DNA from: Escherichia phage EJP2 | DNA: 64,000 nt | Strand: one strand, 5' to 3' | Sequence record: OQ411014.1 | Shown here: piece by piece, positions 1 through 64,000 of the stretch | Position numbering within the stretch: the stretch's first letter is position 1 | How the letters are laid out: each line of letters opens with the position of its first letter | Notes under the pieces: generated by a model | The model's database searches: none | Told to the model about the DNA's origin: nothing | What the model saw: the letters and a program-made list of their open reading frames with translations, nothing else | Translations under genes and position numbers: made by a program

Positions 1-447
1 GTACAGGATGTACTAACTCGTGACGCTTTCAAAATTCACAATATGATGTTCAATATAAAAGAAGTCGTACAGTGCTTATTTTATTGTTCAAAGACTATGC
101 ATGACTTCTTTCATTCGGACATGTGTGATATGTTTGTGTGCACTGTAAATCGGGATGAGTCCTTTATTATGGGTATGCCAATGTCCGTGAATGCAGAGTA
201 CAATGAGTGCGTACTTCGTAATAACCCAGGTTCCTCACCACAACGCGATTTGCACGTGAAGAAGAATACGTACTGCATCAAGGGTGATGATATCGTTATA
301 ATGTTCTTGACAAAAGGTTTCATTCTTGATAACTTTACTGTCAAAGAGAGTTATCATGATTTCAGAGTTCAAGAAGATAATCCAACCGTTATGATCTATG
401 CATCTGATATAGAGAGTTTAGCGATGGATAATCCAGGAGTGATGTAG
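1..447 (+). CDS. hypothetical protein, possibly truncated at window edge
   Basis: Frame is open from base 1; first ATG at 43 (ORF track 43..447); stop TAG 445-447 overlaps the GTG of the next small ORF. Confidence 0.5.
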   Translation, partial: VQDVLTRDAFKIHNMMFNIKEVVQCLFYCSKTMHDFFHSDMCDMFVCTVNRDESFIMGMPMSVNAEYNECVLRNNPGSSPQRDLHVKKNTYCIKGDDIVIMFLTKGFILDNFTVKESYHDFRVQEDNPTVMIYASDIESLAMDNPGVM

Positions 448-593
448 TGAAAAAGAAAAGCCAAACTAATGTACCGGATGTTCGTAACTTCGTACACAAA
501 CATATGGAAACATTCAGTAAAGCACAGACATTCGTTGACCGTAAAAAAGACCAACGCAATGGCAAAAGAAAACATAAAGGGCAAGACTGGTAA
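447..593 (+). CDS. small basic protein, 48 aa (below ORF-track cutoff)
   Basis: GTG start in taGTGa overlap with upstream stop; AGGAG 8 nt upstream; K/R-rich product (V/M)KKKSQTNVPDVRNFVHKHMETFSKAQTFVDRKKDQRNGKRKHKGQDW; hairpin plus T tract follows. Confidence 0.4.
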   Translation: MKKKSQTNVPDVRNFVHKHMETFSKAQTFVDRKKDQRNGKRKHKGQDW

Positions 594-606
594 GTCTGCC
601 CTCTTT
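579..606 (+). terminator. candidate intrinsic terminator
   Basis: GGGCA(A)GACT-ggta-AGTCTGCCC, 9-bp stem with one bulge, followed by TCTTTAATT. Confidence 0.35.
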
Positions 607-627
607 AATTAACAACGTGAGGTTATC

Positions 628-1524
628 ATGTTTCTGAATTTCAAAGAGTACAGCCTTAAAGAATACATTGAAATGTTCAGGGCGTTCTTTAAAGACCAAA
701 GTACAGTACTGCCCTTTGAATACTCAATTGATCGGGATTATGCCAGGACTCTTGGGTATATTATCATGCACGTAGGTGGCATGACGTTCTTGACTATTAA
801 AGATAATGGTCAGTTCTACGTTACTGAAGATGATAATATAACTTATAGTTACAATCCGAGTAAAAATTCTGAAAAAATCGTTACTCCACGTATAGACGTC
901 AATAAGTTCATTTGTCCTAAGACTCTAAAATCAGAAATCACTCACAAAGTTATAGTACTGAAGAATCGTACGCACGCTAATACCGGAAACTCTATAACTG
1001 TAATGGTCAAAGACAAATACGATTATACACGTTCAGCATATAAAAATAGTCCAATAAGTAATAAGTACAGTAGTGGAGTACATAAAACATTATGTATTGC
1101 ATCTAGAATGACTATTTCTGAATACTACGATGAAAGCGAAAGTACATGCATCCAAAGTTCTATTAATATTTGGAGTGATACTCTAGCGAATTGTTATAGT
1201 ATAACATTACATGAAAATCAAGGAAAATCTGTTGGTAAGATCGGTATGAGTACTTTGCATCCAAAAAACACCAGTCGCTTTACTATTGCAGATGATATTG
1301 TACAGTCTTTGCCTGATTTATCTTTGAGTCATCTCTTTAGTAATGAAGAAATTTATTTCAAATTACTATTGACACTAGAGCCTGAAGCGTGTAGACTATT
1401 CGAATTGATTCATACTGAAAGTATTGCACTTCTGAATGAAACAATAAATGACTGTACTCCATCGGAACGGAGTCCAGTACTGAGAGATGTAATAAGAAAC
1501 TTATCTATCAAGGAAGAGGGATAA
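628..1524 (+). CDS. hypothetical protein (298 aa)
   Basis: ORF track; GAGG RBS 6 nt upstream; no motif recognised. Confidence 0.7.
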   Translation: MFLNFKEYSLKEYIEMFRAFFKDQSTVLPFEYSIDRDYARTLGYIIMHVGGMTFLTIKDNGQFYVTEDDNITYSYNPSKNSEKIVTPRIDVNKFICPKTLKSEITHKVIVLKNRTHANTGNSITVMVKDKYDYTRSAYKNSPISNKYSSGVHKTLCIASRMTISEYYDESESTCIQSSINIWSDTLANCYSITLHENQGKSVGKIGMSTLHPKNTSRFTIADDIVQSLPDLSLSHLFSNEEIYFKLLLTLEPEACRLFELIHTESIALLNETINDCTPSERSPVLRDVIRNLSIKEEG

Positions 1525-1525
1525 T

Positions 1526-1828
1526 ATGTATAAACTTGCGTTCAAGGATGGAATTGCAAAATACGCAACAATGGGCAATCGTCGAGTTCCAAGGAATGCT
1601 GAAACGATAACTCACCCAGATGGGACTACTATCTACATTGTTACTGCTACTAATGAACGAATGGCTACTGAACAGATAGTACTCCAAAGTAAGTTCGACC
1701 AGTCCAAAGTAAGTGCTCCGTACTTGCATTATGCGTACACACAGGAGATACTGGATATGGAGAACCCTGATATGTTCATGTTAGTACTGTTTGAATATGA
1801 CGAATGGCATAAACAAATTTTGTATTAA
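1526..1828 (+). CDS. hypothetical protein (100 aa)
   Basis: ORF track; starts 2 nt after upstream stop; GAGGG RBS. Confidence 0.65.
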   Translation: MYKLAFKDGIAKYATMGNRRVPRNAETITHPDGTTIYIVTATNERMATEQIVLQSKFDQSKVSAPYLHYAYTQEILDMENPDMFMLVLFEYDEWHKQILY

Positions 1829-1845
1829 CAATCCAAAAGATTTAC

Positions 1846-1874
1846 TTGACATTGTATCTGCACTTTGATATAAT
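1846..1874 (+). promoter_or_regulatory. sigma70-type early promoter
   Basis: TTGACA (1846-1851), 17-nt spacer, TGaTATAAT (-10 hexamer 1869-1874). Confidence 0.75.
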
Positions 1875-1905
1875 AGATGCACTTTACTAATAAGAGGTTT
1901 TATAA

Positions 1906-2286
1906 ATGAGTACACCTTCCGCTATTCTAAAATCAATCACTGGCGTTCTACTAATTGAGAAGAACGGTGAAGACAAGTTAGTGTGTATTGAGGACTTACG
2001 TTCTTCCAAGCACTTCAGCATCGGTCAACTATTCAATGCCATTCGCGTACTAAACAACAAGACTGTTCAACAGTACGGTGCAAAGTGGCCTCGTTCTGAT
2101 GTAGGTACTGAATGTAGTAATGATTGGCTCGCACTGAAAGCAGCGTACAAGAATTCCAATTCAGATTATGAGTTCTTGATTGAAGTATGTAATCAACTAC
2201 AAGAAACAGTACCTGAAGTTGTTGAACGTGAAAAAGTACTGAAACAATTAGAGAAGTTTCGTCACGGTACTCTAGTACTAGAATAA
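1906..2286 (+). CDS. hypothetical protein (126 aa), first gene after a strong promoter
   Basis: ORF track; GAGG RBS; consensus promoter 30 nt upstream. Confidence 0.75.
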   Translation: MSTPSAILKSITGVLLIEKNGEDKLVCIEDLRSSKHFSIGQLFNAIRVLNNKTVQQYGAKWPRSDVGTECSNDWLALKAAYKNSNSDYEFLIEVCNQLQETVPEVVEREKVLKQLEKFRHGTLVLE

Positions 2287-2356
2287 TATAAAATCTTTTG
2301 TTATAAACTAATCAATTCAAATCAAAAAAAATTATACGGATATAAGGAATACTAAA

Positions 2357-2683
2357 ATGGAAAATACTAAATTTGATATGTTTGCATCCCTAGAAGAACG
2401 CGAATTCGAAGTAGAAGAAGTACAAACTCTAGATGAGTCTGATATTGAACTACTAACCGCATCTGAAGATGAAGCAGAAGAAGTTGAAAAGAAACGTCCT
2501 GGTATGAACCGCATTTCTCGCAGTACTGAAGAGTACAATGAAATGATTGAAAGTTCACACTACGAAACTCTAACTCATCCTGTAAGTGGTGTTGAGTACT
2601 CTGTGAAAGTAACTGTCTTCAAACCTGAAGTGAACCCACAAGAGAATATGCGTCCTGCATACGCTTACAGTACTAACCACTAA
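2357..2683 (+). CDS. acidic hypothetical protein (108 aa)
   Basis: ORF track; AAGGA RBS; E/D-rich N-terminal half. Confidence 0.7.
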   Translation: MENTKFDMFASLEEREFEVEEVQTLDESDIELLTASEDEAEEVEKKRPGMNRISRSTEEYNEMIESSHYETLTHPVSGVEYSVKVTVFKPEVNPQENMRPAYAYSTNH

Positions 2684-2692
2684 GGGTATAAA

Positions 2693-3010
2693 ATGATTTA
2701 TGAAAGTGAAATAATTTATTTCGGAATTGGGATTCTTATTGCAGTAGTAGTGTACATTATGGTTATAGTTGCAGTGTTTCGATATGCATTTGCATTGAGT
2801 ACACGCAATAATGTTGATATCGATAACTATAATGTTGCACCTGGGCTACCGTTACTAGGGTCAGAAGACTTTCCGTGGATACTGACAGCGTTACTAAGTT
2901 TAGGTGGGTATTTTTTAGGACTTCAGTTAGTCATTATCGCATGGCCTCTAATGATATTCGTAATAATTCAGGTAATTATTTCATATTCTAGAAAGAAAAA
3001 CTTTTCATAA
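2693..3010 (+). CDS. small membrane protein (105 aa)
   Basis: Two or three long hydrophobic segments (IIYFGIGILIAVVVYIMVIVAVF, ILTALLSLGGYFLGLQLVIIAWPLMIFVIIQVII). Confidence 0.7.
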   Translation: MIYESEIIYFGIGILIAVVVYIMVIVAVFRYAFALSTRNNVDIDNYNVAPGLPLLGSEDFPWILTALLSLGGYFLGLQLVIIAWPLMIFVIIQVIISYSRKKNFS

Positions 3011-3017
3011 TCAAATT

Positions 3018-3048
3018 AGCACGGTACAATGTATCGTGCTATTTTTTT
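3018..3048 (+). terminator. intrinsic terminator
   Basis: AGCACG-loop-CGTGCT followed by a T7 run. Confidence 0.7.
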
Positions 3049-3068
3049 AACTAAACGAAGGAGAAGCA

Positions 3069-3866
3069 ATGAGAATCAAAGATATCAAAGATTACTCTCA
3101 TGCGACGAGAGCAGAAATCATCAGTATAGCCAAAAGCATACATCCACAATTACTGAACATCATCCAGTACCGAAGCCTTCAGGACGAATCCCTGTGTGAT
3201 AATCGTCTTACTGATATGTTCAATGAACAATTGCGTTCTAAAATCGATGCATATAAAATGCAGATGAAAGCAATGCGTACTCAGTACTTAGTAGAGTTCT
3301 TCGAGGATTATCTTCTTCTCGATGAAGGTTCTCCGTACGAGCACGACATGTACTATGGAATCGATTTGAACACAGGTAAGAAGCTCTCTAAGGCTTCGGA
3401 CTTCACTAACCCTACGTACGATGTGATTTATGTTCCAGAGGTTCAGAACGTCGTTGAGTGCGTTAATGCTATGCATACGTCTCATACTGACATTCGTCCG
3501 TTCTGGAATAAGAATTCATACACGATGTACAGTACTACAGAGCAGCATCACATCTATCCGTGCAAGAACGCAGAAGAGTTCATCAAGAGTGCACGTAAAC
3601 AATTCAGTACTTTACCTCATGAAAATGCTATCATGGATTTAGTTAGTACTGCTGCTAAGGTTCGGGACTTTGATTACCCACTACACTTCGCTGCGTTATC
3701 GTCTGGTGATGAGCGTTCGGTATATAGCAGTACTGTAATGAAATCCATTCAACGTCATCAAATCTTACGTGACTTCTTAGAAAGTGTTTACAGTCCTGAT
3801 GAAGTGTACTATACTAGTTCAGTTACAGAAGATGGGACATACAAGTTCTTTCCAAGCAATTACTAA
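3069..3866 (+). CDS. hypothetical protein (265 aa)
   Basis: ORF track; AGGAG RBS. Confidence 0.7.
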   Translation: MRIKDIKDYSHATRAEIISIAKSIHPQLLNIIQYRSLQDESLCDNRLTDMFNEQLRSKIDAYKMQMKAMRTQYLVEFFEDYLLLDEGSPYEHDMYYGIDLNTGKKLSKASDFTNPTYDVIYVPEVQNVVECVNAMHTSHTDIRPFWNKNSYTMYSTTEQHHIYPCKNAEEFIKSARKQFSTLPHENAIMDLVSTAAKVRDFDYPLHFAALSSGDERSVYSSTVMKSIQRHQILRDFLESVYSPDEVYYTSSVTEDGTYKFFPSNY

Positions 3867-3878
3867 CGAGGATATATA

Positions 3879-4736
3879 ATGCGTTTGAGATTGGTTATTT
3901 CCAGTGCAGATGATCAGTTGTGGGTTAGGCCAGCGGACAGTACTAGACGTGTTCGTCTACCATCAGTTCATGGTCATACCTTTATTGTTGAGAACAAACA
4001 ATCAACATTAGAAGAAGCCTTTCGTCTATTCATTGGTGATTATGAATGTAAGCCATTCAATGACTATCATTGCACTTATGAAGTTGTTGATATTCCTGAT
4101 GAGTACATGTTCCAGTTGGCACTATTAGGCGTTCATGAGATGGACTTCCTTGTGTACAATAACGTCACTAAGAAAATGGCAATTTGTTCAGCAGTACATT
4201 TGGCTGTTGAATATACAATGGCAACTAATTCCAAGGTAGGTTATAACCAATCTTCTTATCGTAATAGTACTGCTACTACTAACGATGTTGTATTCCAGTG
4301 GGAGTACAAAAGTGACGAGTGGAAGACTAAGAACGATGATGTTACTGTTCATACAGTACTGGATAGTACTTATGATAATATCTATCAGTACATTGAGCCT
4401 AACCTAATGGAATGGGCTTGTAGGATGTACAGTAACATTGCTGATACTTTACGTCCTAGAGTTTATGGGTTCAAGAACTGGAAAAGTAAGATTGATACAT
4501 CTGATGAACCAGTAGCGTATGAAAAGTCCTACCCGTACTATAACTTCAGTGATTTATATTTCCTGTTCAATCAGTACTGCAACGATGAAGCGATGTTTTT
4601 GTACGCACAGGATGTAATCTCCGATTCAGCAATTGAGATATTGCGTGAACTGTACTGTCATTGTCAGTTTATCAGTACTAACATTCAGGTCGGCAAGGAT
4701 TACATAAAATTCTGTGATGAAAGAAGATCACGATAA
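3879..4736 (+). CDS. hypothetical protein (285 aa)
   Basis: ORF track; GAGGA RBS. Confidence 0.7.
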   Translation: MRLRLVISSADDQLWVRPADSTRRVRLPSVHGHTFIVENKQSTLEEAFRLFIGDYECKPFNDYHCTYEVVDIPDEYMFQLALLGVHEMDFLVYNNVTKKMAICSAVHLAVEYTMATNSKVGYNQSSYRNSTATTNDVVFQWEYKSDEWKTKNDDVTVHTVLDSTYDNIYQYIEPNLMEWACRMYSNIADTLRPRVYGFKNWKSKIDTSDEPVAYEKSYPYYNFSDLYFLFNQYCNDEAMFLYAQDVISDSAIEILRELYCHCQFISTNIQVGKDYIKFCDERRSR

Positions 4737-4737
4737 T

Positions 4738-4767
4738 TTGAGCATTCATAAAAAAATGTGATATAAT
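4738..4767 (+). promoter_or_regulatory. sigma70-type promoter driving RNA locus A
   Basis: TTGAGC (4738-4743), 18-nt spacer, TGTGaTATAAT (-10 hexamer 4762-4767); same architecture as the promoter at 58672. Confidence 0.65.
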
Positions 4768-4773
4768 TAGTAC

Positions 4774-5312
4774 TACGGATGGTTAGCTATCCGTATTTTA
4801 AATTTGAATGACCAGTACTACATACTGGTACGTTTTAACCCTGATTCACTCGAAAATGTAGAGGACAGTTGAGTACGCATTCAAGTACGTTCAGCAGAAG
4901 AAACCCGTTAGGTGTAGGCATAGTTTGTACCTCCCACGGCAATGTGGCTGATTAAACCATGAAGAGTAATACGATGACTCATGGCTTGCTTATGGCATGA
5001 TAGACATATAAGGATCGCTCCTTACCAAAATGTATAAGGGAATCTTATAAATTTTTGTAGGACTGATTAGAGGCTTACCCTTGATCCGTCCAAAATTTGA
5101 AGATACAGTACAGTACTGTTTATGTGGTAATGTATTGATGCGTGCTAAGACCACGACCGTTGCATAGAAACGCGATAGGAAGAAACAGGGCAACCCGCTT
5201 CCGTTCTTAATAGAAATTCGTAACATAAAATGATGACACATACCAGCGTCAAACTTTGTTCTTCCCTCCCTGTGGGGGGATGAAAATGAATCTACAAAAC
5301 CTCGTCAAATAA
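4774..5312 (+). ncRNA. candidate novel structured ncRNA, copy A (ends approximate)
   Basis: About 740 nt without a credible ORF and GC-richer than the flanks. Shares ordered blocks with 58708-59229, e.g. CCTGATYCACTCGAAAATGTAGAGGRCAG at 27/29 identity, GAAACCCGT, CACGACCGTTG, TACCAGCGTCA, CCCTCCC-tgt-GGGGGGA and ACCTCGTCAA. Hairpin GGAAG-15 nt-CTTCC (5178-5202) covaries with GCTGG-15 nt-CCAGC in copy B. Confidence 0.6.
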
Positions 5313-5324
5313 TAATAAGAAAGT

Positions 5325-5456
5325 ACTAAATCAATTAGAACGAACGCTAGTGAGTGATAATTGATTTAGTAACAGTAACGCTTCGCTAGAAGTGTTACTC
5401 GTTGTTTAAGAATAAAATAACTTAGTGAGTTTTGGTTCTTTTGTTGTTCACTAAGT
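5325..5456 (+). other. three strong stem-loops between RNA locus A and the next gene
   Basis: 12-bp stem 5325-5336/5359-5370; about 11-bp stem 5374-5399 with a GCTA loop; 9-bp stem 5420-5428/5448-5456; none followed by a U tract. Confidence 0.5.
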
Positions 5457-5476
5457 CCCTATAGAGAGAATATTAG

Positions 5477-5998
5477 ATGCCAGTGAAATATAAATCCCTT
5501 GATGGTGTTGTGAAGTACAAAGATCAAATGACTGAACAGGAATTACAAGAGTTCAGTGGGTACAAAATCGAGGGCAGTGCGGCACGTATTTCATACATTG
5601 AAGAGTACAAAGACGGAGATTTACTAGGGAAAATTATCCTTAGAATGACAAAAGCCCCAATCATATTTCGGGTAGTATACAAGGGATATAATGAAATTCG
5701 GTACAATACTGGAAGTGTTTCATCTAGATATTGCAGTAATGGTGATGTTTTTTGTGGTGAAATGCTGAGATATGATATGAATGGGAAGCTACAGGTTCGG
5801 GACTTTTTGAATCTAGGCAAGAACGTAACTGATGATATTGTTACTGAATTTGGTATCTCTGATATACTACAGCATGAATTTACAGAAGAAGAGTTATTCC
5901 GACTCTATATGAAATACGATTCAGGATTTAGATTCGTATCGGAATATAATAGAACTCCTGAACACTTCGATTCAGTACTGAAGGCGTGTTTGGAATAA
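5477..5998 (+). CDS. hypothetical protein (173 aa)
   Basis: ORF track; weak RBS. Confidence 0.65.
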   Translation: MPVKYKSLDGVVKYKDQMTEQELQEFSGYKIEGSAARISYIEEYKDGDLLGKIILRMTKAPIIFRVVYKGYNEIRYNTGSVSSRYCSNGDVFCGEMLRYDMNGKLQVRDFLNLGKNVTDDIVTEFGISDILQHEFTEEELFRLYMKYDSGFRFVSEYNRTPEHFDSVLKACLE

Positions 5999-6013
5999 TA
6001 GGATATACAATTC

Positions 6014-6532
6014 ATGGATGATAAAAAATCAAAGATGGATATACACTTTTCATCTAAAGCTCAAACTTGGAATACTCCAAGAGATTTATGGAATAAAATA
6101 AATGCAGTATGGAAGTTCACTCTAGATGCTGCGTGTTTAGAAAATAGTGCCTTGTGCGAAAAGTACTTCACTCCTGAAGACGATTCATTAGAACAGGACT
6201 GGGGTGATAACATAGTATGGCTTAACCCACCCTATAACGACCTCAAGACTTGGCTATCGAAGGCAGTACAGGAATATAAGAAAGGCTCTACAGTTGTCAT
6301 TCTGGTCCCTTCTAGGACGGATACAAAGGCATTCCAGGACTATGCTTCTAAAGAATGTTCGTGTATTTGTTTTATTAAGGGAAGACTCAAGTTCTTTGAT
6401 CCAGCTAGACCACCTGATGCGAGGGCAGACCCAGCACCATTCCCTAGCTGTTTGATAGTACTGGATGATGATCTTACACAAGAGAAAATCGATTTTCTAA
6501 AAACTCTAGGTCAGGTAATGAAGAATGTCTAA
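6014..6532 (+). CDS. DNA N6-adenine methyltransferase (phage Dam-type)
   Basis: HFSSKAQTWNTPRDLW N-terminus, catalytic NPPY (VWLNPPYND), LVPSRTDT, RLKF, APFPS; pattern of the phage N6A methylase family. Confidence 0.85.
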   Translation: MDDKKSKMDIHFSSKAQTWNTPRDLWNKINAVWKFTLDAACLENSALCEKYFTPEDDSLEQDWGDNIVWLNPPYNDLKTWLSKAVQEYKKGSTVVILVPSRTDTKAFQDYASKECSCICFIKGRLKFFDPARPPDARADPAPFPSCLIVLDDDLTQEKIDFLKTLGQVMKNV

Positions 6533-7064
6533 ACGCTGTGTCTTTATGTTCGGCAGAATGAACCCGTGCCACCTCGGACACGGGAAAGTATTTGAAAAAG
6601 CACTACAACTAAAGGATAATGAAACTGATGTGAAGTTGTTCCTTAGTGCTTCGTTTGATCCTAAAAAGAATCCACTACCAAGAGAAGTTCGTCAGTACTA
6701 CATATCTGAGTTCTTCCCTGAAATAAAAGATTCTATACAAGATACAAACATAAACAATTTATTTGATATAATGAAATCACTTGATACTTATTATAGTGAT
6801 GTAATATTCGTAGGTGGTTCAGACAGGGCGAGTTCCTTCCAAGAACTACTACTGAAGTACAATAACAAACAGTACTCATTCGATTCTATCAGTACTGTAC
6901 TAGCTGGAACATCAAGAGAAGAATCTATGTTCAGTTCTACTCTAATGCGTAATGCAGTACAGAAGGACGATTTCAGTACTTTCAAGATATGTCTCCCTGG
7001 GGATAATGAATACTTGAAGTACGATATGTTCGCTGGTGTAAAGAAGTACATGAAAAATATTTGA
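6525..7064 (+). CDS. HxGH-motif nucleotidyltransferase (cytidylyl/adenylyltransferase family)
   Basis: N-terminal FGRMNPCHLGHGKVFEKAL, i.e. the (H/T)xGH signature; substrate unknown. Confidence 0.55.
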   Translation: MSKRCVFMFGRMNPCHLGHGKVFEKALQLKDNETDVKLFLSASFDPKKNPLPREVRQYYISEFFPEIKDSIQDTNINNLFDIMKSLDTYYSDVIFVGGSDRASSFQELLLKYNNKQYSFDSISTVLAGTSREESMFSSTLMRNAVQKDDFSTFKICLPGDNEYLKYDMFAGVKKYMKNI

Positions 7065-7089
7065 CACCTATCTATAGCCATGATACTAT
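7061..7089 (+). promoter_or_regulatory. sigma70-type promoter
   Basis: TTGACA (7061-7066), 17-nt spacer, TGaTACTAT (7084-7089), ahead of ATG 7124. Confidence 0.55.
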
Positions 7090-7123
7090 ATGTACATGGC
7101 TATTTCTATATGAAGGTACTATA

Positions 7124-7678
7124 ATGAAAGCAAAAGATCTGTTTGATATGGTTCACTCCAATCGTAAGCACCAATTGAATATTAATAGATCATTCAAGTT
7201 TGGTCACATGGATGTTACATATATAAAGTCATTTGGTTCTGATTTATTCTTGGTTGAGCTTGCTCAAGCTGGTAAATCTAAACGAGTATGTGAAATAATC
7301 TATTGTCCTCTCGAAGAAGAAAATGATACTTATGTTCCAGTTAAAGTATTTGATACTAAAGTCAAATTATCCAAGACTGAAATTGAGTTTGGTTTTCCGG
7401 TGGATGAAAAATTGAAGGATACAATTCGGTTTGTTCCGACTGATTTCAAAACTCCAGCATTTGATATAGACTTCAGTACTGAAGAATCGGCTTCACAAGC
7501 TATGTTCATTCATGATTTCGACCCCAAGAACTGTGAGTACCTAATGGCGGCTACACGTGCATTACAAGAAGTGTACCACCAGCCTGGATATGGGTACATG
7601 ATTATTTCGAGTACTTCTCCGGCATTACTGTGTGATGTACTAGGGATTGAAGTCCAAGTAGGAGTATACAATGCGTGA
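7124..7678 (+). CDS. FQAS-motif paralogue family member
   Basis: Start moved from 7061 (TTG, inside the promoter) to ATG 7124, giving MKAKDLFDMV; C-terminal motif EESASQAMFIHDFDPKNCEYL. Confidence 0.7.
   Translation: MKAKDLFDMVHSNRKHQLNINRSFKFGHMDVTYIKSFGSDLFLVELAQAGKSKRVCEIIYCPLEEENDTYVPVKVFDTKVKLSKTEIEFGFPVDEKLKDTIRFVPTDFKTPAFDIDFSTEESASQAMFIHDFDPKNCEYLMAATRALQEVYHQPGYGYMIISSTSPALLCDVLGIEVQVGVYNA
7471..7484. repeat. example of the over-represented AGTACT palindrome (14-bp perfect palindrome)
   Basis: CTTCAGTACTGAAG; one of several hundred AGTACT-centred sites (27 counted by hand in bases 1-6000). Confidence 0.9.
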
Positions 7679-8222
7679 TAAAGTTCAACACATATTGAAT
7701 TGTATGCAGAAGAAAGTTCACGTTCAGAATGATGTACTTGATATGCAAGTATATACAATTCTATCTTCAGAAGATGGCGTGTTTAGTTCAACTATTCGAT
7801 GCCGCAATAAAAATAGCGGTTCCTTTACTATTATGCTAAGGAAGAAGACTGAAATGATTACTGCTCCTAGTTCAGTACTGGGACAAAACGACACATACAA
7901 TACAGTTTACACTTCTCTTGCAATGAAGATGGCAATCTTCTGTACGCATGGTAATCCCCTACACATTGTTCGTGGGGATAGTACAATAGGTGATGATGTC
8001 GTTCAGGATTTGAGTGACGAAGGTTTCTTTCGCTTGTTATTGGCAGTTGACCCGAAGTATAATATCGATATAGATGGGTACAAGCAGGTTCTTGAAATGA
8101 TTTATGCATTCGAAGAAGTAGTACCTGAAGATTGGACTATTGTTATTAGCTCACCATTAGATAATTTACATTCAATAGATGTTGATTCTATCTATTCAGT
8201 ACTGAAGGATGTCGTAGTATGA
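7671..8222 (+). CDS. FQAS-motif family member (divergent)
   Basis: 8-nt overlap with upstream gene; SDEGFFRLLLAVDPKYNIDIDGY sits where the family motif occurs. Confidence 0.65.
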   Translation: MRDKVQHILNCMQKKVHVQNDVLDMQVYTILSSEDGVFSSTIRCRNKNSGSFTIMLRKKTEMITAPSSVLGQNDTYNTVYTSLAMKMAIFCTHGNPLHIVRGDSTIGDDVVQDLSDEGFFRLLLAVDPKYNIDIDGYKQVLEMIYAFEEVVPEDWTIVISSPLDNLHSIDVDSIYSVLKDVVV

Positions 8223-8788
8223 ATGCCGCAGAGTTTGTTAGAGCACTTGTTGGTTTAGCTAAAGTGAAAACTTATAGAGGAAATATCACTAAATCAAATT
8301 CGCATTTTGTTCCACGTAATGGTCGTGAACATCTATTCGTTGATTCATTACTCATCAAGGGTATCGATGCATATGAAGAAATATACATTTCTATAGATAT
8401 GTGTGATGGATTCTTGAATTCCATTGCAGTTCATACAAGAAATAGATATACTCATTTCTCTATGTACAGAAAAACGGCATACACAGAGTATGATAAGTAC
8501 GCAATGGAAGAAACCTCCCCAGGGCGTTTCCTTATGCTTTTTCACAATGAAATTACCGAGCGTGATTTAATCATGAATCACAAGGGTGAATTTATTGTGC
8601 ACATGGACAATGAAAGTGAAGTGTTCAGTACTTTATTAGTACATAACTTCGATATAGAAAAGTACAGAGAAATTCATGAAACCTATAAGTGCATTGATGA
8701 ACTTAAAACTGACCTCTCATTCAGTACATATGATACTAATTGTGGTCTGAATTTCGCAGCACTATATCAAATTATATGGAAGGCATAA
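8219..8788 (+). CDS. FQAS-motif family member
   Basis: ATGA overlap; motif ESEVFSTLLVHNFDIEKYREI. Confidence 0.7.
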   Translation: MNAAEFVRALVGLAKVKTYRGNITKSNSHFVPRNGREHLFVDSLLIKGIDAYEEIYISIDMCDGFLNSIAVHTRNRYTHFSMYRKTAYTEYDKYAMEETSPGRFLMLFHNEITERDLIMNHKGEFIVHMDNESEVFSTLLVHNFDIEKYREIHETYKCIDELKTDLSFSTYDTNCGLNFAALYQIIWKA

Positions 8789-9309
8789 TGACTGCACTAA
8801 ATGATTTCATGACTCTCAGTACTGAAATAGTATCTTCTACAAAGGGAGAAATCACAATCCCCCGTGATGATGTATATATTATACTAACACCAGGAATAGC
8901 AGAGTCCATAAAAGTATACGAAAATAATGATTCTTTACAAGTACTGTACATGCCACAAGATTATCTTTTTGTAAATTCTGATTTTACTTTACATCAATTT
9001 CCTACGTATAGTAATTTTCAACAACGTTTCCCAAGTGATAAAACAAAAGAAATAAAATACGTACAGTACGATAATAGTTTTAAAAGTCGTACTCATTTTA
9101 TCGCTTTAGAAACTGAAGAAGATATATTCAATGCTATGATAGTACATTCATTTGATATAAACGCAGCACTAGAATTGATGAGTGTATTGACTGAAGTACC
9201 GGAAGATGTAACAGGTATTATTACTATAAGAACTAAGTACAATGAAGAATTGTTACTAAAGTGCAACAGTATGATGCGAGATTATATTAGTAATAAGGAA
9301 AACACATGA
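8788..9309 (+). CDS. FQAS-motif family member
   Basis: Start taken at TAATG overlap (MTALNDFMTL); motif EEDIFNAMIVHSFDINAALEL; close paralogue of 9306..9836. Confidence 0.7.
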   Translation: MTALNDFMTLSTEIVSSTKGEITIPRDDVYIILTPGIAESIKVYENNDSLQVLYMPQDYLFVNSDFTLHQFPTYSNFQQRFPSDKTKEIKYVQYDNSFKSRTHFIALETEEDIFNAMIVHSFDINAALELMSVLTEVPEDVTGIITIRTKYNEELLLKCNSMMRDYISNKENT

Positions 9310-9836
9310 CAGTACTGAATGATTTTCTTAGAGATAGTAAGTACATTATTGATAATATTGCTGAAGAAATATCTATACCATCAATGGATGAGTTGATGAT
9401 GATATCAATGGACCCTGATGGTGGGTTGGTAAAAGTATATTACGATTTTGAACTGCACGTAATGTTCATGAAAAATCATTATGAACACGCTTCTGATATG
9501 TTGACACTTTATGATTTTGGGACGCATAAAAATTACCAACAACGTTTACCAGCAAACAAATCAAAGGATATGAAACTAAGTGTTTACAATTCTGCTGGTG
9601 TTACTATTCCGACTAAGATTTCTCTTGGTTCTGAAGAGGGAATCTTTTCTGCGGAATTAGTACATGATTCCAGTACTGAAGAAGCACTTGAAGTTATGCA
9701 AGTAATTTCTGAAGTACCTGACAGTACCAAAGGAATACTTACTATAAGAAATAAGTACAACGAACGATTACTTATAAAATGTAATGTGTTATTAGAACAA
9801 TATATACATGGAGTACTGAATGCAAATATGGTATAA
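9306..9836 (+). CDS. FQAS-motif family member
   Basis: ATGA overlap; MTVLNDFLRD; motif EEGIFSAELVHDSSTEEALEV; tail ILTIRNKYNERLLIKCN matches IITIRTKYNEELLLKCN of the upstream gene. Confidence 0.7.
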   Translation: MTVLNDFLRDSKYIIDNIAEEISIPSMDELMMISMDPDGGLVKVYYDFELHVMFMKNHYEHASDMLTLYDFGTHKNYQQRLPANKSKDMKLSVYNSAGVTIPTKISLGSEEGIFSAELVHDSSTEEALEVMQVISEVPDSTKGILTIRNKYNERLLIKCNVLLEQYIHGVLNANMV

Positions 9837-10113
9837 TGTAGTACAGAAGGATTGGGATGATAATGAAAAGACAGGGATGCGTTTCATTTCTGTTATCATT
9901 TCGAATGAAACTCGTTATGTTCTACGAGCGGATAAGAATGATGGCGTATGGGAATCATCTTTGTATCCAATGGGTTACAAATATTCTTTAGATGATGTTG
10001 CAAGTCTAGCTGATTCTATGATAGACTCAGTAAAGATTATGAAGTTCCTTGAACGTCCAGAGCTAACAACGGCTGATGATGTACAGGAATTTTTGGCGAC
10101 TTTACAAGGGTAA
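9820..10113 (+). CDS. hypothetical protein (97 aa)
   Basis: ORF track; overlaps upstream gene end. Confidence 0.6.
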   Translation: MQIWYNVVQKDWDDNEKTGMRFISVIISNETRYVLRADKNDGVWESSLYPMGYKYSLDDVASLADSMIDSVKIMKFLERPELTTADDVQEFLATLQG

Positions 10114-10115
10114 TT

Positions 10116-10634
10116 ATGAAACTTTCTGACTTCATTGCACGCAAAGATTCGTTCAAAAATGGCGTTTTTCATCAAGTAGAAGGTACTGACTTTACATATA
10201 TCAGTACTAGTATTGGATTGGGAGAAGCATCGAGTATCGTATCTTTTTATACAAAAGAAACACTTGCTATATGTGATTTTGTATTTTCAACTAAACATTA
10301 TAATACCACAGACAATGCAATTATGTTCGATGCAAACTCAGTGAATGATGCTTGGTGTGTATATTTTTCTTATCCAAATACAAATGAAAATATAGTATTA
10401 TTCTTGGATGATTCAGAAGATAACGAGCCACCAGTACTGGTAGATATCTCATCAGAAGCGGATATCTTCACTAAAGCAGTAGCATTCGATATAAATTGTG
10501 ATGGTATTGAAGAGTACATTTCGATTTCCAAAGCAATCGAAAAAATTGCCAAGGATTTGGGATTACCGGAATTTACTCTAGAACTTCGTCACAATAAACT
10601 GAAGGAATTTCTTGAGATATTTGAACTATGCTAA
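10116..10634 (+). CDS. FQAS-motif family member
   Basis: MKLSDFIARK; motif EADIFTKAVAFDINCDGIEEY. Confidence 0.65.
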   Translation: MKLSDFIARKDSFKNGVFHQVEGTDFTYISTSIGLGEASSIVSFYTKETLAICDFVFSTKHYNTTDNAIMFDANSVNDAWCVYFSYPNTNENIVLFLDDSEDNEPPVLVDISSEADIFTKAVAFDINCDGIEEYISISKAIEKIAKDLGLPEFTLELRHNKLKEFLEIFELC

Positions 10635-10873
10635 TAATTGACAATTTAGACATACCTGGTGAATTCGAAGTACTCGAAGGGATTAGTATGAGTACGTTCG
10701 TAATAAAAAGTACTGAAGCGTGGGTGAAAAAACACTTGACTGAATTAGGGTTATCCGATACACTACACTTCTTTAGTTACAGTACTGGAGATTTAGTTTT
10801 AGAATCGACAAGAGCGAGGATTACGAGTTTAAGTTCTAAGCGATTTTATGTTGAATTTATGGAAGGAGAATGA
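10628..10873 (+). CDS. hypothetical protein (81 aa)
   Basis: ORF track; overlapping starts and stops on both sides. Confidence 0.55.
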   Translation: MLIIDNLDIPGEFEVLEGISMSTFVIKSTEAWVKKHLTELGLSDTLHFFSYSTGDLVLESTRARITSLSSKRFYVEFMEGE

Positions 10874-11442
10874 CAATGATCAATAGTAATACTTATATGC
10901 GTTACCTACGTATGGGCGTTTCTTTAGTTCCAGTTCGTGGAAAAGATTCAGTAGACCAAGAGTTCGCATATGCGATGCCTATTGATGGTGTACAGTACGT
11001 ACTGAACGATGGTGGTATGTACGAAGATACAAATGAGTCCGAAGACATGTCTGATATGCTTCAGAACTTATTAGCAGTAGTCAATAGTGACCGTCATGAT
11101 AAAGTAAAACGCGTTACTACGTTCCTGGAAAAGAATCTACACAAAACTGTTTGGTGTGAGATTGCTTCTGGACCACAACTGGGTTTGCTATTCGGGAACG
11201 CAGATGGTACAATTTGTCAATTAGCGATGGATTTCCGTTCTCCAGAGCAGTTCCAAGAGTACCGTGCATCTATCATCGAACACTTTGCAGCACTCGGTCT
11301 TGACGAATCTAAGATTCCAGAAATTAGTCCAATGGATACATTTGTACTGATTCCTGAGAGTCCAGCATTCGAAGCACTATTCAGTACTTTCCAGTGCTTA
11401 GGGATTGAAGTAAGTCCAGCAGATGTAGATGATGAAGAATAA
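10870..11442 (+). CDS. acidic hypothetical protein (190 aa)
   Basis: ORF track; ATGA overlap. Confidence 0.65.
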   Translation: MTMINSNTYMRYLRMGVSLVPVRGKDSVDQEFAYAMPIDGVQYVLNDGGMYEDTNESEDMSDMLQNLLAVVNSDRHDKVKRVTTFLEKNLHKTVWCEIASGPQLGLLFGNADGTICQLAMDFRSPEQFQEYRASIIEHFAALGLDESKIPEISPMDTFVLIPESPAFEALFSTFQCLGIEVSPADVDDEE

Positions 11443-11520
11443 TTAGTACTGTATATGTATACACCTTTACGATAAAGTCTTAAATATCTGAAGGTGTATA
11501 TTGTCATAGGAGGAAAAGTT

Positions 11521-11724
11521 ATGAAATATTCATTGATTCGTTTAGGATTATTTGTTACAGTAGTCTTAATGGTTGTGATTGGTTCAGTACTGACACAGTT
11601 ATACCCTGCGTTTATTTTACTCGCTGGGATTTTTGGTTCAGTACTGATTGGGCTGGTGGGTTGGGCTTTGCAGCTTACCATCGATGCGGAATTAGAAAAG
11701 AGGATTAAAGATAAAGATGAATGA
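11521..11724 (+). CDS. small membrane protein (67 aa)
   Basis: AGGAGG RBS before ATG 11521; two hydrophobic helices. Confidence 0.65.
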   Translation: MKYSLIRLGLFVTVVLMVVIGSVLTQLYPAFILLAGIFGSVLIGLVGWALQLTIDAELEKRIKDKDE

Positions 11725-11890
11725 TAAAGGTGAAGAGGAAGTCTTCTGTACTGCGTGCAATCTGTACGTACAACCTGAATACAGTTCGTACTCATGTATT
11801 TCACAGTACGGTTCATCAGTGTTCTGTAAAGAACTCTGTCCTATTTGTTATAAACAATTTCGGGAATTTTTAGTCGATGCAGACATTTGA
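11717..11890 (+). CDS. small zinc-ribbon protein, 57 aa (below ORF-track cutoff), TRASH/FCS-like C-x2-C-x22-C-x3-C
   Basis: MNDKGEEEVFCTACNLYVQPEYSSYSCISQYGSSVFCKELCPICYKQFREFLVDADI; fills an otherwise unexplained gap; overlaps both neighbours by a few nt. Confidence 0.5.
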   Translation: MNDKGEEEVFCTACNLYVQPEYSSYSCISQYGSSVFCKELCPICYKQFREFLVDADI

Positions 11891-12566
11891 TAATTCAATC
11901 AACATCAGTACTGAACTATTAAAAGTACTAAAAGTGATTTATAGTTTCAGTACTGAAGAGTTGTTGAAAGTACTACCAGAGAGTGTATCTAAACGAGAAA
12001 ACGAATATAAGTGCGTTTTTGATATACAACAAGATGTACAATTTCAAGTTCAAATTAACTACAAAGACGATTTGAATTATCGCAGTACTAATATTTCCAT
12101 TCTTGATGTGCGTCGCGGCGTAACAATGAATGGGACAATTCCATGTATCTTAGCTTTAGGTACATACGCAGCGAATAAATCAGAACCATCTATCATTTGT
12201 AACTACTCCCAAAGTAAAGAATTTATGGTTCGATATCATTCATTGACCGAAAATCCTGCTTATACAAATGTCAGTACTGATGGCAATTCACTTAGAATGA
12301 ATCGAATCAAGTACTACGAGATTGATGATATTTTTGATGAAGGTGCAGTATTCCAACATTCAATTATGCATGAGTTCGACCCTAATAGTATTCTGTTATT
12401 ACAGAAGATGGTCACTGTTGGGGATTACATCAGTACTAAATGTAATTCCAATAAAATCCTTGTCTCGGCTGATGAAGATAAGTTAGATGGTCTGTTGGAT
12501 TCACTTCTAAAGATTGATGTTGTTAGTAAATTCATTTCCTTATATGAAGGTACAGAATGGTCATAG
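11877..12566 (+). CDS. FQAS-motif family member
   Basis: Motif EGAVFQHSIMHEFDPNSILLL. Confidence 0.7.
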   Translation: MQTFDNSINISTELLKVLKVIYSFSTEELLKVLPESVSKRENEYKCVFDIQQDVQFQVQINYKDDLNYRSTNISILDVRRGVTMNGTIPCILALGTYAANKSEPSIICNYSQSKEFMVRYHSLTENPAYTNVSTDGNSLRMNRIKYYEIDDIFDEGAVFQHSIMHEFDPNSILLLQKMVTVGDYISTKCNSNKILVSADEDKLDGLLDSLLKIDVVSKFISLYEGTEWS

Positions 12567-13180
12567 CCAATAAAGGTTTAGAAATCATTGAAATTGCACC
12601 GGATGAAGTTCAAATGGAAGTTGAAGTAATGTATCCGTGCAACATTGAACAGTACTGCAAACAGGGATTACAGTACTTAGAAGAAATGCAAGTACTACTT
12701 GATTCTCCTGATTGTATCGATAATTATACCAAATACACAACTGTAACCAGAACTACACCAGAATTGGAATTGATTGGTATTCGATATTGCAACACACGTC
12801 TCCCATCAATTATTACTACAGTTAAATTTACTGAAGTAATGTTGCTGGAAACATTTAGATGGCCTAAAACGTTACAAAGTCATTTCAATTCAATACGTTT
12901 TGGTGAAGATGAATACATTATCATGTGTGAAGATCCTAAGTCCTACAAATATGTAGTGATGGTCGAGCAAGATGAAGTATGCACAATTGAAGATATCAGA
13001 GACGAAAGTTCTTTATTTCAGGCTTCATTAGTTTCTGAATTAGATCCGTGTATACAGGAGTATCTCATCAAACATCACGAACTGTACTTGCGTGCAATTA
13101 GTAATGAGAACAAAGAGATTACTACTCTATGTACTACTCTGGCAGGTGGTGATTACTACGCAGAGAGGCAGTACTTATGA
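12557..13180 (+). CDS. FQAS-motif family member
   Basis: Motif ESSLFQASLVSELDPCIQEYL. Confidence 0.7.
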   Translation: MVIANKGLEIIEIAPDEVQMEVEVMYPCNIEQYCKQGLQYLEEMQVLLDSPDCIDNYTKYTTVTRTTPELELIGIRYCNTRLPSIITTVKFTEVMLLETFRWPKTLQSHFNSIRFGEDEYIIMCEDPKSYKYVVMVEQDEVCTIEDIRDESSLFQASLVSELDPCIQEYLIKHHELYLRAISNENKEITTLCTTLAGGDYYAERQYL

Positions 13181-13716
13181 ATGCCTTAGAACATATTGTA
13201 AAATACTTCAGTACTGCACAACCTAATGGGTATGCGTTGTTTCATGCAATGTTTCATTATGAACGAGAACCACTAGCAATTGAGCGTTATTATCAAAACG
13301 AGAAAACGCACTTCTTGATTCATGTTCGGGTCGGTTCAAAGATTGAAACTCTAAAAATGTACTATAATCACAAAGAATATCCGAAGAAAATTATAATGAT
13401 TCAATCGTCACCTACAAATAGTTTTATACATTTGATGAGTAATTATAAGACACAATTTTTAGATGATGCCAATAGTAATGTGTGTATTATGGGCGTTGAG
13501 GGAAAGGAATATAACTTCAATGCATTTGATGAATGTGCATTATTCCAGGCCAGTACTGTATGTGATATTGATGTGGATTTCATTTCAAAATCTATGTTGA
13601 CATTACAGAATATTTCGGATAGTATTAGTAGTGTTGTTACCTTACAAGGAACCAAAGGTGTAATCGATGAACTTTGTAATCTCAGGATTGATTCGATTAT
13701 GCGATTAGCTTCATAG
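13177..13716 (+). CDS. FQAS-motif family member
   Basis: ATGA overlap; motif ECALFQASTVCDIDVDFISKS. Confidence 0.7.
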   Translation: MNALEHIVKYFSTAQPNGYALFHAMFHYEREPLAIERYYQNEKTHFLIHVRVGSKIETLKMYYNHKEYPKKIIMIQSSPTNSFIHLMSNYKTQFLDDANSNVCIMGVEGKEYNFNAFDECALFQASTVCDIDVDFISKSMLTLQNISDSISSVVTLQGTKGVIDELCNLRIDSIMRLAS

Positions 13717-13771
13717 TAATAGATTCAAAAAAATTTATAAAAGTGCAAATAATCACAAGGAGTGTGAATAT

Positions 13772-14506
13772 ATGTTAGATCGTATAAAATTTGCCCAGGA
13801 GATGGCGAATGAGCTAAACAAATCAAATTTCCAAACTGTATCACCTATTATGGCTGAGTATGCTACTGCATATGCAACAGATGGAGTTCAGTGTGGACAG
13901 GCGAATATGTTAGCGGACGTGTACAGTACTGTGCAGAGTAAGCAATTCTCTGTTAAGACGTACAAAGATAAATTCGTATCTTCATTCATGAAGGGTGAGA
14001 TTGCAGAAGATCGTGAGTTCACAGATCCTATCATTGAGCGTAGGATTTCTGGGGTGGCGAATCCGAATGCTGATCCATCGTTAGTCTTTGAGGAAGTACT
14101 GAATGATATTCGAGACAATGAACGCAGAAGTCTAAACCACTACGGTATTAATTCCACTGGAACAGTACTGTTAGGATTCAGCGAAGATGATGATTATTTT
14201 TACTTTCGTCTAACTGAATATGATTATGTGTATGATGCTCCCGCTTCAGTACAAGAGAAGACCTTCACAGAACGTAGTAAAAACTACCTAAAACATACAG
14301 GAAATCGTTGCGGAATCGAATGCTACAACACTGAAGGTGTTATGGTGTACGAATGGGTTCACCCGAACAATCAGGCTTATACACGCTGTCTGAAGAAGCG
14401 GTACGACCTACGTGATGCTGATTCTATGTATTTCAAAATCAAGAAGCAGAAGTACACCAGACCTGATGATAATGCATTGTTGGATATGGTTAGTATTCAC
14501 TTCTAA
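13772..14506 (+). CDS. hypothetical protein (244 aa)
   Basis: ORF track; AAGGAG RBS. Confidence 0.7.
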   Translation: MLDRIKFAQEMANELNKSNFQTVSPIMAEYATAYATDGVQCGQANMLADVYSTVQSKQFSVKTYKDKFVSSFMKGEIAEDREFTDPIIERRISGVANPNADPSLVFEEVLNDIRDNERRSLNHYGINSTGTVLLGFSEDDDYFYFRLTEYDYVYDAPASVQEKTFTERSKNYLKHTGNRCGIECYNTEGVMVYEWVHPNNQAYTRCLKKRYDLRDADSMYFKIKKQKYTRPDDNALLDMVSIHF

Positions 14507-14515
14507 ATCAATTAT

Positions 14516-14546
14516 GCAGTACTGCGATTGTAGTACTGCTTTTTTC
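14516..14546 (+). terminator. intrinsic terminator built from two AGTACT motifs
   Basis: GCAGTACT-gcgattgt-AGTACTGC followed by TTTTTTC. Confidence 0.75.
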
Positions 14547-14556
14547 TGGAGATGCT

Positions 14557-15111
14557 ATGAATAATCTTGAGTTCGTTAAACACTTGGCTAATAAAGTTGA
14601 TACAATCGCACAGAAACATATTGACACTCAAAGTTCAATACCTATAAAATTAGCGATTCCTCATGATAATATGGAACTGTTCGATAGATTCTTTTCTGTT
14701 CGAGGCCGCCACGATAAAGATAGATATCTTTTACTCGACACTGACCGGAATGCTTTTCAGTACTCAACACCTACGTTTCCTGGAATTTTCATGAAAGTGT
14801 CTGATGGATTGTACCTTACGTACTCACCACCAGATATATCACAGACTATGATTGGATTGGATTCTAGGGTATTACTATTTCAGCCACGCAATCCAAGTGA
14901 TGTATATGATCCGTATGAATTCTTGACTGAAGAAATGCACTTCCAGGCATCTACAGTACTGGATATTCCGAGCATAGAAACTCTAAGAGAAATGCTTGAT
15001 ATTGTTGAGTTTTTGATTGAAAGTGAATTCAAATTTAGATGTTCAATGGACTACGATGATTACCAGAGTATTCAGATTGGTCGTTTTTATAATTACGCAA
15101 TGCAGGAATAA
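14557..15111 (+). CDS. FQAS-motif family member
   Basis: MNNLEFVKHL; motif EEMHFQASTVLDIPSIETLRE. Confidence 0.7.
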   Translation: MNNLEFVKHLANKVDTIAQKHIDTQSSIPIKLAIPHDNMELFDRFFSVRGRHDKDRYLLLDTDRNAFQYSTPTFPGIFMKVSDGLYLTYSPPDISQTMIGLDSRVLLFQPRNPSDVYDPYEFLTEEMHFQASTVLDIPSIETLREMLDIVEFLIESEFKFRCSMDYDDYQSIQIGRFYNYAMQE

Positions 15112-15115
15112 CCAA

Positions 15116-15727
15116 ATGAAGAATCTAGATAAATTTGAAGACCTTATCAGTACTGCAAAAGCGTTCGGGTATTATAATTTCATCCAACGCTTTGGCCTCA
15201 AAGAAGAAAGTAACCGTTTCTGTAAAGTATATCGTGGTATCTGTACTGAAGATTCGGAGTATCAGTTCTTGATTGGAACTATGCGTTCTAGTGGTGGGAT
15301 TACATACATCGTTGAAGATAATAAAACAGGTGAGTACTTGAACATGTTCGCTCTTCGGGCAGAAGGTGAATCTGAACTTACTGCGATGTTTAAAGACTGG
15401 ACACGACTATCATACAAATACGATAAGTTCAACATCTACAACTACGAAACCAAGAAGATGGAAGTTGTACCGAACATTGACATGTCTGAAGATGAACATT
15501 TTCAGTTCATGCTATTGCATGATATTCCAGATTATGATACAGTACAGTCAGTACTGAAATATCATAAAGAAGTTTCACCAATGCTCAAAGAACATAAGCT
15601 ATTCAATATCATCACGTACACGATGCCTGATTTTGATTTCACAAAGATGAAAATCAAACCTGAAGTAATTGACACGTGTATGGATTTGATACCTGAATCA
15701 TCTTTATACAAACACAAGGATATATAA
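15116..15727 (+). CDS. FQAS-motif family member
   Basis: Start moved to ATG 15116 (MKNLDKFEDL, AGGA RBS) because the ORF-track start 15017 lies inside the upstream gene; motif EDEHFQFMLLHDIPDYDTVQS. Confidence 0.7.
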   Translation: MKNLDKFEDLISTAKAFGYYNFIQRFGLKEESNRFCKVYRGICTEDSEYQFLIGTMRSSGGITYIVEDNKTGEYLNMFALRAEGESELTAMFKDWTRLSYKYDKFNIYNYETKKMEVVPNIDMSEDEHFQFMLLHDIPDYDTVQSVLKYHKEVSPMLKEHKLFNIITYTMPDFDFTKMKIKPEVIDTCMDLIPESSLYKHKDI

Positions 15728-16866
15728 TGACTACAATGCGTGAACTATATGACGATTTGAATGCATTAGTATCTGATGCTTTCTATCACAAAGATTTCGT
15801 TAGTAAAGGCTCTGGTACGTACCGGATTTTCTCGTACCGTCTAGCGAGTGCTGCTGACTTCGAAGAACGTAATGCCCTTGAGTCACGTGGTATTATGTTC
15901 GAGATTGATGCAGATACTAAAGAGCCAATTCGTATTGCTTCTCGGACTATGAAGAAGTTTTTCAATGCAGGGGAAACCCAAGAATTACAGTTCAAGAAGG
16001 ACGTACCATTCAGTACTATCAAGTGCGTAATGCCTAAGTTGGATGGTTCTGTTATTGCAACCTTCATGGACAATGATGGAATTATTCGTACTAAATCAAA
16101 CTCTTCGTTGGAGTCTGAGCACGCGTATTACAGTACTGAAATGATTCACGCCAATGATAAGTTACACGATGCAATCATTTGTGCTGAAGCTGCTGGTTAT
16201 ACTGTAATTATGGAATTTACTTCACCTGAGTACCGGATTATTCTTCCTTACCAGAAAGATGAACTAACTGTATTGCGTATCATTCATCGTGAAAGTGGTG
16301 AAAGCATTATGGGTTCTGACTTGAAGGAGAAGTTCCCAGTACTGTATGAGTTTTCGGTATTTGGTGATAAAGACATTCATGAATCATTCCCTGTTCGCAG
16401 TACTTTAGTACAGAGTATTGCTGCTGTTCGTGAAATGGAAGAGATTGAGGGATATGTTGTAGTACTACAAGATGGCACTACATTCAAGCTCAAGACGGAT
16501 TGGTATTGCAATTTACATTTTACCAAAGATAGTATTATCATTGATTCTCGACTATTCAAGGCAGTACTGGATGGTAGTTCAGATGATTTACGTCAATTGT
16601 TTGAAAATGATGAATATGCACTAAAAAAAGTCGAAAAAATGGAAAATTTGATTTTTTTGTGCTATAATAAGTTAGAAGAGGATGTGACTACTTTTTACGA
16701 AAAGTACAAGCACCTTGATCAAAAAACGTATGCTATGAAGGTGTTGGGTGAATTATCGAAAGATATGAACCGACAAGGACTTGCATTCAACTTGTACAAT
16801 GGTAAACCTGTTGATTACAAAGAAGTACTACTAAAGTACATGAAGAACGTGTTAGAAGGATTCTGA
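15727..16866 (+). CDS. rnlA: RNA ligase 1 (T4 RnlA-like)
   Basis: N-terminus GTYRIFSYRLAS...RGIMFEID...PIRIASRTMKKFFN parallels T4 Rnl1; nucleotidyl-transfer motif I KLDGS; about 379 aa, as in T4 Rnl1. Confidence 0.9.
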   Translation: MTTMRELYDDLNALVSDAFYHKDFVSKGSGTYRIFSYRLASAADFEERNALESRGIMFEIDADTKEPIRIASRTMKKFFNAGETQELQFKKDVPFSTIKCVMPKLDGSVIATFMDNDGIIRTKSNSSLESEHAYYSTEMIHANDKLHDAIICAEAAGYTVIMEFTSPEYRIILPYQKDELTVLRIIHRESGESIMGSDLKEKFPVLYEFSVFGDKDIHESFPVRSTLVQSIAAVREMEEIEGYVVVLQDGTTFKLKTDWYCNLHFTKDSIIIDSRLFKAVLDGSSDDLRQLFENDEYALKKVEKMENLIFLCYNKLEEDVTTFYEKYKHLDQKTYAMKVLGELSKDMNRQGLAFNLYNGKPVDYKEVLLKYMKNVLEGF

Positions 16867-16895
16867 CATAGTAATAGCTGAACAGGGAGTAGTTC

Positions 16896-17135
16896 ATGGC
16901 TAACAAACCGAAGTACCAATTGAAGAAGGGTGAAGTACGTACACCGGAAGAGCAGAGAAGGATTTTAGAAGAAATCGATTCTTTACAGCATGAACGCTCC
17001 CGCAAAGGAGTTAAGAAAAGTGCTAAGAGGATTGCAAACACATTTGGAGTCTCAAGTACTGCATATAAAAAGGAACGTAAGCCCAAAAAGAAAAGAGACA
17101 GAATATACGATATAGGAAGATATGCTCGTGAATGA
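16896..17135 (+). CDS. small basic protein, possible HTH DNA-binding
   Basis: K/R-rich; SAKRIANTFGVSSTAYKK resembles a helix-turn-helix. Confidence 0.55.
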   Translation: MANKPKYQLKKGEVRTPEEQRRILEEIDSLQHERSRKGVKKSAKRIANTFGVSSTAYKKERKPKKKRDRIYDIGRYARE

Positions 17136-17343
17136 TACAGTTATTCTTGAAACAGTAATGTATAAAGATAAAACTTATTATGCGGTGACTAACATATCCA
17201 GTGCTCAACGCACTAAGTACGTTCAACAACTAAAGGCAGTAGGTGATACTGTCTTTGTTATTGACAATTTGTTATTCATTGATGAAATGGGTTTATTCAA
17301 TATTAGTTTATTCGACACAGAAACAGCATTTTCAATTCGCTAA
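17122..17343 (+). CDS. hypothetical protein (73 aa)
   Basis: ORF track; overlaps upstream end. Confidence 0.55.
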   Translation: MLVNDTVILETVMYKDKTYYAVTNISSAQRTKYVQQLKAVGDTVFVIDNLLFIDEMGLFNISLFDTETAFSIR

Positions 17344-17360
17344 CAACTAGGAGATATATC

Positions 17361-17582
17361 ATGAAAGTTCAAATTATGCATAGTGTTGTCCAGGACATGT
17401 CTGTGGTGAAGTTTAGTACTCTAAGTGATTATTTCCGTTGTATCGAATTTATGGATACTAACGGTATACTGTGGGAACCAGTGAAGTACAGTTCCAGAAA
17501 CGATACCGCTAGTATTCGCGTTGATGAGGTAGCGTTGAATAAAATTTGTAAACGATATGGAGTTCAGAAATGCCTAAACTAG
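17361..17582 (+). CDS. hypothetical protein (73 aa)
   Basis: ORF track; GGAG RBS. Confidence 0.6.
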   Translation: MKVQIMHSVVQDMSVVKFSTLSDYFRCIEFMDTNGILWEPVKYSSRNDTASIRVDEVALNKICKRYGVQKCLN

Positions 17583-18499
17583 TACTGACAGTTGGATTGC
17601 CTGGGTGCGGGAAAAGTACTTGGGCTACAGAAGAAGTAAAGAAATCCAAACGCAAAACTGTCATTCTAAATCGTGATGATATTCGTGAAACGATGTTCGG
17701 TGGTAACTGGGAATATCGTTATAGTAACGAGAACGAAAAATACGTCCAGAATACTCTCGCTTTTCAAGCCCAAGAAGCAGTGAAAAATGGCTGGGATATT
17801 ATCGTTGCAAATACTAATCTCAACCCAAAAGAACAAAACATGTGGAGTACTTTTGCAAAGGAGAATTCATATACCTTAGTACATCAGGACTTCTTCAAGG
17901 AGTTCAAGAAAGGTAAATCCTTTGTGCATGATTACTTCGCAATCAATGCTTTCGTGAAACATTGTAAAGAACGTAACCTAAAACGTTTGAAGTCTGTTCA
18001 AGAAAGTGTAATTGACCAAATGGCAACTTCGTACTATTACAGTACTGTTACGCCTCCACCAGTGATTGAAGGTGATGGTCTAAAATATTACATCGTAGAT
18101 ATTGACGGAACTCTAGCACATATGTTAGATTATCGTTCACCCTATGATGAAACAAAAGTTCATCTTGATGTACCTGATGAGTTCGTAATTTCAGTACTGC
18201 ACGCTCTTGTAAAAGACCCGTCAGTACGTATTATCCTCATGAGTGGTCGTCACGTCACCTGTAAAGAGCTAACACAAGAATGGTTAGCGAAGCATTCAGT
18301 ACCGTATCATGAGCTTCATATGCGTGCTGCGGACGATGTACGAGGGGACGATGTGGTGAAATATGAGTTGTATATGCAAGAAGTATACAACAAAAACAAA
18401 CGAGTCCAAGTTGTGTTCGATGACCGTCAAAAAGTTGTGAACACATGGCGTGAGTTGCTTGGCCTCAAAACCTTCCAGGTACAGCCTGGAAATTTCTAG
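17570..18499 (+). CDS. pseT: polynucleotide 5'-kinase/3'-phosphatase (T4 PseT-like)
   Basis: N-terminal P-loop GLPGCGKSTWA and NRDDIR; TNLNPKE; C-terminal HAD phosphatase DIDGTLA ... DDR..VV..W; collinear with T4 Pnkp. Confidence 0.9.
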   Translation: MPKLVLTVGLPGCGKSTWATEEVKKSKRKTVILNRDDIRETMFGGNWEYRYSNENEKYVQNTLAFQAQEAVKNGWDIIVANTNLNPKEQNMWSTFAKENSYTLVHQDFFKEFKKGKSFVHDYFAINAFVKHCKERNLKRLKSVQESVIDQMATSYYYSTVTPPPVIEGDGLKYYIVDIDGTLAHMLDYRSPYDETKVHLDVPDEFVISVLHALVKDPSVRIILMSGRHVTCKELTQEWLAKHSVPYHELHMRAADDVRGDDVVKYELYMQEVYNKNKRVQVVFDDRQKVVNTWRELLGLKTFQVQPGNF

Positions 18500-18508
18500 G
18501 AGTGATAT

Positions 18509-18895
18509 ATGCTCGTAATTCGAATCGGCAACGAAGAACGTGAAATCCGACTTGTGGAAACAATTGATAGTACTCAATATTTCGTACTCAAGAATGAAGT
18601 TAGTTCTGTTTCTCTAGTTGAAGCAGTTGACGACCTTTGCATTTCTCTGTATAGTGGTGGTATTGACACACTTGAAGAAGCAATCTGGATTGAAGCTGCA
18701 TACCTATCAGAAACATATGGCGTGTGGACATTTGATGAAGTTGATACAACTAAAGAAGCTACACGCTTGACGGAGTTCATGAACGATCTGATTGATGGTG
18801 TAGAGGAAGATGATCCTTTATATCAGCACGCACATTATACGGTTCAAGAAATCCAAGAAATAATCTCAACAAATCTAAAATATAAGGAAGAATAA
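18509..18895 (+). CDS. hypothetical protein (128 aa)
   Basis: ORF track; AGGAG RBS. Confidence 0.65.
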   Translation: MLVIRIGNEEREIRLVETIDSTQYFVLKNEVSSVSLVEAVDDLCISLYSGGIDTLEEAIWIEAAYLSETYGVWTFDEVDTTKEATRLTEFMNDLIDGVEEDDPLYQHAHYTVQEIQEIISTNLKYKEE

Positions 18896-18896
18896 T

Positions 18897-19253
18897 ATGA
18901 GCATTACAGTACTATTTGGTCTAGACAACGTTGACATTTTCGATGCAGTTGCAAAAGCACAAGACGTTGATGTTGCTGGGATGGTGGTTTCTTATGGTAA
19001 CGTCCAAGGTGAAACTATCGAGATTTATGGTGAACAAACAGTACTGAAAGTTGCTAGATTAGCAGAATTCAACGGTACTGCATTGACTGTCTATACTGAC
19101 GGTACTAAAGAGTTCATCGATGTTGCTAAGTTCATTCCTGTGTGTGAGCCTGTTGCAGCAGATAAGATTGGTGAACTAGTATTTGATCAAACTGAACTAC
19201 CATTTGCTGTAGCATTAGTTCGTGGTGTTCATCGTTTAGTTCACGTAATCTAA
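18897..19253 (+). CDS. hypothetical protein (118 aa)
   Basis: ORF track. Confidence 0.65.
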   Translation: MSITVLFGLDNVDIFDAVAKAQDVDVAGMVVSYGNVQGETIEIYGEQTVLKVARLAEFNGTALTVYTDGTKEFIDVAKFIPVCEPVAADKIGELVFDQTELPFAVALVRGVHRLVHVI

Positions 19254-19263
19254 TTTCAAATAC

Positions 19264-19293
19264 AGTACTGCTATTGTGGCAGTACTTTTTTTG
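19264..19293 (+). terminator. intrinsic terminator built from two AGTACT motifs
   Basis: AGTACTGC-tattgtg-GCAGTACT followed by a T7 run. Confidence 0.75.
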
Positions 19294-19301
19294 AGGTATA
19301 T

Positions 19302-19544
19302 ATGAGTAGTATTCAAAAGTTCCAAATGCTTGAAGGTACTCTAAAGAGCTTCACTGAAGTTGCTAATGATATGCGTACTGCATTACTCGGAACTAAAATT
19401 CAGTTACACGATGATACTCGTGTATATGAAGTACAAAGTATTTCATGGGATTATTCTGGTTCATTGACTATTGCAATTGAAGAATTACCGCGTGCATATT
19501 CAGTGAAGCGTGTTAGTCTAAATGAAATCTCTCGTGTTCTATAA
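19302..19544 (+). CDS. hypothetical protein (80 aa)
   Basis: ORF track; GAGG RBS. Confidence 0.65.
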   Translation: MSSIQKFQMLEGTLKSFTEVANDMRTALLGTKIQLHDDTRVYEVQSISWDYSGSLTIAIEELPRAYSVKRVSLNEISRVL

Positions 19545-19555
19545 AGGATAATCAA

Positions 19556-19723
19556 ATGTTTACAGCAATTCTAGGTTTTGTATTCTGGTTGGCAATGGTT
19601 GGTGCAGTAGTGTTTCAGGCACAAACACAAAATCGTAAAATCGCATTTTGGGTAGTGTGTGCACTAATTGTAACTCCAGTAATCCCAGCGAGTATACTCT
19701 ACTTCTTAGGTCGAAGGAAGTGA
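19556..19723 (+). CDS. small membrane protein, 55 aa (below ORF-track cutoff)
   Basis: AAGGA RBS; MFTAILGFVFWLAMVGAVVFQAQTQNRKIAFWVVCALIVTPVIPASILYFLGRRK has two TM helices; preferred over the overlapping track ORFs 19648(+) and 19560(-). Confidence 0.5.
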   Translation: MFTAILGFVFWLAMVGAVVFQAQTQNRKIAFWVVCALIVTPVIPASILYFLGRRK

Positions 19724-19737
19724 CACTACTATTACTG

Positions 19738-19917
19738 ATGTATATATGTGGATTCACTTCATCAGTACTAATATCTGAGTTTGAATATCATTTATACAAT
19801 GTTGAATGTACCAGAGTGGATTATTGTTATATAATAGTGTATTCACTCCTTGGTTGGTACGTTATGATACCTTGGATTGTCATTGACAATCTTTGGAAAT
19901 ATAAAAGAAAGGGTTAA
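19738..19917 (+). CDS. possible small hydrophobic protein (59 aa)
   Basis: Internal ATG of track ORF 19648..19917; no clear RBS; hairpin AAAGGG-ttaata-CCCTTT at its stop. Confidence 0.3.
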   Translation: MYICGFTSSVLISEFEYHLYNVECTRVDYCYIIVYSLLGWYVMIPWIVIDNLWKYKRKG

Positions 19918-19947
19918 TACCCTTTATTAATTACATAAGGAATTATC

Positions 19948-20298
19948 ATGAACAATGCACAAGCCCAGTCTGCATTAGGTAGTATTGAGACGTTCATAGA
20001 GTCATTGGTTCAAATAAAACAACGTGAACTTGACCGCATAACTGAGAAAGTATCTAACTTGGAAGTACAAGTAACTCCAGAAATTATGTTAGAACTTGCG
20101 TGTGTCTTTTATCACAAAGACTATGATCTTACTGATTGTAAAGTTACTAGTGTTAAAGTACATCAAGTCTTGTACACTGAAGAAGAATGTATTGGTTTTA
20201 TCTTAGTAGTACTGGTAGAAATGCCGGACGAAACTATTGACAAATATTATTTGTGTCCAGATGATATTCATAAATTGAAGTTTATTGATGAGGAATAA
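19948..20298 (+). CDS. hypothetical protein (116 aa)
   Basis: ORF track; AAGGA RBS. Confidence 0.65.
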   Translation: MNNAQAQSALGSIETFIESLVQIKQRELDRITEKVSNLEVQVTPEIMLELACVFYHKDYDLTDCKVTSVKVHQVLYTEEECIGFILVVLVEMPDETIDKYYLCPDDIHKLKFIDEE

Positions 20299-20300
20299 AA

Positions 20301-20729
20301 ATGAAGCTATATTGCTTAGTGAACGTAAAATGTTGTGCAATACAAGCAGGTATTCAGGCATTACACAGTACTGCAAGAATGATGCACAAGTATCACATGA
20401 ATGGTCAAGCATGGGCTAATCTTATGATTGACACTTGGATGACTCACAACGAAACTGTAGTACTCTTACAGGGTGGTGTGCACAAAACTCTACGTGATAA
20501 AGTCAATCTCCTAAATGGACAAGAAGTTATGCCATTTGATTTCTTCACTGAAGAAGATATCAATGATGCATATACTAGTATCTCCATCCTTTGCAGTACT
20601 GAAATGGTTGAGGATATGAAACGTCTTCGTGAAGAAGAAGTTACTAAAGAAGACTTAGCACAAAAATACAGTTCGTGGTCTGCTGCTGAGATTTTGGAAT
20701 TTATGGCATTTGCGAGGACAATCTCCTAA
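20301..20729 (+). CDS. hypothetical protein; weak resemblance to PTH2-type peptidyl-tRNA hydrolase
   Basis: KLYCLVNVKCCAIQAGIQALHSTARM followed by ETVVLLQGG loosely parallels the PTH2 pattern (K.v.vVR.DL.MGKGK.aAQ..HA ... KVVLK); by eye only. Confidence 0.3.
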   Translation: MKLYCLVNVKCCAIQAGIQALHSTARMMHKYHMNGQAWANLMIDTWMTHNETVVLLQGGVHKTLRDKVNLLNGQEVMPFDFFTEEDINDAYTSISILCSTEMVEDMKRLREEEVTKEDLAQKYSSWSAAEILEFMAFARTIS

Positions 20730-21955
20730 TGAAATTACCTACAGAGTGGTATGTTGCTCGAAGCATGAACAGTACTGAAGAGATTTTAGGCTTTTTGGTT
20801 GATGCATCGAGTAAAACATCAAAAACGTTTGAAAGTAAGAAAGAAAAGGCTGATTACTGGGCGAGAAACCGTACTAGTAATGGTAAGCTAGAAGGGATTT
20901 ATGTTAGTAATGAACCCCAAGAAGGTTTTCAGATTGTAACCAACGTTGGTCGTTATCGTACCAAGAACGTTCTATGGCGTGTATGGCATCCAGAAGGTTT
21001 TGAGTTCGAAATCACTTCTGACAACTTCTGTGATTTACTCCAGACTAACACTATCATTGATGGTGAAATTCAGGGTAAATTATTCTTGACTTCAGATAAG
21101 AAGTTAGTGAATGAGAAAACCAAACTCTTTGCAGATCGTATTGCTAAAGAAGAAAAAGCCAATAATATCAATGCTTCAGTAAAAGAATTGAAAATTGGTC
21201 AAGGCATTCGTATTGAAACTGTATCCAAAAGTACATCACCTGATTTTATCTATATGGGTAAAGTGCACTGTATCAGTACTCATGCTAATTACAAATACCG
21301 TATCAAAGATAAGAGTTCCTTAGTACACGTACTGAAACGTGTAATTGATGGTGCGTACTTCTTGACTGCAAAGATTACTCACGACTTTATTCGTGTTGAT
21401 CAGTACGATGTAAAAATCACACCAGCAGAAGTGTGCAAAGAAGTGAATGCATATTTCAAAGATGTATTTGACTATAACAATGCAGCTATGACACATCTAT
21501 GTCCGGTGTATACCTATGTTACTCCGTTGTGTGTGAGTCCAAAGCCATTCAAGAAAGATGACATGCACATTGAATTCACACAAGTTCCTGGTAATAGTAT
21601 TACCCGTTTCGATGGTTCTACACAGATTCGTTATGAACAAGACGGTGAACAGTACTGGGTATTTGGATATCTACGTCCATCCAAAAACACTTCATACGAT
21701 TCACACGTTTATAATATTGTGTTGACAACTAGTACTGGTGCAACTAAAATCTTCATGCGTAAATGCACAGTGAACGAACATGGTGTACTCAACCCCAATG
21801 CTGAATTGGGTAACATGTATAACTTCACGTACTGCACCGAATTTTATTCACCATGCAGTCGGCATATGCCAACATCTGAACTCGATGGCAAGAAGTGTTT
21901 AGTTCGGATTGATATTCCAGAATTTCTTGAAGTTGGACATTACACACTAAAATAA
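20729..21955 (+). CDS. hypothetical protein (408 aa)
   Basis: ORF track; TAATG overlap. Confidence 0.7.
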   Translation: MKLPTEWYVARSMNSTEEILGFLVDASSKTSKTFESKKEKADYWARNRTSNGKLEGIYVSNEPQEGFQIVTNVGRYRTKNVLWRVWHPEGFEFEITSDNFCDLLQTNTIIDGEIQGKLFLTSDKKLVNEKTKLFADRIAKEEKANNINASVKELKIGQGIRIETVSKSTSPDFIYMGKVHCISTHANYKYRIKDKSSLVHVLKRVIDGAYFLTAKITHDFIRVDQYDVKITPAEVCKEVNAYFKDVFDYNNAAMTHLCPVYTYVTPLCVSPKPFKKDDMHIEFTQVPGNSITRFDGSTQIRYEQDGEQYWVFGYLRPSKNTSYDSHVYNIVLTTSTGATKIFMRKCTVNEHGVLNPNAELGNMYNFTYCTEFYSPCSRHMPTSELDGKKCLVRIDIPEFLEVGHYTLK

Positions 21956-21965
21956 GGATATTACT

Positions 21966-23381
21966 ATGAGCGTACTTTCTATTTTGACTGAACTAAAAGA
22001 CAATGCATCTATTCTGGTCAAAAAAGACATTCTCAATAAAAACAAGGACGATGCAGTACTGCAACGTGTTCTCAAACTAGCTTTAGACCCAGGAATTGTA
22101 AGTGGTTATAAGAAGCTACCGAATCCCTTCGTTAGTGAAACTAAGTACACACTCAACGAAGCACTAAATCAGCTTGATGATATCTACACTCGTAAGTACA
22201 CTGGTCATGCTGGACGTGACCACATTGCACAAATCCTAGGTTCAGTCACTGAAGATGACCGTGAAGTTATCCGTCGAGTACTGACTAAGGACTTAGAGTG
22301 TGGTGCTAGTGATAAGATTGTGAACGATGTATTTGGTAAAGGTTTTGTCAAAGATGAACCGTATATGCGTTGTTCATTGATTGATCATAAAACTGCAAAA
22401 AACATCAACTTCGATGGTTATGGTTATGCTGTCTCTGAAGTAAAAATGGACGGCACTTACCTGAACCACGTAGTCATCAACAATGCACTAACATCCTCAT
22501 CCAGAAATGGTAAACTATATGATTTTCTTGGTTGTCGTGACTTAGAAATGAGTGGGGTTGCTGGAATCATTCAGAAAAATGATCCACGTTTCAGTTCTGG
22601 TGTAGTTTTCATGGGAGAAGGTTTAGTACTAGACACTGATGGCACTATTCTTCCACGAACAACTGGTAATGGGATCATCCAAAAAGCGGGTAAAGATTCC
22701 ATAACATCGTTCGAAGCTATGCGGGTAGTCTTTGTATTATGGGACGTTGTTCCATATGATGCATTCTGTAATGGTTTTTGGGATGTGAAACGCAAAGAGC
22801 GTCGTGAAATACTTGAAAGTGCAATCAACGAATTCGATAGTGAATTTGTACGTATGGTTGAGTACCGTAAAGTAAAAAATCTAAAAGAAGCATTTGATTA
22901 TAACACTGAACTCATGAACAAGGGTGAAGAAGGTTCAGTACTGAAATGTGAAGATGGTGTTTGGAAATCACACACTTCTCCTAAGCAATTGAAAATGAAA
23001 CTGAAAATGCAAATTGATTTACGCATTGTAGGATTCAATGAAGGGGATAAGAAACGTAAAGGCTGTTTGGGTTCTTTACAACTTGAAAGTGATTGTGGTA
23101 CATTGAAAGTGAATGTAGGTACTGGTATCAAAGAGAAAGATGCCGAATGGACATTCAAAAGTATCTGGGAAAAACGTTTTGAACTATTGAATAAGATTGT
23201 CACTGTTGAGGCAAATGAAATCGTAGTTGATAAACGTACTGGAGAACCATCACTATTTTTGCCAGTGTTTGTTGAATTTAGATTTGACAAGGACACATGT
23301 GACACGTATACTCGTATCTTAGAAATTCGAGAAAGTGCTGTTGAGGTATTTGCAAACAGTATTGTTAGTTCTTTATTGTAA
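21966..23381 (+). CDS. ATP-dependent DNA ligase (T4 gp30-like)
   Basis: Motif I EVKMDGTY (KxDG); VIRRVLTKDLECGAS parallels T4 VLRRVMMRDLECGAS; 471 aa. Confidence 0.9.
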   Translation: MSVLSILTELKDNASILVKKDILNKNKDDAVLQRVLKLALDPGIVSGYKKLPNPFVSETKYTLNEALNQLDDIYTRKYTGHAGRDHIAQILGSVTEDDREVIRRVLTKDLECGASDKIVNDVFGKGFVKDEPYMRCSLIDHKTAKNINFDGYGYAVSEVKMDGTYLNHVVINNALTSSSRNGKLYDFLGCRDLEMSGVAGIIQKNDPRFSSGVVFMGEGLVLDTDGTILPRTTGNGIIQKAGKDSITSFEAMRVVFVLWDVVPYDAFCNGFWDVKRKERREILESAINEFDSEFVRMVEYRKVKNLKEAFDYNTELMNKGEEGSVLKCEDGVWKSHTSPKQLKMKLKMQIDLRIVGFNEGDKKRKGCLGSLQLESDCGTLKVNVGTGIKEKDAEWTFKSIWEKRFELLNKIVTVEANEIVVDKRTGEPSLFLPVFVEFRFDKDTCDTYTRILEIRESAVEVFANSIVSSLL

Positions 23382-23451
23382 GATAACATTCGTTCCAGTA
23401 CTGAATACGTTATAAAATTTCTAAAATGTTTACCTAATATTAGAAGGGCAA

Positions 23452-23856
23452 ATGAAACCAATATCTAAGGCGACGTTGATGATGTACAAGGATGTACTGT
23501 ACATCACAGCCAAATCAACAAGCATTCAATCTCCAGGGATGGGTCTGTTCTCGGTGCAACGAAGATCAATTTTGTATTATGATTTTTTTGCAGAATTTGA
23601 TTTTGTTGATGCGTCGCTGACGATACATAAAACACGACACGGTTCAGTAAACGATACATTTGATAATTGTCTTGACAACTGCCAGATTGATGGTGTAAAG
23701 TATGTCCTATCAAACGGACTAAGAGCACCATCTCTTGCAGATTTCAGATGTTCTCAAGTTTTCTATGCAGAAGTGCTTGACGAGAACAATAAGTTGAATT
23801 ACAATACTCTTCTTGGTGCACTTCTGGTTGAACAGAATCGCTGGAAAGATATCTAA
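23452..23856 (+). CDS. hypothetical protein (134 aa)
   Basis: ORF track. Confidence 0.6.
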   Translation: MKPISKATLMMYKDVLYITAKSTSIQSPGMGLFSVQRRSILYYDFFAEFDFVDASLTIHKTRHGSVNDTFDNCLDNCQIDGVKYVLSNGLRAPSLADFRCSQVFYAEVLDENNKLNYNTLLGALLVEQNRWKDI

Positions 23857-23863
23857 AAAATGC

Positions 23864-23891
23864 TTGACAATCTAGAATAATGTGGTATAAT
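23864..23891 (+). promoter_or_regulatory. sigma70-type early promoter
   Basis: TTGACA (23864-23869), 16-nt spacer, TGgTATAAT (23886-23891). Confidence 0.7.
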
Positions 23892-23941
23892 AGTTGCACT
23901 TAGTACGAAATTCTAATTGATAATCGAAAAGGAAATAAAAT

Positions 23942-24634
23942 ATGTTTCATAACTCTATCAAAGCCAATGCATACGAAGAACCAACCAACATGACTATTCC
24001 AATCGTTGTTGAACAGACTCATAATGGTGAGCGTTCTTATGATTTACCATCTCGTTTGATGAACTCTCGTATCATCATGGTTGATACTGATTTCAACGAC
24101 CAGATGGCATATGTAATCAAAATGCAGTTGCTGTGGCTTGATAGTCAAAGTGCAGACCCAATCACTATGTACATCAACTCCCCTGGTGGTTCAGTACATG
24201 CTGGTTTAGGTATTGCTGATGTAGTTGCGAACCTTCGCTCTCCAGTACGCACTATCGTTATGGGTATGGCTGCATCGATGGGTTGTTACATGCAAAGTAC
24301 TATGGGTACTCCTGGTCTGCGTCTAGCAGGTAAACGTGCACAAATCATGGCACACCAAGTATCTTCTGGTACACAAGGTCTGATTCTAGACCAAGAGATT
24401 TCTCTGAATCATAGTAAGCGTTTGAACAAACTCTTGACTGAAGAGATTGCTGAAGCAGTAGGTATGCCGATTGAACAATTCCTTATTGACTGTAACCGCG
24501 ATTTGTGGTTAAATGCTGAAGAAGCATTGAACTACGGCACTAAAGGTTTCATCGATGGTATCTATCTGGGTAAACAAAACGAACAAGGCCAACTACTTGT
24601 CCAACGTCGTGGTGGTGTTGAGGAATGGGTGTAA
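23942..24634 (+). CDS. clpP: ClpP-family serine protease
   Basis: ERSYDLPSRLMNSRII, INSPGGSV, GMAASMG (Ser), MAHQ (His), later Asp; full ClpP layout. Confidence 0.85.
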   Translation: MFHNSIKANAYEEPTNMTIPIVVEQTHNGERSYDLPSRLMNSRIIMVDTDFNDQMAYVIKMQLLWLDSQSADPITMYINSPGGSVHAGLGIADVVANLRSPVRTIVMGMAASMGCYMQSTMGTPGLRLAGKRAQIMAHQVSSGTQGLILDQEISLNHSKRLNKLLTEEIAEAVGMPIEQFLIDCNRDLWLNAEEALNYGTKGFIDGIYLGKQNEQGQLLVQRRGGVEEWV

Positions 24635-24921
24635 TGAGTAAAGTTCTAGTAAGGGGTGGCAACGCCCCTGATAATGCAGAAGTGCTGGATGATGCAGAAT
24701 TCATTCGTCTATGTTACAGTACTATCAAAGATAAGACTGTAGAGCTAGAGAACAGTACTGAAAGTTCTCAAGTCCTAGATGCATTATCAGATATTCTCGA
24801 ATTGAGTATGTCTATCATTCAAAAAGAAAACATTACTGCACAGAATTTATTTGCACACGCAATGAATCGTCGTAATGTTGAAGGTAGTTTTCTGGATAAA
24901 AAAGCAATCACTAAGGAGTAA
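24634..24921 (+). CDS. hypothetical protein (95 aa)
   Basis: Start placed at TAATG overlap (GAGGA 9 nt upstream) rather than track start 24625. Confidence 0.6.
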   Translation: MSKVLVRGGNAPDNAEVLDDAEFIRLCYSTIKDKTVELENSTESSQVLDALSDILELSMSIIQKENITAQNLFAHAMNRRNVEGSFLDKKAITKE

Positions 24922-24927
24922 TTTACT

Positions 24928-25371
24928 ATGAACGAACAACAACAGCGACAACAAGGTTACGATTTCTACTTCACCAACCAGTCCCTAACTGTAGAACAAC
25001 TAAAGCAACAGAGTACGTTCTTCCGTTTAGGTTATCGTGCAGCACAAGCTGATGTAGCGAAGAAAGCTAACAAAGCATTCCCAACTACCCTATATGATGT
25101 TCCACAGCGTGCAGAGCGTTTCAACGCTACATGGAACGACATTCTAGCAGCTACACGTAAACCACGTATGCGTAAGCTCCACGCTGACCATATGGCTCCA
25201 GTACTGTATACTCTAATCAAACACGTAGAGCTACAGAAAGATGAAATCTATCGCTATGCTGATGTTGTACGTCTAGTCGAAGAAGGTTTCGATAAGATTC
25301 TTCAAATCGGTGTTGATGAAGGTATCTTGACAGCACACGATTGTAAGCAGTATAATTACGTTCCTAAGTGA
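24928..25371 (+). CDS. hypothetical protein (147 aa)
   Basis: ORF track; AAGGAG RBS. Confidence 0.65.
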   Translation: MNEQQQRQQGYDFYFTNQSLTVEQLKQQSTFFRLGYRAAQADVAKKANKAFPTTLYDVPQRAERFNATWNDILAATRKPRMRKLHADHMAPVLYTLIKHVELQKDEIYRYADVVRLVEEGFDKILQIGVDEGILTAHDCKQYNYVPK

Positions 25372-25378
25372 ATACCAC

Positions 25379-25402
25379 AGGCCACTTAATTGTGGCCTTT
25401 TT
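25379..25402 (+). terminator. intrinsic terminator
   Basis: AGGCCAC-ttaatt-GTGGCCT followed by TTTTT. Confidence 0.7.
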
Positions 25403-25420
25403 AATATAAGGAGAATCAAT

Positions 25421-26212
25421 ATGAAATTTATGATTATGTCCGACACACACGGTTCCAACGATTTCATTCCAGAGGGTGATTACAGCGATGTAGTACTGAT
25501 TATTCCTGGTGACTTCGATGAAGCTAAACGACCACGTTTCCGTACTAAGATTGAATCTCTGTGTAAGCAGTTTAAGGAAGTAGTACTGGTTCCTGGCAAT
25601 CATGAGTACTACGGTTCTAATATTCACAAAGTACATAAGATTTTGAAAGAAATGAATTTTGAGATTCCCAATTTCTCATTCCTGCAAAACGACTACATTT
25701 ACATTGGTGATGTATTGATTGTCGGTGCTACACTGTGGACTGATTACGACAGAAGTAATGCCCTAGTGAAGTTCGATGCAAAGATGAAGATGAATGATTA
25801 CAAACACATTCGTCATGGTACTGAAGCTGAACCGTGGAAGACTAAACTCACAGTAGAAGATGTAGAGTACATGCATCACATTTCGAAGAAATATATCAAG
25901 ATGCTGATTGACACAGAGCGTGAACTCGTACATAATGATATCAAGGTTGTGGTAGTAACACATCACGCACCAAGTTATCAGAGTGTTTCTCCACGTTACA
26001 AGAATGATTCACTGAATGGTTGTTACTGTTCTGATATGGATCAGTACGTAGCTGATACAAAAGCGGACTTCTGGATTCATGGACACGTACATGATAACTT
26101 CGATTATTATATCGATAAGACTCGTGTTCTGTGCAACCCAAGAGGCTATGCGTCATCTATTGGAGTTCATGAAAATAAAAACTTCAATGCAAACTATATT
26201 TTTGAGGTATAA
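25421..26212 (+). CDS. calcineurin-like metallophosphoesterase
   Basis: MSDTHG, GDF, GNHEYY, THHAP, GHVH motifs in canonical order. Confidence 0.85.
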   Translation: MKFMIMSDTHGSNDFIPEGDYSDVVLIIPGDFDEAKRPRFRTKIESLCKQFKEVVLVPGNHEYYGSNIHKVHKILKEMNFEIPNFSFLQNDYIYIGDVLIVGATLWTDYDRSNALVKFDAKMKMNDYKHIRHGTEAEPWKTKLTVEDVEYMHHISKKYIKMLIDTERELVHNDIKVVVVTHHAPSYQSVSPRYKNDSLNGCYCSDMDQYVADTKADFWIHGHVHDNFDYYIDKTRVLCNPRGYASSIGVHENKNFNANYIFEV

Positions 26213-26214
26213 TA

Positions 26215-26808
26215 ATGAAGATTCGTGAGTTCACAGAACAAGAACAAGCTGCAATGCGTTTTGTGTTGCAGGATCGAGTACTGATCTGTAAAGGCATCTT
26301 TGATAAGATGGAAGAACGTCTACGTGAAGCATATGCTAACTACGTTCGTGATTTCAAATATTCATTCTGGAATCCATTCACTTTCAAACCAGTGAAAGAA
26401 TATAATTTCAGGCGAATGCTGATGGGTGATCTGTACTACAAATGGGCTAACCATCGTTATAGTATAGAGGATACTCTTATGGAGTACTTCCCGAAAGGTA
26501 CAGTACTGAATATTATGTACACTGATTCGTTTACACCGCCACATAATTTTGTACTGGATGTAGATAATCGTCTACGTAAAGTTGTGGAATGGGCTTACTG
26601 GTATGTAATTCGTTCTCCAGAAGATTTGGACTTCGGGCGTTTAGTACTGTCCTATGCGAAAGAGCCGTATGAGTTCTCACCAGAAGATGTACTGCGTTAT
26701 CGCAATCTGGAACGTTCGTACAAAGCTATCAGTAAAGAATGGGAAGAAATTCAGGGCATTTACGAGGGTTTCAAAGATGCAGTACACACTGTCGATTCAG
26801 AAAAGTAA
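26215..26808 (+). CDS. hypothetical protein, first of three tandem paralogues
   Basis: ORF track; shares the layout (E..Y..Y....W/F ... P[YF]E[FI]..ED) with 26777 and 27307. Confidence 0.65.
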   Translation: MKIREFTEQEQAAMRFVLQDRVLICKGIFDKMEERLREAYANYVRDFKYSFWNPFTFKPVKEYNFRRMLMGDLYYKWANHRYSIEDTLMEYFPKGTVLNIMYTDSFTPPHNFVLDVDNRLRKVVEWAYWYVIRSPEDLDFGRLVLSYAKEPYEFSPEDVLRYRNLERSYKAISKEWEEIQGIYEGFKDAVHTVDSEK

Positions 26809-27310
26809 AGAAGTACTTTATGATTTCCAGAACTTTATGATTCTGGCTGCTAAAGTACATACTCTTGCTATTCGCCGTTTGGATGATATGTACAACAAGT
26901 ACTTGAAGAGTGGGTACAATCATTGGTTCCGTGACAAGTACACATATGAAGAGTTCTTGAATGCGATTACGTTCAATACTACAATTGAAGTATTTGAACA
27001 CACAATGCATAATTTACCATTCAAACATATCAAACCAAAGAATTGGTCGTACTTTCTAAAAACCAGAACTATCAAGAAACTCACAAAGATGAGTGATGAG
27101 TCAATCGTGGAAGGTGTTTATGTAGTGACTAATGCGTGTGCAATCATGCAATACATGACACTAATCACTGACGTTACTGGTTTCTTGCGTAGGATTGAGT
27201 TGTATTCTAATTCAATGCCATATACAATTGACGACAACGATGTTCGACTGTACAATAAAGTTGTTGCAATGAACTGCAAGATGGCTACTGTTGTGGGGAA
27301 ATATAAATGA
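26777..27310 (+). CDS. hypothetical protein, second tandem paralogue
   Basis: Start moved from 26654 (deep inside the upstream gene) to ATG 26777 (GAGGG RBS). Confidence 0.55.
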   Translation: MQYTLSIQKSKEVLYDFQNFMILAAKVHTLAIRRLDDMYNKYLKSGYNHWFRDKYTYEEFLNAITFNTTIEVFEHTMHNLPFKHIKPKNWSYFLKTRTIKKLTKMSDESIVEGVYVVTNACAIMQYMTLITDVTGFLRRIELYSNSMPYTIDDNDVRLYNKVVAMNCKMATVVGKYK

Positions 27311-27819
27311 AACTAAAAGAACTCGACGTTGCCAGTACTCTAATTTGGATTTCAAATTTAGATAAGGTAGCTAAGGTATATAACTTAGCACTTGCTTATC
27401 ATAAAGAAATCACAGATAAAGCTGAACGTGAATTCGAAGAACATTATAGTAGTAAGTGGTTTTATCGTACCTTCACCAATGCGAATGATTATAAGAACGC
27501 ATGGTATGAAGATGATGGTAAGCACTATACTTTTGGGTGGATATTGGGTATCTTTGAATTGAGCAAGATGACAGTACTACCAGATGAGTTTCCAGAGTTA
27601 GCTAATCAATTGGCTGCTGATTGGGCTACTGGTTATCCAACTAAGTTGGAGCGTACAATCACTGCTTGGTCTAAATATGCAAAGCGACCCTTTGAAATTA
27701 CTACAGAAGATTTGACTTTGTATTTTGAATTCAAAGCGTGGCACTCTCTACTAAAAGAACTAACTACAGCTTTGGGGATTTATGATGAAGCACTCGACTT
27801 GGATGAAGATTGCATGTGA
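27307..27819 (+). CDS. hypothetical protein, third tandem paralogue
   Basis: ATGA overlap; RPFEITTEDLTLYFEFKAW parallels EPYEFSPEDVLRYRNLERS in 26215. Confidence 0.65.
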   Translation: MKLKELDVASTLIWISNLDKVAKVYNLALAYHKEITDKAEREFEEHYSSKWFYRTFTNANDYKNAWYEDDGKHYTFGWILGIFELSKMTVLPDEFPELANQLAADWATGYPTKLERTITAWSKYAKRPFEITTEDLTLYFEFKAWHSLLKELTTALGIYDEALDLDEDCM

Positions 27820-28258
27820 CGTAGCAGATGAGAGTAAGTGTATCTCTCATCACGTTGGTGCAGTTATAGTAAACAATGACAGGATTGTCAGTACTGGATA
27901 CAATGGCACACCACCTAAGCAGCCTAATTGCTGTGATGTGAATGCTCATCTGGTACACGACAAGACCTTACAACAATGGGTATCTGATGATGCTAAGGTA
28001 GAGCATCATCACTGGAGTCAATTACATGAGATTCATGCTGAGATGAATGCGTTATTGTATTCTTCTCCGAAGGATCGTATTGGGGCAACTCTTTACAGTA
28101 CTCTACAGCCGTGCTATACTTGCTCTTTATTGATTGCTGCTAGTGGTATCACTAAAGTGATTTATGAGAAGGGATATCCACGAACTCCACCTGAAGCTAC
28201 TTCAGTACTGGAACAGGCGGGTATTGAAATTATCAAGTTTTCTGACTTAGGGGAATAA
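27782..28258 (+). CDS. cd: dCMP deaminase (T4 Cd-like)
   Basis: MKHSTWMKIACDVADESKC parallels T4 MKASTVLQIAYLVSQESKC; HAEMNA and PCYTC zinc motifs; start may be 27785. Confidence 0.9.
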   Translation: MMKHSTWMKIACDVADESKCISHHVGAVIVNNDRIVSTGYNGTPPKQPNCCDVNAHLVHDKTLQQWVSDDAKVEHHHWSQLHEIHAEMNALLYSSPKDRIGATLYSTLQPCYTCSLLIAASGITKVIYEKGYPRTPPEATSVLEQAGIEIIKFSDLGE

Positions 28259-28260
28259 GT

Positions 28261-28527
28261 ATGATTTACATTATCCTTGGTGTCATCACTATGGCTATCA
28301 CAATTCTTCTTCTTATTGTTGGTGATAAGGTTGGTGTAGTAGAAGAGCCTCCTGGATTGGTTCGGAATTATGAAGTGCGATTTGAACCATCCAATAACAA
28401 GTACTATCTTGTGAATGTACTACCTAAGAAAGAAGTACCTGTAACGAATTGGTACGGGAAGAGAATCATGTATAAGGATATGATCCTAGCGGATTATGTT
28501 CGTGAAAAAATGAATTCTGTGAAATGA
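28261..28527 (+). CDS. small membrane-anchored protein (88 aa)
   Basis: N-terminal TM helix IYIILGVITMAITILLLIVG. Confidence 0.65.
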   Translation: MIYIILGVITMAITILLLIVGDKVGVVEEPPGLVRNYEVRFEPSNNKYYLVNVLPKKEVPVTNWYGKRIMYKDMILADYVREKMNSVK

Positions 28528-28557
28528 AAAAAGGAGCCATATGGCTCCTTTTCTTTT
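28527..28557. terminator. bidirectional terminator
   Basis: AAAA-AAGGAGCCAT/ATGGCTCCTT-TTC: a 20-nt perfect palindrome flanked by A and T runs; near-identical element at 29852. Confidence 0.8.
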
Positions 28558-28661
28558 AGAAAACAATTTAATATCTGGATAATCATTTCAGTCCTTTAAC
28601 ATAATCCCACTGCGGCGGGATATTGGTTTGACATATCAAATTATCCCTAAATGTATTAATT

Positions 28662-29081
28662 TTATTCGTCATCTTTGTTGACAAAATCCAAATCTAGTAC
28701 ACTAGGTGGTGGTACATTACAAAAATATAAATCCCACGGTTTGTAGATTGATTCACCTGAACTTAACTTAATTTTGTGCGTTTGAAATGAAGTAACAAAT
28801 GCTTGATCTATTCGCATAAAAAATGTATTCTTACCAAGCAATGTAGACAGTACTGAATCAGATGCACTTGTGTCCAAGTACTGACCATCTTTATCAGTAT
28901 ATGTCAATCTGATAAAGCTGAAAATATTACCATCAGTGTCAACTAAATCAAAGGTGTTATCAGAGCGTTGTCTGAAAATATTGATGTTGTTTTTGATTAC
29001 ACCATTAATGTTTGCAACTGGGACACAGAATCCACCAATACTAAAAGGTAGTTCACCTCTACCTGCAATCACTTTTGCCAT
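28662..29081 (-). CDS. hypothetical protein (139 aa), paralogue of the N-terminal domain of 29920..30576
   Basis: MAKVIAGRGELPFSIGGFCVPVA...FRQRSDNTFDLV aligns with MGKPIARRDQFPFDISGINVNAA...SKQRSTIMFDLQ. Confidence 0.75.
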   Translation of the reverse strand: MAKVIAGRGELPFSIGGFCVPVANINGVIKNNINIFRQRSDNTFDLVDTDGNIFSFIRLTYTDKDGQYLDTSASDSVLSTLLGKNTFFMRIDQAFVTSFQTHKIKLSSGESIYKPWDLYFCNVPPPSVLDLDFVNKDDE

Positions 29082-29104
29082 ACTATATCCTTTTATAAAA
29101 AACT

Positions 29105-29119
29105 GGTCATAAAATGACC
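29105..29119. promoter_or_regulatory. palindromic operator-like site in the divergent control region
   Basis: GGTCAT-aaa-ATGACC, a perfect 6-3-6 palindrome 24 nt upstream of the leftward gene start. Confidence 0.3.
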
Positions 29120-29178
29120 TACATAATATTTATGTTACTTGTTCATTTTTTGTACAGCTAATGCTAAATAAATTTATA

Positions 29179-29207
29179 TTGACACTGATAAGCAAACATG
29201 CTAGAGT
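29179..29207 (+). promoter_or_regulatory. candidate sigma70-type promoter
   Basis: TTGACA (29179-29184), 17-nt spacer, TGcTAGAGT (29202-29207). Confidence 0.45.
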
Positions 29208-29238
29208 AATCATCTTACACATTCATTGTAGAGGGTAT

Positions 29239-29853
29239 ATGAAAAAAATTCCATTAGAATTGTTACAGATATTTCTTATCTGGTTGCTATGTACTGTTCC
29301 CAGTTCAGCAGAAAGTTTGTCCAGTACTATCTTTAGAGATAAAGAGAATATTGTTCATTTTGGTGCTCCAGTTTCATTCGAGGCATATAGCAAATTACTG
29401 AAAATGTATAAGATAAAACCATTTTCTGAAATTAGACTCACCAGTAATGGTGGAGAATATGATGCTGGTATGAAGATTGCTCACTTAGTTTACACCAATG
29501 ACATATCAGTCTTTGTTCCAAAGTACTGTGCAAGTGCATGTACATTTATATTTTTTGGAGCTAGGGTTGAGCACCGTGACATTGCACCAACGGCAATGTT
29601 GGGATTACATAATGTGTCGTTTGGTATGAACAACTCAACGGGTGAAGACGCGAATAACTCGTCGATAACAGTCAAGGAGGCACTTGATTTTGCACAAGAA
29701 GCAGTTGTAAGATCAGGAATGATGATTTCATTCTATTCTGCGAATGGGATACCAAGTGATGTACTACTTCAAGTATCACAAACATATGGTCAAGGTATCA
29801 TAAATGTGCAACGGGCTGACTTAGTTCGTTGGGGTGCAATACAAGCGAAATAA
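29239..29853 (+). CDS. secreted ClpP/S49-like (crotonase-fold) protein
   Basis: Start moved to ATG 29239: signal peptide MKKIPLELLQIFLIWLLCTVPSSAES; TSNGGEYDAGMKIAHLV and CASACTFIFFG resemble the SPGG and Ser regions of ClpP/SppA-type proteins. Confidence 0.55.
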   Translation: MKKIPLELLQIFLIWLLCTVPSSAESLSSTIFRDKENIVHFGAPVSFEAYSKLLKMYKIKPFSEIRLTSNGGEYDAGMKIAHLVYTNDISVFVPKYCASACTFIFFGARVEHRDIAPTAMLGLHNVSFGMNNSTGEDANNSSITVKEALDFAQEAVVRSGMMISFYSANGIPSDVLLQVSQTYGQGIINVQRADLVRWGAIQAK

Positions 29854-29878
29854 AAAAGGAGCCTAAAGGCTCCTTTTT
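29852..29878. terminator. bidirectional terminator
   Basis: AAAAAA-GGAGCC-taaa-GGCTCC-TTTTT. Confidence 0.8.
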
Positions 29879-29919
29879 GAATGTTTAATATCAAACCACA
29901 ATAAAAAAGTGGTTAACTT

Positions 29920-30576
29920 TTACGCCCCCAAAATAGTAACATTACATTGTGCAGTAAAATTACCATCAACACTAGTTGCTGTTATAATAGCATTCCCAGC
30001 CAACAAACCAGTGACCAGACCAGAATCAGAAACTGAAGCTACTGTTGGTTCGGAAGATTCCCACAGTACTGATTGGTTTGTAGCATCCTCTGGTGTGAAA
30101 ATTGGCGTGAGTTGGTCAGTTTCACCTGTCTGAATAGAAGATGTTACTTTATTCAATGCAAGACCAGTAACATACACTGAACGATCACGTTGACTTGCAT
30201 AAGAATTAAGATAAAATGATGAACCATCGCCTAGGATGATTTTATTTAAGAATAGTTTTATTGCAAAACCGACCAGTTCATCTTTTTCTGGATCATATAC
30301 CTTAATACAAAATTTACCAGGGTCAAGTTTAGCAGCAAGTTCTTCATCGGTATCACTTAGCAATAACGGTTGTTTGTTCTTATCCAAAGCTGTTATTTGA
30401 AGAAATTCATATAGTGAATCACCAGTTTTGGATTGCAAGTCAAACATGATAGTACTTCTCTGTTTTGATATATTAATAGTAGTTAGTTCTGTACCATCTT
30501 TCAATACGGCAGCGTTGACATTTATACCCGAAATATCGAACGGAAATTGGTCGCGGCGAGCAATTGGTTTACCCAT
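29920..30576 (-). CDS. protein with C-terminal bacterial Ig-like (Big_2-type) domain
   Basis: C-terminus VTGLALNKVTSSIQTGETDQLTPIFTPEDATNQSVLWESSEPTVASVSDSGLVTGLLAGNAIITATS is a typical Big_2 pattern; N-terminal domain paralogous to 28662..29081. Confidence 0.75.
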   Translation of the reverse strand: MGKPIARRDQFPFDISGINVNAAVLKDGTELTTINISKQRSTIMFDLQSKTGDSLYEFLQITALDKNKQPLLLSDTDEELAAKLDPGKFCIKVYDPEKDELVGFAIKLFLNKIILGDGSSFYLNSYASQRDRSVYVTGLALNKVTSSIQTGETDQLTPIFTPEDATNQSVLWESSEPTVASVSDSGLVTGLLAGNAIITATSVDGNFTAQCNVTILGA

Positions 30577-30633
30577 TGTAACCTCCTTATAGTTTACAAT
30601 TTTAAATATTTATCCATAATGTGCTAAAAAAAC

Positions 30634-30663
30634 TTGCACATTCCAAGATAATACTGATATAAT
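30634..30663 (+). promoter_or_regulatory. sigma70-type early promoter
   Basis: TTGCAC (30634-30639), 18-nt spacer, TGaTATAAT (30658-30663). Confidence 0.65.
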
Positions 30664-30716
30664 AGACTCATCCAACGCGAAGTTGGTGTAAACAAACTAC
30701 TAAGAGGACTTAGACA

Positions 30717-31790
30717 ATGAAAAACGAAAACGTATATGTATACATCGGACGCTTCCAGCCAGCACATAAAGGCCACGAAGCAGTACTTGAAAATGCAATC
30801 AAAAAAGCTGACCGTGTTGTTATTCTAGTGGGTAGTGCTGAACAAGCTCGTTCCCCTAAGAACCCGTTCACCTTTGAAGAACGCCAAAAAGTACTGGACG
30901 GTATCACAACTCGTCTTGCACAAGATGAATGGGCGAAAGGTCGCCGTGTGATGATCGACATCCTACCTGTACATGACTTCGTATACAACAACCAGAAATG
31001 GCTCATGGAAGTTCAAGAACAAGTTCGTTCCTGCACTAAAAGTGAAAACATTACTCTAACTGGTTGTCGTAAACATGGCGATGATAGTACTTTCTATCTT
31101 GAGTTCTTCCCTCAGTGGAATCAAGATTTCATTACAGAAACTACACAAGAAGATGTTGGTATCAATGCCACTCAACTACGTAACCAATTCTTCAGTACTA
31201 AACAAGTACCTGAACAAAATGTACTTACTCCTGAAACTGTAGAGTTCCTTGAGAAGTTCAGCGTAGAAAAGAAAGATGTACTAGATTACCTAGTGAAAGA
31301 ACATGCTTTTACTACAAAATATAAAGCAGACATGAAGAAACAACTACCATTTGACACAATCCCATTCCTGACTGGTGATAGTCTGATTGTCTGTGCAGGT
31401 CATGTTCTTGTAGGTATTCGTCGCTCTGAACCAGGCAAAGGTCAGTACTGTCTACCTGGTGGGTTCTTCGATGCATGGAAAGATAAAGATCAAGTTGATA
31501 CTGCTTTACGTGAACTCAAAGAAGAAACCAAAATTGATGTACCAATGAATAAACTACGCGGTTCTATTGAACGTGTAGAAGAGTTTGGTGACTTTGACCG
31601 TGACCCACGCTGGCGTGTAATCACTAAGTGCATCTACATCAAACTTGACGGTACTAAACTACCTAAAGTAAAAGGCTCAGATGATCTCAAAGGTTGCTTC
31701 TGGATGCCTATGACTGAAATTGCTAAAAATCGTGCTAACTTCTTTGTTGATCACGTTTCCATCATTGACACGTTCTTAGGAATCCTGTAA
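30717..31790 (+). CDS. natV: bifunctional NMN adenylyltransferase / Nudix hydrolase (NadM-Nudix, KVP40 NatV-like)
   Basis: N-terminal IGRFQPAHKGH (HxGH); C-terminal Nudix box GGFFDAWKDKDQVDTALRELKEETKI. Confidence 0.85.
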   Translation: MKNENVYVYIGRFQPAHKGHEAVLENAIKKADRVVILVGSAEQARSPKNPFTFEERQKVLDGITTRLAQDEWAKGRRVMIDILPVHDFVYNNQKWLMEVQEQVRSCTKSENITLTGCRKHGDDSTFYLEFFPQWNQDFITETTQEDVGINATQLRNQFFSTKQVPEQNVLTPETVEFLEKFSVEKKDVLDYLVKEHAFTTKYKADMKKQLPFDTIPFLTGDSLIVCAGHVLVGIRRSEPGKGQYCLPGGFFDAWKDKDQVDTALRELKEETKIDVPMNKLRGSIERVEEFGDFDRDPRWRVITKCIYIKLDGTKLPKVKGSDDLKGCFWMPMTEIAKNRANFFVDHVSIIDTFLGIL

Positions 31791-31791
31791 T

Positions 31792-32331
31792 ATGAATGTA
31801 ATTTCTCTGACTCCAGGTTTGAAAGCAGACTTGGATGCAGTAAAGGAAAGTAAGTACAATAAGATAACTAGCTGTACTGAACTAATCTTGAGTACTGATG
31901 GTTATTCTGAATGTAATCAATTGTTCGTTGATGCACTTCAACACATTGATAAAAAACTGTATCTAACCGATTTTCTTTATCTTATTCAGAGAACGTGGAT
32001 TAGCAATGCACAAAACAGAAATCACCTGAATTCAGGTGAAAGTACTTCAAGCTATGGTTATTGGAAATATAACTTCGCTGGAGTATCATCGGATACTTTA
32101 TACATTACGAACTATGTTCCGTCTGGAAATATCAGAATTGTCGATTCAGTACAACATTATGAATATTATGATATTGACACGGAAAAGCCAAGTCTGTATA
32201 CTATATCCGATATCGTAATTAGAAATGAAAAGACATTGTTCAACATGGTATTTCCAACGACTACTAAACTGTTTTCGAAGGAATACATGAAGTTCACAAT
32301 TCCATTGTCTCTGATTATGAACAACCAATAA
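31792..32331 (+). CDS. hypothetical protein (179 aa)
   Basis: ORF track; lies between the two NAD salvage genes. Confidence 0.65.
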   Translation: MNVISLTPGLKADLDAVKESKYNKITSCTELILSTDGYSECNQLFVDALQHIDKKLYLTDFLYLIQRTWISNAQNRNHLNSGESTSSYGYWKYNFAGVSSDTLYITNYVPSGNIRIVDSVQHYEYYDIDTEKPSLYTISDIVIRNEKTLFNMVFPTTTKLFSKEYMKFTIPLSLIMNNQ

Positions 32332-32379
32332 GAACGCGGAGTTCTTATATAACATCAACTACCAAAGAGGTAATATAAA

Positions 32380-33852
32380 ATGCAAAACGTAAATTTCATC
32401 CTAAACGCAGATAGTTACAAGCACTCTCATTTACTAATGATGAAAGAAGGTGTTCAAGCTCTTGAATCAAACATCATTGCTCGTAAACCATCTAAATTCA
32501 CCAGTCATGTAGTTATGATGGGTCTTCAGATTTTCGTTCAGGAATATCTGGATATCACAATTACTGCGGCTGATATCGATGAAGCAGAGATTGAAACAAA
32601 CGAACGTGGTGATGATTTTGACCGCGACTTCTGGGAACACATCGTGAATGTACACAAAGGTAAACTACCTTTACATATCCGTGCTATCCCTGAAGGTACA
32701 GTAGTTCCAGTTGGTATGCCGTTGGTTCGCTCCTTCAGTACTGACCCACGTACTATGGTACTCGCTAGTTTCGTCGAAACTCAATTACAACGTGCAATCT
32801 GGTTCCAAACTACTGTTGCATCTAATGCTCGCAGTATCAAGGAATTTCTTGCTGATACTATGGAACGTCATGCTGGTCATCGCTTTGTGGATTATCATCT
32901 ACATAACTTCGGCTGTCGTGGTGCAAGTTCCTATGAAACAGCAATGCTCGCAGGTGTAGCTCATGCCGCTCTATTCAGTGGCTCTGACTGCCTATTAGCA
33001 AACCGTAGTATCAAATACTACTACAATACTACTAAACCATATGTTAGTAGTGTTATGGCGAGTGAACACAGTGCTACATGTTCTAACTCCGATGCAGACA
33101 AGCGTGATGATTCAGCAATGGCGTTGAAGATGGTTCGCCTATGGGAAAAGAAAGTAGATAAGTTCATTGCTAATGGTTCAGTTGGTGCACCCCCAATTGT
33201 TTCTGTAGTAATCGATACTTATGATGCTTATCGCTTTGTTCGTGAGTTCATCGGTACTCGTCTAAAATCTACAATCGAAGAGATTGCAGCTAAATGTCCA
33301 AGTGCTAAACTAGTAATGCGTCCTGATAGTGGTAATCCACTAACTATGCCAATCGAAATCGTATCTATCCTTATGGAGAAATTCGGTTCAGTACTGAATG
33401 CTAATGGCATGAAAGTACTTCCATCTTTCATTGGTGTTCTTCAGGGCGACGGAGTTTCAGAAAGTTCAATCCGTGAAATCGTCCACAACCTAGAGAAAAA
33501 GAACTACTCTCTAGAGAATCTAATCTTTGGTATGGGTGGTAAAAACTCCCACGTCGAAGGTGGTCGTGATGCATATTCTTTCGCCCAGAAAGGTTGTGCA
33601 CAGCAACTAGCTGATGGTACTTGGGAAGATTTGTTCAAAGATCCTATTACTGACGTTGGGAAAAAATCCCTTCGTGGTCGTGTAACTACTTACTTGTGCA
33701 AAGAAAGTGGGAAGATGATGGCTGAACGAATCGAACTACAAGAAGTAAATCCTTTCTTAGAAGATATGATGGTTGACATTTTTGTAAATGGTGATATCAT
33801 GAATCTAAGCTCTTTTGATGATGTACGTGCTCGTGCGAACAAGGGATTGTAA
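32380..33852 (+). CDS. nadV: nicotinamide phosphoribosyltransferase (Nampt/NadV)
   Basis: N-terminal NFILNADSYKHSH; 490 aa; RPDSGNP; GVLQGDG; family-typical layout. Confidence 0.88.
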   Translation: MQNVNFILNADSYKHSHLLMMKEGVQALESNIIARKPSKFTSHVVMMGLQIFVQEYLDITITAADIDEAEIETNERGDDFDRDFWEHIVNVHKGKLPLHIRAIPEGTVVPVGMPLVRSFSTDPRTMVLASFVETQLQRAIWFQTTVASNARSIKEFLADTMERHAGHRFVDYHLHNFGCRGASSYETAMLAGVAHAALFSGSDCLLANRSIKYYYNTTKPYVSSVMASEHSATCSNSDADKRDDSAMALKMVRLWEKKVDKFIANGSVGAPPIVSVVIDTYDAYRFVREFIGTRLKSTIEEIAAKCPSAKLVMRPDSGNPLTMPIEIVSILMEKFGSVLNANGMKVLPSFIGVLQGDGVSESSIREIVHNLEKKNYSLENLIFGMGGKNSHVEGGRDAYSFAQKGCAQQLADGTWEDLFKDPITDVGKKSLRGRVTTYLCKESGKMMAERIELQEVNPFLEDMMVDIFVNGDIMNLSSFDDVRARANKGL

Positions 33853-33860
33853 TATCAATG

Positions 33861-33885
33861 GGGAGTCTTAGTACTCCCTTTTTTG
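33861..33885 (+). terminator. intrinsic terminator
   Basis: GGGAGT-cttagt-ACTCCC followed by TTTTTT. Confidence 0.7.
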
Positions 33886-33895
33886 CGAGGTTTAT

Positions 33896-34534
33896 ATGTG
33901 GTCTAAAGTAAAAGATAATCTAGATGCGTACATTATCCCACTACACGATGTGGTATGGCTACGAGATGAAGTACGTAAGGCAATGACCGAAGGTTATGCG
34001 TTTCCAGCAGAAGAAGATGAAATTCAAAAAGATGCATCAGTAGTTTCTGATGAAATGATTATCGGTTATCCAGATCCAGAAAATGAAAATATGTTCATGT
34101 TTGGATTCAAAGATGATGATTGTCTGGACGACCAAAGTATCATTGACCACATTACACATCGCTGTTGGGAAGATATTAGTGAAGCTGGTATTGTTTCATT
34201 TGGTGAAATGGAAAGTTTTTCAGCAGTTGTGTATAATGAAGATGTTCCAAATTTCCGTAAGCACAAGACAGAAGTGGATAACTTCCTAACTCATTTGATT
34301 GGTCGATCTATTGTTAGTGATGAGCCATCATTCCTCAATAACACTGCGGAATGTAAAGAATTCATCTTAGAACGATATGATTATGAAAATATGAAACGTA
34401 CTGCGACGAATAAGTGGGGCAACTTCAATTATCGTTTATTTGAAAATGATGAAGGAGATGTCGTGACAATCGTTACATACAATGCTAAACTGATCTCCTA
34501 CTATAACTTCAGATACAAAGACGAGGATCTATAA
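33896..34534 (+). CDS. acidic hypothetical protein (212 aa)
   Basis: ORF track; GAGG RBS. Confidence 0.65.
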   Translation: MWSKVKDNLDAYIIPLHDVVWLRDEVRKAMTEGYAFPAEEDEIQKDASVVSDEMIIGYPDPENENMFMFGFKDDDCLDDQSIIDHITHRCWEDISEAGIVSFGEMESFSAVVYNEDVPNFRKHKTEVDNFLTHLIGRSIVSDEPSFLNNTAECKEFILERYDYENMKRTATNKWGNFNYRLFENDEGDVVTIVTYNAKLISYYNFRYKDEDL

Positions 34535-34535
34535 A

Positions 34536-34748
34536 ATGGTTTTGACTTATCTTTTCATGTTCGGTATGTACGCAGTAACCACTGGTTGTGCATGGTTCCT
34601 GACTTCAATTACATTCATTGGTTGGGCCAATCGTGAAGGTAAAATCAAATACGGCTTGTGGTTCCGTGAGTTCAGTCCTTTTGTAGTACCACTATGGATT
34701 ACAACTATTGTAATTTATATTCTCATCCCAGTAGTATTCTTGGGTTGA
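34536..34748 (+). CDS. small membrane protein (70 aa)
   Basis: Two hydrophobic helices. Confidence 0.6.
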   Translation: MVLTYLFMFGMYAVTTGCAWFLTSITFIGWANREGKIKYGLWFREFSPFVVPLWITTIVIYILIPVVFLG

Positions 34749-34788
34749 CATTACAGTACTGTTCAAGATTTTCTAATAAGGATTATAT

Positions 34789-35391
34789 ATGACTTGTATT
34801 ATCGCTTTTACTGATGGTAAATCATCCTTCATCGCAGGTGACAAACTAGGTTCCAACGGCTTTACTAAATCAGTAATGGTTGAACCAAAAGTCTTTGAGA
34901 AAGAGTTTCATCGTGTTAGTACCAATGATGAAGGTACTGTGCGGACGCGTGAAACGATGGCACTCGGTTATACTACGTCATTTCGTATGGGACAACTTCT
35001 GTCTTACAATCTAGTACTGCCTGACCAAGATGCGAATCAATCCTTCAGTCAGTACCTGGTTCAGAAAGTAATTCCACTTATTCGTCATATGTTCAAAGAT
35101 GAATGGGGTGCACGTGATAGCTCACAAGATATTGGTGGTGGTCAGTTCATTATTCTGCATAACCACACTATCTACGAAGTTCAAGGTGACTTCTCAGTAC
35201 TGCAACCTAAGACACAAATTACTGCTGTAGGTTCAGGTACTTACCATGCAATTGCAGCTATGCAAGCACTACAAAGTGTTTCATCTGATACTAAGAAAGA
35301 TCTACTACATTACGTACCAACGATTTTTGATATTGTCAGTACTAATGTAACTTCAGTATCTGCTGAACATGATGTATTGCATTACAAATAA
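34789..35391 (+). CDS. Ntn hydrolase, proteasome beta/HslV-like
   Basis: MTCIIAFTDGKSSFIAGDKLGSNG: Thr2 would be exposed as the N-terminal nucleophile; parallels HslV TTIVSVRRNGHVVIAGDGQ. Confidence 0.6.
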   Translation: MTCIIAFTDGKSSFIAGDKLGSNGFTKSVMVEPKVFEKEFHRVSTNDEGTVRTRETMALGYTTSFRMGQLLSYNLVLPDQDANQSFSQYLVQKVIPLIRHMFKDEWGARDSSQDIGGGQFIILHNHTIYEVQGDFSVLQPKTQITAVGSGTYHAIAAMQALQSVSSDTKKDLLHYVPTIFDIVSTNVTSVSAEHDVLHYK

Positions 35392-35582
35392 TGGTTGATA
35401 TATTTTTCATTGTAATGATGATGCTTGGTGTATTCGGGTTGATTGCAATTACCCGAATCACTGATAGACCATACACAGATAACATTGAACGCGTTTGTAT
35501 GTTTCTACTAAGTACTATAATGTTGGTTATCGTTGGTGTAGTAGGTTCTATGTTTGCAGAACTAATTCTAATTGCGTACTGA
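35391..35582 (+). CDS. small membrane protein (63 aa)
   Basis: Two TM helices; TAATG overlap. Confidence 0.6.
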   Translation: MVDIFFIVMMMLGVFGLIAITRITDRPYTDNIERVCMFLLSTIMLVIVGVVGSMFAELILIAY

Positions 35583-35605
35583 TGTACGCTTTTTAAGGAG
35601 TACTT

Positions 35606-35839
35606 ATGGACTTAGCAGATTTGGTTTATGTTGTATCGTTAGTACTGTACGGTATTTGTATAGTACTGACTATGTTAGAATGGAGTACTTGGAGTGATGG
35701 TTTCAAAGAACTAAATGGTGAGTTTACCTCTAAATACTATGCAATTAGTTATTTTATCATGAAGTTAGGTATGATTGGAATGTATGGTATTTTGGGATAT
35801 CTATTCTACTTCTTACCTGAACATATGAGATTATTTTAG
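35606..35839 (+). CDS. small membrane protein (77 aa)
   Basis: Two TM helices; AAGGAG RBS. Confidence 0.6.
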   Translation: MDLADLVYVVSLVLYGICIVLTMLEWSTWSDGFKELNGEFTSKYYAISYFIMKLGMIGMYGILGYLFYFLPEHMRLF

Positions 35840-35849
35840 GAGATATAAA

Positions 35850-36281
35850 ATGGCAGGAAAAGGATATTGCAGCCTAAAACTTGATAAAGCACAAGCAAAG
35901 GAATTGAAACGGATTTTAAAAATCGGTGGCGTTGAATGCTTAGACCCTTCGGATTTGCATTGTACTTTAATGTACGATGAAAGTAATCCTAACATCAAAA
36001 TGCTCAAGAACACAAAGACTTATAAAGCTAAAGTAACTGGTGTTAGTAAATTGGGTGATGCGATTGTATTGGATTTGGAATCCCCTGGCATCAAGAAACG
36101 TCATCAGGAATTGAAGAATGCTGGTTATAAGCACTCATTCCCTGAATTGAAAATTCATATGAGCATCAACTACGATCCAAAAAGTACTGATAAGGATTTA
36201 CTAGAACTCTTTATCAAATTGAAGGGTATTCCTTCAGTACTGATATTTGGTAATGAAAAATTTGAATCTCTAAAGCCGTAA
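35850..36281 (+). CDS. 2H phosphoesterase, Acb1-like candidate (anti-cyclic-nucleotide signalling)
   Basis: Two H-x-T/S motifs (LHCTLMY at His37, IHMSINY at His103) 66 residues apart in a 143-aa protein, matching the size and spacing of the T4 Acb1 / LigT-type 2H fold. Confidence 0.5.
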   Translation: MAGKGYCSLKLDKAQAKELKRILKIGGVECLDPSDLHCTLMYDESNPNIKMLKNTKTYKAKVTGVSKLGDAIVLDLESPGIKKRHQELKNAGYKHSFPELKIHMSINYDPKSTDKDLLELFIKLKGIPSVLIFGNEKFESLKP

Positions 36282-36291
36282 GGAGTATATA

Positions 36292-37050
36292 ATGGACGTG
36301 AATAAATTTCTTGACAACAAAGGACAAAAGCGTCTGTTAGTACTAACTGGTGCGGGTTTCAGTGCGGAATCTGGAGTTAGTACATTTCGTGATGCAGAAG
36401 ATGCCCTATGGGAAGGTGTGAAGATTAACGATGTATGTAACATTGCGAGCTTAGGCTTTAAGTACGCACAAGTACATGCATTCTACAACACACTAAGAAC
36501 TATCATCAAGGACAAAGAGCCTAACGAAGCACACTATGAAATTAGCGTTATGGAGTCAATGTACGGGGATAACTTCCTACACATGACTGCTAATATCGAT
36601 GATTTATATGAGCGTGCTGGTGGCACTGCTATGCACCTTCATGGCAACATCAAAGAAGTCATTGAGAACTATTCAATGGCACATAACGACTTTACAGTAC
36701 TGGATGTTGGATATGAAGTTTATATTCCAAAGGAAGGTGTATTTGCTAAACCTAATGTAGTATTCATTGGTGAATCAGAGCGTTATGTGAATAACCAGCG
36801 TATTCCGTTGTATGAAGAACGAAATAAAGTACTGGCATCCTTGACAGACTTAGATACCGTTGTTATCATTGGTTCATCGGATACAATCCTGAAGTGGAGT
36901 TCGTTGGTTGGTTTAGGCACACCAGCTTATACCATCAACATCAACACAAGAAAGAATGACACTGACTGGGCGTTCGATAAGAAGATTTACAAGCCAGTAA
37001 CTAAAGCGTTATTGGAATTGAGGGAGTTAGTTCTTACACGGATGGGATAG
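36292..37050 (+). CDS. Sir2-family NAD-dependent protein (deacylase or ADP-ribosyltransferase), no Zn-ribbon cysteines
   Basis: GAGFSAESGVSTFRD, TANIDDLYERAG, HLHGN, KPNVVFIGE, IIGSSD motifs; no Cys pairs between HLHGN and VVFIGE. Confidence 0.8.
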   Translation: MDVNKFLDNKGQKRLLVLTGAGFSAESGVSTFRDAEDALWEGVKINDVCNIASLGFKYAQVHAFYNTLRTIIKDKEPNEAHYEISVMESMYGDNFLHMTANIDDLYERAGGTAMHLHGNIKEVIENYSMAHNDFTVLDVGYEVYIPKEGVFAKPNVVFIGESERYVNNQRIPLYEERNKVLASLTDLDTVVIIGSSDTILKWSSLVGLGTPAYTININTRKNDTDWAFDKKIYKPVTKALLELRELVLTRMG

Positions 37051-37059
37051 GAGTGAGTT

Positions 37060-37614
37060 ATGGATTTTACAGAGATACCATTCGGACAACGCAGTGAAAG
37101 ATTTGACTGTGCGTTCGTTTGGATCTACGCTAAGAATTGCACACCATACAAGGATTATCCATATAATGATATTCCTAACGTATCTTTAGTACTGACAGAG
37201 TTACGCTTTGATGGTCTAATGGGTGCGGTTGGTGGAGCAGTTGAGGATGATGATCCTTCATTGGAAGTGGCAGTGCAACGTGAAGCCTTAGAGGAAATAA
37301 ACTTTTCTCTTGACATTACTAATCTGAAACCGTTATTATCATTACGTTCCCCATACGGAGCACATAACCATAGTTTCTCGTACGAAGTACAGTACGATGA
37401 GCTACTAGAGATTCGGAACAACGCATACAAAGGTGCTCACTTCAGTGCTGAAAATGCGGGTGTAAATCTGATTCACGTATGTCGCTATACGAAGGGAAGA
37501 GGGAACGAATGTGGTTACAATAACATTCTTACACAGAATTTTATTGGCACATCCAAACTGGAACTAGAGCGTTTAGTTCATAATGAAAATTTACTAATAA
37601 ATTACCTTGCATAA
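37060..37614 (+). CDS. Nudix hydrolase
   Basis: Nudix box GGAVEDDDPSLEVAVQREALEEINF. Confidence 0.75.
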   Translation: MDFTEIPFGQRSERFDCAFVWIYAKNCTPYKDYPYNDIPNVSLVLTELRFDGLMGAVGGAVEDDDPSLEVAVQREALEEINFSLDITNLKPLLSLRSPYGAHNHSFSYEVQYDELLEIRNNAYKGAHFSAENAGVNLIHVCRYTKGRGNECGYNNILTQNFIGTSKLELERLVHNENLLINYLA

Positions 37615-37624
37615 AGGATAAAAT

Positions 37625-37957
37625 ATGTATAAGATGTTTATAGACGACCTTCGGGATGCAGAGAAGCATTACCCAAATGAAGGATTCATCGTCACAAGGA
37701 CTTACAATGAAGCTGTACAGTACGTACAAGAACATGGTCTACCTAGTTTTGTTTCATTCGACCATGACTTGGGCGACACTGACAGTACTGATGAGAAGAC
37801 TGGATATTCTTTTGCTAAGTTCCTCATCGAGTACATGATTGATAACGATTTGCGGGAACCGTTTGAGTACTTTATTCACAGTGCTAATCCAGTTGGTGCA
37901 GAGAATATCAAACAGTACTTGCAAAATGGGTTCAACTTTATCCAAGGGCAAGCATGA
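37625..37957 (+). CDS. receiver-like domain protein (cyclic-phosphate-processing receiver type, tentative)
   Basis: MFIDDLRD ... SFDHDLG ... HSANPVG pattern recalled for this phage-associated receiver-fold family. Confidence 0.4.
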   Translation: MYKMFIDDLRDAEKHYPNEGFIVTRTYNEAVQYVQEHGLPSFVSFDHDLGDTDSTDEKTGYSFAKFLIEYMIDNDLREPFEYFIHSANPVGAENIKQYLQNGFNFIQGQA

Positions 37958-38244
37958 AAGTAATAACATTTATTCTGATTTTGATTGTTGTTGTTGGTAT
38001 TCGCCTTAAAATAGCGGAGAACCAATACAACACTGAAAGACTGAATATTACGAAAGAATCTGGAACAGTAGTTGCAACTGGACAATGCAACAAATACACT
38101 TGTGCTTACTCTGTAAAAACCTCTAGTGGTTCTACAGTGAACAGTACTGGTGACACTCCGGTAAGTCTCGGTCAAATCGTATACCGTGAATGCTGGGAAG
38201 AAAGGGTCAGGGGTCCGCGTTGTTACGTAGACTTTAGACCATAA
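37954..38244 (+). CDS. membrane-anchored small protein (96 aa)
   Basis: N-terminal TM helix VITFILILIVVVGI; ATGA overlap. Confidence 0.6.
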   Translation: MKVITFILILIVVVGIRLKIAENQYNTERLNITKESGTVVATGQCNKYTCAYSVKTSSGSTVNSTGDTPVSLGQIVYRECWEERVRGPRCYVDFRP

Positions 38245-38269
38245 AACACTATCATGAAAAGGGAATTTT

Positions 38270-39724
38270 ATGAAAAAATATGCTATTGATACAAACGTAC
38301 TTCTAAGCGATCCAAACGCAGCAACCGCTTTCAAAGGTGCTACAGTGGTTCTACCATTTACAGTACTGGAAGAAATGGACTCCATCAAGAGTCGTGGTGT
38401 TGACGTTAGCCGTGATGCACGTGTAGCAATTCGCAATATCAGTAACATCCTGGAAGACGCGTCTCATGAAGAGATTAGTACTACTGGGGTTGATATGTCC
38501 AAACTACATCCACATTTAGATTCCGACAGTCGTCTAATGATTGTTACATCTGAAGAAGCTGAAGCACTTCTACGTGTTGCAGGTATTGATAAGTCCGATG
38601 CTGAACTTACAAAAGTTGCTACACTAATGAACAGTACTGTACCGGATGACAAGATTATTCTTGTTGCTCTAGCTACAGAATCAGTACTGGTTACTCGTGA
38701 TATCAACATGCGTATCAAAGCTATGGCTTATGGTGTTGAAGTTCAGGACTATCGTAGTGATGTTACTATTTCCGATTCTGACCTACTACATATTGGGAAC
38801 CACAAACTAGAGTTTTCGTTCTGGGATACCATTGCGGATCGTGGTTTAGAAGTTTTCAGTACTAAAGAAGGTCGTAACACTTATCAACTAATTGCTAAAG
38901 ATGCAATTCAGGATCTACTACCAGAAAATCTATGCGTTGGTGACTATCTATATGATGACACTGATTTGCTAATGGTATATGATGGAGAAGGTGATCGTGA
39001 GTTCTCTGATGGTGAAGTTGATGACACAGTGTACTCCGTGTTCATTGATGTTGGTCAACACAGTGCAATGCGTACTAAGATTTGGGATATCAAAGCTAAG
39101 AACGTGAAACAAGCAATGGCAATCAACAGTATTCTTGACCCTAATGTTCACTTGACAGTACTGTTAGGTTCTGCGGGTACAGGTAAGACTTTGATTACTC
39201 TAGCATGTGCACTAGAACTAACATTAGAGAAGCGTCAGTACGATAAAGTTATTTTCTCTAAAACCCAAGACTCACAGTTTGATGAAATTGGTTTCTTACC
39301 AGGAACCGAAATGGAAAAAATGCTTCCGAATTGTGGACCTGCACTGGATGCATTGGAATTCCTTCACAAAGATGATGCTAACCCTCAAGGTTCAATTGAA
39401 GAAATCATCAAACGTAATGTTGTACAATTCAAAGCACTGAACTTTATTCGTGGACGTTCGTTTACCAATACAATTCTAGTTGTTGATGAATTCCAAAACA
39501 TTACTCCGGCTCAAGCTAAAACTATCTTGACACGGGCAGGAATGAACTGTAAAGTTATCATCATGGGTAACTTAGCACAGATTGATAGTAAGTTTATCAG
39601 TTCTGTAAACAGCGGTTTGACCTATGTAGTTGAGAAGTTCAAAGATTGGGAAGGTTGTCGTATCATCGAACTCGAAGGTGTTGTACGTTCTGCACTAGCT
39701 GAATTCGCTGAAGAAAATATGTAA
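38270..39724 (+). CDS. phoH: PIN-domain / PhoH-like ATPase fusion (PhoH2/YlaK type)
   Basis: N-terminal YAIDTNVLLSDP (PIN); Walker A GSAGTGKT; VVDEFQN; RGRSF. Confidence 0.85.
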   Translation: MKKYAIDTNVLLSDPNAATAFKGATVVLPFTVLEEMDSIKSRGVDVSRDARVAIRNISNILEDASHEEISTTGVDMSKLHPHLDSDSRLMIVTSEEAEALLRVAGIDKSDAELTKVATLMNSTVPDDKIILVALATESVLVTRDINMRIKAMAYGVEVQDYRSDVTISDSDLLHIGNHKLEFSFWDTIADRGLEVFSTKEGRNTYQLIAKDAIQDLLPENLCVGDYLYDDTDLLMVYDGEGDREFSDGEVDDTVYSVFIDVGQHSAMRTKIWDIKAKNVKQAMAINSILDPNVHLTVLLGSAGTGKTLITLACALELTLEKRQYDKVIFSKTQDSQFDEIGFLPGTEMEKMLPNCGPALDALEFLHKDDANPQGSIEEIIKRNVVQFKALNFIRGRSFTNTILVVDEFQNITPAQAKTILTRAGMNCKVIIMGNLAQIDSKFISSVNSGLTYVVEKFKDWEGCRIIELEGVVRSALAEFAEENM

Positions 39725-39731
39725 TATATTG

Positions 39732-39759
39732 GGGGAGTTTCAATACTCCCCATTCATTT
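39732..39759 (+). terminator. candidate terminator
   Basis: GGGGAGT-ttcaat-ACTCCCC followed by ATTCATTT (weak U tract). Confidence 0.5.
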
Positions 39760-39967
39760 GGACAGTACTATGAGTTTAGATTTGAACTTAGTTCGACACG
39801 CACTGTCACGGTTTGATTGGGCTGATACATTATTTTCGTTAGCTGAACAATCATTATCAACGGTTCCGGCTGATAACACTGACAGGCTTAAGCGTTTGTC
39901 GTTGTTATACAAAACACAAGCCTTAGTGAATCATGACAGAATTTTGAATAGAAGAAAAATGTTATAA
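39758..39967 (+). CDS. hypothetical protein (about 65-69 aa)
   Basis: ORF track; start may be ATG 39770. Confidence 0.45.
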   Translation: MDSTMSLDLNLVRHALSRFDWADTLFSLAEQSLSTVPADNTDRLKRLSLLYKTQALVNHDRILNRRKML

Positions 39968-39971
39968 ATTA

Positions 39972-40001
39972 TTGAGACAAAACTCAATACTATGATATAA
40001 T
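39972..40001 (+). promoter_or_regulatory. sigma70-type early promoter
   Basis: TTGAGA (39972-39977), 18-nt spacer, TGaTATAAT (39996-40001). Confidence 0.7.
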
Positions 40002-40031
40002 AGATACATCAACAACAAAGAGGAAATAAAC

Positions 40032-40280
40032 ATGGAACAGAATAAAAAAGAAGCTCAAAACTCCCGTCGCGTAGCAATGGATAAACTATCCGCTCTAACA
40101 GAACTCAAGAAACTACGTCGTGACGGTATCCTAACTCGTCAACAGTTCCGTCGTGAAGTATGGGACAAAGGTCTACAAACTGGCGTGAAAGGTGTTCCAG
40201 AAATCACTGCTTTCGAAGTTGTGAAAGTAGATGGTAAGAAAGCACTAACCGTTCAAGTTCGTCCTTGGGGTCGTATCTGA
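40032..40280 (+). CDS. small basic protein with SHOCT-like motif (82 aa)
   Basis: LTELKKLRRDGILTRQQFRREV matches the SHOCT pattern (L..L..L...G.iT.eEF); monocistronic between a strong promoter and a terminator. Confidence 0.7.
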   Translation: MEQNKKEAQNSRRVAMDKLSALTELKKLRRDGILTRQQFRREVWDKGLQTGVKGVPEITAFEVVKVDGKKALTVQVRPWGRI

Positions 40281-40369
40281 AACGGGCATATTCTAAACAA
40301 TTTTGATAAATAACATTACAAGAATAATAATAAAGTTATTTAACTCCATGTTGTTTAGTTATACTTTCC

Positions 40370-40396
40370 AGCCCACTAATTTAGTGGGCTTTTTTT
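40370..40396 (+). terminator. intrinsic terminator
   Basis: AGCCCACTA-att-TAGTGGGCT followed by a T7 run. Confidence 0.8.
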
Positions 40397-40409
40397 ATGT
40401 GGTGACTAT

Positions 40410-41108
40410 ATGAATTTCGAACAGACAGTACTGAAAGCTGTTAGAGAACACGTAATATACTTCAGTGGTTACAGTACTTTTAGGGGGTATTACATCGTTG
40501 GTTCATTCATGCAATGTAAACGTTGTATCTTCATGGAACCTAAAGATATAGATGTAATTATTGTAACCAATGAGAAAGAAGAAATAGGTGAAAAGGAATA
40601 TAGTTTCTTCATTGAAGAAGCTGATAACATTGAAGTTAATGTTACAGTACTGACACCTGTTGAAAACCTAAATTCTATAATCAGACTCGAACCAAAGTAC
40701 TTTGATTCATTCTGTTCATCTAAGTCTCTTGAATGGGACATTGATGGTATTCGTAATATTTCTAATTCTGAAATCAGGTCTAAGGTCATGAAGTTCTCTG
40801 ACTTAGCTTTCAACAAAGGCAAAAAGAAACTCACCATAGAAAAAGATTACGATGAAGAATTAGGACTCAAGAATATTTGTCATGCTTATCGTTTTCTGAT
40901 TGATGCTATCCGGTTCTATTACCCATCTACACCTATGTTAGAGAAAGAGATGATGGACTTAGGTTATAGCAAGTACCGCAATCGGGTTTATAAAATTTAC
41001 AAAAATACGCAAGGTACACTTGACGATAAGTACCAAGCTATGGTAAAGTACGCTAAACCTGAATACAACAGGATGTGTTCAGAGTTTAGGAAATTGTTCC
41101 CTCGATAA
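40410..41108 (+). CDS. putative Pol-beta-superfamily nucleotidyltransferase
   Basis: GS...(x)...PKDIDVIIV resembles the GS/DxD minimal nucleotidyltransferase core; weak. Confidence 0.4.
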   Translation: MNFEQTVLKAVREHVIYFSGYSTFRGYYIVGSFMQCKRCIFMEPKDIDVIIVTNEKEEIGEKEYSFFIEEADNIEVNVTVLTPVENLNSIIRLEPKYFDSFCSSKSLEWDIDGIRNISNSEIRSKVMKFSDLAFNKGKKKLTIEKDYDEELGLKNICHAYRFLIDAIRFYYPSTPMLEKEMMDLGYSKYRNRVYKIYKNTQGTLDDKYQAMVKYAKPEYNRMCSEFRKLFPR

Positions 41109-41119
41109 AAGGAGTTTAT

Positions 41120-41410
41120 ATGCAATACAGACCACTATACGACCATGTTCTTGCTAAACAGATTGTTCATGAAGCTAAGAGTTCTTTTGGTATCATCCTG
41201 AACAGTACTGGTGTAGAAGAGACAACTACTGCTACTGTTGTTGCAGTTGGTACTGGGTCGAAGAATAGCCTAGGGAAAGTTATTCCAGTTGGTGTAAACG
41301 TAGGTGATGTGGTATCATTCAGTCCTGATGCTGCTGTTCATCGTGTTACACTAGATGGTACTGAATATCTTGTTATGCGTAAAGATTGCATCTTAGGCGT
41401 ACAGGAATAA
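41120..41410 (+). CDS. groES: co-chaperonin GroES
   Basis: 96 aa; RPLYDHVL..., mobile-loop region, ATVVAVGTG, VGDVVSF, EYLVMRKDCILGV; canonical Cpn10 layout. Confidence 0.85.
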   Translation: MQYRPLYDHVLAKQIVHEAKSSFGIILNSTGVEETTTATVVAVGTGSKNSLGKVIPVGVNVGDVVSFSPDAAVHRVTLDGTEYLVMRKDCILGVQE

Positions 41411-41415
41411 CATAA

Positions 41416-41442
41416 AGGGAGCCATTATGGTTCCCTATTTTT
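41416..41442 (+). terminator. intrinsic terminator
   Basis: AGGGAGCC-attat-GGTTCCCT followed by ATTTTT. Confidence 0.6.
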
Positions 41443-41456
41443 ATGAGGTCAATATA

Positions 41457-41798
41457 ATGAACGTGAATACCAGTACTGAACGATTGAAAATTTACGAAAC
41501 ACTAGAACGATATCTTGATATTGATGAAGTTAGTCCACAATATATTATTGACATTTTACAAAAACACGTCGATAATAATCCAGGAAAATGCCTTGTATGT
41601 TATTGCAACGAAGATATGTTAGAAATAACTGCTTCACACTTGGAAACTGATGAAGAATATAACGCCAGACAAAACTTTATCCAACAGCAGCAAGAACGAA
41701 AAGAAACTGAAAAACACATGAAAGCACTGATGAAGAAGTCATCACTCAGTACTGAAGAAAAAGCACTCCTAATCAAATACATTGAGGAAAACAAATGA
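41457..41798 (+). CDS. hypothetical protein (113 aa)
   Basis: Start moved to ATG 41457 (GAGG RBS); the track start 41427 lies inside the terminator hairpin. Confidence 0.6.
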   Translation: MNVNTSTERLKIYETLERYLDIDEVSPQYIIDILQKHVDNNPGKCLVCYCNEDMLEITASHLETDEEYNARQNFIQQQQERKETEKHMKALMKKSSLSTEEKALLIKYIEENK

Positions 41799-42568
41799 AT
41801 CGTGAAAAGATGCTTTATCATGCAAAAGAAAAGGGTTGTTTGAATTTTGATATCTACACAATGAAACGTGAAACACGTGATAACCTGGACTTCCTTTTGG
41901 ATGGTGACTTTTTAGATTTCAAAACAGACAGTGCATTCGGTAATGATCGCAACAGTAAATGGCAGGAATACGTAATCACCAATAGGGGTATTGCATTACT
42001 GGGAGTGTATCGTCTTGAGTATGCACATCTCAATGAACGTGATACTGAAAAACATATCGGTCGCATCGAACAACTTCGTGAATTACTTGATGTTGTTGAT
42101 GTAAAGCTAACTGATATTGAATATGCATTTACGAATAACCAACGTAAATCAGTGAACTACATGAACACCAACTATCCTACTGGTGCAAGTACATTAGTTC
42201 ACAAGATAAAAGAACAAGAAAAAAGTGTTGACACAACTCCCAATGATGAGCTATCATTACTCTCGTTGTTTGAGTTCAGTACTGAATTAGGTAAAAAAGG
42301 TTCCAGTACTAAACGCTCTGACGATTATGTCCTGAAGAAGTGTATGGAAGAACTTGGTGAGTTAGCTCTTGAAGTTACTATCAGTCAAGGTGAATCCTAC
42401 AAAGAACCAGGCAAAGATGGTGTCAAAGGTGAAGCAGTAGATTTAGCGATTTGTGCACTTGACATGTTCGCATTACAATGTAATAATATGAGTCCAGACG
42501 AGATAGAACGTGAGTTCTTGACTTATATGACAACTAAAGTGAATAAGTGGAGAAATACTCTAAAATGA
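41795..42568 (+). CDS. protein with C-terminal MazG-like NTP pyrophosphohydrolase domain
   Basis: KCMEELGELALEV ... GEAVDLAICALDMF, the EExxE/D pattern of MazG-type all-alpha NTP-PPases. Confidence 0.6.
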   Translation: MNREKMLYHAKEKGCLNFDIYTMKRETRDNLDFLLDGDFLDFKTDSAFGNDRNSKWQEYVITNRGIALLGVYRLEYAHLNERDTEKHIGRIEQLRELLDVVDVKLTDIEYAFTNNQRKSVNYMNTNYPTGASTLVHKIKEQEKSVDTTPNDELSLLSLFEFSTELGKKGSSTKRSDDYVLKKCMEELGELALEVTISQGESYKEPGKDGVKGEAVDLAICALDMFALQCNNMSPDEIEREFLTYMTTKVNKWRNTLK

Positions 42569-42843
42569 GTAACACTAACAGTACTATCAAAGTTGAATGG
42601 TATGATAAAGTTACTGAAGTTCGTGCTCAGTGGGAGAATAATCATTTTATCTCTGACGGCGGGTTAGCTGGGCGAATCTACTTCAGTGATGAGTTCAATC
42701 AAGAATGGAGTGCTGGTGAACCTAAGTATTCAGTACTCCACGATGATGGACAATCTTCAGTAGTAGAGTTCGATGAAGAATGTGAGGAATTTGTTTCTGT
42801 TCAATCACATTTACCAATTATCTATTACAACAAAGAGAAATAA
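42565..42843 (+). CDS. hypothetical protein (92 aa)
   Basis: ATGA overlap start at 42565 (GGAGA RBS). Confidence 0.6.
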   Translation: MSNTNSTIKVEWYDKVTEVRAQWENNHFISDGGLAGRIYFSDEFNQEWSAGEPKYSVLHDDGQSSVVEFDEECEEFVSVQSHLPIIYYNKEK

Positions 42844-43037
42844 TGAAAAAAGTTCTTGCAGTACTGCTATCTACTATGATAGTATCTTGTTCTGCTCCTG
42901 ATGTTAAACCTGGTGAAGCATACCAGGTTTATCCTGGACTGGTACAATTACAAATGCAGGGTGCAACGTACTCTTGTCATGAAATTCACGAAGATAATAC
43001 TCTATCTTTAATGTGTCGCAAAAACCGAATGAGGTAA
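42843..43037 (+). CDS. small lipoprotein (64 aa)
   Basis: MKKVLAVLLSTMIVSC, a signal peptide with a lipobox Cys. Confidence 0.65.
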   Translation: MKKVLAVLLSTMIVSCSAPDVKPGEAYQVYPGLVQLQMQGATYSCHEIHEDNTLSLMCRKNRMR

Positions 43038-43043
43038 TATAAC

Positions 43044-43376
43044 ATGAAAACTTCCGTACTAATTGCAGTTGATACCAGTGGTGAATACAACAACGAACAC
43101 ACCAAGAGTCGAGTACTGGACATTCTTCGTAACCTGTGTCCTCGTTCTAATGTTGATTTGATTACTTTCGATGCTGATGGTATTCTGCAATGGGATATTC
43201 CGGTGTTCCTTGAAAATAACATCGTCGGTTACGAAACCAAATCCGATTTCATGAGCATCCTTGAATATATGGATGAAACTGATTATGACCGTCAATTCAT
43301 TTTAGTTGAAAATTTTGATGGACTTCAAGACACAATTGATGTATATTCTCTGAAAACACACGGCTTTGTAGCCTAA
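43044..43376 (+). CDS. hypothetical protein (110 aa), possible minimal vWA-like start
   Basis: VLIAVDTSGE resembles a MIDAS DxSxS start; weak. Confidence 0.55.
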   Translation: MKTSVLIAVDTSGEYNNEHTKSRVLDILRNLCPRSNVDLITFDADGILQWDIPVFLENNIVGYETKSDFMSILEYMDETDYDRQFILVENFDGLQDTIDVYSLKTHGFVA

Positions 43377-43420
43377 AAAATAAACAACTTAGTAAATAAT
43401 TTCATATAGGAAAACAATAA

Positions 43421-43594
43421 ATGAGCAATACAAATAAACCCCTACTGTGTGGTCACTGTTCCAAAACACTGGGTGAACATAATTCCGTTGACGCAGGGTG
43501 TCCAATTCAAGTAGGGAAACTGGTCGTGGCTTTCAGTAAATCAAAGAAATTCACTGAACATGCTCCTATTGCTAAAATGGAATTCTTTTACTAA
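43421..43594 (+). CDS. small Cys-containing protein, 57 aa (below ORF-track cutoff)
   Basis: MSNTNKPLLCGHCSKTLGEHNSVDAGCPIQVGK...; AGGA RBS; fills the gap. Confidence 0.45.
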   Translation: MSNTNKPLLCGHCSKTLGEHNSVDAGCPIQVGKLVVAFSKSKKFTEHAPIAKMEFFY

Positions 43595-43603
43595 CTAACA
43601 AAT

Positions 43604-43715
43604 GAAGTACTATAAGCCGTGCCGCTGGGTAATATCAGCATAAGACCGTACGCGACAGAAGCTAATACAGAGAGTCCCTACTCGGTATACCATCCTCTCT
43701 GGGCGATAGTACTTC
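43604..43715 (+). promoter_or_regulatory. structured leader / candidate cis-regulatory RNA
   Basis: 10-bp perfect closing helix GAAGTACTAT (43604-43613) / ATAGTACTTC (43706-43715) enclosing GCTG/CAGC and AGAGAG/CTCTCT helices; GC-richer than the flanks; ends 13 nt before the AAGGAG RBS of 43742. Confidence 0.45.
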
Positions 43716-43741
43716 ACCCTTTAATTACAAGGAGTGCAGTG

Positions 43742-44380
43742 ATGAAAGACTTCAAAGATATGACCACATCAGATAAGTACTGGTACATCATCGAACATCC
43801 GGCGTTCATGAATGATGAGTTCGTTTCAGTAAACATCTGTGTTGAACCACAAAACGTATGCCCCATTACTGAACGTATCGAGAATTACAAACCACTGAAT
43901 ACTAAAGTTCAGTACTGGATAGAGTTCTGTCCTCCGTATAAAGATTCGTACACTAATAACAAATTCGTACAATCACACGATACTGATTGTGATTGTGGTG
44001 GTTGGACGTATGAAGAAGCAATCGATAATCTCTTCGATTTGGTTATCGAGAAGTACGGCTCTTACACCGACGAAGACCTAAAAACTAAAATGGGTGAAGT
44101 TTTTGGGACTACCAAACCAGTAATTTGGAAACGCAGCGTTGAGGATCGTGTCCAGGCACTACTCAAACAGCGTACATCAAATAAAGTAGAAGACCCGTTG
44201 GAATTCACTTTCTTAGAAAAAGATATCAAAAATCTAAAAGGTACACTCCATGCCTTGACTGAACATCGAAAGACTGCTAATATAGATTCATACAGTGAAA
44301 TTGACGATTGCATTCAGAATTGTAAAGTAGATATATCTATTCTGGAAGCATCATTAAAAATCGGAATGATGATTGAATGA
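43742..44380 (+). CDS. hypothetical protein (212 aa)
   Basis: Start moved from GTG 43619 to ATG 43742 (AAGGAG 7 nt upstream). Confidence 0.65.
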   Translation: MKDFKDMTTSDKYWYIIEHPAFMNDEFVSVNICVEPQNVCPITERIENYKPLNTKVQYWIEFCPPYKDSYTNNKFVQSHDTDCDCGGWTYEEAIDNLFDLVIEKYGSYTDEDLKTKMGEVFGTTKPVIWKRSVEDRVQALLKQRTSNKVEDPLEFTFLEKDIKNLKGTLHALTEHRKTANIDSYSEIDDCIQNCKVDISILEASLKIGMMIE

Positions 44381-44751
44381 ATCCCAAATTAGAACGATTG
44401 GTAAATGAATTACGTACCCTGCCACCTTTGGAGTTAGATGAAGGTGCAGGGCGTAGACGTTATCGTGTTATTGCACGTGCACTTGATAAGCGTGGACGTG
44501 TGATTTGTACCAGAACTAACACGTATAAAACGTCACATCCAGTACAGAAGCATTTCGCGTTAAAGGTTGGTCGTCCTGATGCAATCTTTTTGCACGCTGA
44601 AATTTCAGTACTACTCTCTGCAAAACAGGATGTTCATACACTCCTTATTGCTAGAATCGATAGTAATGGTAATCCCGCTCTCGCTAAACCTTGCGAGATT
44701 TGTTCTATCGCAATTCAGCAATACGGTGTAAAAGAAATTATCCATACATAA
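44377..44751 (+). CDS. small CDA-fold deaminase (cytidine/deoxycytidylate deaminase family)
   Basis: LHAEISVL (H-A-E) and PCEIC zinc-ligand motifs in 124 aa. Confidence 0.7.
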   Translation: MNPKLERLVNELRTLPPLELDEGAGRRRYRVIARALDKRGRVICTRTNTYKTSHPVQKHFALKVGRPDAIFLHAEISVLLSAKQDVHTLLIARIDSNGNPALAKPCEICSIAIQQYGVKEIIHT

Positions 44752-44760
44752 GGAAGTACA

Positions 44761-45318
44761 ATGACTATTATCGTGAATTTAGTAGGTGGTCCGTGCTGTG
44801 GAAAAAGTACTACTGCTGCTGGACTATTCAGTACTATGAAACTTCAAACAACTAACAAGGTTGAACTTGTTACTGAAGTTATCAAAGACCATGTGTACGA
44901 TGAGAACAAAGGTGCAATGCAAGACCAGGTTCTTCTTACTGCTGAACAGAATCACCGATTCAAACGTTTAGATGGTAAAGTTGATTTTGTAATCTCGGAC
45001 GCTTCCCTTTTGAACGCAATCGTGTATAATCAGTTCTACAATCAAAACAAAGATATCAGTACTGAACTATCTCGTAAACTATTCGAGAAGTACGATAACG
45101 TTGTATTCTTCCTTCCACGTAAGCCTCAATATGATGCATACGGACGTACACAGTCAGAAGAAGATGCACGTTTCATCGATGAACTTTTCGAGAGTGTGTT
45201 CTGGGAATATTCTATTCCTTTCATTGATATGCGTGAATATACTCACGATGTTCTTCCAGAAAAGATTCTTGAGAAACTTCAAGAGAAATTTGGCAATACT
45301 GTAACCCTACGAGGCTAA
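44761..45318 (+). CDS. P-loop NTPase / nucleoside(-tide) kinase-like
   Basis: Walker A VGGPCCGKST at the N-terminus; 185 aa; kinase-like size. Confidence 0.55.
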   Translation: MTIIVNLVGGPCCGKSTTAAGLFSTMKLQTTNKVELVTEVIKDHVYDENKGAMQDQVLLTAEQNHRFKRLDGKVDFVISDASLLNAIVYNQFYNQNKDISTELSRKLFEKYDNVVFFLPRKPQYDAYGRTQSEEDARFIDELFESVFWEYSIPFIDMREYTHDVLPEKILEKLQEKFGNTVTLRG

Positions 45319-45319
45319 T

Positions 45320-45502
45320 ATGAAAACAATCTTCAGTAAAGAGTACGATGGAGAAGATCTTTACGATCTAAATCGTGATATCAGTGAAGCACTGGATGAA
45401 CGATTCAATACGTTAGTAGGTTCAATCCCTACTGATGAAAATGGTATTCAAGAAGGTAAATTCATTGTAACAGTAAAGTGGACTGCACACGAGGATGACT
45501 AA
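45320..45502 (+). CDS. hypothetical protein (60 aa)
   Basis: ORF track. Confidence 0.5.
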   Translation: MKTIFSKEYDGEDLYDLNRDISEALDERFNTLVGSIPTDENGIQEGKFIVTVKWTAHEDD

Positions 45503-45945
45503 TGCTTCAGTACTGTGATGGTATAGAGGTTAGTCACTATATAGAATCCAGAATACACAAGTATGATTTCTTAGGTTTTCTACCATTGATTGATGTGGAC
45601 GGTCTTGAGTACTATACTGTTGAAAACAAAGGTAGATTGAGTGATATTTTTGCACGTGTTTCTCCTGTTATTGGTGAGGAATCGGACATGATTACTGAAC
45701 TTGAGTATTGGTTCACTCAACCGATTCCCCAAGATGCACGAGAAGAACGAAAGTTATATCATGAATATTATCGTGATGAATTTATAAAACGCTTGCAAGA
45801 ATGGAAATACTGTGTTAGATTCTTAGGGTGCGACGACGCTGATTACTTCATGCGTTTCAAAAACAAGGAACATGCTCTGGAGTTCCTAAATACCGTCAGT
45901 TCGTTTGACGAAATATATAATCATGAACATTCAATGATGTGGTAA
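45502..45945 (+). CDS. hypothetical protein (147 aa)
   Basis: ORF track; TAATG overlap. Confidence 0.6.
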   Translation: MLQYCDGIEVSHYIESRIHKYDFLGFLPLIDVDGLEYYTVENKGRLSDIFARVSPVIGEESDMITELEYWFTQPIPQDAREERKLYHEYYRDEFIKRLQEWKYCVRFLGCDDADYFMRFKNKEHALEFLNTVSSFDEIYNHEHSMMW

Positions 45946-45955
45946 GGAAAATATA

Positions 45956-46369
45956 ATGGCTAATACTATTGCAATGAAAAACACAACCACTGGTGAAATC
46001 CGTAATGGTTTCACTGGTTTCTCTTGGACAACCCTGTTCTTCTGGGCTTTCCCAGCAATCTTCCGAATGGACTTTGTTACATTCATCGTGGTGTTCCTAG
46101 TAACACTAGTACTGTCAGCTACTACCATGTTCGGTGGTGCTATCCTAGTAATCGTATGGGCGTTCCTGTACAACCGTTACTACACCATTAGTCTTATCCG
46201 AAAGGGTTACAAGTTCAATGGTACTCACGAAGAGAACAAAGCAGCAGCAATGATTCTCAGGATTGAACTAAATGCTAATAACTGTCTAACTACTGAACCA
46301 GTACCACAAACTCCAGCACCTGCACCAGTTGCACAACCTGAAGTTCAGGGAGAACCAGTACAGAAATAA
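45956..46369 (+). CDS. membrane protein (DUF2628-like pattern)
   Basis: GFTGFSWTTLFFWAFPAIFR plus a second TM helix; Pro/Ala/Gln-rich tail. Confidence 0.6.
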   Translation: MANTIAMKNTTTGEIRNGFTGFSWTTLFFWAFPAIFRMDFVTFIVVFLVTLVLSATTMFGGAILVIVWAFLYNRYYTISLIRKGYKFNGTHEENKAAAMILRIELNANNCLTTEPVPQTPAPAPVAQPEVQGEPVQK

Positions 46370-46380
46370 TCCTCTCTAAG

Positions 46381-46405
46381 AGCGTCCTTTATGGACGCTT
46401 TTTTC
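46381..46405 (+). terminator. intrinsic terminator
   Basis: AGCGTCC-tttat-GGACGCT followed by TTTTTT. Confidence 0.8.
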
Positions 46406-46438
46406 GTTTTATGTTAATGAAATATAACAGTACTAATA

Positions 46439-46487
46439 TTGATTTAGGTCAACGTATTTTGGGCTTCATGGACGTATAATTCTTCTC
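46439..46487 (+). promoter_or_regulatory. class II FNR-type activated promoter for nrdDG
   Basis: TTGAT-ttag-GTCAA (46439-46452) matches the FNR consensus TTGAT-N4-ATCAA at 9/10. TATAAT lies at 46475-46480. The box centre (46445.5) is 41.5 bp upstream of the predicted start (about 46487). No -35 hexamer. Confidence 0.6.
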
Positions 46488-46526
46488 AATGGATGTAAAT
46501 AATTTACTAATAACAAGGAGAAGAAT

Positions 46527-48332
46527 ATGAAACATGATAAACTATACGCAGATGTGAACGATTTCTTGAGTCAGAGTAATCCTGATATTCTACAAGAGAA
46601 TGCTAACAAAGATTCCAAAATGGTGAATACTCACAGGGATTTACTCGCTGGGATACTTTCCAAACACTTCGCAGAGGAAGTTATCTCAGATGATTTGATG
46701 AAGTGGCATACTGAAGGTTATGGTCATATTCATGATTTAGATTACTACATTAGCCCGTTGACTAACTGTTGTTTAGTGAACTATCAAGAGATGCTAGAGA
46801 ATGGTTTCAAATTGGGTAATGCACAAGTTGGTTCCCCTAATAGCATTGGTGTAGCGTGTACAGTACTGACACAGATAGTACTGGCAGTTTCAGCTTCACA
46901 GTACGGTGGACAGTCCTTAGCTCACATTGATGCCGGATTAGCTCCGTATGTTCGGAAATCTCACGAACGTCTATTGAAGGAACAAGAAAAGTATAATCTA
47001 CCAGATGAATACGTTACTTCTGCTCTTGAGAAGGAAGTGTATGATTCTATGCAAGCAGTACTGTACCAAGTGAATACCATCACAAGTTCCAATGGACAAA
47101 CGCCTTTTATATCTATTAGCTTAGGTTTGGACACTTCTGTGTATGGTCGGATGATTACTTCTGCGTACTTGAAAGTTCATGAGAAAGGTCTAGGTAAAGA
47201 TGGTACTACTCCTGTATTCCCTAAAGTTATTTTCTTTTTGGATGAAGGTACTAACTTCAAGCCTAATGACCCAAATTACGATCTAAAGGTACAAGCGATG
47301 CAATGTGCATCAAAACGCATCTATCCTGACTTTGTTTCAGTACCGAAGAATAAAGAAGTAACTGGCAGTACAAGTACAGCAGTAACACCTATGGGTTGTC
47401 GTTCTTTCCTGTCACAATGGAAAAACGATGACGGTACTGAACAATACAACGGTCGCTTCAACTTAGGTGTAGTATCCATCAACTTACCGCTAATTGCTCT
47501 TGAAAGTCCGTCAGAAGAGGATTTCTATAGTAATGTGCGTCATCATATGGATATTGCATTCAGAGCACAGATGAACCGTGTAGAGCGTCTAAAGAGCATG
47601 AAAGCGAAGCAGAACCCTACACTTTTCATGGAAGGGGCAATTGCTCGTCTAAAAGCAGATGACACTATCGAAGAGCTATTTTATGATGGTTATGCGAGTA
47701 TTAGTATTGGATATGTCGGTTTAGCTGAATGTTCAGACATTTTACGTTCAGGACTGGATAAAGATTTTTGTGTAGAAATCCTGACCTTTATGAAAAATAT
47801 TTGTAATTCCTATACTGAAAACTCCAAAATCGCTTTTAGTCTGTACGGTACACCTGCGGAGTCATTATGCTACAAATTTGCGAAATGTATCGAGAAAAAG
47901 CATCCTTCAGTACTGAAACGTGATTTTATCACTAACTCATTCCATCAACCAGTTTGGGTGGATAGTACTCCATTTGAGAAGTTCAAATACGAAGAAGGGT
48001 TCTCTTTGCTCAGTAATGGTGGTAATATCAGTTACGTTGAAACTCCTAACCTTGCACAGAATATGAAGGCTCTAGAAGGTATTATTGACTATGCTTATCA
48101 CAGAATCCATTATTTTGGAATCAACCAGCCTGTTGACAGATGTTATGCTTGTCAGTTCAATGGTGAGTTCAAAGTAGATAAAAATGGGTTTCATTGTCCA
48201 CAATGTAATAACCGAGACGAAACGAAGATGTCTGTCATTAGACGTGTTTCTGGGTACTTGAGTTCTCCTAATAGCCGTCCTTTCAACAAAGGTAAGCAAC
48301 AGGAAGTAATTGTAAGGGTAAAACATAAATGA
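46527..48332 (+). CDS. nrdD: anaerobic ribonucleoside-triphosphate reductase
   Basis: 601 aa; C-terminal Zn ribbon CYACQ...CPQC and glycyl-radical motif RRVSGYLS. Confidence 0.92.
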   Translation: MKHDKLYADVNDFLSQSNPDILQENANKDSKMVNTHRDLLAGILSKHFAEEVISDDLMKWHTEGYGHIHDLDYYISPLTNCCLVNYQEMLENGFKLGNAQVGSPNSIGVACTVLTQIVLAVSASQYGGQSLAHIDAGLAPYVRKSHERLLKEQEKYNLPDEYVTSALEKEVYDSMQAVLYQVNTITSSNGQTPFISISLGLDTSVYGRMITSAYLKVHEKGLGKDGTTPVFPKVIFFLDEGTNFKPNDPNYDLKVQAMQCASKRIYPDFVSVPKNKEVTGSTSTAVTPMGCRSFLSQWKNDDGTEQYNGRFNLGVVSINLPLIALESPSEEDFYSNVRHHMDIAFRAQMNRVERLKSMKAKQNPTLFMEGAIARLKADDTIEELFYDGYASISIGYVGLAECSDILRSGLDKDFCVEILTFMKNICNSYTENSKIAFSLYGTPAESLCYKFAKCIEKKHPSVLKRDFITNSFHQPVWVDSTPFEKFKYEEGFSLLSNGGNISYVETPNLAQNMKALEGIIDYAYHRIHYFGINQPVDRCYACQFNGEFKVDKNGFHCPQCNNRDETKMSVIRRVSGYLSSPNSRPFNKGKQQEVIVRVKHK

Positions 48333-48799
48333 ACTACCAAACTATCGTAATTGATGATATGGTGAACGGTGAGGGCATTCGCTGCTCTCTGTTCGTCAGT
48401 GGGTGCAGTCATGGCTGTGAAGGGTGTTTCAACGAAAAAGCGTGGGATTATCGCTCTGGATTTGAATACACTACCAGTACTGAAGAATGTATCCTAGAAG
48501 AGCTTCAGAAGGATTATGTGAGTGGTTTATCGCTATTAGGTGGTGATCCACTCATGCCGAAGAACATTATTGAGGTAATTGCTCTTTGTAAGAAAGTAAA
48601 GGAACAATTCCCAAATAAGACCATTTGGTGCTGGAGTGGGTACACTTTAGAGGAAATCCAAGAGAATCATGCTAAGGACGTATTACAGTACTTAGATGTT
48701 CTTGTGGATGGAAAGTTCGACTTAGAGAAGTATGACAGTACTGTTCAGTTCAGGGGTTCGAGTAATCAACGAATTCTGTATAAAGGTACTGACTTTTGA
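48329..48799 (+). CDS. nrdG: anaerobic RNR activating radical-SAM protein
   Basis: CSHGCEGCFN (CxxxCxxC) cluster; 156 aa; ATGA overlap with nrdD. Confidence 0.9.
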   Translation: MNYQTIVIDDMVNGEGIRCSLFVSGCSHGCEGCFNEKAWDYRSGFEYTTSTEECILEELQKDYVSGLSLLGGDPLMPKNIIEVIALCKKVKEQFPNKTIWCWSGYTLEEIQENHAKDVLQYLDVLVDGKFDLEKYDSTVQFRGSSNQRILYKGTDF

Positions 48800-48803
48800 A
48801 TAT

Positions 48804-48826
48804 AGGCTCCTTTATGGAGCCTTTTC
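48804..48826 (+). terminator. intrinsic terminator
   Basis: AGGCTCC-tttat-GGAGCCT followed by TTTC. Confidence 0.7.
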
Positions 48827-48840
48827 TATTATAAAGGAGG

Positions 48841-48848
48841 TATAAATA
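48841..48848 (+). promoter_or_regulatory. T4-type late promoter motif
   Basis: Exact TATAAATA 34 nt upstream of the tail-fibre ATG. Confidence 0.45.
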
Positions 48849-48881
48849 AGTTATCGGATATCTATAACTAAGGGATATGAA

Positions 48882-51581
48882 ATGACTAAAAGAATTTATG
48901 GAGGCTTAGACGTTACTCATAACGTAACAGTTCAGGGCAAAAGGACAGTACAAGGTATCAATAATCAAGTATTCGATGCGAATGGTGATATGAAGATTAA
49001 TACCTATACTCAACAGGAATTACTCGATATTGTTAGCTTAATGCCAATATCACACTACGGTACTCACAACTACTTACCTGCTGGTGTTAGTGGGGACTTT
49101 AATGGTGCAGCGGAGAACCCAGCACAACGTAGAAACAAAATCCTACTGGAGAACGATGGTACACTAGTAATGCTACGTGCTGGTACAAACGGCAGTGTAG
49201 AAGGTTTATTCTATGCTTACCTACCAAATGCACTATCAGTTACTGATTTAGGTAGAGGTGTAAACACTGGTCGTCAGTACAAGCCAGGTTATTTTGGTAG
49301 TACTAAAACTGCTTTCGGTTTGTATAATACAGATGAGAACATTCTTCTAGGAAGATATTCTGATTCGTCAAATGGCAGTACTGGATGGTTTATTTCCATT
49401 ACTAACGGAACACTAGATGACACACAACATAATGGTTTCTTCTTGAATGCTTATACTGATATTGCCCCTCAAGGTGGTGTTGAATATGCAATGATGGCAG
49501 AAGATGGTTCAATTTACGTATTCAGTGTAGATACAAGTAATAACGAATTTAATATTGCAGTTGTTAGAGTTACTTTCAATTTGACGAATAAAACTTACAC
49601 AGCGTCAAGAATCACTGGTTGGACAACCAAGACGTTCTATAATACTACATATTCAGCAGATACTAATATTGTAGTGACGAAGAAAGTAAACTCAACTAAT
49701 ATCGCTGATAAGCCATATATGTACGTTCCGAATGGACTACTTGGTTTAGGTGTATACATGACGTCAATTGACTTGTGTGTAGCACAACAGCCAGGTACAC
49801 AGAACTTCCGCTTTAGAGTTAATGGTGATGCGTGGGCTACTATGGCAACGTATAATACCAGACCACAGCACAGTTATAGTTTCAACTTCAATATGAGTAC
49901 TAAACAATGTACGCTGGATGCAGGGAATGACATTGGTTCAAACGCAGCACCATTTATTGTTACTAATACAGGTTCACAATTAATTGCTTCTGGTAACGTA
50001 ATCAACCAAGATGATTTATATAATCACGGTGGGTGGAGAAACATTTATAGTTCTTACTATTACTTGGATATTGGTACAGTATTCTGTACTACGAGTCCTA
50101 ACTTGTCAGAACCATTGGGGATTGAAAAAGCAACATACCCAGCACAAAGTGTTTACAGTATGCTTAACGTAAGAGCAGTCAATGCATCAGCATTCAATAA
50201 AGGGAATCTTGGTCCTTCGTTCGGTTCAGCAGTTGGTTCTTACATTAACGGCGTAGAATTACTACCAGGTAACAGTACTAAACAATTCTCTCGTTCTTCT
50301 GGTACTGGTGCATTTAGACCATCATATGCAGTACATGCTGCTTCACCTACCTTTACGTTTAAATCTCTTTCAAGAGGTACAATGAAAGGTTATGAGCCTA
50401 CTGCTGAACGTGATTTCATTACAGATAATATAAACAACCGTATTTTCATTAGTACTGTATCTGGTTCGAATGTTACGACAAATGGTGGGATTTTCATGGT
50501 TGGTCAACGTTATTCACAGTCTTTGTCATTTGACAAACATGGTGTTGGTACTGGAACAATCTCGGTCACTGATTCAGTACTGGTAAATTTCAGAAATTCT
50601 GAATATGCAAAAGTACCTGCTTCATGGAATCTTTCTACAGCAGCAACTAAAGATATGACACTATTTGTTCCACAACAAACTGATATTCCTGCTTTTGTAA
50701 TGTTAAGTACTGTTACTACTGGAAATAAAAACTATATTAAGATTGTGGAAGTGAACGTTAATACCAGAAGTGGTAATATTACTTCAATTAGTTTTAAGCG
50801 TAATGTAATTGAAAACGTTTATGGTGATAGTTTTACACCAAATGGTGCTGGTGGTTTTGCTTCATCTTCTGTAGGTTTAACAATATATGATGGCGGTTCG
50901 TTCTACTTTATTGGTGGTTCAGATCCTTTATCTCACCCAACAATTGGCAATACGAATACACATCAATTCAGAGCTATTGTTACTAAAAGTACTGCACAAT
51001 TTGACAGCTTTATTATTTCAGGTTCACATGCTAGTTATGAACAGGGTATTCAACCTGCTGCTCTTCCTGGTATTGGCTTTGGGTATTTCCAAGCAATTGA
51101 CTACTCAAACAAAATGACATTCCAGAAATGTGGTACTACTGTTGCTGAATATAATGCATGGACAGCAATTGGTGATCCAATTAACGTAGTTTCACAAGAC
51201 GTTGCACAAGGATTTGTTGTTTACTTCAACGAAGAAACACCAGTAATGCTCAGTGGTAAGTCATTTACGATGCCAGTTCAAAGTGTTGATTTGAAAACTA
51301 TTAAAGCTAACCCAGCGAATACGACATTCCACATTTATGTGAGAATGAACCAAGGTAATGCAGAATATCATATAACTACTGAAGTTATTTCCGAAACTGG
51401 TAGTACTGCATATAACGTATTCTGGATTGGTACTGTTACTACGGATGCTATCCAAATCTCGACTATTAATGTATTCAAGCGTTCTCGTTTGGATGTATTT
51501 GGTGCATCACTTGAACCAACCGGATCATCATTCCCAGTGAGTTATGGTCTACCATCAGGCAACGGAACAATTAACTGGTAA
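48882..51581 (+). CDS. tail fibre protein (899 aa)
   Basis: Long, Gly/Ser/Thr/Asn-rich and beta-rich; full-length paralogue of 52188..54941; C-terminus ...GSSFPVSYGLPSGNGTINW. Confidence 0.7.
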   Translation: MTKRIYGGLDVTHNVTVQGKRTVQGINNQVFDANGDMKINTYTQQELLDIVSLMPISHYGTHNYLPAGVSGDFNGAAENPAQRRNKILLENDGTLVMLRAGTNGSVEGLFYAYLPNALSVTDLGRGVNTGRQYKPGYFGSTKTAFGLYNTDENILLGRYSDSSNGSTGWFISITNGTLDDTQHNGFFLNAYTDIAPQGGVEYAMMAEDGSIYVFSVDTSNNEFNIAVVRVTFNLTNKTYTASRITGWTTKTFYNTTYSADTNIVVTKKVNSTNIADKPYMYVPNGLLGLGVYMTSIDLCVAQQPGTQNFRFRVNGDAWATMATYNTRPQHSYSFNFNMSTKQCTLDAGNDIGSNAAPFIVTNTGSQLIASGNVINQDDLYNHGGWRNIYSSYYYLDIGTVFCTTSPNLSEPLGIEKATYPAQSVYSMLNVRAVNASAFNKGNLGPSFGSAVGSYINGVELLPGNSTKQFSRSSGTGAFRPSYAVHAASPTFTFKSLSRGTMKGYEPTAERDFITDNINNRIFISTVSGSNVTTNGGIFMVGQRYSQSLSFDKHGVGTGTISVTDSVLVNFRNSEYAKVPASWNLSTAATKDMTLFVPQQTDIPAFVMLSTVTTGNKNYIKIVEVNVNTRSGNITSISFKRNVIENVYGDSFTPNGAGGFASSSVGLTIYDGGSFYFIGGSDPLSHPTIGNTNTHQFRAIVTKSTAQFDSFIISGSHASYEQGIQPAALPGIGFGYFQAIDYSNKMTFQKCGTTVAEYNAWTAIGDPINVVSQDVAQGFVVYFNEETPVMLSGKSFTMPVQSVDLKTIKANPANTTFHIYVRMNQGNAEYHITTEVISETGSTAYNVFWIGTVTTDAIQISTINVFKRSRLDVFGASLEPTGSSFPVSYGLPSGNGTINW

Positions 51582-51590
51582 GGAGAAATT

Positions 51591-52178
51591 ATGCCATTAC
51601 AATACAGAACGGACGTGAACGCAGCAGGACAAATTAAAGTACAGAATAAAACAACTGGTGTTTCTATTACATCAGGTAACGGTCAAGTATATTCTACAAC
51701 ATCTGCGGGGGCGATTACGTTCCCAGTACTGACAACTGATGATGTGGATTATATTACACTTGAATTACCACTCTCTCAGTTCGGAGAATTGTATGAGAAT
51801 ACTAGTCTTAATATTACAAGTACTGGTTTAGTACTGAAGTTTAATAGAATAATTCCACTCTTCATGAGTGGGATTTACTACGATGTTCCAGTTCAGAACA
51901 TCACAGCACAAGCTGCAACGTCAGGTACAGCAACATATTATGTGTATGTTAAACTAGAACTTGGTGCACCAAAATATTTCATCTCCAGAACAGAAGGTGT
52001 TGAGAACGAAATAACCATGTTCATAGGTACTATCACAGTAAGTACTACCACAATAACAGCAATCAATATTAACAAAGTTTCCAGATTCGGTACATACAGA
52101 CCGAGTACTACACAGAAAGGTTCTTCTTTCCCTGTCAGTACTGGACACCCTTCACAAACTGGTTCAATTAACTGGTAA
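51591..52178 (+). CDS. tail-fibre C-terminal-module protein (195 aa)
   Basis: Corresponds to the last ~120 aa of both flanking fibre genes (P.Q...A....Y.Y.....FIGTI...I......V.RF.TYRPST..KGSSFPVSTGHPSQTGSINW). Confidence 0.65.
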   Translation: MPLQYRTDVNAAGQIKVQNKTTGVSITSGNGQVYSTTSAGAITFPVLTTDDVDYITLELPLSQFGELYENTSLNITSTGLVLKFNRIIPLFMSGIYYDVPVQNITAQAATSGTATYYVYVKLELGAPKYFISRTEGVENEITMFIGTITVSTTTITAININKVSRFGTYRPSTTQKGSSFPVSTGHPSQTGSINW

Positions 52179-52187
52179 GGAAATAAC

Positions 52188-54941
52188 ATGTCATCTAAAA
52201 GAGTAATAGGTTCAGTTGAGTTTTTAAGTAACTTAGCTGTAAATGGGAAATACGCAATGCGTTCCTTTAATGGTGTCAATCCAGATGCCAATACTGGTAT
52301 AATCACTTATCCATTTTATACCAGAGAAGAAGTTCAGAAGATTCTCGATATACTCCCTGTTTCACGTATAGGTGAAATGGACTATCTACCACCGAACGTA
52401 AGTGGTTCCTTTAGTGGAGCTACTTCATTCTCGAATGATCGCAGAGTTCAGCCATGTATTATTGAAGATGATGGTACAGCCGTAATTATTCGCCCTGGTA
52501 CGAATGGTAGTCAGTTTGATTTTTATTATGCTTACATCCGTAACGTCAGAAATATCCCAACTCTAACACAAAGTGATATTGTTCAGACGAATACCAGATA
52601 TCACCCATCATATCTTACTAGTACTCAAAAGATTGAACAATTTTACGGTACTGATGGATATGATCTTCTTTGGTACAGAGTTTCTGACTCAGTTAATAGT
52701 TCAAACTATTTTGCAATTACATTAACTAACGGTTCCTTTAACGTAGTAGGTCACCAACATGCTCTTATTCCACAAACATCTATGCCTAATTTCACACCAG
52801 CATATGCTCATATCGTGAATGGTTCAGTATACATGTGGGGCTATGACAGTACTTTAGGTTCAGGTAGAGCATTGAAGTTATACACTATCCCAACTAGTTC
52901 GTTGCGTTCTGGTGTTACTACTGGTTTAACTGCTGTCACTGGATTTAATGGAAAAACTATCAACGGTAATGCTTATACAGCAGCCAGTACTGCTAGGATT
53001 TATGATACATATGCAAGTACTACCAGTACTGCTGATTGCTTAATTCAATACACGTCTAACATGTATTCTCCTGAATATCACGACTACGCCATCTCCAATG
53101 CAATGGCGGCTGGTAATGCTGATAATACACAGATTCGTTTCACTATGTTCCCTACATATCGTTACGGTTCTGCGTATGGTTTTAGTGGTATATTCATGTA
53201 CGCAATTAGTTTAGTCTATAATATCAGTACTAAAACATTTACGTACGATACTACATCTTTAGGTAAAATTGTGGTGAATGCTACACTAAATGGTTCTACA
53301 ATGACCTATACAGAAACTGCTAACCCATATTTGGTTGATGCAACTTCATGGCGTGGTTTTGGTGCAAGTCTAGGTAACTGTGGAACAATCTGTCAAGCAG
53401 GTGATGGTTTCATGGTGAGTACTCGCTCTCGTTGGGCAAGTTCTGCTCCTTACGGTGTCAGTACTTCTAAGATTAATAACTTTACTTCTCAATTCGATTC
53501 TATTAAAATGACTGGTAGAAGTGTTACTGCAAATACTCAACTATTTGCTAACCCAATCTACGGTTCTGCAATTGGTGAGAACTTGATGGGTCCACGTCTG
53601 TTAAGTAAAACTCGTATGATTCTTGCATGTTCAGGTACATACGATGGTGTATCCAACGCAAGCTATGACAATACTGTAGTTGCGGACTTCGGTACTGATT
53701 CGAACTTCTCATACAAGTCAATGACTCAAGGTACACTTACTGGGTATGCACCACAAACGTATCGTAAATTCGCTAATAATGACAACTTCAGACTATCAGA
53801 ATTAGTAACACTAATGGACAGTACTGGTAATGTTCAAGCAAGTAGTACTGCATTCATCGAGAACGTTAAGTACACTGGTGGGATTGGTATTAACCCTGAT
53901 ACACTTGAATACACTGGCAGTACTGTTAATATGTCCAATGCAGTTATCCAATCACTTAAACAAGGTATTGCAACTTCTGCTGGTATTCCATTGAATACAA
54001 GTTTGCTTACAGTGTATTACATTCCTGATACATCATATTGCAATCACCAAGCAGTACTAATGGTTCGTAATCCTGATAACACTGGCGTTGTAGTACTAGC
54101 TGAAATGAATTTAACTACAAGTACTTCTGGAAGTACAATTACTGTTACTGGTGGTTCTGTAATAAGAACTTTCGTTCAGAACAGACCAAATATTACTTCA
54201 GTAAATGGTGGGAACTACGCTCGTAACGTTGGTGTTTGTGCTGGTAAATTCAGTGGTTTTAATTACCTTAGTGTTCACTCAGCGAATAACTTTGGTGTTC
54301 CTGGTGATGCAAGGTCTTATTCGTTCTTTGCAAAAGTTAAGGGTGGTGCTATAGTATCACAGAGAATCGATGAGTCCTATTATTCACAGACATATGGCAG
54401 GACTGGTGGTTTCCTACCAGGGAAAGGTTTCGGTTATTATGATAACTCAGTGAGTGATTACCAGACCAAATCCGTGTTCCAACTCTTCGGTACTACTGAA
54501 GCACAGATGGATGCACTAATTGCTGGTACTGGAACATCAACACCTGTTGTTGTTATGTCTCAAGAAGTTCCTGAAGGTTTTAGTGTTTACTTTACACAAG
54601 AACTACCAGTATTCTTAGGTGGTATGTACGATAAGCTACCAATCCAGACAGTTGATTTGAGAACTATCAAAGCTGATCCATCCAATACTACTTTCTATAT
54701 CTACGTATCAATGGATAGAAGTAAAGGTGAAGCATCATACGTTATCAGTACTGCACTCTTGGATGAAACTCTAACCAGAGCATTCATTGGTACTATTGTG
54801 ACTATTGATGCAGGTATTGACCGGATTGATGCAGAGAAGGTAACACGCTTCTTGACTTACAGACCAAGTACTTACAAGAGGGGTTCTGCAATCCCTGCGA
54901 GTACTGGTGTTCCATCTGGGACTGGTTCACGCTGGCATTAA
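52188..54941 (+). CDS. tail fibre protein (917 aa)
   Basis: Paralogue of 48882..51581 (N-terminus YLPPNVSGSFSGA vs YLPAGVSGDFNGA; RPGTNGS vs RAGTNGS); C-terminus ...GSAIPASTGVPSGTGSRWH. Confidence 0.7.
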   Translation: MSSKRVIGSVEFLSNLAVNGKYAMRSFNGVNPDANTGIITYPFYTREEVQKILDILPVSRIGEMDYLPPNVSGSFSGATSFSNDRRVQPCIIEDDGTAVIIRPGTNGSQFDFYYAYIRNVRNIPTLTQSDIVQTNTRYHPSYLTSTQKIEQFYGTDGYDLLWYRVSDSVNSSNYFAITLTNGSFNVVGHQHALIPQTSMPNFTPAYAHIVNGSVYMWGYDSTLGSGRALKLYTIPTSSLRSGVTTGLTAVTGFNGKTINGNAYTAASTARIYDTYASTTSTADCLIQYTSNMYSPEYHDYAISNAMAAGNADNTQIRFTMFPTYRYGSAYGFSGIFMYAISLVYNISTKTFTYDTTSLGKIVVNATLNGSTMTYTETANPYLVDATSWRGFGASLGNCGTICQAGDGFMVSTRSRWASSAPYGVSTSKINNFTSQFDSIKMTGRSVTANTQLFANPIYGSAIGENLMGPRLLSKTRMILACSGTYDGVSNASYDNTVVADFGTDSNFSYKSMTQGTLTGYAPQTYRKFANNDNFRLSELVTLMDSTGNVQASSTAFIENVKYTGGIGINPDTLEYTGSTVNMSNAVIQSLKQGIATSAGIPLNTSLLTVYYIPDTSYCNHQAVLMVRNPDNTGVVVLAEMNLTTSTSGSTITVTGGSVIRTFVQNRPNITSVNGGNYARNVGVCAGKFSGFNYLSVHSANNFGVPGDARSYSFFAKVKGGAIVSQRIDESYYSQTYGRTGGFLPGKGFGYYDNSVSDYQTKSVFQLFGTTEAQMDALIAGTGTSTPVVVMSQEVPEGFSVYFTQELPVFLGGMYDKLPIQTVDLRTIKADPSNTTFYIYVSMDRSKGEASYVISTALLDETLTRAFIGTIVTIDAGIDRIDAEKVTRFLTYRPSTYKRGSAIPASTGVPSGTGSRWH

Positions 54942-54954
54942 TTTAAACTCAATT

Positions 54955-54983
54955 GAGGTTGTCTATTGACAGCCTCTTTTTTT
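54955..54983 (+). terminator. intrinsic terminator overlapping the next promoter's -35
   Basis: GAGGTTGTC-tatt-GACAGCCTC followed by a T7 run. Confidence 0.7.
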
Positions 54984-54994
54984 CTTGATATAAT
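54966..54994 (+). promoter_or_regulatory. sigma70-type early promoter
   Basis: TTGACA (54966-54971), 17-nt spacer, TGaTATAAT (54989-54994). Confidence 0.7.
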
Positions 54995-55021
54995 GTTTAG
55001 ACTCATGGAAGGAGGAAAATT

Positions 55022-55333
55022 ATGCAATACAGAACACCAGTACTGATCAATCGATACAAAAGTAAAGACTTTGATGTTTACATTGGTCGTGGGACAAAAT
55101 GGGGAAACCCGTTCCCAATCGATGAAGCATGTGGTCAAACTCGCCTAATCGTTATTGAAATGTACAGACACCAAATGTATGAATGGCTAGAAAATGGAAC
55201 CATCACTGTTCAGGATATTTTGGATTTATCGGGAAAAACCATTGCATGTTCTTGTGCACCAAAGGCATGTCATGGAGATATAATCATAGAGGTATTCAAT
55301 GAAATAGTGAGTATGATGAATGCAGGAACATAA
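55022..55333 (+). CDS. DUF4326-family protein
   Basis: DVYIGRGTKWGNPF ... GKTIACSCAPKACHGDII, the family-typical pattern. Confidence 0.7.
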   Translation: MQYRTPVLINRYKSKDFDVYIGRGTKWGNPFPIDEACGQTRLIVIEMYRHQMYEWLENGTITVQDILDLSGKTIACSCAPKACHGDIIIEVFNEIVSMMNAGT

Positions 55334-55721
55334 AATATATGACATCATTAAAACTCTTAAAACTTGTAAGAGAGTAACATTATCTGAAAAAGTTTACTGC
55401 GGTTTAAATGATAAAAAGTGTATCATGTTCGATTGTATAGATGATGGTGAATCCAGCATTAGTATTGCTAGTCCTAAGAATCCTAATGGTGATTTTATCT
55501 TCTGTACAGTTACTGATGAACTTGAATTTGTACTCGTCAAGAGTGATGGTGCACAATCTGAAATCTTAGACTTGAGTACTGAAGATAGATTCTTTCAACG
55601 AAGTTTACTCTTTGACTTATCATTAACCTATGATGAGTATCAATCAGTACTTCATAATTTCAACAAATTTTATAACGGACTAATCAGTACTGTTATAATC
55701 TATTCAACCGAGGTCATATAA
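55320..55721 (+). CDS. FQAS-motif family member (dispersed copy)
   Basis: Motif EDRFFQRSLLFDLSLTYDEYQ. Confidence 0.6.
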   Translation: MQEHKIYDIIKTLKTCKRVTLSEKVYCGLNDKKCIMFDCIDDGESSISIASPKNPNGDFIFCTVTDELEFVLVKSDGAQSEILDLSTEDRFFQRSLLFDLSLTYDEYQSVLHNFNKFYNGLISTVIIYSTEVI

Positions 55722-56968
55722 TGTCAAAAAATATGCTCGAAAATATCATCGTAAAACACTACGCTGGTAGTATCGCTTATGGTACAAATACTCCCTTATC
55801 AGATGTTGATTTCCGTGGAATCTTTATGGCTCCAAAGGAATTCATCTTGTCTCCGTTCGTAAACGTAGGGGAAGCATCTGATTCAAAAGAAGAAGATACT
55901 AAATTCTACGAACTCAATAAGTTCATGAAACTAAATGTCGATGCGAACCCGAATATCCTCGAAACACTATGGGTCGATGATGAACACATCGTTGAAAGTA
56001 CTGAAATGTACCAACATCTTCGCAAGCACAGAAGTGAACTACTAAGTAATAAGATTGCATTTACTTATACTGGATTCGCATATAACCAAGTTCACCGCAT
56101 GAGCAACCATAATGGCTGGATGGATAAAGAGAGAATTGCTGAACGCAGACTCAATGAAATCATCGAAAAACATCCTTGTATTGAAGTGAAAGAGTGGATG
56201 TACGAATATTTCCCTCATTATGTCATTGACCGGATTGACTTCTCTAATGTAAAAGGTTATAGTGATGATGTTGATTTGGACTTGGATAAGTTCTTGCGTG
56301 ATAGTTCTCTGCAACTGATCAGTACTAAATCCTTAGCACAGCATCACTTCGTGCGTTTAGTACATAATTACTTACCACAGAAAGTACTTGACCGTGATTT
56401 CAACTTAGCTCATTTCAATACGAATCATGAACTAATTCACTACGGTGATAATATCTTTGCAGTAGTTCCAACTCAGGGGAAATCGAAAGTACTTTCAGTA
56501 CATAACGATTTAGTTTGGGATTCAAAGAAAGAACGTACTCCTGAAGAACTAAAAGTACTTCCATCTTTGATTGTGAAATTCAATCGCAAAGAATATGAAG
56601 AACTGAATGATAAACGCAAGCACTATCACAAGTGGAAAGAGAACCGTAACAGTATTCGTGCTGAACTGGAGTCAAAGAATGGCTTCGATACTAAGCACGC
56701 AATGCACGTGGTTCGTTTATTACGTACAGCAAAAGAAGCACTGTTGACTGGTGTCATCAACGTCAAACGTCCTGATGCGGAAGAATTACTTGCAATCCGT
56801 AATGGTGCTTGGACATATGAAGAAATGATGAAGTACTTTGAATCTGAATCTAAATTAGTAATGAACTTAGGTAAAACATCAAAAGTACTTCCATCGTCCC
56901 CAAACCGTAAACTAGCAACTCAATTAGTACTAGACTTACGTGAGATGCATTGGAAACAAGGAAAATAA
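55721..56968 (+). CDS. nucleotidyltransferase-domain protein (Pol-beta superfamily; RNA-repair-associated type)
   Basis: N-terminal YAGSIAYGTNTPLSDVDFRGIF (G[ST]..YG...SD.D); 415 aa. Confidence 0.6.
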   Translation: MSKNMLENIIVKHYAGSIAYGTNTPLSDVDFRGIFMAPKEFILSPFVNVGEASDSKEEDTKFYELNKFMKLNVDANPNILETLWVDDEHIVESTEMYQHLRKHRSELLSNKIAFTYTGFAYNQVHRMSNHNGWMDKERIAERRLNEIIEKHPCIEVKEWMYEYFPHYVIDRIDFSNVKGYSDDVDLDLDKFLRDSSLQLISTKSLAQHHFVRLVHNYLPQKVLDRDFNLAHFNTNHELIHYGDNIFAVVPTQGKSKVLSVHNDLVWDSKKERTPEELKVLPSLIVKFNRKEYEELNDKRKHYHKWKENRNSIRAELESKNGFDTKHAMHVVRLLRTAKEALLTGVINVKRPDAEELLAIRNGAWTYEEMMKYFESESKLVMNLGKTSKVLPSSPNRKLATQLVLDLREMHWKQGK

Positions 56969-56969
56969 T

Positions 56970-57122
56970 ATGCCTGAACTACAGAAACATATTGACGCTA
57001 TCATTGAACTTTACTTCAACGAAAAAGATACAGTAAAGCGTTATGAAATTGCAGCAGAAGTACAACATGCACTAGATGAAGCACGTCAAGCTACTGTTCA
57101 TAAAATCACTAAAGGCAAATAA
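56970..57122 (+). CDS. hypothetical protein (50 aa)
   Basis: ATG 56970 with AAGGA RBS, directly after the upstream stop; terminator follows. Confidence 0.5.
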   Translation: MPELQKHIDAIIELYFNEKDTVKRYEIAAEVQHALDEARQATVHKITKGK

Positions 57123-57124
57123 CG

Positions 57125-57154
57125 AAAAAGGCCCAGATTATTCTGGGCTTTTTT
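57125..57154 (+). terminator. intrinsic terminator
   Basis: GCCCAGA-ttat-TCTGGGC followed by TTTTTT. Confidence 0.8.
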
Positions 57155-57198
57155 ATGTGCTAAATATTTGTACATTCATCATCAACACGGAGGTACAT

Positions 57199-57555
57199 AT
57201 GGGTGTATTCACGAAGTACTGGAAACTTGCTTCAGTACTTATTCTGTTACTAGGCTCATTCTATTCAGGGTGGTACGTAAAGACTCTAAAGGATGGTTAT
57301 GAACAGAATATTGTTAAAGAAGTAAAACAAGAAGTACAGGGTGCATTAAAGGAAGTAAAAGAACAGAACTACCAAAACTACTTAAACACGAAAGAGTATT
57401 TGGATTCTAAACAAATCAATGTAATCAAAGAAAAGATTCCAGTTATCATTGAGAAAGAAAAAGAGATATACTTCCAGTACTGTTTAGAAGAGGAAGGAGT
57501 AGAGGCTCTACGTATTCTACGTGAGAACTCAAGAATTGCGAGAGGTATGAAATGA
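57199..57555 (+). CDS. i-spanin candidate
   Basis: Start moved to ATG 57199 (GGAGG RBS), because the track start 57076 would span the terminator; N-terminal TM helix WKLASVLILLLGSFYSGWY, then a charged coiled-coil-like region. Confidence 0.6.
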   Translation: MGVFTKYWKLASVLILLLGSFYSGWYVKTLKDGYEQNIVKEVKQEVQGALKEVKEQNYQNYLNTKEYLDSKQINVIKEKIPVIIEKEKEIYFQYCLEEEGVEALRILRENSRIARGMK

Positions 57556-57875
57556 AAAAGTTAATCCTTAGTATTGTATTCGCTTGTACAGTACTTCTAT
57601 GTGGTTGTGCACCAAAAGCATTAGTAACAATGGAAGCACCTATACTGGAGACTGATTCTAAGTTCCTGGAGCGTTGTACTGCTGATACACCAGTACCGGA
57701 AAATCCTTACATTGATAAAGACGGGAAGAAGCTATACAATGGTATTTCCAGCATGGAAGCCTTTCAAAAATGGCAAACAGTATATGATGATTGTGCACTC
57801 AAACATGATGCACTAATAAATGTTATACTAGAATTGCAAAAAAATCGTACAGTACTATTGAAGAAAGAACATTGA
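57552..57875 (+). CDS. o-spanin candidate (outer-membrane lipoprotein)
   Basis: MKKLILSIVFACTVLLCGC lipobox; ATGA overlap with the i-spanin candidate. Confidence 0.6.
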   Translation: MKKLILSIVFACTVLLCGCAPKALVTMEAPILETDSKFLERCTADTPVPENPYIDKDGKKLYNGISSMEAFQKWQTVYDDCALKHDALINVILELQKNRTVLLKKEH

Positions 57876-57888
57876 TGTATTATACTCA

Positions 57889-57916
57889 GGGGGTCCAATA
57901 TCGGATTCCCTTTTTT
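57889..57916 (+). terminator. intrinsic terminator
   Basis: GGGGGTCC-aatatc-GGATTCCC (two G-U pairs) followed by TTTTTT. Confidence 0.6.
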
Positions 57917-57927
57917 ATGGAGCAAAT

Positions 57928-58293
57928 ATGACAACTAAAATTTTCCCTCAGAGTCTTATGAAGGATCTATCTTACGGTTACGGTACTACTAAGGTCATGG
58001 GTGATTATAATGAAAAGACTGATTCCTTCGCACCGGATATCGAATATGAAGTCTTACACAATGAACAGTGTAATACTACTCGTTGGAACAGTGTTCATGA
58101 TTTAGTTTTTCTTGACAAGAGTACTGGGAAAACGTATCATACACAGTATGAAGTTGGTCTTACCGAATCGCAGTATTTGAGTGCATTTGACTATGATAAA
58201 GAAGGTGTCGAATGTACTGAAGTACAAACGTGGGAAGAGCAAGTTACCTATACAGTGTTAAAATGGCGGGATAAAAATGATTCAAGATATTGA
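57928..58293 (+). CDS. hypothetical protein (121 aa)
   Basis: ORF track; GGAG RBS. Confidence 0.65.
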   Translation: MTTKIFPQSLMKDLSYGYGTTKVMGDYNEKTDSFAPDIEYEVLHNEQCNTTRWNSVHDLVFLDKSTGKTYHTQYEVGLTESQYLSAFDYDKEGVECTEVQTWEEQVTYTVLKWRDKNDSRY

Positions 58294-58666
58294 TTTTTCT
58301 AATTTGGAATACGTCAGTGCAGTCAAAAATATCAGTACTGAAGATGATATCAAATACGTTACTACTACGATTACGTTCTTGCGTAAAGAAGATAGTATTG
58401 CTCATCTAACTGGACTTGAGAAGACTTTCGCTGAACTCAAATTACAAGAAGAATCAAAGTACATCAAACTTGCTTCGGTGTACACTACGGTTGAAGATGT
58501 TATCCAGAAAGATGAGCCAATTAAGGTGATTTTTTCTGGGATAAATAAAAAGTACCGGCAGGTTACTCGTTCTGAAACGGATGAGAACATGCACATTATT
58601 CTGAATGACATTCAGTTCGTAGATATGGTTTTTGACCGTTCTGAAAATAAACATGTTTACATGTAG
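58277..58666 (+). CDS. hypothetical protein (129 aa)
   Basis: ORF track; overlaps upstream end. Confidence 0.6.
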   Translation: MIQDIDFSNLEYVSAVKNISTEDDIKYVTTTITFLRKEDSIAHLTGLEKTFAELKLQEESKYIKLASVYTTVEDVIQKDEPIKVIFSGINKKYRQVTRSETDENMHIILNDIQFVDMVFDRSENKHVYM

Positions 58667-58671
58667 TATTT

Positions 58672-58701
58672 TTGAGATGAATGAAAATTTTGTGATATAA
58701 T
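58672..58701 (+). promoter_or_regulatory. sigma70-type promoter driving RNA locus B
   Basis: TTGAGA (58672-58677), 18-nt spacer, TGTGaTATAAT (58696-58701); the TGTGATATAAT string is identical to that at 4757-4767. Confidence 0.65.
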
Positions 58702-58707
58702 GTATAG

Positions 58708-59229
58708 TACGGATAACACCTATGTTGAATGTCTTTGATAAACAGAACCTGATCCACTCGAAAATGTAGAGGGCAGATGAGTAGAACATTCACTACGAAG
58801 TGCAAATGAAACCCGTCAGTAATAAAGCGTAAGTGCGGTCATACAAACGAGACGTAAGACACACGCGACACGGCAAAGCGGCACTATAAAAGCGATAAGA
58901 AAACATATTCGCTCTTGATAGACTTATGAGGCATACTCACCCAGTTGAAAGGGAGTCTCTTTACGGAGAGACAGCAGTATTTGTTGCTGAATTAGCAAGT
59001 ACTGTAAGCGTGTGAGGAACACGACCGTTGTATGCAGACTGTAGTAGCTGGAAACAGGACAACCCGCCAGCGTTGCTACTTTTATTTGTACGGGAAAGAT
59101 CCGTCCAAAAAGTAGTGAATCTACAAATTCAGATTGGTAAGACTACCAGCGTCAGGATATTCCTGATTTTTTTTCGGCCCTCCCTTGTGGGGGGATGGAA
59201 TTGGATCAACAAACCTCGTCAAGTATAAT
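58708..59229 (+). ncRNA. candidate novel structured ncRNA, copy B (ends approximate)
   Basis: About 690-nt ORF-free gap. Shares conserved blocks with copy A (58748-58776, 58808-58816, 59020-59030, 59144-59154, 59178-59195, 59213-59222). Hairpin GCTGG-AAACAGGACAACCCG-CCAGC (59047-59071) covaries with copy A. Confidence 0.6.
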
Positions 59230-59261
59230 ATGAATAGTATTAGTACTTAATAATTCAAATG

Positions 59262-59332
59262 AATTGAGAGATATGAGATGAGCGATAGCGAAATCGAATA
59301 TGTCTCAATTCTTGGCTTACGCAGTAAGCCAA
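59262..59332 (+). other. two strong stem-loops between RNA locus B and the next gene
   Basis: 13-bp stem (1 mismatch) 59262-59274/59298-59310; 9-bp stem TTGGCTTAC-gca-GTAAGCCAA 59312-59332; same arrangement as downstream of copy A. Confidence 0.5.
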
Positions 59333-59354
59333 CGAAACATTACAGGAGCTTATC

Positions 59355-59765
59355 ATGAGTCAGTTAGAACCAATTGTAGGATCTTATAATATTTTCTTCA
59401 AAGATACCAATGTAACACCAAGCAGTTCATATAACCAAAATACACGTGTAAGTACTTACACAATTGAGCATTTAAGTACTGGCAAGAATTTCAGTACTGA
59501 ATACGGGAAGTACGTCCAGAAGAACTCCGATTGTTTTCAGCTATTTCGTAACTCCCCACGTCAAGATATTTTACTAATCACAAACGAAGTGGAGTTCCGT
59601 CAAAGATCTCTTGATTTCCCTAATGCAGTTCATTATACTATTAGTGATATCGACTTCATCAAAGTACTTGTTCATTACGACGAAGTATCAAAGGTAAGTA
59701 CTTTTGAGGATTTGTCTTTTGATGAAGTAATTGCACTCAAGGATAAACTATATGAAAGCAAGTGA
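59355..59765 (+). CDS. hypothetical protein, weak FQAS-family resemblance
   Basis: AGGAG RBS; EVEFRQRSLDFPNAVHYTISDIDF at the family motif position. Confidence 0.6.
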   Translation: MSQLEPIVGSYNIFFKDTNVTPSSSYNQNTRVSTYTIEHLSTGKNFSTEYGKYVQKNSDCFQLFRNSPRQDILLITNEVEFRQRSLDFPNAVHYTISDIDFIKVLVHYDEVSKVSTFEDLSFDEVIALKDKLYESK

Positions 59766-60291
59766 ACTAGCTGCGATTCTACTCAAGAATCCAGATATGG
59801 AAGTATATACGGAGAATCATCATTATGACAGTTATGATAATGACTCTTATTTCACTACAGAAAAAGTAGATTCAGTAGTACTGTCACCTGATGGTCTTTT
59901 CTTGAATTTCAAAACTATTGACACGGATACTGCACTGAAGACTCCAATGAGTAAACCGAAGTTGCATACGTTCCGTATAAAACTAAAAGATGGTGAGTAC
60001 TTTAGGATTCCAGAGAGTTACCACACTCTCAGTACTTTGATTGATTTCGAAGTTGAAGGTCATATGGTATTTTATGTGTCATGGCATGATGACTGGTGGA
60101 TTTTAGCACCTGAAGATACAGAAGATGAGTTCGTAAAAGAAAAAATATCTTATTCTTCATCTACACATTACACTCCAGATGATGTAGAATGTGTTCAGAT
60201 AATTACTGCACTAGATGATAAGTGGGAACCAATCTACACTGACTTCACTTTGCAAGATGCCATTGAATTTGCCAATAGGAATACTAAATGA
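59752..60291 (+). CDS. hypothetical protein, paralogue of 60288..60782
   Basis: Start at ATG 59752 (AAGGA 8 nt upstream): MKASELAAILLKNPDMEVY vs MKAKDLIDLLKNDPEQELY; FRIKLKDGEYF vs FRIFLKNGEEF. Confidence 0.65.
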   Translation: MKASELAAILLKNPDMEVYTENHHYDSYDNDSYFTTEKVDSVVLSPDGLFLNFKTIDTDTALKTPMSKPKLHTFRIKLKDGEYFRIPESYHTLSTLIDFEVEGHMVFYVSWHDDWWILAPEDTEDEFVKEKISYSSSTHYTPDDVECVQIITALDDKWEPIYTDFTLQDAIEFANRNTK

Positions 60292-60782
60292 AAGCTAAAG
60301 ACCTAATCGATTTACTAAAAAATGATCCAGAACAAGAACTATACGTGCAGCTTTCCCGAACAACTTCATGGGATGAAGATTACTGTACTGCTCATGTAGT
60401 GACTGATATTGAGATGACTCCATCTGGTATTTTCATTGAGTATGACTATCATAGTGCTAAGTCTGTAAAGATGCCAGCAGATGCACCATATGTCGGAGCT
60501 TTCCGTATCTTCCTGAAAAATGGTGAAGAATTCATTCCTAATGAAGTAGAAGATTTCTGGCCTAGTATTTTTGATTTTGGTTACTACGCATCATACAAAA
60601 CTGACAACGAATGTGTTGTACTGGAGTATAGTGAAGAATGTCAATACAATCCTGATAAAGTTGTCAGTACTGTAGATGATGTAGATCGTGTTGAAGTTGT
60701 AACTAGCGTTCAAGGATGGAAAACAGAATGGACATCTATGACGTTCCAGGAAGCATTCGAGTTTATGACGAATCTAGAGTAA
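60288..60782 (+). CDS. hypothetical protein, paralogue of 59752..60291
   Basis: ATGA overlap; see the paired motifs listed for 59752..60291. Confidence 0.65.
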   Translation: MKAKDLIDLLKNDPEQELYVQLSRTTSWDEDYCTAHVVTDIEMTPSGIFIEYDYHSAKSVKMPADAPYVGAFRIFLKNGEEFIPNEVEDFWPSIFDFGYYASYKTDNECVVLEYSEECQYNPDKVVSTVDDVDRVEVVTSVQGWKTEWTSMTFQEAFEFMTNLE

Positions 60783-61144
60783 ATCCGTTCGTACTAGAAG
60801 ATATGCTGTGTAAGTACTTTGAATTCAACATGTACAATAAAGAAAAATTGGCCCCTTGGGACGAAAGATGTTTGTTCGAAATATTGAGGCATAATTTTGA
60901 AGATGAACGCAGTCTATATGATACAGTACTGAAGTTAGTTGATATACTTAGTTCTACATTTGACGAACAGGTATTTGTGGCTTCATACCCAAGTAATTAT
61001 AGTGCTGTAGTTCATCCAAATGTTGTTTACCTTGATGAATTTGCATTCGGAAGAACATATCCAGAATGCAAAATTATCATTGCGTTCAACTATATGAATG
61101 TTGATGTTTCTTATAATGGTGTCCTTAGATATATAGTAAGATGA
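60716..61144 (+). CDS. hypothetical protein (start uncertain: 60716, 60728 or 60803)
   Basis: ORF track; the 5' 67 nt overlap the upstream gene, so a later start is possible. Confidence 0.5.
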   Translation: MENRMDIYDVPGSIRVYDESRVNPFVLEDMLCKYFEFNMYNKEKLAPWDERCLFEILRHNFEDERSLYDTVLKLVDILSSTFDEQVFVASYPSNYSAVVHPNVVYLDEFAFGRTYPECKIIIAFNYMNVDVSYNGVLRYIVR

Positions 61145-61178
61145 TAAATATTCTATATCATTATATGAGGATTATTTT

Positions 61179-61625
61179 ATGAGCGATTTTGATGCAGCAG
61201 TAGATATGCGTAACATACTGGATTACATGGATGATACAGTACAAGAGAACGGTTCTTCTGAACTACTTGAGTTCGTTGAGGATTGTATCTTTTTGGAATC
61301 ATTGAGTCACCACTGGCACTTACAGTGTAAGATTTATTCCAAACATATGGAACTCGATGAACTATACAAAGAAATTGGTGAATACGTTGATTCCTTCATT
61401 GAAGGACTAATGAGTACTCGTGGTGTTCTACCTATGGTATCGGAGAAGCAATACTTCTTCGTAGGATTAGATCAATGTATTCCAGTACTGGAACAGTACG
61501 TACAACAAGCTAAAGTCATCCATGAGATGTTAGCTGCTGAAGATGATTTCGGTTCAGTGAATAGTATTGAAGACATTATTAGTTTTCTAGAACGTACTCT
61601 TTACAAACTGAAGTGTCTAGACTAA
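61179..61625 (+). CDS. Dps/ferritin-like four-helix-bundle protein
   Basis: SLSHHWHLQCKIYSKHMELDELYKEIGEYVDSFIEGL parallels the Dps pattern (FHW...G..F..H..lde.Y.el...vD.iAEr). Confidence 0.5.
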   Translation: MSDFDAAVDMRNILDYMDDTVQENGSSELLEFVEDCIFLESLSHHWHLQCKIYSKHMELDELYKEIGEYVDSFIEGLMSTRGVLPMVSEKQYFFVGLDQCIPVLEQYVQQAKVIHEMLAAEDDFGSVNSIEDIISFLERTLYKLKCLD

Positions 61626-61632
61626 AATACAA

Positions 61633-61656
61633 AGGACGCACAATGCGTCCTTTTTC
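61633..61656 (+). terminator. intrinsic terminator
   Basis: AGGACGCA-caa-TGCGTCCT followed by TTTT. Confidence 0.8.
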
Positions 61657-61672
61657 TATATGAGGATTTTAT

Positions 61673-62020
61673 ATGAGTGAAACACGTGTAATCTATGGCT
61701 TGATTGCAGAACTAAATTCACCTGTTGATTACGATGAAGAGATTGACCGCATCTCTGACAGTACTCTAAGTCTGAACTACAATGGTACATTAGTGTATAT
61801 GGTTCAAGAAGAACTAGAGTCATATGAATTTGGTTTGCTAATTTCTACTAAGCAATATGGCGATAAAGACAAGTTCCTTGCACTATGCAAAGAAGCAAAT
61901 CTTGATGTCAATCCTGACAGTACTGACATTTTCTGCGTACAATGGTATGACGGGGTAGATTGTCCTTTGGATTGTACCAGCATTGAAGAATATAGAGCGT
62001 ATCGTACCGGTGCTAAATAG
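61673..62020 (+). CDS. hypothetical protein (115 aa)
   Basis: ORF track; GAGGA RBS. Confidence 0.65.
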   Translation: MSETRVIYGLIAELNSPVDYDEEIDRISDSTLSLNYNGTLVYMVQEELESYEFGLLISTKQYGDKDKFLALCKEANLDVNPDSTDIFCVQWYDGVDCPLDCTSIEEYRAYRTGAK

Positions 62021-62056
62021 TATTATATCAATACTACTCTATAAGGAGATAATAAA

Positions 62057-62281
62057 ATGCAAGCTAACGATTTGTCTGGTAAAATTGTCACTGAAGGTGA
62101 CGTAGTAGCTTATGGACATGACAATGGAAGTACTTTAGAACTAGGTAAAGTATATAAGATTACGCCTAAGAAAGTTTGGATGTATCCTATTCAGGATGGT
62201 GTAGTACAGTTCCTGTGCAAACAGTGCCGTGATTGGAGGCGAGTGGTAAAGGTTGAGAATTTCTATAATCGAGATAAATGA
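62057..62281 (+). CDS. hypothetical protein (74 aa)
   Basis: ORF track; AAGGAG RBS. Confidence 0.6.
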   Translation: MQANDLSGKIVTEGDVVAYGHDNGSTLELGKVYKITPKKVWMYPIQDGVVQFLCKQCRDWRRVVKVENFYNRDK

Positions 62282-62516
62282 GATTTATGAAGAATACCGA
62301 GACGTGTGGCGTAATGCTGATTACAGTATAGTACGCCGCAAACGTCTACTGGAATTATTTGATAAGGGTCTTGTAATTGTGGTGAACACGAAGCATTGTC
62401 CACAACTAAAACAGGATGCGGATTTGAAAAAGTTGCTCAAGGATGGTAAACTAGAACAGTTCAATATCAGAGAGAGTAAGAATTTCAAGAGGACATATCT
62501 AAGAAGGAAGCCATGA
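62253..62516 (+). CDS. hypothetical basic protein (start uncertain, TTG in track)
   Basis: ORF track; overlaps the upstream gene by 29 nt; no ATG near the 5' end. Confidence 0.4.
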   Translation: MRISIIEINEIYEEYRDVWRNADYSIVRRKRLLELFDKGLVIVVNTKHCPQLKQDADLKKLLKDGKLEQFNIRESKNFKRTYLRRKP

Positions 62517-62517
62517 T

Positions 62518-63072
62518 ATGGCAAAACTACAATTTACATATGCAGCAATGAATTGCGGTAAAAGTACTGCACTATTACAAACAGCTTATAACCTAAGTAA
62601 TATTGGAAAGAAAGTACAATACTACACATCAGCACTTGATGACCGATATGGTTATGGTAAAATTACTTCCAGAATTGGTCTGTCCGAAGAAGCTATGGTC
62701 ATTCCTAAAGATGACTTTTCAGTACTGAATGATATCATTACTGATTACAATGAAGGTACTGAACCTTTTGCAATTTTCGTTGATGAATGTCAGTTCTTGA
62801 ATACAAATCAGATTGACAAATTGGCGTATATCGCTGATAATTGCAATGTAGCCGTATATTGTTATGGACTCAGGACTGATTACAGTGGTGTACTCTTTGA
62901 GGGTTCTAAACGTCTCTTTGAGTTAGCTGATGACTTACATGAGCTAAGTAACAACTGTCAATGTGGTGCTAAGGCTACGATGACAAAGCGACTAAATGAC
63001 AGTACTGAACAAGTACTGATTGGTGATAATGACATGTATCAATGCGTATGCAGAGCGTGTCACAAGAAATAA
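62518..63072 (+). CDS. tdk: thymidine kinase
   Basis: P-loop AMNCGKST; VDECQF; C-terminal Zn motif CQCG...CVCRAC. Confidence 0.92.
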   Translation: MAKLQFTYAAMNCGKSTALLQTAYNLSNIGKKVQYYTSALDDRYGYGKITSRIGLSEEAMVIPKDDFSVLNDIITDYNEGTEPFAIFVDECQFLNTNQIDKLAYIADNCNVAVYCYGLRTDYSGVLFEGSKRLFELADDLHELSNNCQCGAKATMTKRLNDSTEQVLIGDNDMYQCVCRACHKK

Positions 63073-63081
63073 GGACAACAT

Positions 63082-63330
63082 ATGATTAGTTACAAAGACA
63101 TTATCTTTGCAGTACTGAAGCGTTTCAAAAATGAAGTACTTGATGAGTTTGATGACCGTACTCTGTTCAAACTATTAGCGTACTGTACTGCTGCATTTGT
63201 AGTATTCTCTTTTGTACCAGGGTGGGCTATTGTTGTTGCACTTCTGATTGGTTGGGTTACTTACATCGTTGACCGTTCACAAGACGCAAAGACTTGGGCT
63301 GAACATGAAAAAGATGTTGACGAAGAATAA
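63082..63330 (+). CDS. small membrane protein (82 aa)
   Basis: Central hydrophobic hairpin AAFVVFSFVPGWAIVVALLIGWVTYIV. Confidence 0.6.
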   Translation: MISYKDIIFAVLKRFKNEVLDEFDDRTLFKLLAYCTAAFVVFSFVPGWAIVVALLIGWVTYIVDRSQDAKTWAEHEKDVDEE

Positions 63331-63350
63331 AAAATAACATACACTTAAAA

Positions 63351-63376
63351 GGTGCTACAGATGTAGTGCCTTTTTT
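63351..63376 (+). terminator. intrinsic terminator
   Basis: GGTGCTAC-agat-GTAGTGCC (two G-U pairs) followed by TTTTTT. Confidence 0.65.
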
Positions 63377-63390
63377 CTTAGGAGAGTACT

Positions 63391-63870
63391 ATGTGGTTAT
63401 TTCTATTTTGTTTGATAATGGCATTTGCAACAGTGCAATTGTTCTTTGAGATGGTACATTCTGGTGTATTCGGAGATAGATTGTACTTCAAGGTGAAGTT
63501 TATTGGATTTGATGTAAACACTGAGCGTTCACAGGTGATCCGTACATTAATAATGATGTATCATTCTGGTAAGTACAAAATTGAACTGAACAAGCAGACA
63601 TTATATTTCATCCAAGAAGGCGAGAACAGTACTGAATACATTGTGGAGTGCTTACATGTAAGTGATGTGAATTCATATAAGTACGGACGTTTTGCTGGTA
63701 TTACTAGTACTACAATGGATAACCGAGGCATAATTGATTTCGACACTCGGATGATGTTGTATGATATTGTTGCTGAAGCAAAAGAGCCTGAACCACCAGC
63801 AGATGTTCCAACTTACCAGTACTCAAACTTGAAAGGTTTCTTTGCCCCTAAACAGGATATCGAATTATGA
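63391..63870 (+). CDS. hypothetical protein with N-terminal TM helix (159 aa)
   Basis: MWLFLFCLIMAFATVQLFF; AGGAG RBS. Confidence 0.65.
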   Translation: MWLFLFCLIMAFATVQLFFEMVHSGVFGDRLYFKVKFIGFDVNTERSQVIRTLIMMYHSGKYKIELNKQTLYFIQEGENSTEYIVECLHVSDVNSYKYGRFAGITSTTMDNRGIIDFDTRMMLYDIVAEAKEPEPPADVPTYQYSNLKGFFAPKQDIEL

Positions 63871-64000
63871 TTATTGAATATGTAATTGCAATGTGTACTG
63901 CGAGTGCTGTAGCACCGTTGGGTTCTTATATTCTGTACCAGAATCGTGAAGTTATTTCGCGTAAACTGGGTAAACTCTTCGGTACTAAAAAGCTGATTGA
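63867..64000 (+). CDS. hypothetical protein, 3' truncated by window edge
   Basis: ATGA overlap start; MIIEYVIAMCTASAVAPLG...; still open at base 64000. Confidence 0.45.
   Translation, partial: MIIEYVIAMCTASAVAPLGSYILYQNREVISRKLGKLFGTKKLI

Follow-up and report, generated by a model that had tools for sequence, protein, structure and literature searches.

The region examined in Escherichia phage EJP2, a RaK2-like jumbo phage, comprises two separable conserved units and a variable cargo, with same-strand genes packed tightly behind an extended -10 promoter. We place a probability of roughly 55% on the reading that it combines an NAD+ reconstitution operon (NARP2), a sirtuin-centered unit that consumes NAD+ in RNA end processing, as modeled by Iyer et al. 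(2022), and variable cargo. Unit A (30634-33885) is self-contained, with NMNAT-Nudix, Nampt, and a lineage-specific ORF between them, bounded by a promoter and a terminator. The core of unit B (35850/36292-39751) is formed by five genes, which encode a sirtuin, a Nudix of the Nudt16-like type, cREC, a small protein with a membrane anchor, and PIN-PhoH2, and an Acb1-family 2H gene is its optional front member; the variable cargo (33896-35839) lies between the two units. The region is largely an ordinary instance of known phage gene sets: the two-enzyme NAD+ operon is already known, and the sirtuin/Nudix/receiver-like set was described earlier by comparative genomics only. Every ORF listed in a preliminary description of the 64,000-nucleotide stretch analyzed (the window) was found on the + strand with exact coordinates, and the seven domain calls held in Pfam or, for the HslV-like protein, as a remote match only. 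All nine proteins looked up were exact matches to EJP2 records (range WEM33182-WEM33195). The features are, in order:

30634-30663, + strand: sigma-70-type promoter with extended -10 (TTGCAC-18 nt-TGaTATAAT, A-rich tract upstream; read from the sequence)
30672-30687, + strand: 5'-proximal transcript stem-loop (CCAAC-GCGAA-GUUGG; hairpin prediction)
30717-31790, + strand: NadM-type bifunctional NMN adenylyltransferase and Nudix (ADP-ribose pyrophosphatase), the NARP2 Nmnat (Pfam CTP_transf_like and NUDIX)
31792-32331, + strand: lineage-specific 179-aa protein between the NARP2 genes, no functional lead
32380-33852, + strand: nicotinamide phosphoribosyltransferase (NadV/Nampt), the NARP2 Nampt (Pfam NAMPT_N and NAPRTase)
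33860-33885, + strand: intrinsic terminator after Nampt (GGGGAGUCUUAGUACUCCC + U6; terminator scan)
33896-34534, + strand: acidic 212-aa protein (sole match PHROG 36508, unknown function)
34536-34748, + strand: 70-aa hydrophobic protein (GRAVY 1.12; TM-like segment at residues 49-67)
34789-35391, + strand: remote HslV-like Ntn-hydrolase homolog (PHROG 1040 'HslV family', E 9e-21)
35391-35582, + strand: 63-aa protein with two TM-like segments (GRAVY 1.52; residues 2-20 and 43-61)
35606-35839, + strand: 77-aa protein with N-terminal TM-like segment (hydropathy)
35850-36281, + strand: Acb1-family 2H phosphoesterase (Pfam Acb1 PF23474, 63.8 bits against a cut-off of 27)
36292-37050, + strand: CobB-like sirtuin of a phage clade without zinc-binding cysteines (Pfam SIR2)
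37060-37614, + strand: Nudt16-like Nudix hydrolase (Pfam Nudt16-like PF22327, 63.7 bits)
37625-37957, + strand: cREC (cyclic-phosphate-processing receiver-like) domain protein (Pfam cREC_REC PF20274, 91.4 bits)
37954-38244, + strand: 96-aa protein with N-terminal membrane anchor (TM-like residues 3-21; PHROG 14661 'membrane protein')
38270-39724, + strand: PIN and PhoH ATPase, a PhoH2-type RNA helicase/RNase (Pfam PIN_4 and PhoH)
39732-39751, + strand: terminator-like hairpin after PhoH2 (terminator scan)

Judging by homology, unit A is an NARP2-type NAD+ reconstitution operon, and its assignment to the NadV/NatV salvage route in the preliminary description agrees with the NARP2 experiments performed with KVP40 genes. 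The NMNAT-Nudix protein, identical to EJP2 WEM33182.1, contains the motifs GRFQPAHKGH and RELKEE, aligned over its full length with the NCBIfam bifunctional NMNAT/Nudix models (E 4e-79, under the equivalog cut-offs), and exhibited ~32% identity to KVP40-like vibriophage NadM across 98% of its length. Nampt matched PHROG 448 (E 2e-129), NCBIfam NF006629 (403.4 bits against a cut-off of 405), and, at full length, solved bacterial and human NAMPT (E 1e-65 to 4e-72), retaining the motifs EHS, RPDSG, QGDG, and GMGG. In contrast to solved Nampts, which have the Asp of HDFG, the EJP2 lineage carries Asn (HNFG), and the substrate preference of its Nampt is therefore only predicted. Nampt would convert nicotinamide and PRPP to NMN, which the NMNAT domain would adenylate to NAD+, and the Nudix domain, by homology to NadM, would split ADP-ribose, with the expected effect of maintaining NAD+ during infection. 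According to the NARP2 paper, type I Thoeris and DSR2 defense was abolished in experiments with the KVP40 genes, NAD+ was raised even without a defense system present, and Nmnat was likewise encoded by 94% of the phages that carry Nampt. In the KVP40 homologs, this effect was thus shown to defeat NAD+-depleting defenses.

The promoter reported earlier at 30634-30663 is conserved across five genera, with TG-n-TATAAT and a -35-like TTGnnACA retained at the equivalent site of 7t3, BF, Hallingskeid, and RaK2, although promoter-like sites in the region were not enriched (54 versus 45.5 +/- 7.4 in shuffles). TGnTATAAT sites, this promoter included, numbered 13 on the + strand versus 3 on the - strand. 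A leader hairpin was predicted at the equivalent place in five phages (-6.3 to -9.2 kcal/mol) with differing stems (CCGA/UCGG, CAAAGC/GCUUUG, AGAGAG/CUCUCU), and an Rfam search with the EJP2 stem-loop at 30672-30687 matched nothing. Following Nampt, a G+C-rich hairpin and T-run occupy the equivalent place in 7t3, BF, Hallingskeid, and RaK2, and this conserved intrinsic terminator (33860-33885) divides the region. The genes 3' of it showed no recognizable promoter of their own, and their expression is assumed to occur by read-through. The hairpin after PhoH2 was observed at the equivalent place in six phages, with a weak T-run after it in EJP2; the next extended -10 promoter is located at 39972-40001.

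Gene order was conserved among relatives, so the adjacency does not reflect chance, an outcome that the preliminary description had allowed for. The five-gene core of unit B was present in all RaK2-like phages examined (7/7), with the 96-aa membrane protein between cREC and PhoH2 in 7/7 and PIN-PhoH2 conserved throughout. Because the sirtuin-Nudix-cREC-TM-PhoH2 order is invariant in relatives, the membrane ORF and PIN-PhoH2 belong to the same conserved block, and the right edge, previously set at 37957, should be placed at ~39750. A single module, as proposed, is not supported: NARP2 possesses its own conserved promoter and terminator and is missing at the locus in the Asteriusvirus relatives slurp01 and JNE01, where the sirtuin block is retained, and no close Asteriusvirus Nampt ortholog was found among the best 60 matches. 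The 2H gene occurs in 7t3, BF, and Hallingskeid and is missing at the locus in RaK2, slurp01, and JNE01; the HslV-like gene occurs in 7t3, slurp01, and JNE01 and is missing at the locus in BF, Hallingskeid, and RaK2. NARP2 and these two genes were gained or lost independently. The synteny of unit B may be inherited rather than selected, because it was found mainly within one collinear phage lineage.

Within unit B, genes are separated by 9-10 nt, apart from one 4-nt overlap between the cREC stop and the start of the 96-aa protein. The sirtuin matched CobB (6rxj/1s5p; E 5e-24) and not defense-type SIR2 models, and it retains GAGFSAESG and the catalytic HLHG, as well as motifs that protein deacylases typically carry, the xGE loop among them. 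Comparison with CobB revealed none of the zinc cysteines, and the zinc module is lost throughout the phage sirtuin clade (the family numbers 991 phage records). The second Nudix aligned with solved NUDT16/X29 (E 7e-8 to 1e-6), retains the Nudix box REALEE, and is fused with cREC into one protein, gp113, in Serratia phage BF. In cREC, the DHDLG motif spans residues 46-50, and D7, D8, R10, D46, H47, D48, H85, and N88 are invariant in 74 homologs; its AlphaFold model (pLDDT 94.6) displays a four-stranded alpha/beta fold that, among solved structures, comes closest to response-regulator receivers, with matches limited to E >= 3e-3 and TM 0.44-0.6. PIN-PhoH2 matched the NCBIfam model 'RNA 5'-3' helicase PhoH2' (E 3e-44, under the model cut-off).

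In the RNA end-processing reading, the sirtuin would act like KptA/Tpt1, using NAD+ to place ADP-ribose on a phosphorylated RNA end. Cyclic phosphates, whether at RNA ends or in ADP-ribose-1'',2''-cyclic phosphate, would be resolved by the 2H enzyme and cREC; the Nudix would cleave the ADP-ribose pyrophosphate, and PhoH2 would handle RNA. Nicotinamide released by the sirtuin could serve as the substrate of unit A, a metabolic coupling that we infer and that would explain why both units occur together in part of the lineage. Iyer et al. (2022) described the identical neighborhood, including the Nudix-cREC fusion, in Serratia phage BF and predicted an NAD+-using RNA-repair system; literature searches on the sirtuin, Nudt16-like, cREC, and PhoH2 proteins of these phages yielded two comparative-genomics papers only, and biochemical or genetic data were not found. 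Our own checks lean toward RNA-end repair. An unrelated rV5-like phage has cREC flanked by Rnl1 and the sirtuin (order Pnkp / Rnl1 - cREC - sirtuin), other phages have genes for a CCA-adding enzyme, HD, RtcB, or RNA ligase in the vicinity of cREC, and the EJP2 window also contains T4-type Rnl1 and Pnkp genes, 12-15 kb upstream. RNA-end repair appears at least as likely a role for the sirtuin, Nudix, and cREC as cADPR clearance. Against the RNA-repair model, Rnl1 and Pnkp are distant rather than adjacent, T4-type Pnkp resolves 2',3'-cyclic phosphates unaided, and the deacylase-typical motifs of the sirtuin, including the xGE loop, are kept. In four metagenomic phage contigs, neither a sirtuin nor a Nudix was found within 6 kb of cREC, so cREC does not need them to function.

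It is possible, though at fairly low odds, that the whole region is one counter-defense island, as originally proposed, in which NARP2 is joined by a 2H enzyme destroying cyclic-oligonucleotide signals (CBASS, type III CRISPR) and by a sirtuin, Nudix, and cREC clearing immune signals or toxins derived from ADPR (gcADPR isomers, His-ADPR, ADPR-1''P). The counter-defense reading holds in part: the role is solid for NARP2, plausible for the 2H enzyme, and only a candidate role for the sirtuin, Nudix, and cREC, for which the published prediction is RNA-end repair. Consistent with the earlier Acb1-type call, the 2H enzyme falls in the Pfam Acb1 family and has Acb1 as its best solved relative (7t26; E 3.8e-4). 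Its segments LHCTLMY and IHMSINY correspond to the two HxT/S motifs of that structure, and both motifs are kept. Acb1, an anti-CBASS enzyme, is cited as a degrader of defense signals, and as the best family match it would suit a signal-degradation role at least equally well; cleavage of cyclic-oligonucleotide immune signals could be an alternative or additional function. Iyer et al. (2021) proposed degradation of cADPr-type signals by cRec, Macro, NADAR, and Nudix, the Nudix-cREC fusion suits a two-step breakdown of an ADPr derivative, and variable cargo between conserved flanks is typical of anti-defense hot spots. However, NARP2, the 2H gene, and the sirtuin block come and go independently with a conserved terminator between them; the sirtuin would use up NAD+ and clear no ADPR, and has no obvious signal-degradation role; the neighbors of cREC and of this sirtuin clade in other phages encode RNA ligase, Pnkp, RtcB, and CCA-adding enzyme rather than anti-signaling functions; and PIN-PhoH2, an RNA helicase/RNase, is the partner that never varies. 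To our knowledge, no cyclic ADPR isomer activity has been described for these families.

Host reprogramming by protein modification is unlikely; here, the sirtuin would act on host or phage proteins as a CobB-like lysine deacylase or as an ADP-ribosyltransferase, the Nudix and cREC would dispose of O-acyl-ADP-ribose or reverse ADP-ribosylation, and NARP2 would supply NAD+. The closest solved or curated relatives of the sirtuin are indeed CobB/Sirt5-class deacylases, with NAD-binding residues, catalytic His, and xGE loop kept, and the solved relatives of the second Nudix are NUDT16 enzymes, which also process protein-linked ADP-ribose. Nevertheless, the zinc-binding module of characterized deacylase sirtuins is gone in the entire phage clade, the partners handle RNA (PIN-PhoH2 here, Rnl1 and Pnkp in rV5-like phages), and a Macro domain, which usually accompanies ADP-ribosylating sirtuins, is missing from the Pfam matches, an absence also noted by Iyer et al. 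(2022). Auxiliary metabolic genes of a nucleotide-metabolism region without a functional link, neighbors by descent in one collinear lineage with NARP2 meeting a general NAD+ demand instead of serving counter-defense, would fit the conservation of the flanking dCMP deaminase and NrdD, the single lineage of the close relatives, the defense-independent rise in NAD+, and the non-adjacent sirtuin, NMNAT, and Nampt genes of KVP40-type phages, but this is very improbable in view of the Nudix-cREC fusion and the neighboring cREC and sirtuin genes of an unrelated phage family (both independent of RaK2-lineage synteny), the tight spacing and stop/start overlap indicating co-expression, and the demonstrable overcoming of Thoeris and DSR2 by NARP2.

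In the variable cargo, the acidic protein (33896-34534) matched the C-terminal half of the PHROG 36508 profile (400 positions), and its homologs in Hallingskeid and RaK2 sit elsewhere, downstream of PhoH2. This protein and ORF 31792 had been put forward as candidate steps of the module; profile and family searches yielded no functional lead from either. The HslV-like protein has Thr2 as a potential N-terminal nucleophile and matched HslV in the PDB at E 0.026 and in NCBIfam at E 7e-6 (25.8 bits, far under the cut-off of 137). Hydropathy analysis of the three tiny ORFs (34536-34748, 35391-35582, and 35606-35839), described earlier as membrane proteins, revealed one or two 19-residue stretches of strong hydrophobicity in each; a family search with the 70-aa protein matched nothing, and the 77-aa protein has weak homologs at the equivalent place in Hallingskeid, slurp01, and JNE01. 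The flanks of the region, dCMP deaminase upstream and NrdD downstream, are conserved too, and a DNA ligase gene lies nearby.

The stretch at 30634-37957, which the preliminary description had read as one counter-defense island, resolved into a NARP2 operon on the left, a block of genes around a sirtuin on the right, and a variable set of genes between them. Each gene named in that description was present on the + strand at exactly the coordinates it reported, and its domain calls were borne out by Pfam and PHROGs, with the HslV-like call, the weakest of the set, being only a remote match. All nine proteins looked up matched EJP2 entries exactly (WEM33182-WEM33195). EJP2 is a 349-kb RaK2-like jumbo phage, and the genes of this region are absent from the discussion in the paper describing it; the GenBank labels are "hypothetical" for the 2H, second Nudix, HslV-like, and cREC genes and "ATPase" for PhoH2. 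Our assignments correct the "hypothetical protein" label of the former four to Acb1-family 2H, Nudt16-like Nudix, HslV-like, and cREC proteins, respectively. Every minus-strand ORF in the region lies inside + strand genes and spans at most 98 aa, save one of 190 aa (37876-38448) lying across the transmembrane ORF and the beginning of PhoH2; we regard all of these ORFs as spurious on account of their overlap with conserved + strand genes. No tRNA genes were found in the 64,000-nt window. The features are as follows:

30634-33885, + strand: NARP2 operon, from promoter to terminator
30717-31790, + strand: NMNAT-Nudix
from 31792, + strand: ORF 31792
32380-33852, + strand: Nampt
33860-33885: hairpin directly 3' of Nampt
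33896-35839, + strand: ORF 33896, the HslV-like gene (34789-35391), and three tiny ORFs
35850-36281, + strand: 2H protein
36292-37050, + strand: sirtuin
37060-37614, + strand: second Nudix, Nudt16-like
37625-37957, + strand: cREC protein
37954-38244, + strand: 96-aa membrane-anchored protein
38270-39724, + strand: PIN-PhoH2
39732-39751: hairpin after PhoH2

To delimit these units, the locus was fetched from seven RaK2-like phages, and their ORFs were searched with the window proteins. The sirtuin, the Nudt16-like Nudix, cREC, the 96-aa membrane-anchored protein, and PIN-PhoH2 were common to all seven. NARP2 was present at the locus in EJP2, Salmonella phage 7t3, Serratia phage BF, Erwinia phage Hallingskeid, and Klebsiella phage RaK2 and absent from the Asteriusvirus phages slurp01 and JNE01, and no Asteriusvirus appeared among the best 60 Nampt matches. 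The Acb1-family 2H gene was found in EJP2, 7t3, BF, and Hallingskeid and was missing from RaK2, slurp01, and JNE01, and the HslV-like gene occurred only in EJP2, 7t3, slurp01, and JNE01. Gene order was conserved in the relatives, as the proposal of an island had demanded. The idea of a single module was not supported as stated, since the NARP2, 2H, and HslV-like parts come and go from phage to phage, and the right boundary of the island should move from 37957 to approximately 39750. The genes at 33896-35839 behave as variable cargo: homologues of ORF 33896, whose sole match in Pfam, PHROGs, and NCBIfam was an unnamed PHROG, lie at other positions in Hallingskeid and RaK2. All three tiny ORFs are highly hydrophobic and carry transmembrane-like segments. 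The HslV-like ORF matched the PHROG 1040 "HslV family" profile (E 9e-21), with no Pfam match above threshold and weak matches to NCBIfam HslV (25.8 bits; cut-off 137) and to PDB HslV (E 0.026 over 48 residues); its Thr2 is a possible N-terminal nucleophile.

NARP2 was described with the genes of vibriophage KVP40 (NadV/Nampt and NatV, a NadM-type Nmnat) by Osterman et al. ("Phages reconstitute NAD+ to counter bacterial immunity"), who reported that KVP40 Nampt and Nmnat convert nicotinamide, PRPP, and ATP to NAD+ and abolish defense by type I Thoeris and DSR2, and that Nmnat is also encoded in 94% of phages with a NARP2-type Nampt. The EJP2 Nampt is of the NadV type (Pfam NAMPT_N plus NAPRTase TIM barrel; PHROG 448 at E 2e-129), aligns over its full length to solved Nampts (E up to 4e-72), and retains the EHS, RPDSG, QGDG, and GMGG motifs. 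It is accompanied in the same operon, 590 nt upstream, by a NadM-type NMNAT-Nudix (CTP_transf_like plus NUDIX) carrying both the HxGH motif (GRFQPAHKGH) and Nudix RELKEE. By homology, we consider the NARP2 assignment secure, with one caveat. Residues 173-180 of Nampt (LHNFGCRG) contain HNFG where solved bacterial and human Nampts have HDFG, and Asn replaced this Asp in five of five RaK2-like phages (EJP2, 7t3, BF, Hallingskeid, and RaK2); in human NAMPT, this Asp sets the specificity for nicotinamide over nicotinate. With KVP40 NARP2, the EJP2 pair shares both enzyme families and architectures (NAMPT_N plus NAPRTase; HIGH-nucleotidyltransferase plus Nudix) and the catalytic motifs apart from HNFG, and its NMNAT-Nudix is approximately 32% identical over the full length to that of KVP40-like vibriophages. 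The EJP2 genes differ from those of KVP40 in that both belong to a single operon, running from promoter to terminator, in which a third, lineage-specific ORF is placed between the two. KVP40-type phages have their sirtuin and NARP2 genes scattered: the NMNAT gene of a KVP40-like phage had no Nampt within 7 kb, and neither NadV nor NatV was found at the KVP40 sirtuin locus or in 50 kb more of sequence. The third ORF, ORF 31792, had no family match in Pfam, PHROGs, or NCBIfam and is replaced by an HNH endonuclease gene between NMNAT and Nampt in RaK2 (4539-5564 of the fetched locus); as a smaller additional possibility, this fast-evolving ORF might encode a binding or inhibitor protein directed against a host factor.

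The limits of the operon are marked by transcription signals kept among relatives. The promoter before NMNAT reads TTGCAC-18-TGaTATAAT, and alignment of the NMNAT leaders of EJP2, 7t3, BF, Hallingskeid, and RaK2 showed an invariant TG-n-TATAAT and a -35 element of the form TTGnnACA preceded by an A-tract. A generic promoter scan yielded no enrichment over shuffles (54 vs 45.5 +/- 7.4); the window has 13 copies of TGnTATAAT on the + strand against 3 on the - strand, several of them directly upstream of genes and behind a TTGACA-like -35. The G+C-rich hairpin and T-run directly 3' of Nampt recurred as the same structure in four of four relatives, and another conserved hairpin, terminator-like and with a weak T-run in EJP2, stands behind PhoH2, ahead of the next extended -10 promoter (39972-40001); both structures keep their position across relatives. 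Because of the conserved promoter and the terminator after Nampt, NMNAT, ORF 31792, and Nampt form a bounded unit. The genes at 33896-39724 have no recognizable sigma-70 or T4-late promoter of their own, which therefore points to terminator read-through or a promoter of unrecognized type, and the genes behind the Nampt terminator presumably depend on read-through. T4-type late promoters (TATAAATA) gave one match in the whole window and none in the region, below chance expectation. At gathering scores, Rfam had nothing for any part of the window, and at E <= 1 the stretch 30500-40100 gave only two matches, both at chance level; an NAD+ riboswitch in the NMNAT leader was dismissed, as the leader is too short and has no Rfam match.

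The predicted NMNAT transcript opens with a stem-loop (30672-30687) that is shared by the five phages, with counterparts in the loci fetched from the other four (L001 ~6275-6291, L002 ~6204-6223, L007 ~2663-2679, and, in RaK2, L008 ~3408-3427). The stems, which belong to no Rfam family, differ among the phages (CCAAC/GUUGG, CCGA/UCGG, CAAAGC/GCUUUG, AGAGAG/CUCUCU) in a way that looks like covariation, and the element may be an mRNA-stabilizing or regulatory hairpin.

The sirtuin block is tightly packed (gaps of 9-10 nt and one 4-nt overlap) and corresponds to a neighborhood already known from two comparative-genomics papers by one group. Iyer et al. 2021 (Viruses 13:63) defined the cRec domain, connected it through its jumbo-phage neighborhoods with NAD+/ADPr enzymes, and suggested that it processes cADPr or 2',3'-cyclic phosphate. 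Section 3.7.3 of Iyer, Burroughs, Anantharaman, and Aravind 2022 (Viruses 14:1977) describes a sirtuin-2H-Nudix-cREC-PIN neighborhood in jumbo phages, Serratia phage BF among them, reports its linkage, the fusion of Nudix to cREC, and the lack of a Macro partner, and predicts KptA-like NAD+-dependent RNA repair, in which the sirtuin would be an RNA 2'-phosphotransferase and its partners would act on cyclic phosphates or ADPr>P. By domains and conservation, the EJP2 block fits the type 1 sirtuin-centered RNA-repair neighborhood defined there. BF, a direct relative of EJP2, carries this gene set in the same order, with its Nudix and cREC fused (gp113: Nudt16-like residues 19-180, cREC 195-294) where those of EJP2 are separate genes. 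Compared with the published neighborhood, the 2H member proves optional in this lineage. For the years after 2022, our literature search turned up no experimental work on cREC or on phage sirtuins.

Within this block lies the 96-aa protein, which has a membrane anchor at its N-terminus and four cysteines toward the C-terminus. Every relative that we examined keeps its gene between cREC and PhoH2, and it is extra to the neighborhood genes given in the available text of the published description.

For the sirtuin, Nudix, cREC, and PhoH2 genes, we modestly rank the published RNA-end-processing model above the ADPR/cADPR clearance suggested in the preliminary description, because PhoH2, the partner that never varies, is an RNA helicase/RNase and because RNA ligases and kinases are the partners across lineages. 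Approximately 20 loci were sampled across lineages. In the rV5-like phage ECP26, outside the RaK2 lineage, the order is Pnkp | Rnl1 - cREC - sirtuin; in Aeromonas phage CC2, cREC adjoins genes for an HD hydrolase and a CCA-adding enzyme, and elsewhere it lies approximately 4.6 kb from RtcB within one 12-kb stretch in Tunturi_5 and is near an Rnl2-type ligase on a metagenomic contig, and a Cellulophaga phage has a Macro gene within approximately 3 kb of cREC. Four metagenomic cREC loci contained no sirtuin or Nudix within 6 kb, which counts against strict dependence. In the KptA/Tpt1 pathway, NAD+ is used to form ADP-ribose-1'',2''-cyclic phosphate, followed by the action of a 2H cyclic phosphodiesterase, a phosphatase, and a Nudix enzyme; by the published inference, the phage block would work in a similar way with an NAD+-consuming transferase, a 2H protein, a predicted phosphoesterase, and an ADPR-type Nudix. 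It differs from that pathway in that the EJP2 region has no KptA/Tpt1 homologue, a sirtuin being proposed instead, and in that the proposed phosphatase is cREC rather than a Macro domain, none of which was detected among the 14 ORFs scanned in the region.

PhoH2 has the expected architecture (N-terminal PIN_4, 77.7 bits; C-terminal PhoH, 147.8 bits) and falls below the NCBIfam equivalog cut-off (151 vs 680). The second Nudix (PF22327, 63.7 bits; cut-off 27) is closest to NUDT16/X29 and has an intact Nudix box, REALEE aligning to RELREE of NUDT16. The "receiver-like DHDLG protein" of the preliminary description turned out to belong to the Pfam cREC_REC family (PF20274, 91.4 bits; cut-off 27), with D7, D8, R10, D46, H47, D48, H85, and N88 invariant in 74 sequences. 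A two-component receiver was rejected: response-regulator receivers are its nearest solved folds, weakly (E >= 3e-3), while the predicted model (pLDDT 94.6) is a four-stranded alpha/beta fold with no fifth beta-alpha unit, as against (beta-alpha)5, and no kinase is nearby; the PDB yielded no sequence relative of cREC, and its fold has no close solved counterpart. The sirtuin (Pfam SIR2) is CobB-like (E 5e-24), and CobB and the class III deacylases, its best sequence relatives, share its Rossmann NAD-binding motif (GAGFSAESG for GAGxSxxSG) and catalytic His (HLHG), with H117 and G118 invariant in the alignment. Unlike CobB-type enzymes, it scores far under the NCBIfam equivalog cut-offs and has no cysteines at the CobB zinc positions; these are likewise missing from the 7t3, BF, Hallingskeid, RaK2, slurp01, KVP40, and ECP26 homologues, a conserved GYE-x-Y-x-P segment replacing the four zinc-ligand cysteines in EJP2 and related phage sirtuins. 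A defense-type SIR2 NADase (ThsA, DSR, SIR2-HerA) was rejected, with no PADLOC family match at E <= 0.01.

Two observations in relatives deserve mention here. The RaK2 sirtuin (L008 7701-8438) has a degenerate NAD-binding motif, SGNGLSMDSGFDLY for GAGxSxESGxxTFR, and retains the catalytic His. In ECP26, the annotated second half of the "RNA ligase 1 and tail attachment protein" (L012 5672-6022), between Rnl1 and the sirtuin, is a cREC-domain protein (cREC HMM, E 5.8e-6).

The optional 2H protein, encoded directly upstream of the sirtuin, matched the Acb1 family (PF23474, 63.8 bits; cut-off 27) and reached only 19.2 bits for 2_5_RNA_ligase2 (cut-off 27). Both catalytic HxT/S motifs are present (LHCTLMY and IHMSINY, aligning to LHTTIVY and HITLSY of 7t26). 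With Acb1 (structures 7t26/7t27), the anti-CBASS phosphodiesterase that degrades cyclic di- and trinucleotide signals, it shares the 2H fold, a length of approximately 145 aa, and the two motifs, although its sequence similarity to solved Acb1 is distant (E 3.8e-4). Its position before a sirtuin is different from the known genomic context of Acb1 in T4. The substrate could be cyclic-oligonucleotide signals or, instead, a cyclic phosphate carried by RNA or by ADP-ribose (Appr>p).

The window also contains a T4-type Rnl1 (15727-16866; RNA_lig_T4_1 plus T4_Rnl1_C) and a T4-type polynucleotide kinase/phosphatase, Pnkp (17570-18499; AAA_33 plus HAD_PNKP), on the same strand as the island and 12-15 kb upstream of it. 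EJP2 therefore has a complete healing-and-sealing tRNA repair pair.

Taken as a whole, we give roughly one chance in four to a reading in which the conserved core is an NAD+-dependent RNA-end modification and repair machine, the sirtuin, and not Tpt1/KptA, ADP-ribosylates phosphorylated RNA ends, cREC is a new kind of Asp/His phosphoesterase, and the adjacent NARP2 closes an NAD+ cycle, allowing survival of RNA-cleaving and NAD+-depleting defenses. The nicotinamide released by the sirtuin would be the substrate of Nampt, linking the two units, and the Nudix enzymes would turn ADP-ribose products into AMP and ribose phosphate, so that the cycle could close wherever NARP2 adjoins the core. Should the prediction for the sirtuin block hold, its sirtuin would be the first known to work on RNA ends, and the cREC domain would gain its first assigned activity; the block would also give phages an answer to RNA-cleaving defenses beside the known NAD+-rebuilding answer to NAD+-depleting ones. 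Since EJP2 is a coliphage that can be grown on a published host, deletions could directly test the NARP2 operon, the optional Acb1-family gene, and the sirtuin core, the last being a good experimental target.

Both conserved units have already been published, NARP2 experimentally and the sirtuin block computationally, and EJP2 is another instance; the result is mainly a re-identification of two gene sets in one more phage, with little surprise for the specialist. What our analysis adds is the promoter-to-terminator limits of NARP2, the modular pattern of presence and absence, the membrane-anchored ORF in the core, the loss of zinc ligands across the examined phage sirtuin homologues, the HNFG substitution, and the 5' hairpin of the NMNAT leader.

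Just upstream of the island, the coding strand flips twice (28662-29081, -; 29161-29853, +; 29920-30576, -). The minus-strand pair comprises a Big_2 Ig-domain protein and another ORF; the + strand gene encodes a ClpP-like protease with a hydrophobic N-terminus (borderline in Pfam, 19.9 bits vs 20.2), and a bidirectional-looking hairpin lies at 29853-29878. Hallingskeid and RaK2 carry an ORF at the same position, just upstream of NMNAT, that is "protease" by annotation. Elsewhere in the window, 4759-4815 holds an extended -10 promoter (TTGAGCA...TGATATAAT) with a strong hairpin (ACGGAUGGUUAGCUAUCCGU, -11.6 kcal/mol) no more than 10 nt behind it and then a T-run, all inside an ORF-poor gap (4737-5476; 740 nt without an ORF of at least 90 aa); the element may specify a very small RNA or act as an attenuator.

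Follow-up and report, generated by a model that had tools for sequence, protein, structure and literature searches.

RESULTS

The nrdD-nrdG transcription unit.

The window analyzed here is a stretch of 64 kb of phage DNA with a G+C content of 37% and nearly all of its genes on one strand. On the plus strand, nrdD (46527-48332) encodes a class III anaerobic glycyl-radical ribonucleotide reductase of 601 aa (Pfam NRDD, E=1.5e-163; Gly_radical, E=6.5e-23) and is followed, with a 4-nt overlap, by nrdG (48329-48799), encoding the radical-SAM activase (Pfam Fer4_12, E=1.8e-53; Radical_SAM). The NrdD protein of the window is without the N-terminal ATP cone and is 63-80% identical to the NrdD proteins of the aligned relatives. 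An intrinsic terminator at 46378-46412 (plus strand) closes the upstream unit; its stem (46378-46402), formed by AAGAGCGTCC and GGACGCTTTT around a loop, has 10 pairs, 5 of them GC, and a T-rich tail, and an equivalent GC hairpin with a T-run is found 5' of the FNR box described below in relatives of the window's subgroup. A second intrinsic terminator on the same strand (48804-48830) consists of AGGCTCC-TTTAT-GGAGCCT (48804-48822) and a T-run and closes nrdDG. These terminators on both sides of nrdD-nrdG bear out the proposal of an earlier note on this DNA that the two genes form their own transcription unit.

The intergenic region upstream of nrdD is 157 bp long and includes a ribosome-binding site, AAGGAG, at 46515-46520 (plus strand), 6 nt 5' of the ATG. 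The nrdD leader is predicted to be unstructured (MFE of -1.7 kcal/mol, z = +1.0) and an Rfam search of the window produced no match; on these two results, a structured leader or a known RNA family was ruled out. In three relatives, Munch (L010 3068-3430), ph0011 (L011 2757-3119) and fHe-Yen9-04 (L015 3709-4071), a small gene lies between nrdD and nrdG. This gene is annotated as a glycyl-radical cofactor or pyruvate formate-lyase (GrcA/YfiD-like) and may supply a spare glycyl-radical domain for the oxygen-damaged enzyme; it is absent from the window, where nrdG overlaps nrdD.

Phage group and sample of relatives.

At the DNA level, the window is only 72-74% identical to the Asteriusvirus phages 121Q, PBECO4 and G17, while the NrdD protein nearest to its own is that of Erwinia phage Hallingskeid (79.5% amino-acid identity). 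By sequence comparison, the window belongs to the Rak2/121Q/GAP32-type jumbo myoviruses, as a divergent representative. We gathered the nrdD upstream regions of 17 distinct jumbo-clade sequences, the window included: the Erwinia phages Hallingskeid and Kaldavass, Salmonella phage Munch, GAP32 and CBB (Mimasvirus), the Escherichia phages PBECO4, fEgEco12 and ph0011 (Asteriusvirus or Asteriusvirus-like), Serratia phage BF, Yersinia phage fHe-Yen9-04 (Eneladusvirus) and six IMG/VR contigs. Thirteen metagenome contigs carry the phage type of the window, and their promoter region is identical to that of the window; the close metagenome strains (L072-L075) were discarded as additional evidence of conservation because an identical promoter is uninformative. 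The named hosts of the relatives are all Enterobacterales (Escherichia, Salmonella, Erwinia, Pectobacterium, Cronobacter, Yersinia, Serratia and Klebsiella), which is consistent with the suggestion in the earlier note that the host is a facultative anaerobe possessing FNR.

Anatomy of the region upstream of nrdD.

A putative FNR box, TTGATTTAGGTCAA (TTGAT-TTAG-GTCAA), occupies positions 46439-46452 (centre at 46445.5; no strand assigned). It matches TTGAT-N4-ATCAA at 9 of 10 positions; the sole mismatch is in the right half-site, whose innermost base is G where the consensus has A. A 22-bp spacer without a -35 hexamer (46453-46474, plus strand) separates the box from a TATAAT hexamer at 46475-46480 (plus strand), which we propose as the -10 element of an FNR-dependent promoter, P1, with a predicted start at about 46487. 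The hexamers located 16-18 bp 5' of this element (AACGTA, ACGTAT and CGTATT) each share a single one of six bases with TTGACA, and no promoter was called here by a sigma70 consensus scan. The earlier note had described a nearly perfect box at this position and a perfect TATAAT lacking a -35 hexamer; both descriptions agree with the sequence. It had also placed the box 41.5 bp upstream of the start, and here the arithmetic is correct: a start at 46487 puts the box centre at -41.5, with the start itself assumed to lie 7 nt 3' of the -10 element.

The distance between box and -10 element, 22 bp in the window and 21-23 bp in relatives, is that of a class II layout, in which the activator site overlaps the -35 region. 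The weakness or absence of the -35 element is as expected of activator-dependent promoters; the early-type promoters of this phage, by contrast, have TTGACA or TTGAGA followed after 17 bp by TGnTATAAT. The CRP-type core TGTGA-N6-TCACA is not matched, the half-sites being TTGA/TCAA in the window and in every jumbo-clade relative. An ArcA-like sequence 5' of the box, TGTTAATGAAATATAA (46411-46426), is not conserved in relatives and was taken as a chance match.

Frequency of the box and of the composite element.

The window has no enrichment of boxes with one mismatch or none (10 observed versus 6.99 expected), and we therefore dropped enrichment as an argument; the case rests instead on position and conservation. 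The box at 46439-46452 is the only one of the ten in intergenic DNA, the other nine being inside open reading frames. For the composite of such a box followed after 21-23 nt by TATAAT, 2000 first-order Markov simulations gave an expectation of 0.025 per 64 kb, both strands counted, a rarity that is suggestive of more than chance; the decisive argument comes from the comparison of relatives. The loci searched (L001-L070) together contain 19 perfect boxes, and 18 of them are the nrdD upstream site; in the loci compared for conservation, boxes with one mismatch or none had a background rate of 1.8e-4 per nt, equivalent to 0.036 per 200-nt upstream region. A scan of IMG/VR with TTGATNNNNATCAA-N21-23-TATAAT matched at least 120 contigs; those listed are unrelated, and none of their composite matches adjoins nrdD or nrdG. 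The scan is therefore uninformative about a wider FNR regulon in phages.

Conservation of the box across phages.

TTGAT-N4-(A/G)TCAA is present 90-104 nt 5' of the nrdD ATG in all 17 jumbo-clade sequences. Eleven of them have a perfect 10/10 box, mostly TTGATCTAGATCAA, and the remainder match at 9 of 10 positions. The same box and TATAAT as in PBECO4 are also found in 121Q, G17 and SD-6_S16, which lie outside the set of 17. Between the two deep groups of jumbo phages, DNA identity is 38% over the 40 nt upstream of the box, 46% in the spacer and 95% in the half-sites, the last value being partly circular as the alignment was anchored on TTGA-N6-TCAA; what counts is that every lineage offers such an anchor at the same place. 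For comparison, the NrdD proteins of the aligned jumbo phages are 69-80% identical, and identity of the neighboring 899-aa protein falls to as low as 34%.

The -10 element is more variable than the box. In the window's subgroup, all nine sequences have a perfect TATAAT 22 or 23 bp 3' of the box. Among the Mimasvirus-type relatives, the hexamer at class II spacing (23 bp) is weaker, reading TATTAT in CBB and BF and TATTTT in GAP32, Kaldavass, L027 and L057, and the -10 position is occupied by TTGAAT in fHe-Yen9-04 and by TTTTTT in L036. The spacer of the Mimasvirus- and Eneladusvirus-type sequences holds a terminator-like hairpin, ATACCCC-N7-GGGGTAT with a T-run, which is absent from the window; this hairpin is located between the box and the downstream TAAATA element in L013 (CBB, ~1500-1535), L014 (GAP32, ~2187-2215), L015, L016, L027, L030, L036 and L057. 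A second conserved block, GAACAAACGTTAAYCAAAG, is found about 12 nt 5' of the box in the same Mimasvirus- and Eneladusvirus-type relatives and not in the window.

Three Stephanstirmvirinae (phAPEC8- and phi92-like), whose NrdD proteins are 59-62% identical to that of the window, carry 9/10 boxes 72-97 nt 5' of the ATG. These are TTGATTTCCCTCAA in Phapecoctavirus ECO340P2, followed after 22 nt by TAGAAT; TTGATCCTGAACAA in a phAPEC8-like IMG/VR contig, followed after 21 nt by TAAAAT; and TTGACTAAGATCAA in the phi92-like phage PD06, followed after 22 nt by TAAAAT. No FNR box with a properly spaced -10 element was found upstream of nrdD in T4, the rV5-like phages LL12 and PVP-SE1, the T5-like phage SP15 or the FelixO1-like phage ESh20, in all of which nrdD lies within an operon or behind an ordinary sigma70 promoter. 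On the sequences compared, a class II arrangement is best supported for the window's subgroup and the Stephanstirmvirinae, with the Mimasvirus group keeping the box and the TAAATA element.

A conserved TAAATA element downstream of the -10.

A further conserved element, TGTAAATAA (46494-46502, plus strand), has its core TAAATA at 46496-46501, 31 nt 5' of the ATG. This core is found in 17 of 17 jumbo-clade sequences at an identical offset of 57 nt from the start of the box and is, besides the box, the only element common to all of the jumbo lineages, which TATAAT is not. The distance from the box centre to TAAATA is thus an invariant 50.5 bp in 17 lineages, while the spacing from box to -10 varies (22 or 23) as does that from TAAATA to the ATG (31-46 nt, with 46 in the PBECO4 type).

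The late-promoter motif of CBB and GAP32 is ATAAATA; phages of this clade have a gp55-like factor, reported for CBB, and transcribe with the polymerase of the host and sigma-like factors of their own (PMC5259590). In the window, TAAATAA is much less frequent than expected (8 copies versus 25 +/- 4.7), and three of the six plus-strand copies sit 28-39 nt 5' of a start codon, one of these being TATAAATA before a structural gene. TGTAAATA, at 46494-46501 in the nrdD leader, matches the T4-type late promoter TATAAATA at 7 of 8 positions, and the first position of the ATAAATA motif is never an A in the nrdD element of any lineage. The T4 late promoter is an 8-bp box at -13 to -6, of which -13 and -12 vary in Aeromonas phage Aeh1 (PMC2988020). 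With the T4 geometry, the nrdD element would have a start at about 46507 and would place the center of the FNR box at -61.5, which is the canonical class I position (PMC3688515).

The element is most simply read, from its sequence and placement, as a variant late-type promoter, and we hypothesize that it probably adds phage-programmed transcription 3' of the FNR promoter. If the element is late-type, then nrdDG is not severed from the temporal programme of the phage. The earlier note had proposed that these genes are wired to the host oxygen sensor rather than to the phage's own programme; footprinting across the relatives is in favor of a coupling to the sensor, while the TAAATA element makes the exclusion of the temporal programme doubtful.

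The late motif also occurs elsewhere in the region. In every relative, ATAAATAC, which agrees with the published late motif of CBB and GAP32, is located 38-41 nt 5' of the neighboring 899-aa structural gene, and the window copy is TATAAATA at 48841-48848. This late promoter directly follows the nrdG terminator, the corresponding sites in relatives being at ~12054 (L004), ~3963 (L010), ~5961 (L014), ~5960 (L015) and ~5962 (L016). A further sequence, GTAAATAATTT at 43393-43399, lies 28 nt 5' of a small open reading frame (43421-43594) and may be another late-type promoter; the same variant motif is present at 46495-46505 in the nrdD leader.

Identity of the protein expected to bind.

A tblastn search with E. 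coli FNR against 50,697 phage records detected no homologue except in one 7.7-kb unannotated record labelled Listeria, and no FNR homologue was found in the 64-kb window. A phage-encoded FNR/CRP homologue was rejected as the binder on these searches, and a CRP/FNR-family protein recognizing this consensus would thus have to be that of the host. The FNR consensus is TTGATnnnnATCAA, and of the 23 E. coli promoters that FNR activates directly and whose start is known, 19 have a site at -41.5 +/- 4; weak FNR sites, too, are saturated at cellular levels of FNR (PMC3688515). FNR is needed for the host nrdDG (PMC2892513), in agreement with the background given in the earlier note, and the induction of nrdDG when oxygen is limiting is part of the low-oxygen response conserved among E. 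coli, Dickeya and Pectobacterium (PMC3349551). The phage nrdD upstream region has no NrdR box, the only match in the window being at 58056 with 3 mismatches. Carriage of a host promoter along with the gene was considered and rejected, as the region upstream of E. coli nrdDG differs in architecture and has no similarity to that of the phage.

Other features of the window.

The palindrome (C)AGTACT(G) is hugely overrepresented in coding and noncoding DNA of the window, with examples at 46428-46434 (5 nt 5' of the box), 14517-14538 and 19263-19286. CAGTACT occurs 312 times on both strands (11.4 +/- 3.8 expected) and AGTACT 283 times (4.4 per kb; median spacing, 189 bp); the palindrome is also dense in the jumbo relatives (2.3-3.3 per kb) and sparse in ECO340P2, T4 and E. 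coli (0-0.24 per kb). A literature search on this palindrome found nothing relevant.

Strong early-type sigma70 promoters form a family with an extended -10 element, TGnTATAAT, usually followed by AG or GT, and a TTGACA-like -35 element. The extended -10 elements are at 1866-1874, 23883-23891, 30655-30663, 39993-40001 and 54986-54994 and also at 4759 and 58693; the promoter at 54966-54994 shares sequence with the hairpin that terminates the gene before it. Two paralogous noncoding stretches (4737-~5200 and 58667-~59100) are each headed by an early-type promoter, TTTGAG-N17-TGTGATATAAT, with the latter element at 4759-4767 and 58693-58701, respectively, and have the blocks CCTGATYCACTCGAAAATGTAGAGGRCAGWTGAGTA, GAAACCCGT, CACGACCGTTG and GGAAACAGGRCAACCCGC in common. 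Neither stretch has an Rfam match or a tRNA, and both are candidates for a structured phage RNA. Lastly, the 441 nt at 27820-28260 were free of open reading frames by crude picking and yet read like coding sequence; relatives have an annotated dCMP deaminase nearby, and this stretch may hold a gene whose start is unusual or whose frame is shifted.

DISCUSSION

A probable host-FNR-dependent promoter for a phage reductase.

Our results suggest that the region upstream of nrdDG is likely to be a class II promoter at which host FNR activates the sigma70 polymerase. The earlier note had proposed a class II FNR-type promoter for these genes, and this proposal has gained support from footprinting across 17 jumbo-clade sequences and three Stephanstirmvirinae, in which a -10-like hexamer is kept at a similar spacing. 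We infer FNR occupancy, the start site and the oxygen dependence of this promoter from sequence. During anoxia, a pre-existing [4Fe-4S]-FNR dimer of the host would bind to the palindrome TTGATTTAGGTCAA and, centered about 41.5 bp 5' of the start, would touch region 4 of sigma70 and the alpha subunits, replacing the -35 contact. FNR would in this way bring the host sigma70 RNA polymerase to TATAAT, with transcription starting about 7 nt downstream. In the presence of oxygen, the FNR cluster and DNA binding would be lost and the promoter would fall silent. The transcript is predicted to span only nrdD and nrdG, bracketed by terminators, such that the oxygen-labile reductase and its activase would be produced when they are able to work. 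As the box is kept in every relative examined, these phages very probably read oxygen through the FNR protein of their hosts. Phage T4 ADP-ribosylates the alpha subunit of RNA polymerase after infection (PMC2988020); by analogy, a similar modification of the polymerase by these phages may confine the action of FNR to an early period.

The simple class II model does not account for the invariant distance of 50.5 bp between the box and TAAATA, and another arrangement has to be weighed. FNR might work chiefly, or in addition, at the TAAATA-type promoter further downstream, from the class I position at -61.5, contacting the C-terminal domain of alpha in a polymerase carrying a gp55-like late factor, in which case the TATAAT promoter would be a subgroup-specific addition. 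The offset between box and TAAATA is fixed in 17 of 17 sequences whereas the -10 spacing and the distance to the ATG vary, the -13 to -6 placement of a late box (PMC2988020) leads to exactly the canonical class I position (PMC3688515), several Mimasvirus-type relatives are without a good class II -10 element, and the clade has both the ATAAATA late motif and a gp55-like factor (PMC5259590). Nevertheless, we regard this arrangement as rather unlikely: T4-type late promoters use the sliding clamp and no such activator is known for them (PMC2988020), every lineage has another base in place of the first A of ATAAATA in the nrdD element, TATAAT is perfect at class II spacing in 9 of 9 members of the window's subgroup, and the Stephanstirmvirinae retain the class II geometry without a clear TAAATA. 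A variant that would account for the invariant distance is one in which a single FNR dimer serves two stacked promoters, the sigma70 class II promoter (-41.5) and a late-type TAAATA promoter 20 bp further downstream (-61.5). We give this variant a similarly small chance of being correct. If it is true, the host oxygen sensor would activate, through alpha, a polymerase bearing a gp55-like factor, and nrdDG would be oxygen gated both early and late.

Two other explanations would dispense with FNR altogether. The palindrome could be the operator of a phage-encoded or other non-FNR protein whose site resembles the FNR consensus. Palindromic operators are common, and the central nTAG bases are 81% identical, beyond what FNR is known to need. 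This explanation is nonetheless improbable, given that 11 lineages match the host FNR consensus at 10 of 10 positions and the others at 9 of 10, at a canonical activator distance from the -10 element; that no FNR/CRP-family protein was found in the window or, bar the Listeria-labelled record, in the phage collection; and that the palindrome is unique to the region upstream of nrdD in loci L001-L070, while a regulator made by the phage should have further sites of action. Alternatively, an AT-rich palindrome may by chance lie beside a chance TATAAT and have no regulatory role. Near-consensus boxes are indeed about as frequent in the window as expected (10 versus 7) and the composite scan of IMG/VR returns many unrelated matches. 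Against these points stand the expectation of 0.025 composites per window and the retention of the box in 20 of 20 lineages amid flanks of near-random identity; a chance origin of the box is refuted by this conservation, and a chance resemblance is the least credible of the explanations, being very improbable indeed.

Significance.

A full-text literature search brought up no account of an FNR site in any of these jumbo phages. The promoter tables of the CBB genome paper have no entry for orf141/nrdD, and FNR is unmentioned there (PMC5259590). Class II FNR promoters are known, as are lytic-phage genes steered by a host sensor (PhoB; PMC10976474); what is new is the phage nrdDG case and the unusually wide range of phages in which it is found. 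CBB carries both aerobic and anaerobic ribonucleotide reductases (PMC5259590), and FNR control would explain a switch between aerobic and anaerobic reductases in the gut, in plant tissue and in sludge. If our interpretation is correct, a large family of strictly lytic phages (the Rak2/121Q/GAP32-type jumbo phages together with the phi92- and phAPEC8-like phages) relies on the FNR protein of the host to sense oxygen. FNR would then join the few environmental regulators of hosts that have been shown or suggested to direct metabolic genes of lytic phages. Several phages of this family already serve, or have been put forward, as agents of therapy and biocontrol against E. coli, Salmonella, Klebsiella, Erwinia and Pectobacterium.

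Comparison with known systems.

In its core and in its location 31-38 nt 5' of the ATG, the nrdD element nnTAAATA agrees with the late promoters of the clade, as described for T4-type phages and in the CBB/GAP32 motif, but differs from all described late promoters in its fixed distance from an FNR box, which is seen in none of them. The homologous enzyme of T4, NrdD (sunY), is 47% identical, and its gene has no FNR box with a -10 element at the right spacing. The putative phage promoter resembles the class II FNR promoters of E. coli (nirB, narG, dmsA and ydfZ) in having TTGAT-N4-ATCAA about 41.5 bp from the start, here a predicted one, in the predicted replacement of the -35 element and in its sigma70 -10 element. 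It differs from these promoters in lying in a lytic jumbo phage, in driving a phage gene pair and in having no evident sites for NarL/NarP, IHF or other co-regulators. The cyanophage genes with pho boxes under the control of host PhoBR provide a parallel in which a site for a host environmental sensor precedes metabolic genes of a lytic phage (PMC10976474). The signal in that system is phosphate rather than oxygen, and the two systems also differ in regulator family, in target genes and in phage group; moreover, the cyanophage case has support from EMSA and transcriptomes, whereas the putative nrdDG case draws on sequence comparison. A functional counterpart is the host nrdDG promoter of E. 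coli and Salmonella, where the same enzyme pair is under FNR (PMC2892513), as is predicted from sequence for the phage. The host promoter has two FNR-like sites, TTGAGCTACATCAA and TTGATGCAAAGCAC, NrdR boxes that overlap these sites and a long leader, whereas the phage promoter has one site, no NrdR box and no sequence similarity to it, and the phage NrdD of 601 aa without an ATP cone is shorter than the host enzyme. Judged by this comparison, the putative phage nrdDG promoter is an independent wiring of the enzyme pair and not a transferred host promoter.

Follow-up and report, generated by a model that had tools for sequence, protein, structure and literature searches.

What is encoded at positions 58672–59354 of the stretch of Escherichia phage EJP2 analysed here (64,000 nucleotides of record OQ411014.1, hereafter the window), and how does it relate to a similar locus near the opposite end of the window? 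An earlier note, made from the letters of the DNA, described the region as copy B of an RNA locus, the 3′ half of which is rearranged relative to a copy A, and which contains an internal hairpin resembling a terminator. Our analysis supports the reading of the region as an RNA locus. We consider it probable that copy B is one of two window members of a large, multi-paralogue family of promoter-driven structured RNAs, and that the full-length RNA acts in trans.

Copies A and B and their relatives in jumbo phages

The region comprises a sigma-70 extended −10 promoter, an RNA core and two conserved 3′ hairpins. The core matches the family profile over positions 58726–59224 (nhmmer, E = 1.4e-112) and has a GC content of 0.43–0.47, compared with 0.33–0.38 in the flanks. 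A search of the 64-kb window with the family profile (nhmmer) retrieved copy A as the sole paralogue of copy B, and searches with the individual conserved blocks likewise found only these two loci. Inspection of 58400–59600 and 4500–5700 located every string listed in the earlier note. The overall layout of the two copies is as follows.

4738–5460, + strand: copy A, whole locus (nhmmer family profile, E = 1.7e-95)
4738–4767, + strand: copy A, promoter (TTGAGC-18-TATAAT with TG)
4773–5312, + strand: copy A, core
4774–4795, + strand: copy A, 5′ hairpin P1
5059–5103, + strand: copy A, peripheral module, before P11
5324–5456, + strand: copy A, 3′ hairpins (folding z = −5.7)
58672–58701, + strand: copy B, promoter from the promoter scan (−35 TTGAGA, 18-nt spacer, extended −10 TGaTATAAT)
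58707–59226, + strand: copy B, conserved RNA core of ~520 nt that begins at the predicted start site and ends with the CGUCAA tail
59261–59311 and 59312–59332, + strand: copy B, two conserved 3′ hairpins (folding z = −6.4)

The promoter, the RNA and the 3′ hairpins are common to both copies, and protein comparison of the flanks shows that the neighbouring genes of A and B are unrelated. The unit that was duplicated is, therefore, the RNA locus itself, in agreement with the earlier proposal.

The −35 (TTGAGA, 58672–58677) and −10 (TATAAT, 58696–58701) hexamers of copy B score 11 of 12 matches, and a TG at 58693–58694, one base 5′ of the −10, extends the latter, which together with a spacing within 16–18 nt corresponds to a sigma-70 extended −10 promoter. 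The two copies do have the same promoter design insofar as both combine an N18 spacer with the TG; the spacer ends at TATAAT, however, and not at TGTGATATAAT as had been described, and the −35 of copy A is TTGAGC. The common 5′ start context is confirmed, with TACGGAT directly after the promoter in A and B. A promoter consensus TGaAAC-N12-tTgTGgTATAAT is common to 39 aligned family members, and TGnTATAAT, with a −35 consensus of TGaAAC, is found 325–400 nt upstream of the core in almost every member. The −35 variant TGAAACG corresponds to a divergent RpoD-like promoter class reported for phages CBB and GAP32 (PMC5259590).

Comparison with the loci of related phages, suggested in the earlier note, revealed a multi-copy family in jumbo phages that is colinear with A and B. 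By blastn, both copies were matched in 70 phage records, all of them Rak2/121Q-like jumbo phages of 320–386 kb, with Escherichia, Klebsiella, Salmonella, Erwinia, Yersinia, Serratia, Cronobacter, Pectobacterium and ‘Xanthomonas’ as the hosts named in the records. Matches occur at 3–5 places per record, and hardly any of them lies outside unannotated gaps. Two pattern scans of IMG/VR returned 62 loci from the same phage group (4–6 per complete genome), and a metagenome pattern scan returned 72 further loci; overall, Rak2/121Q-like jumbo phages carry ~3–6 copies per genome. Clustering separates at least 10 paralogue lineages, with five in the closest relative genome (366,160 bp), two of which correspond to window copies A and B. 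Members have a core of ~440–575 nt and measure ~630–680 nt with the two 3′ hairpins. When a 6-kb query was searched by megablast, the RNA was the only stretch recovered from Salmonella phages (89% identity), which indicates that it is more conserved than the flanking genes. Unannotated gaps of 600–700 bp in these jumbo-phage genomes are predicted to be RNA genes.

A conserved fold with four pseudoknots

The fold was modelled on alignment A3, which consists of 41 non-redundant full-length sequences and has the copy B core as its first row. RNAalifold gave 68 pairs, of which 42 carry compensatory changes, and four pseudoknots were added by mutual-information and antidiagonal scans. The final model, counted on A3, contains 83 pairs in 16 helices with four pseudoknots. 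Standard pairs are formed in 96.5% of the alignment cells, compared with 38.3–42.1% when the partners are slid by 1–3 columns; changes on both sides are found in 58 of the 83 pairs against 22–29 in the slid controls, the covariation score is 0.572 against 0.07–0.12, and none of 500 shuffles matched the observed values. Compensatory substitutions are thus above the controls, as is characteristic of a structured non-coding RNA. A further 41 sequences fitted to the alignment keep 69–82 of 77–83 pairs.

The RNA of the copy B region folds around a conserved core in which at least 16 helices, four pseudoknots among them, are recognised; the covarying hairpins and the long-range or pseudoknot pairings that had been anticipated exist in the counted model. 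The comparisons show the family as a predicted stand-alone, pseudoknotted RNA under strong purifying selection, with multiple paralogues per phage and further copies on islands. In copy B, the elements of the core are located as follows.

58725–58732 with 58786–58793, + strand: PK1 (helix 1), UUGAAUGU with the P3 loop ACAUUCAC; 7 of 8 pairs change on both sides
58749–58776, + strand: P2, inside PK1
58781–58783 and 58794–58796, + strand: 5′ arm (inside PK1) and 3′ arm of P3
58799–58803 and 58881–58885, + strand: P4
58813–58816 and 58870–58873, + strand: P5
58876–58878 with 58923–58925, + strand: PK4 (AUG with CAU in the family)
58891–58913, + strand: variable hairpin P7
58974–59005, + strand: hairpin P11
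58988–58993 with 59126–59131, + strand: PK2, P11 loop UGAAUU with AAUUCA just 3′ of P14
59009–59023, + strand: P12, with the invariant CGACCGUUG within the stretch 59009–59071
59027–59031 with 59059–59063, + strand: PK3, GUUGU with ACAAC of the P15 loop
59040–59044, + strand: 5′ strand of P14
59047–59071, + strand: hairpin P15, with the invariant 15-nt loop AAACAGGACAACCCG
59116–59131, + strand: 3′ strands of P14b, P14 (CUACA, 59121–59125) and PK2 (59126–59131)
59180–59226, + strand: hairpin P17 (helix 16, CUCCCU with GGGGGG) and the conserved 3′ tail AUGGAAUUGGAUCAACAAACCUCGUCAAGUAU

Two helices predicted by RNAalifold were replaced in this model. The 5′–3′ closing helix (columns 55–57 with 739–741) was dropped for PK1, which uses the same 5′ bases and covaries strongly; throughout the family, PK1 pairs the 5′ CUGAAUGA with the loop of P3. 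P13 (GUU with GAC) gave way to PK3, in which GUUGY, following CGACC, pairs with RCAAC of the P15 loop. Only one PK3 pair varies within A3, and compensation is found in further paralogues as GUUAC/GUAAC (L135, L138, L144 and L145) and GUCAU/AUGAC (L139). PK2 (helix 10) is 98.8% paired and all six of its pairs change on both sides. PK4 reads AAG/CUU in copy B alone, compared with AUG/CAU in 35 others, a private double compensatory change. The CCCTCCC/GGGGGG hairpin reported for copy B is present as P17, where the G strand is invariant and the partner positions are C or U, giving C:G or U:G pairs. This pattern indicates selection at the RNA level, and on the + strand transcript only.

An alternative reading is that the region acts at the DNA level, as a replication origin or a site of recombination or packaging, or that it encodes a small protein. 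The T4 origins are brought to mind by the several copies scattered over each genome, all of them with a strong promoter, and ORFs of 66–111 aa overlap the region. Against this stand the 58 compensated pairs and the strand-specific G:U pairs. Nor is the region coding: the reading frame is interrupted within translated matches, and orthologues are separated by one-base indels. We regard the DNA-level or coding alternative as scarcely credible.

A scan of the whole window against Rfam 15 at gathering scores gave no matches, and a scan of both copies at E up to 10 gave only chance matches to snoRNAs and leaders (12–21 bits). The Rfam families covered include GOLLD, ROOL, OLE, RNase P, group I/II introns, tmRNA and 6S. 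The short strings CACGACC and AACCCGGC resemble strings of E. coli RNase P RNA, a resemblance that the Rfam model does not support. No description of the RNA was found in the literature, including jumbo-phage genome and overview papers, and the RNA class is rated as new. In a related Pseudomonas phage, PA5oct, ncRNAs are supported by RNA-seq (PMC7318152); ncRNA001 and ncRNA002 were rejected as relatives, as their region has no conserved blocks and no nhmmer match.

Side-hairpins, the internal hairpin and the 3′ end

The structural comparison of A and B centres on the 3′ half, where two features of copy B are found in addition to the core helices.

59077–59115, + strand: copy B, peripheral hairpin module, with the 3′ arm GAUCCGUCCAAAA at 59098–59110
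59151–59174, + strand: copy B, optional internal hairpin GUCAGGA-uau-UCCUGAU followed by U8, terminator-like

The placement of GATCCGTCCAAAA is as the earlier note described it: at 5083–5095 in A, 69 nt before CGACCGTTG, and at 59098–59110 in B, 79 nt after CGACCGTTG, and thus on opposite sides of an invariant block. GATCCGTCCAAAA constitutes the 3′ arm of a self-contained peripheral hairpin module, which in copy B is inserted behind P15, ahead of the 3′ strand of P14 (B-type), and in copy A before P11 (A-type). Among 82 members, the module is found before P11 in 43, between P15 and the P14 3′ strand in 27, at both sites at once in 7 (e.g., L043, L058 and L134) and at neither in 5. The hairpin is retained in orthologues that have a different sequence there, such as GGAUAC-CU-GUAUCC in L027. 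The module probably takes up an equivalent three-dimensional place at either site, since each of the two borders the PK2 junction. RNase P RNAs of types A and B and group I introns also have a pseudoknotted core with peripheral helices at sequence places that vary between lineages. The lineage-dependent site of the module is comparable by analogy only: Rfam gives no match, and copy B is intergenic with its own promoter and without exons or splice sites. No interrupted gene with flanking exons, as expected for a group I intron, is present, since the locus lies between unrelated complete ORFs.

The earlier note had suggested that domains were shuffled between the paralogues, or that the pseudoknot or long-range partners have a different arrangement in the two copies. 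The opposite positions of GATCCGTCCAAAA about the core are in line with this suggestion, as is an identical 11-mer, GAATCTACAAA, that is joined to different neighbours in the two copies. By contrast, the full alignment is colinear, with all 16 core helices and the four pseudoknots mapping to both copies in identical order, and one peripheral module alone differs in position; this module is a self-contained hairpin that can sit at both sites together. The 11-mer is indeed present at 5288–5298 and 59117–59127, but these two positions are not homologous, and the string is not a block that moved. In B, it takes in the 3′ strands of P14b and P14 together with the first bases of the PK2 strand, whereas in A it lies in the 3′ tail, the B counterpart of which is GGATCAACAAA (59203–59213). 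The match is best explained as chance, and shuffling or rewiring is very improbable. Copy B differs from copy A in that the module follows P15 instead of preceding P11, an extra short hairpin and U-run lie between the CGUCA block and P17, and two 5′ peripheral hairpins are missing. As judged from the aligned sequences, these differences are optional side-hairpins and not shuffled domains.

The two missing 5′ hairpins, P1 and one after the PK1 strand, are present in the orthologues of copy B itself. The 5′ GUACGGAU of copy B equals the 5′ arm of P1 in copy A and is complementary to AUCCGU of copy B's own module; this complementarity is conserved nowhere else.

The internal hairpin raises the question of where the RNA ends. 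As previously noted, TCAGGA-tat-TCCTGA and T8 lie at 59152–59174, where they constitute the only terminator-like match of the region against 0.3 expected. With seven pairs, a 3-nt loop and the U8 directly after, the hairpin (dG −7.9 kcal/mol, z = −3.8) matches the design of an intrinsic terminator, for which a G+C-containing stem of 5 bp or more, a loop of 3–8 nt and an adjoining U-tract are expected. It differs from intrinsic terminators in that it is located inside a conserved structured RNA that continues downstream, and in its weak stem, with three G:C pairs. A hairpin (dG −4.2 to −8.7) with at least five T is found at this position in 39 of the 82 members, and covaries among the B-type orthologues; 37 members have no T-run there. 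P17 and the tail, which lie beyond the hairpin, are among the most conserved blocks in all members. The suggested terminator or attenuator therefore stands as to its form but not as the end of the unit, although partial termination is possible.

Informative in this respect is a paralogue from the closest relative genome (L042), which lies on the + strand between minus-strand genes. It carries the internal hairpin and U-run, followed by P17, the tail and the two hairpins, and ends at a bidirectional CCAGC/GCUGG terminator ~150 nt after CGUCA. This layout indicates that the family is a stand-alone RNA gene and that the internal hairpin is not its normal end.

If the hairpin and U8 were nevertheless the true 3′ end or a regulated attenuator, the functional RNA would be ~470 nt long and the downstream part a separate element or DNA signal. 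The canonical terminator form and its recurrence, with covarying stems, in 39 of 82 members argue for this possibility. It is difficult to reconcile with the high conservation of P17 and the tail in all members, including the 37 without a T-run, with the variation of P17 between C and U only, opposite invariant G, and with the position of the hairpin of L042 inside a unit whose stronger bidirectional terminator lies ~230 nt further on; the stems are also weak. We consider an end at the hairpin unlikely. Because conserved RNA structure continues past it, the full-length RNA must read through the hairpin and U8, which would act at most as a pause site or a leaky terminator. Separately, given its terminator form, the hairpin may end many transcripts.

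The 3′ boundary, left uncertain in the earlier note, lies beyond the last conserved block. Similar long hairpins do precede the next gene in both copies (59261–59332 and 5324–5456), and two such hairpins follow the core in nearly all family members, the second covarying at three pairs. The downstream hairpin of the chromosomal copy of S. fonticola has a GAACGUAGUGA / GAACGNAGUGA apical motif, and within the 64-kb window the downstream loop motif GAACGNAGTGA is not a feature of intergenic regions in general. The string TTGGAT-N17-TATAAT, proposed as a promoter for gene 59355, exists at 59201–59229 but is weak: its −35 matches at three of six positions, where at least four of six matches per hexamer or a TG would be expected, it lacks a TG, and it was not called by the scan. 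This stretch belongs to the RNA tail and is conserved as such. In copy B, no terminator was found after 59332 before gene 59355, and the transcript likely reads through into this gene or is processed.

Such an arrangement could also correspond to a cis-acting 5′ leader, similar to a riboswitch or thermosensor, with gene 59355 under its control in copy B and gene 5477 in copy A. In favour of this are the missing terminator between the RNA and gene 59355 and the fact that, in B-type orthologues, the following gene has its ribosome-binding site and start codon within the second 3′ hairpin. A leader is, however, expected to precede a consistent same-strand gene or gene class, and the downstream genes are unrelated between A and B and differ even among B orthologues. 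L042 has no same-strand downstream gene and ends at its terminator, and on the islands examined the RNA is followed by a gene of the opposite strand (L054–L057, L060 and L068) or by one that converges on it (L058). Because downstream genes differ even among B orthologues and some units have none, a leader role is unlikely, and we give it little weight compared with a stand-alone RNA.

Copies on chromosomal islands and a proposed role

The RNA was also found as single copies in Serratia, Enterobacter and E. coli, on integrative islands that are rich in AT. Pattern matches in bacterial assemblies include the complete chromosome of Serratia fonticola GTA-SR07, Enterobacter chinensis, Serratia sp. 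2723, one Enterobacteriaceae isolate and MAGs; all are full-length (E = 1e-80 to 1e-88) and lie in AT-rich stretches bordering DNA of host GC. The island copies keep 74–80 of 81–83 pairs at 68–80% identity to the nearest aligned member, and also keep the TGAAAC-type promoter. Tyrosine or large serine recombinases, CI-like HTH-S24 repressors or ParB-like genes are located nearby. In E. coli LR-29-1, a full-length copy (372 bits) resides on a ~10-kb island between ffs and ybaA, the cargo of which consists of an IS3-disrupted integrase and a DuOB-DUF488-mSLOG/DUF4326 operon. Among complete E. coli genomes, 2 of 5426 matched, and the plasmids searched gave no match to the RNA. When the island ORFs were compared by tblastn with the 64-kb window and short phage loci, no shared protein was found except for one DUF4326 domain, matched in the window at 55022–55333; the other matches are frame-broken translations of the RNA itself.

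The functional product is expected to be the read-through RNA with P17, the CGUCA tail and, probably, both 3′ hairpins, its ends being predicted from sequence. It would be made early or in mid-infection by the host RNA polymerase, and may act in trans as a folded particle, either RNA-only or protein-bound. The RNA is under structural selection on islands that share, the DUF4326 domain aside, no protein with the compared phage loci, which makes a host-side target probable; this target would be available in uninfected or lysogenic cells, and candidates for it are a host factor and the RNA assembly of the phage itself. Island copies beside integrases and repressors point to a role in conflict between phage and host or phage and island.

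Cryo-EM structures have been obtained for GOLLD and ROOL, large ornate RNAs of phages and prophages (PMC12286853). As in the present family, these are phage or prophage non-coding RNAs (500–800 nt) with many helices and pseudoknots and of unknown function, and they are more conserved than the neighbouring genes. The likeness is one of kind and not of homology, as scans at E up to 10 gave no match to either family model. The hosts here are Enterobacterales, whereas theirs are Firmicutes; the present family has several diverged paralogues per genome, and no tRNA genes are found in the 64-kb window. The pRNA of phi29 is likewise a phage-encoded structured RNA with its own promoter, and acts in trans as a multimer. 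It is, however, single-copy and shorter (~120–174 nt), shows no sequence or model similarity, and has a packaging role that would not explain copies on islands without structural genes.

Few RNAs of bacteria and phages combine a length above 400 nt with dense tertiary structure, and those known are ribozymes, ribonucleoprotein cores, or unsolved classes such as OLE, GOLLD and ROOL. A more ambitious and, in our judgement, doubtful reading is that the large ornate RNA described here is a folded machine, namely a ribozyme or an RNA-only or RNA–protein assembly of paralogous subunits, that is central to Rak2-like infection, with the island copies as decoys or hijackers. If so, the role of the islands would be exclusion by a dominant-negative RNA subunit, or use of the machine by a satellite. 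The family occurs in cultivable phages of E. coli, Salmonella, Klebsiella and Erwinia (121Q, PBECO4, Munch and RaK2), which makes experiments feasible, and its several diverged paralogues per genome provide unusually rich covariation. The phage-type TGAAAC −35 promoter carried by the island copies is taken up in the reading of these copies as decoys or hijackers.

Ends of the RNA

Hairpins occur at the 5' and 3' ends of the RNA, at the following positions in the window.

4774-4795, (+) strand: hairpin P1 of copy A followed by a U-run, terminator-like by scan
5324-5456: 3' hairpins of copy A
59261-59332: 3' hairpins of copy B

P1 begins exactly at the inferred transcription start in copy A, is also seen at the 5' ends of many paralogues, and may serve as a 5' stabiliser or terminate the upstream gene. 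This hairpin is missing from copy B, whose 5' end, GUACGGAU (58707-58715), is identical to the 5' arm of P1 in copy A and shows complementarity to AUCCGU within the module, the peripheral hairpin of variable position, of both copies (59098-59104 in copy B). Neither the likeness to the P1 arm nor the complementarity to AUCCGU is found in orthologues, and the match could possibly reflect gene conversion between the two copies, or else an alternative long-range pairing.

The two 3' hairpins also occur at further loci carrying the RNA (L003, L005, L011, L013, L042 and others). Many paralogues, and the Serratia fonticola copy as well, have the motif GAACGNAGUGA at the apex of the first; in orthologues of copy B, the ribosome-binding site and start codon of the following gene lie within the second.

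Paired changes in the core

The core pseudoknot PK4 (58876-58878 / 58923-58925) reads AAG/CUU in copy B alone and AUG/CAU in 35 other sequences, a double compensatory change private to copy B. In the alignment of 41 non-redundant full-length sequences, two blocks vary in concert: ACCAGCGUCA (columns 641-650, window 59143-59152) and AACCUCGUCA (columns 733-741, window 59213-59221) give way to AUCAUCGUCA and AAUCUCGUCA from one paralogue clade to another. They show no complementarity to one another, and no shared partner was found for them.

RNA copies on bacterial islands

Full-length copies of the RNA are present on AT-rich islands of S. fonticola, Enterobacter chinensis, Serratia sp. and other Enterobacteriaceae (bacterial assemblies L054-L060), where they neighbour tyrosine or large serine recombinases, CI-like S24 repressors or ParB-like genes. 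A duplicated rof gene adjoins the S. fonticola island. An island-type copy was also detected (nhmmer E = 2e-83) on a 2.8 kb contig of a 'Clostridium sp.' MAG (L059, DPOH01000171.1), which is probably mis-binned; this copy, like those of the Enterobacteriaceae, is ~80% identical to the phage paralogue L011. A further island, in E. coli LR-29-1 (L134, NZ_AP027515.1), lies between ffs and ybaA.

L058 3690-4230, (-) strand: island RNA copy
L134 7959-18303: E. coli LR-29-1 island, ~10 kb
L134 11944-12545: RNA copy in an unannotated gap, 372 bits
Window 55022-55333, (+) strand: ORF for a DUF4326-like protein

Besides the RNA, the LR-29-1 island contains an IS3-disrupted integrase and a DuOB-DUF488-mSLOG/DUF4326 operon. 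Of 5426 complete E. coli genomes, just 2 have it. The phage DUF4326-like protein shares 34% identity (E = 3e-14) with its DUF4326 counterpart on the E. coli island, and is the sole protein common to islands and phage loci among the loci compared. In L026 and L032, the same gene and the B-type RNA are ~6 kb apart.

Upstream gene and similar promoters

Three further features of the window concern the upstream neighbour of copy B and promoters of the same design.

58277-58666, (+) strand: DUF7325 protein gene (E = 3e-36), upstream of copy B
16640-16668 and 39973-40001, (+) strand: promoters 5' of protein genes, with a TGGAAA or TGAGAC -35 and TGnTATAAT

In Munch and GAP32, too, a short ORF lies immediately upstream of their B-type copy. 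Both promoters fit the TGAAACG 'divergent RpoD-like' class, reported in phages CBB and GAP32 (PMC5259590).
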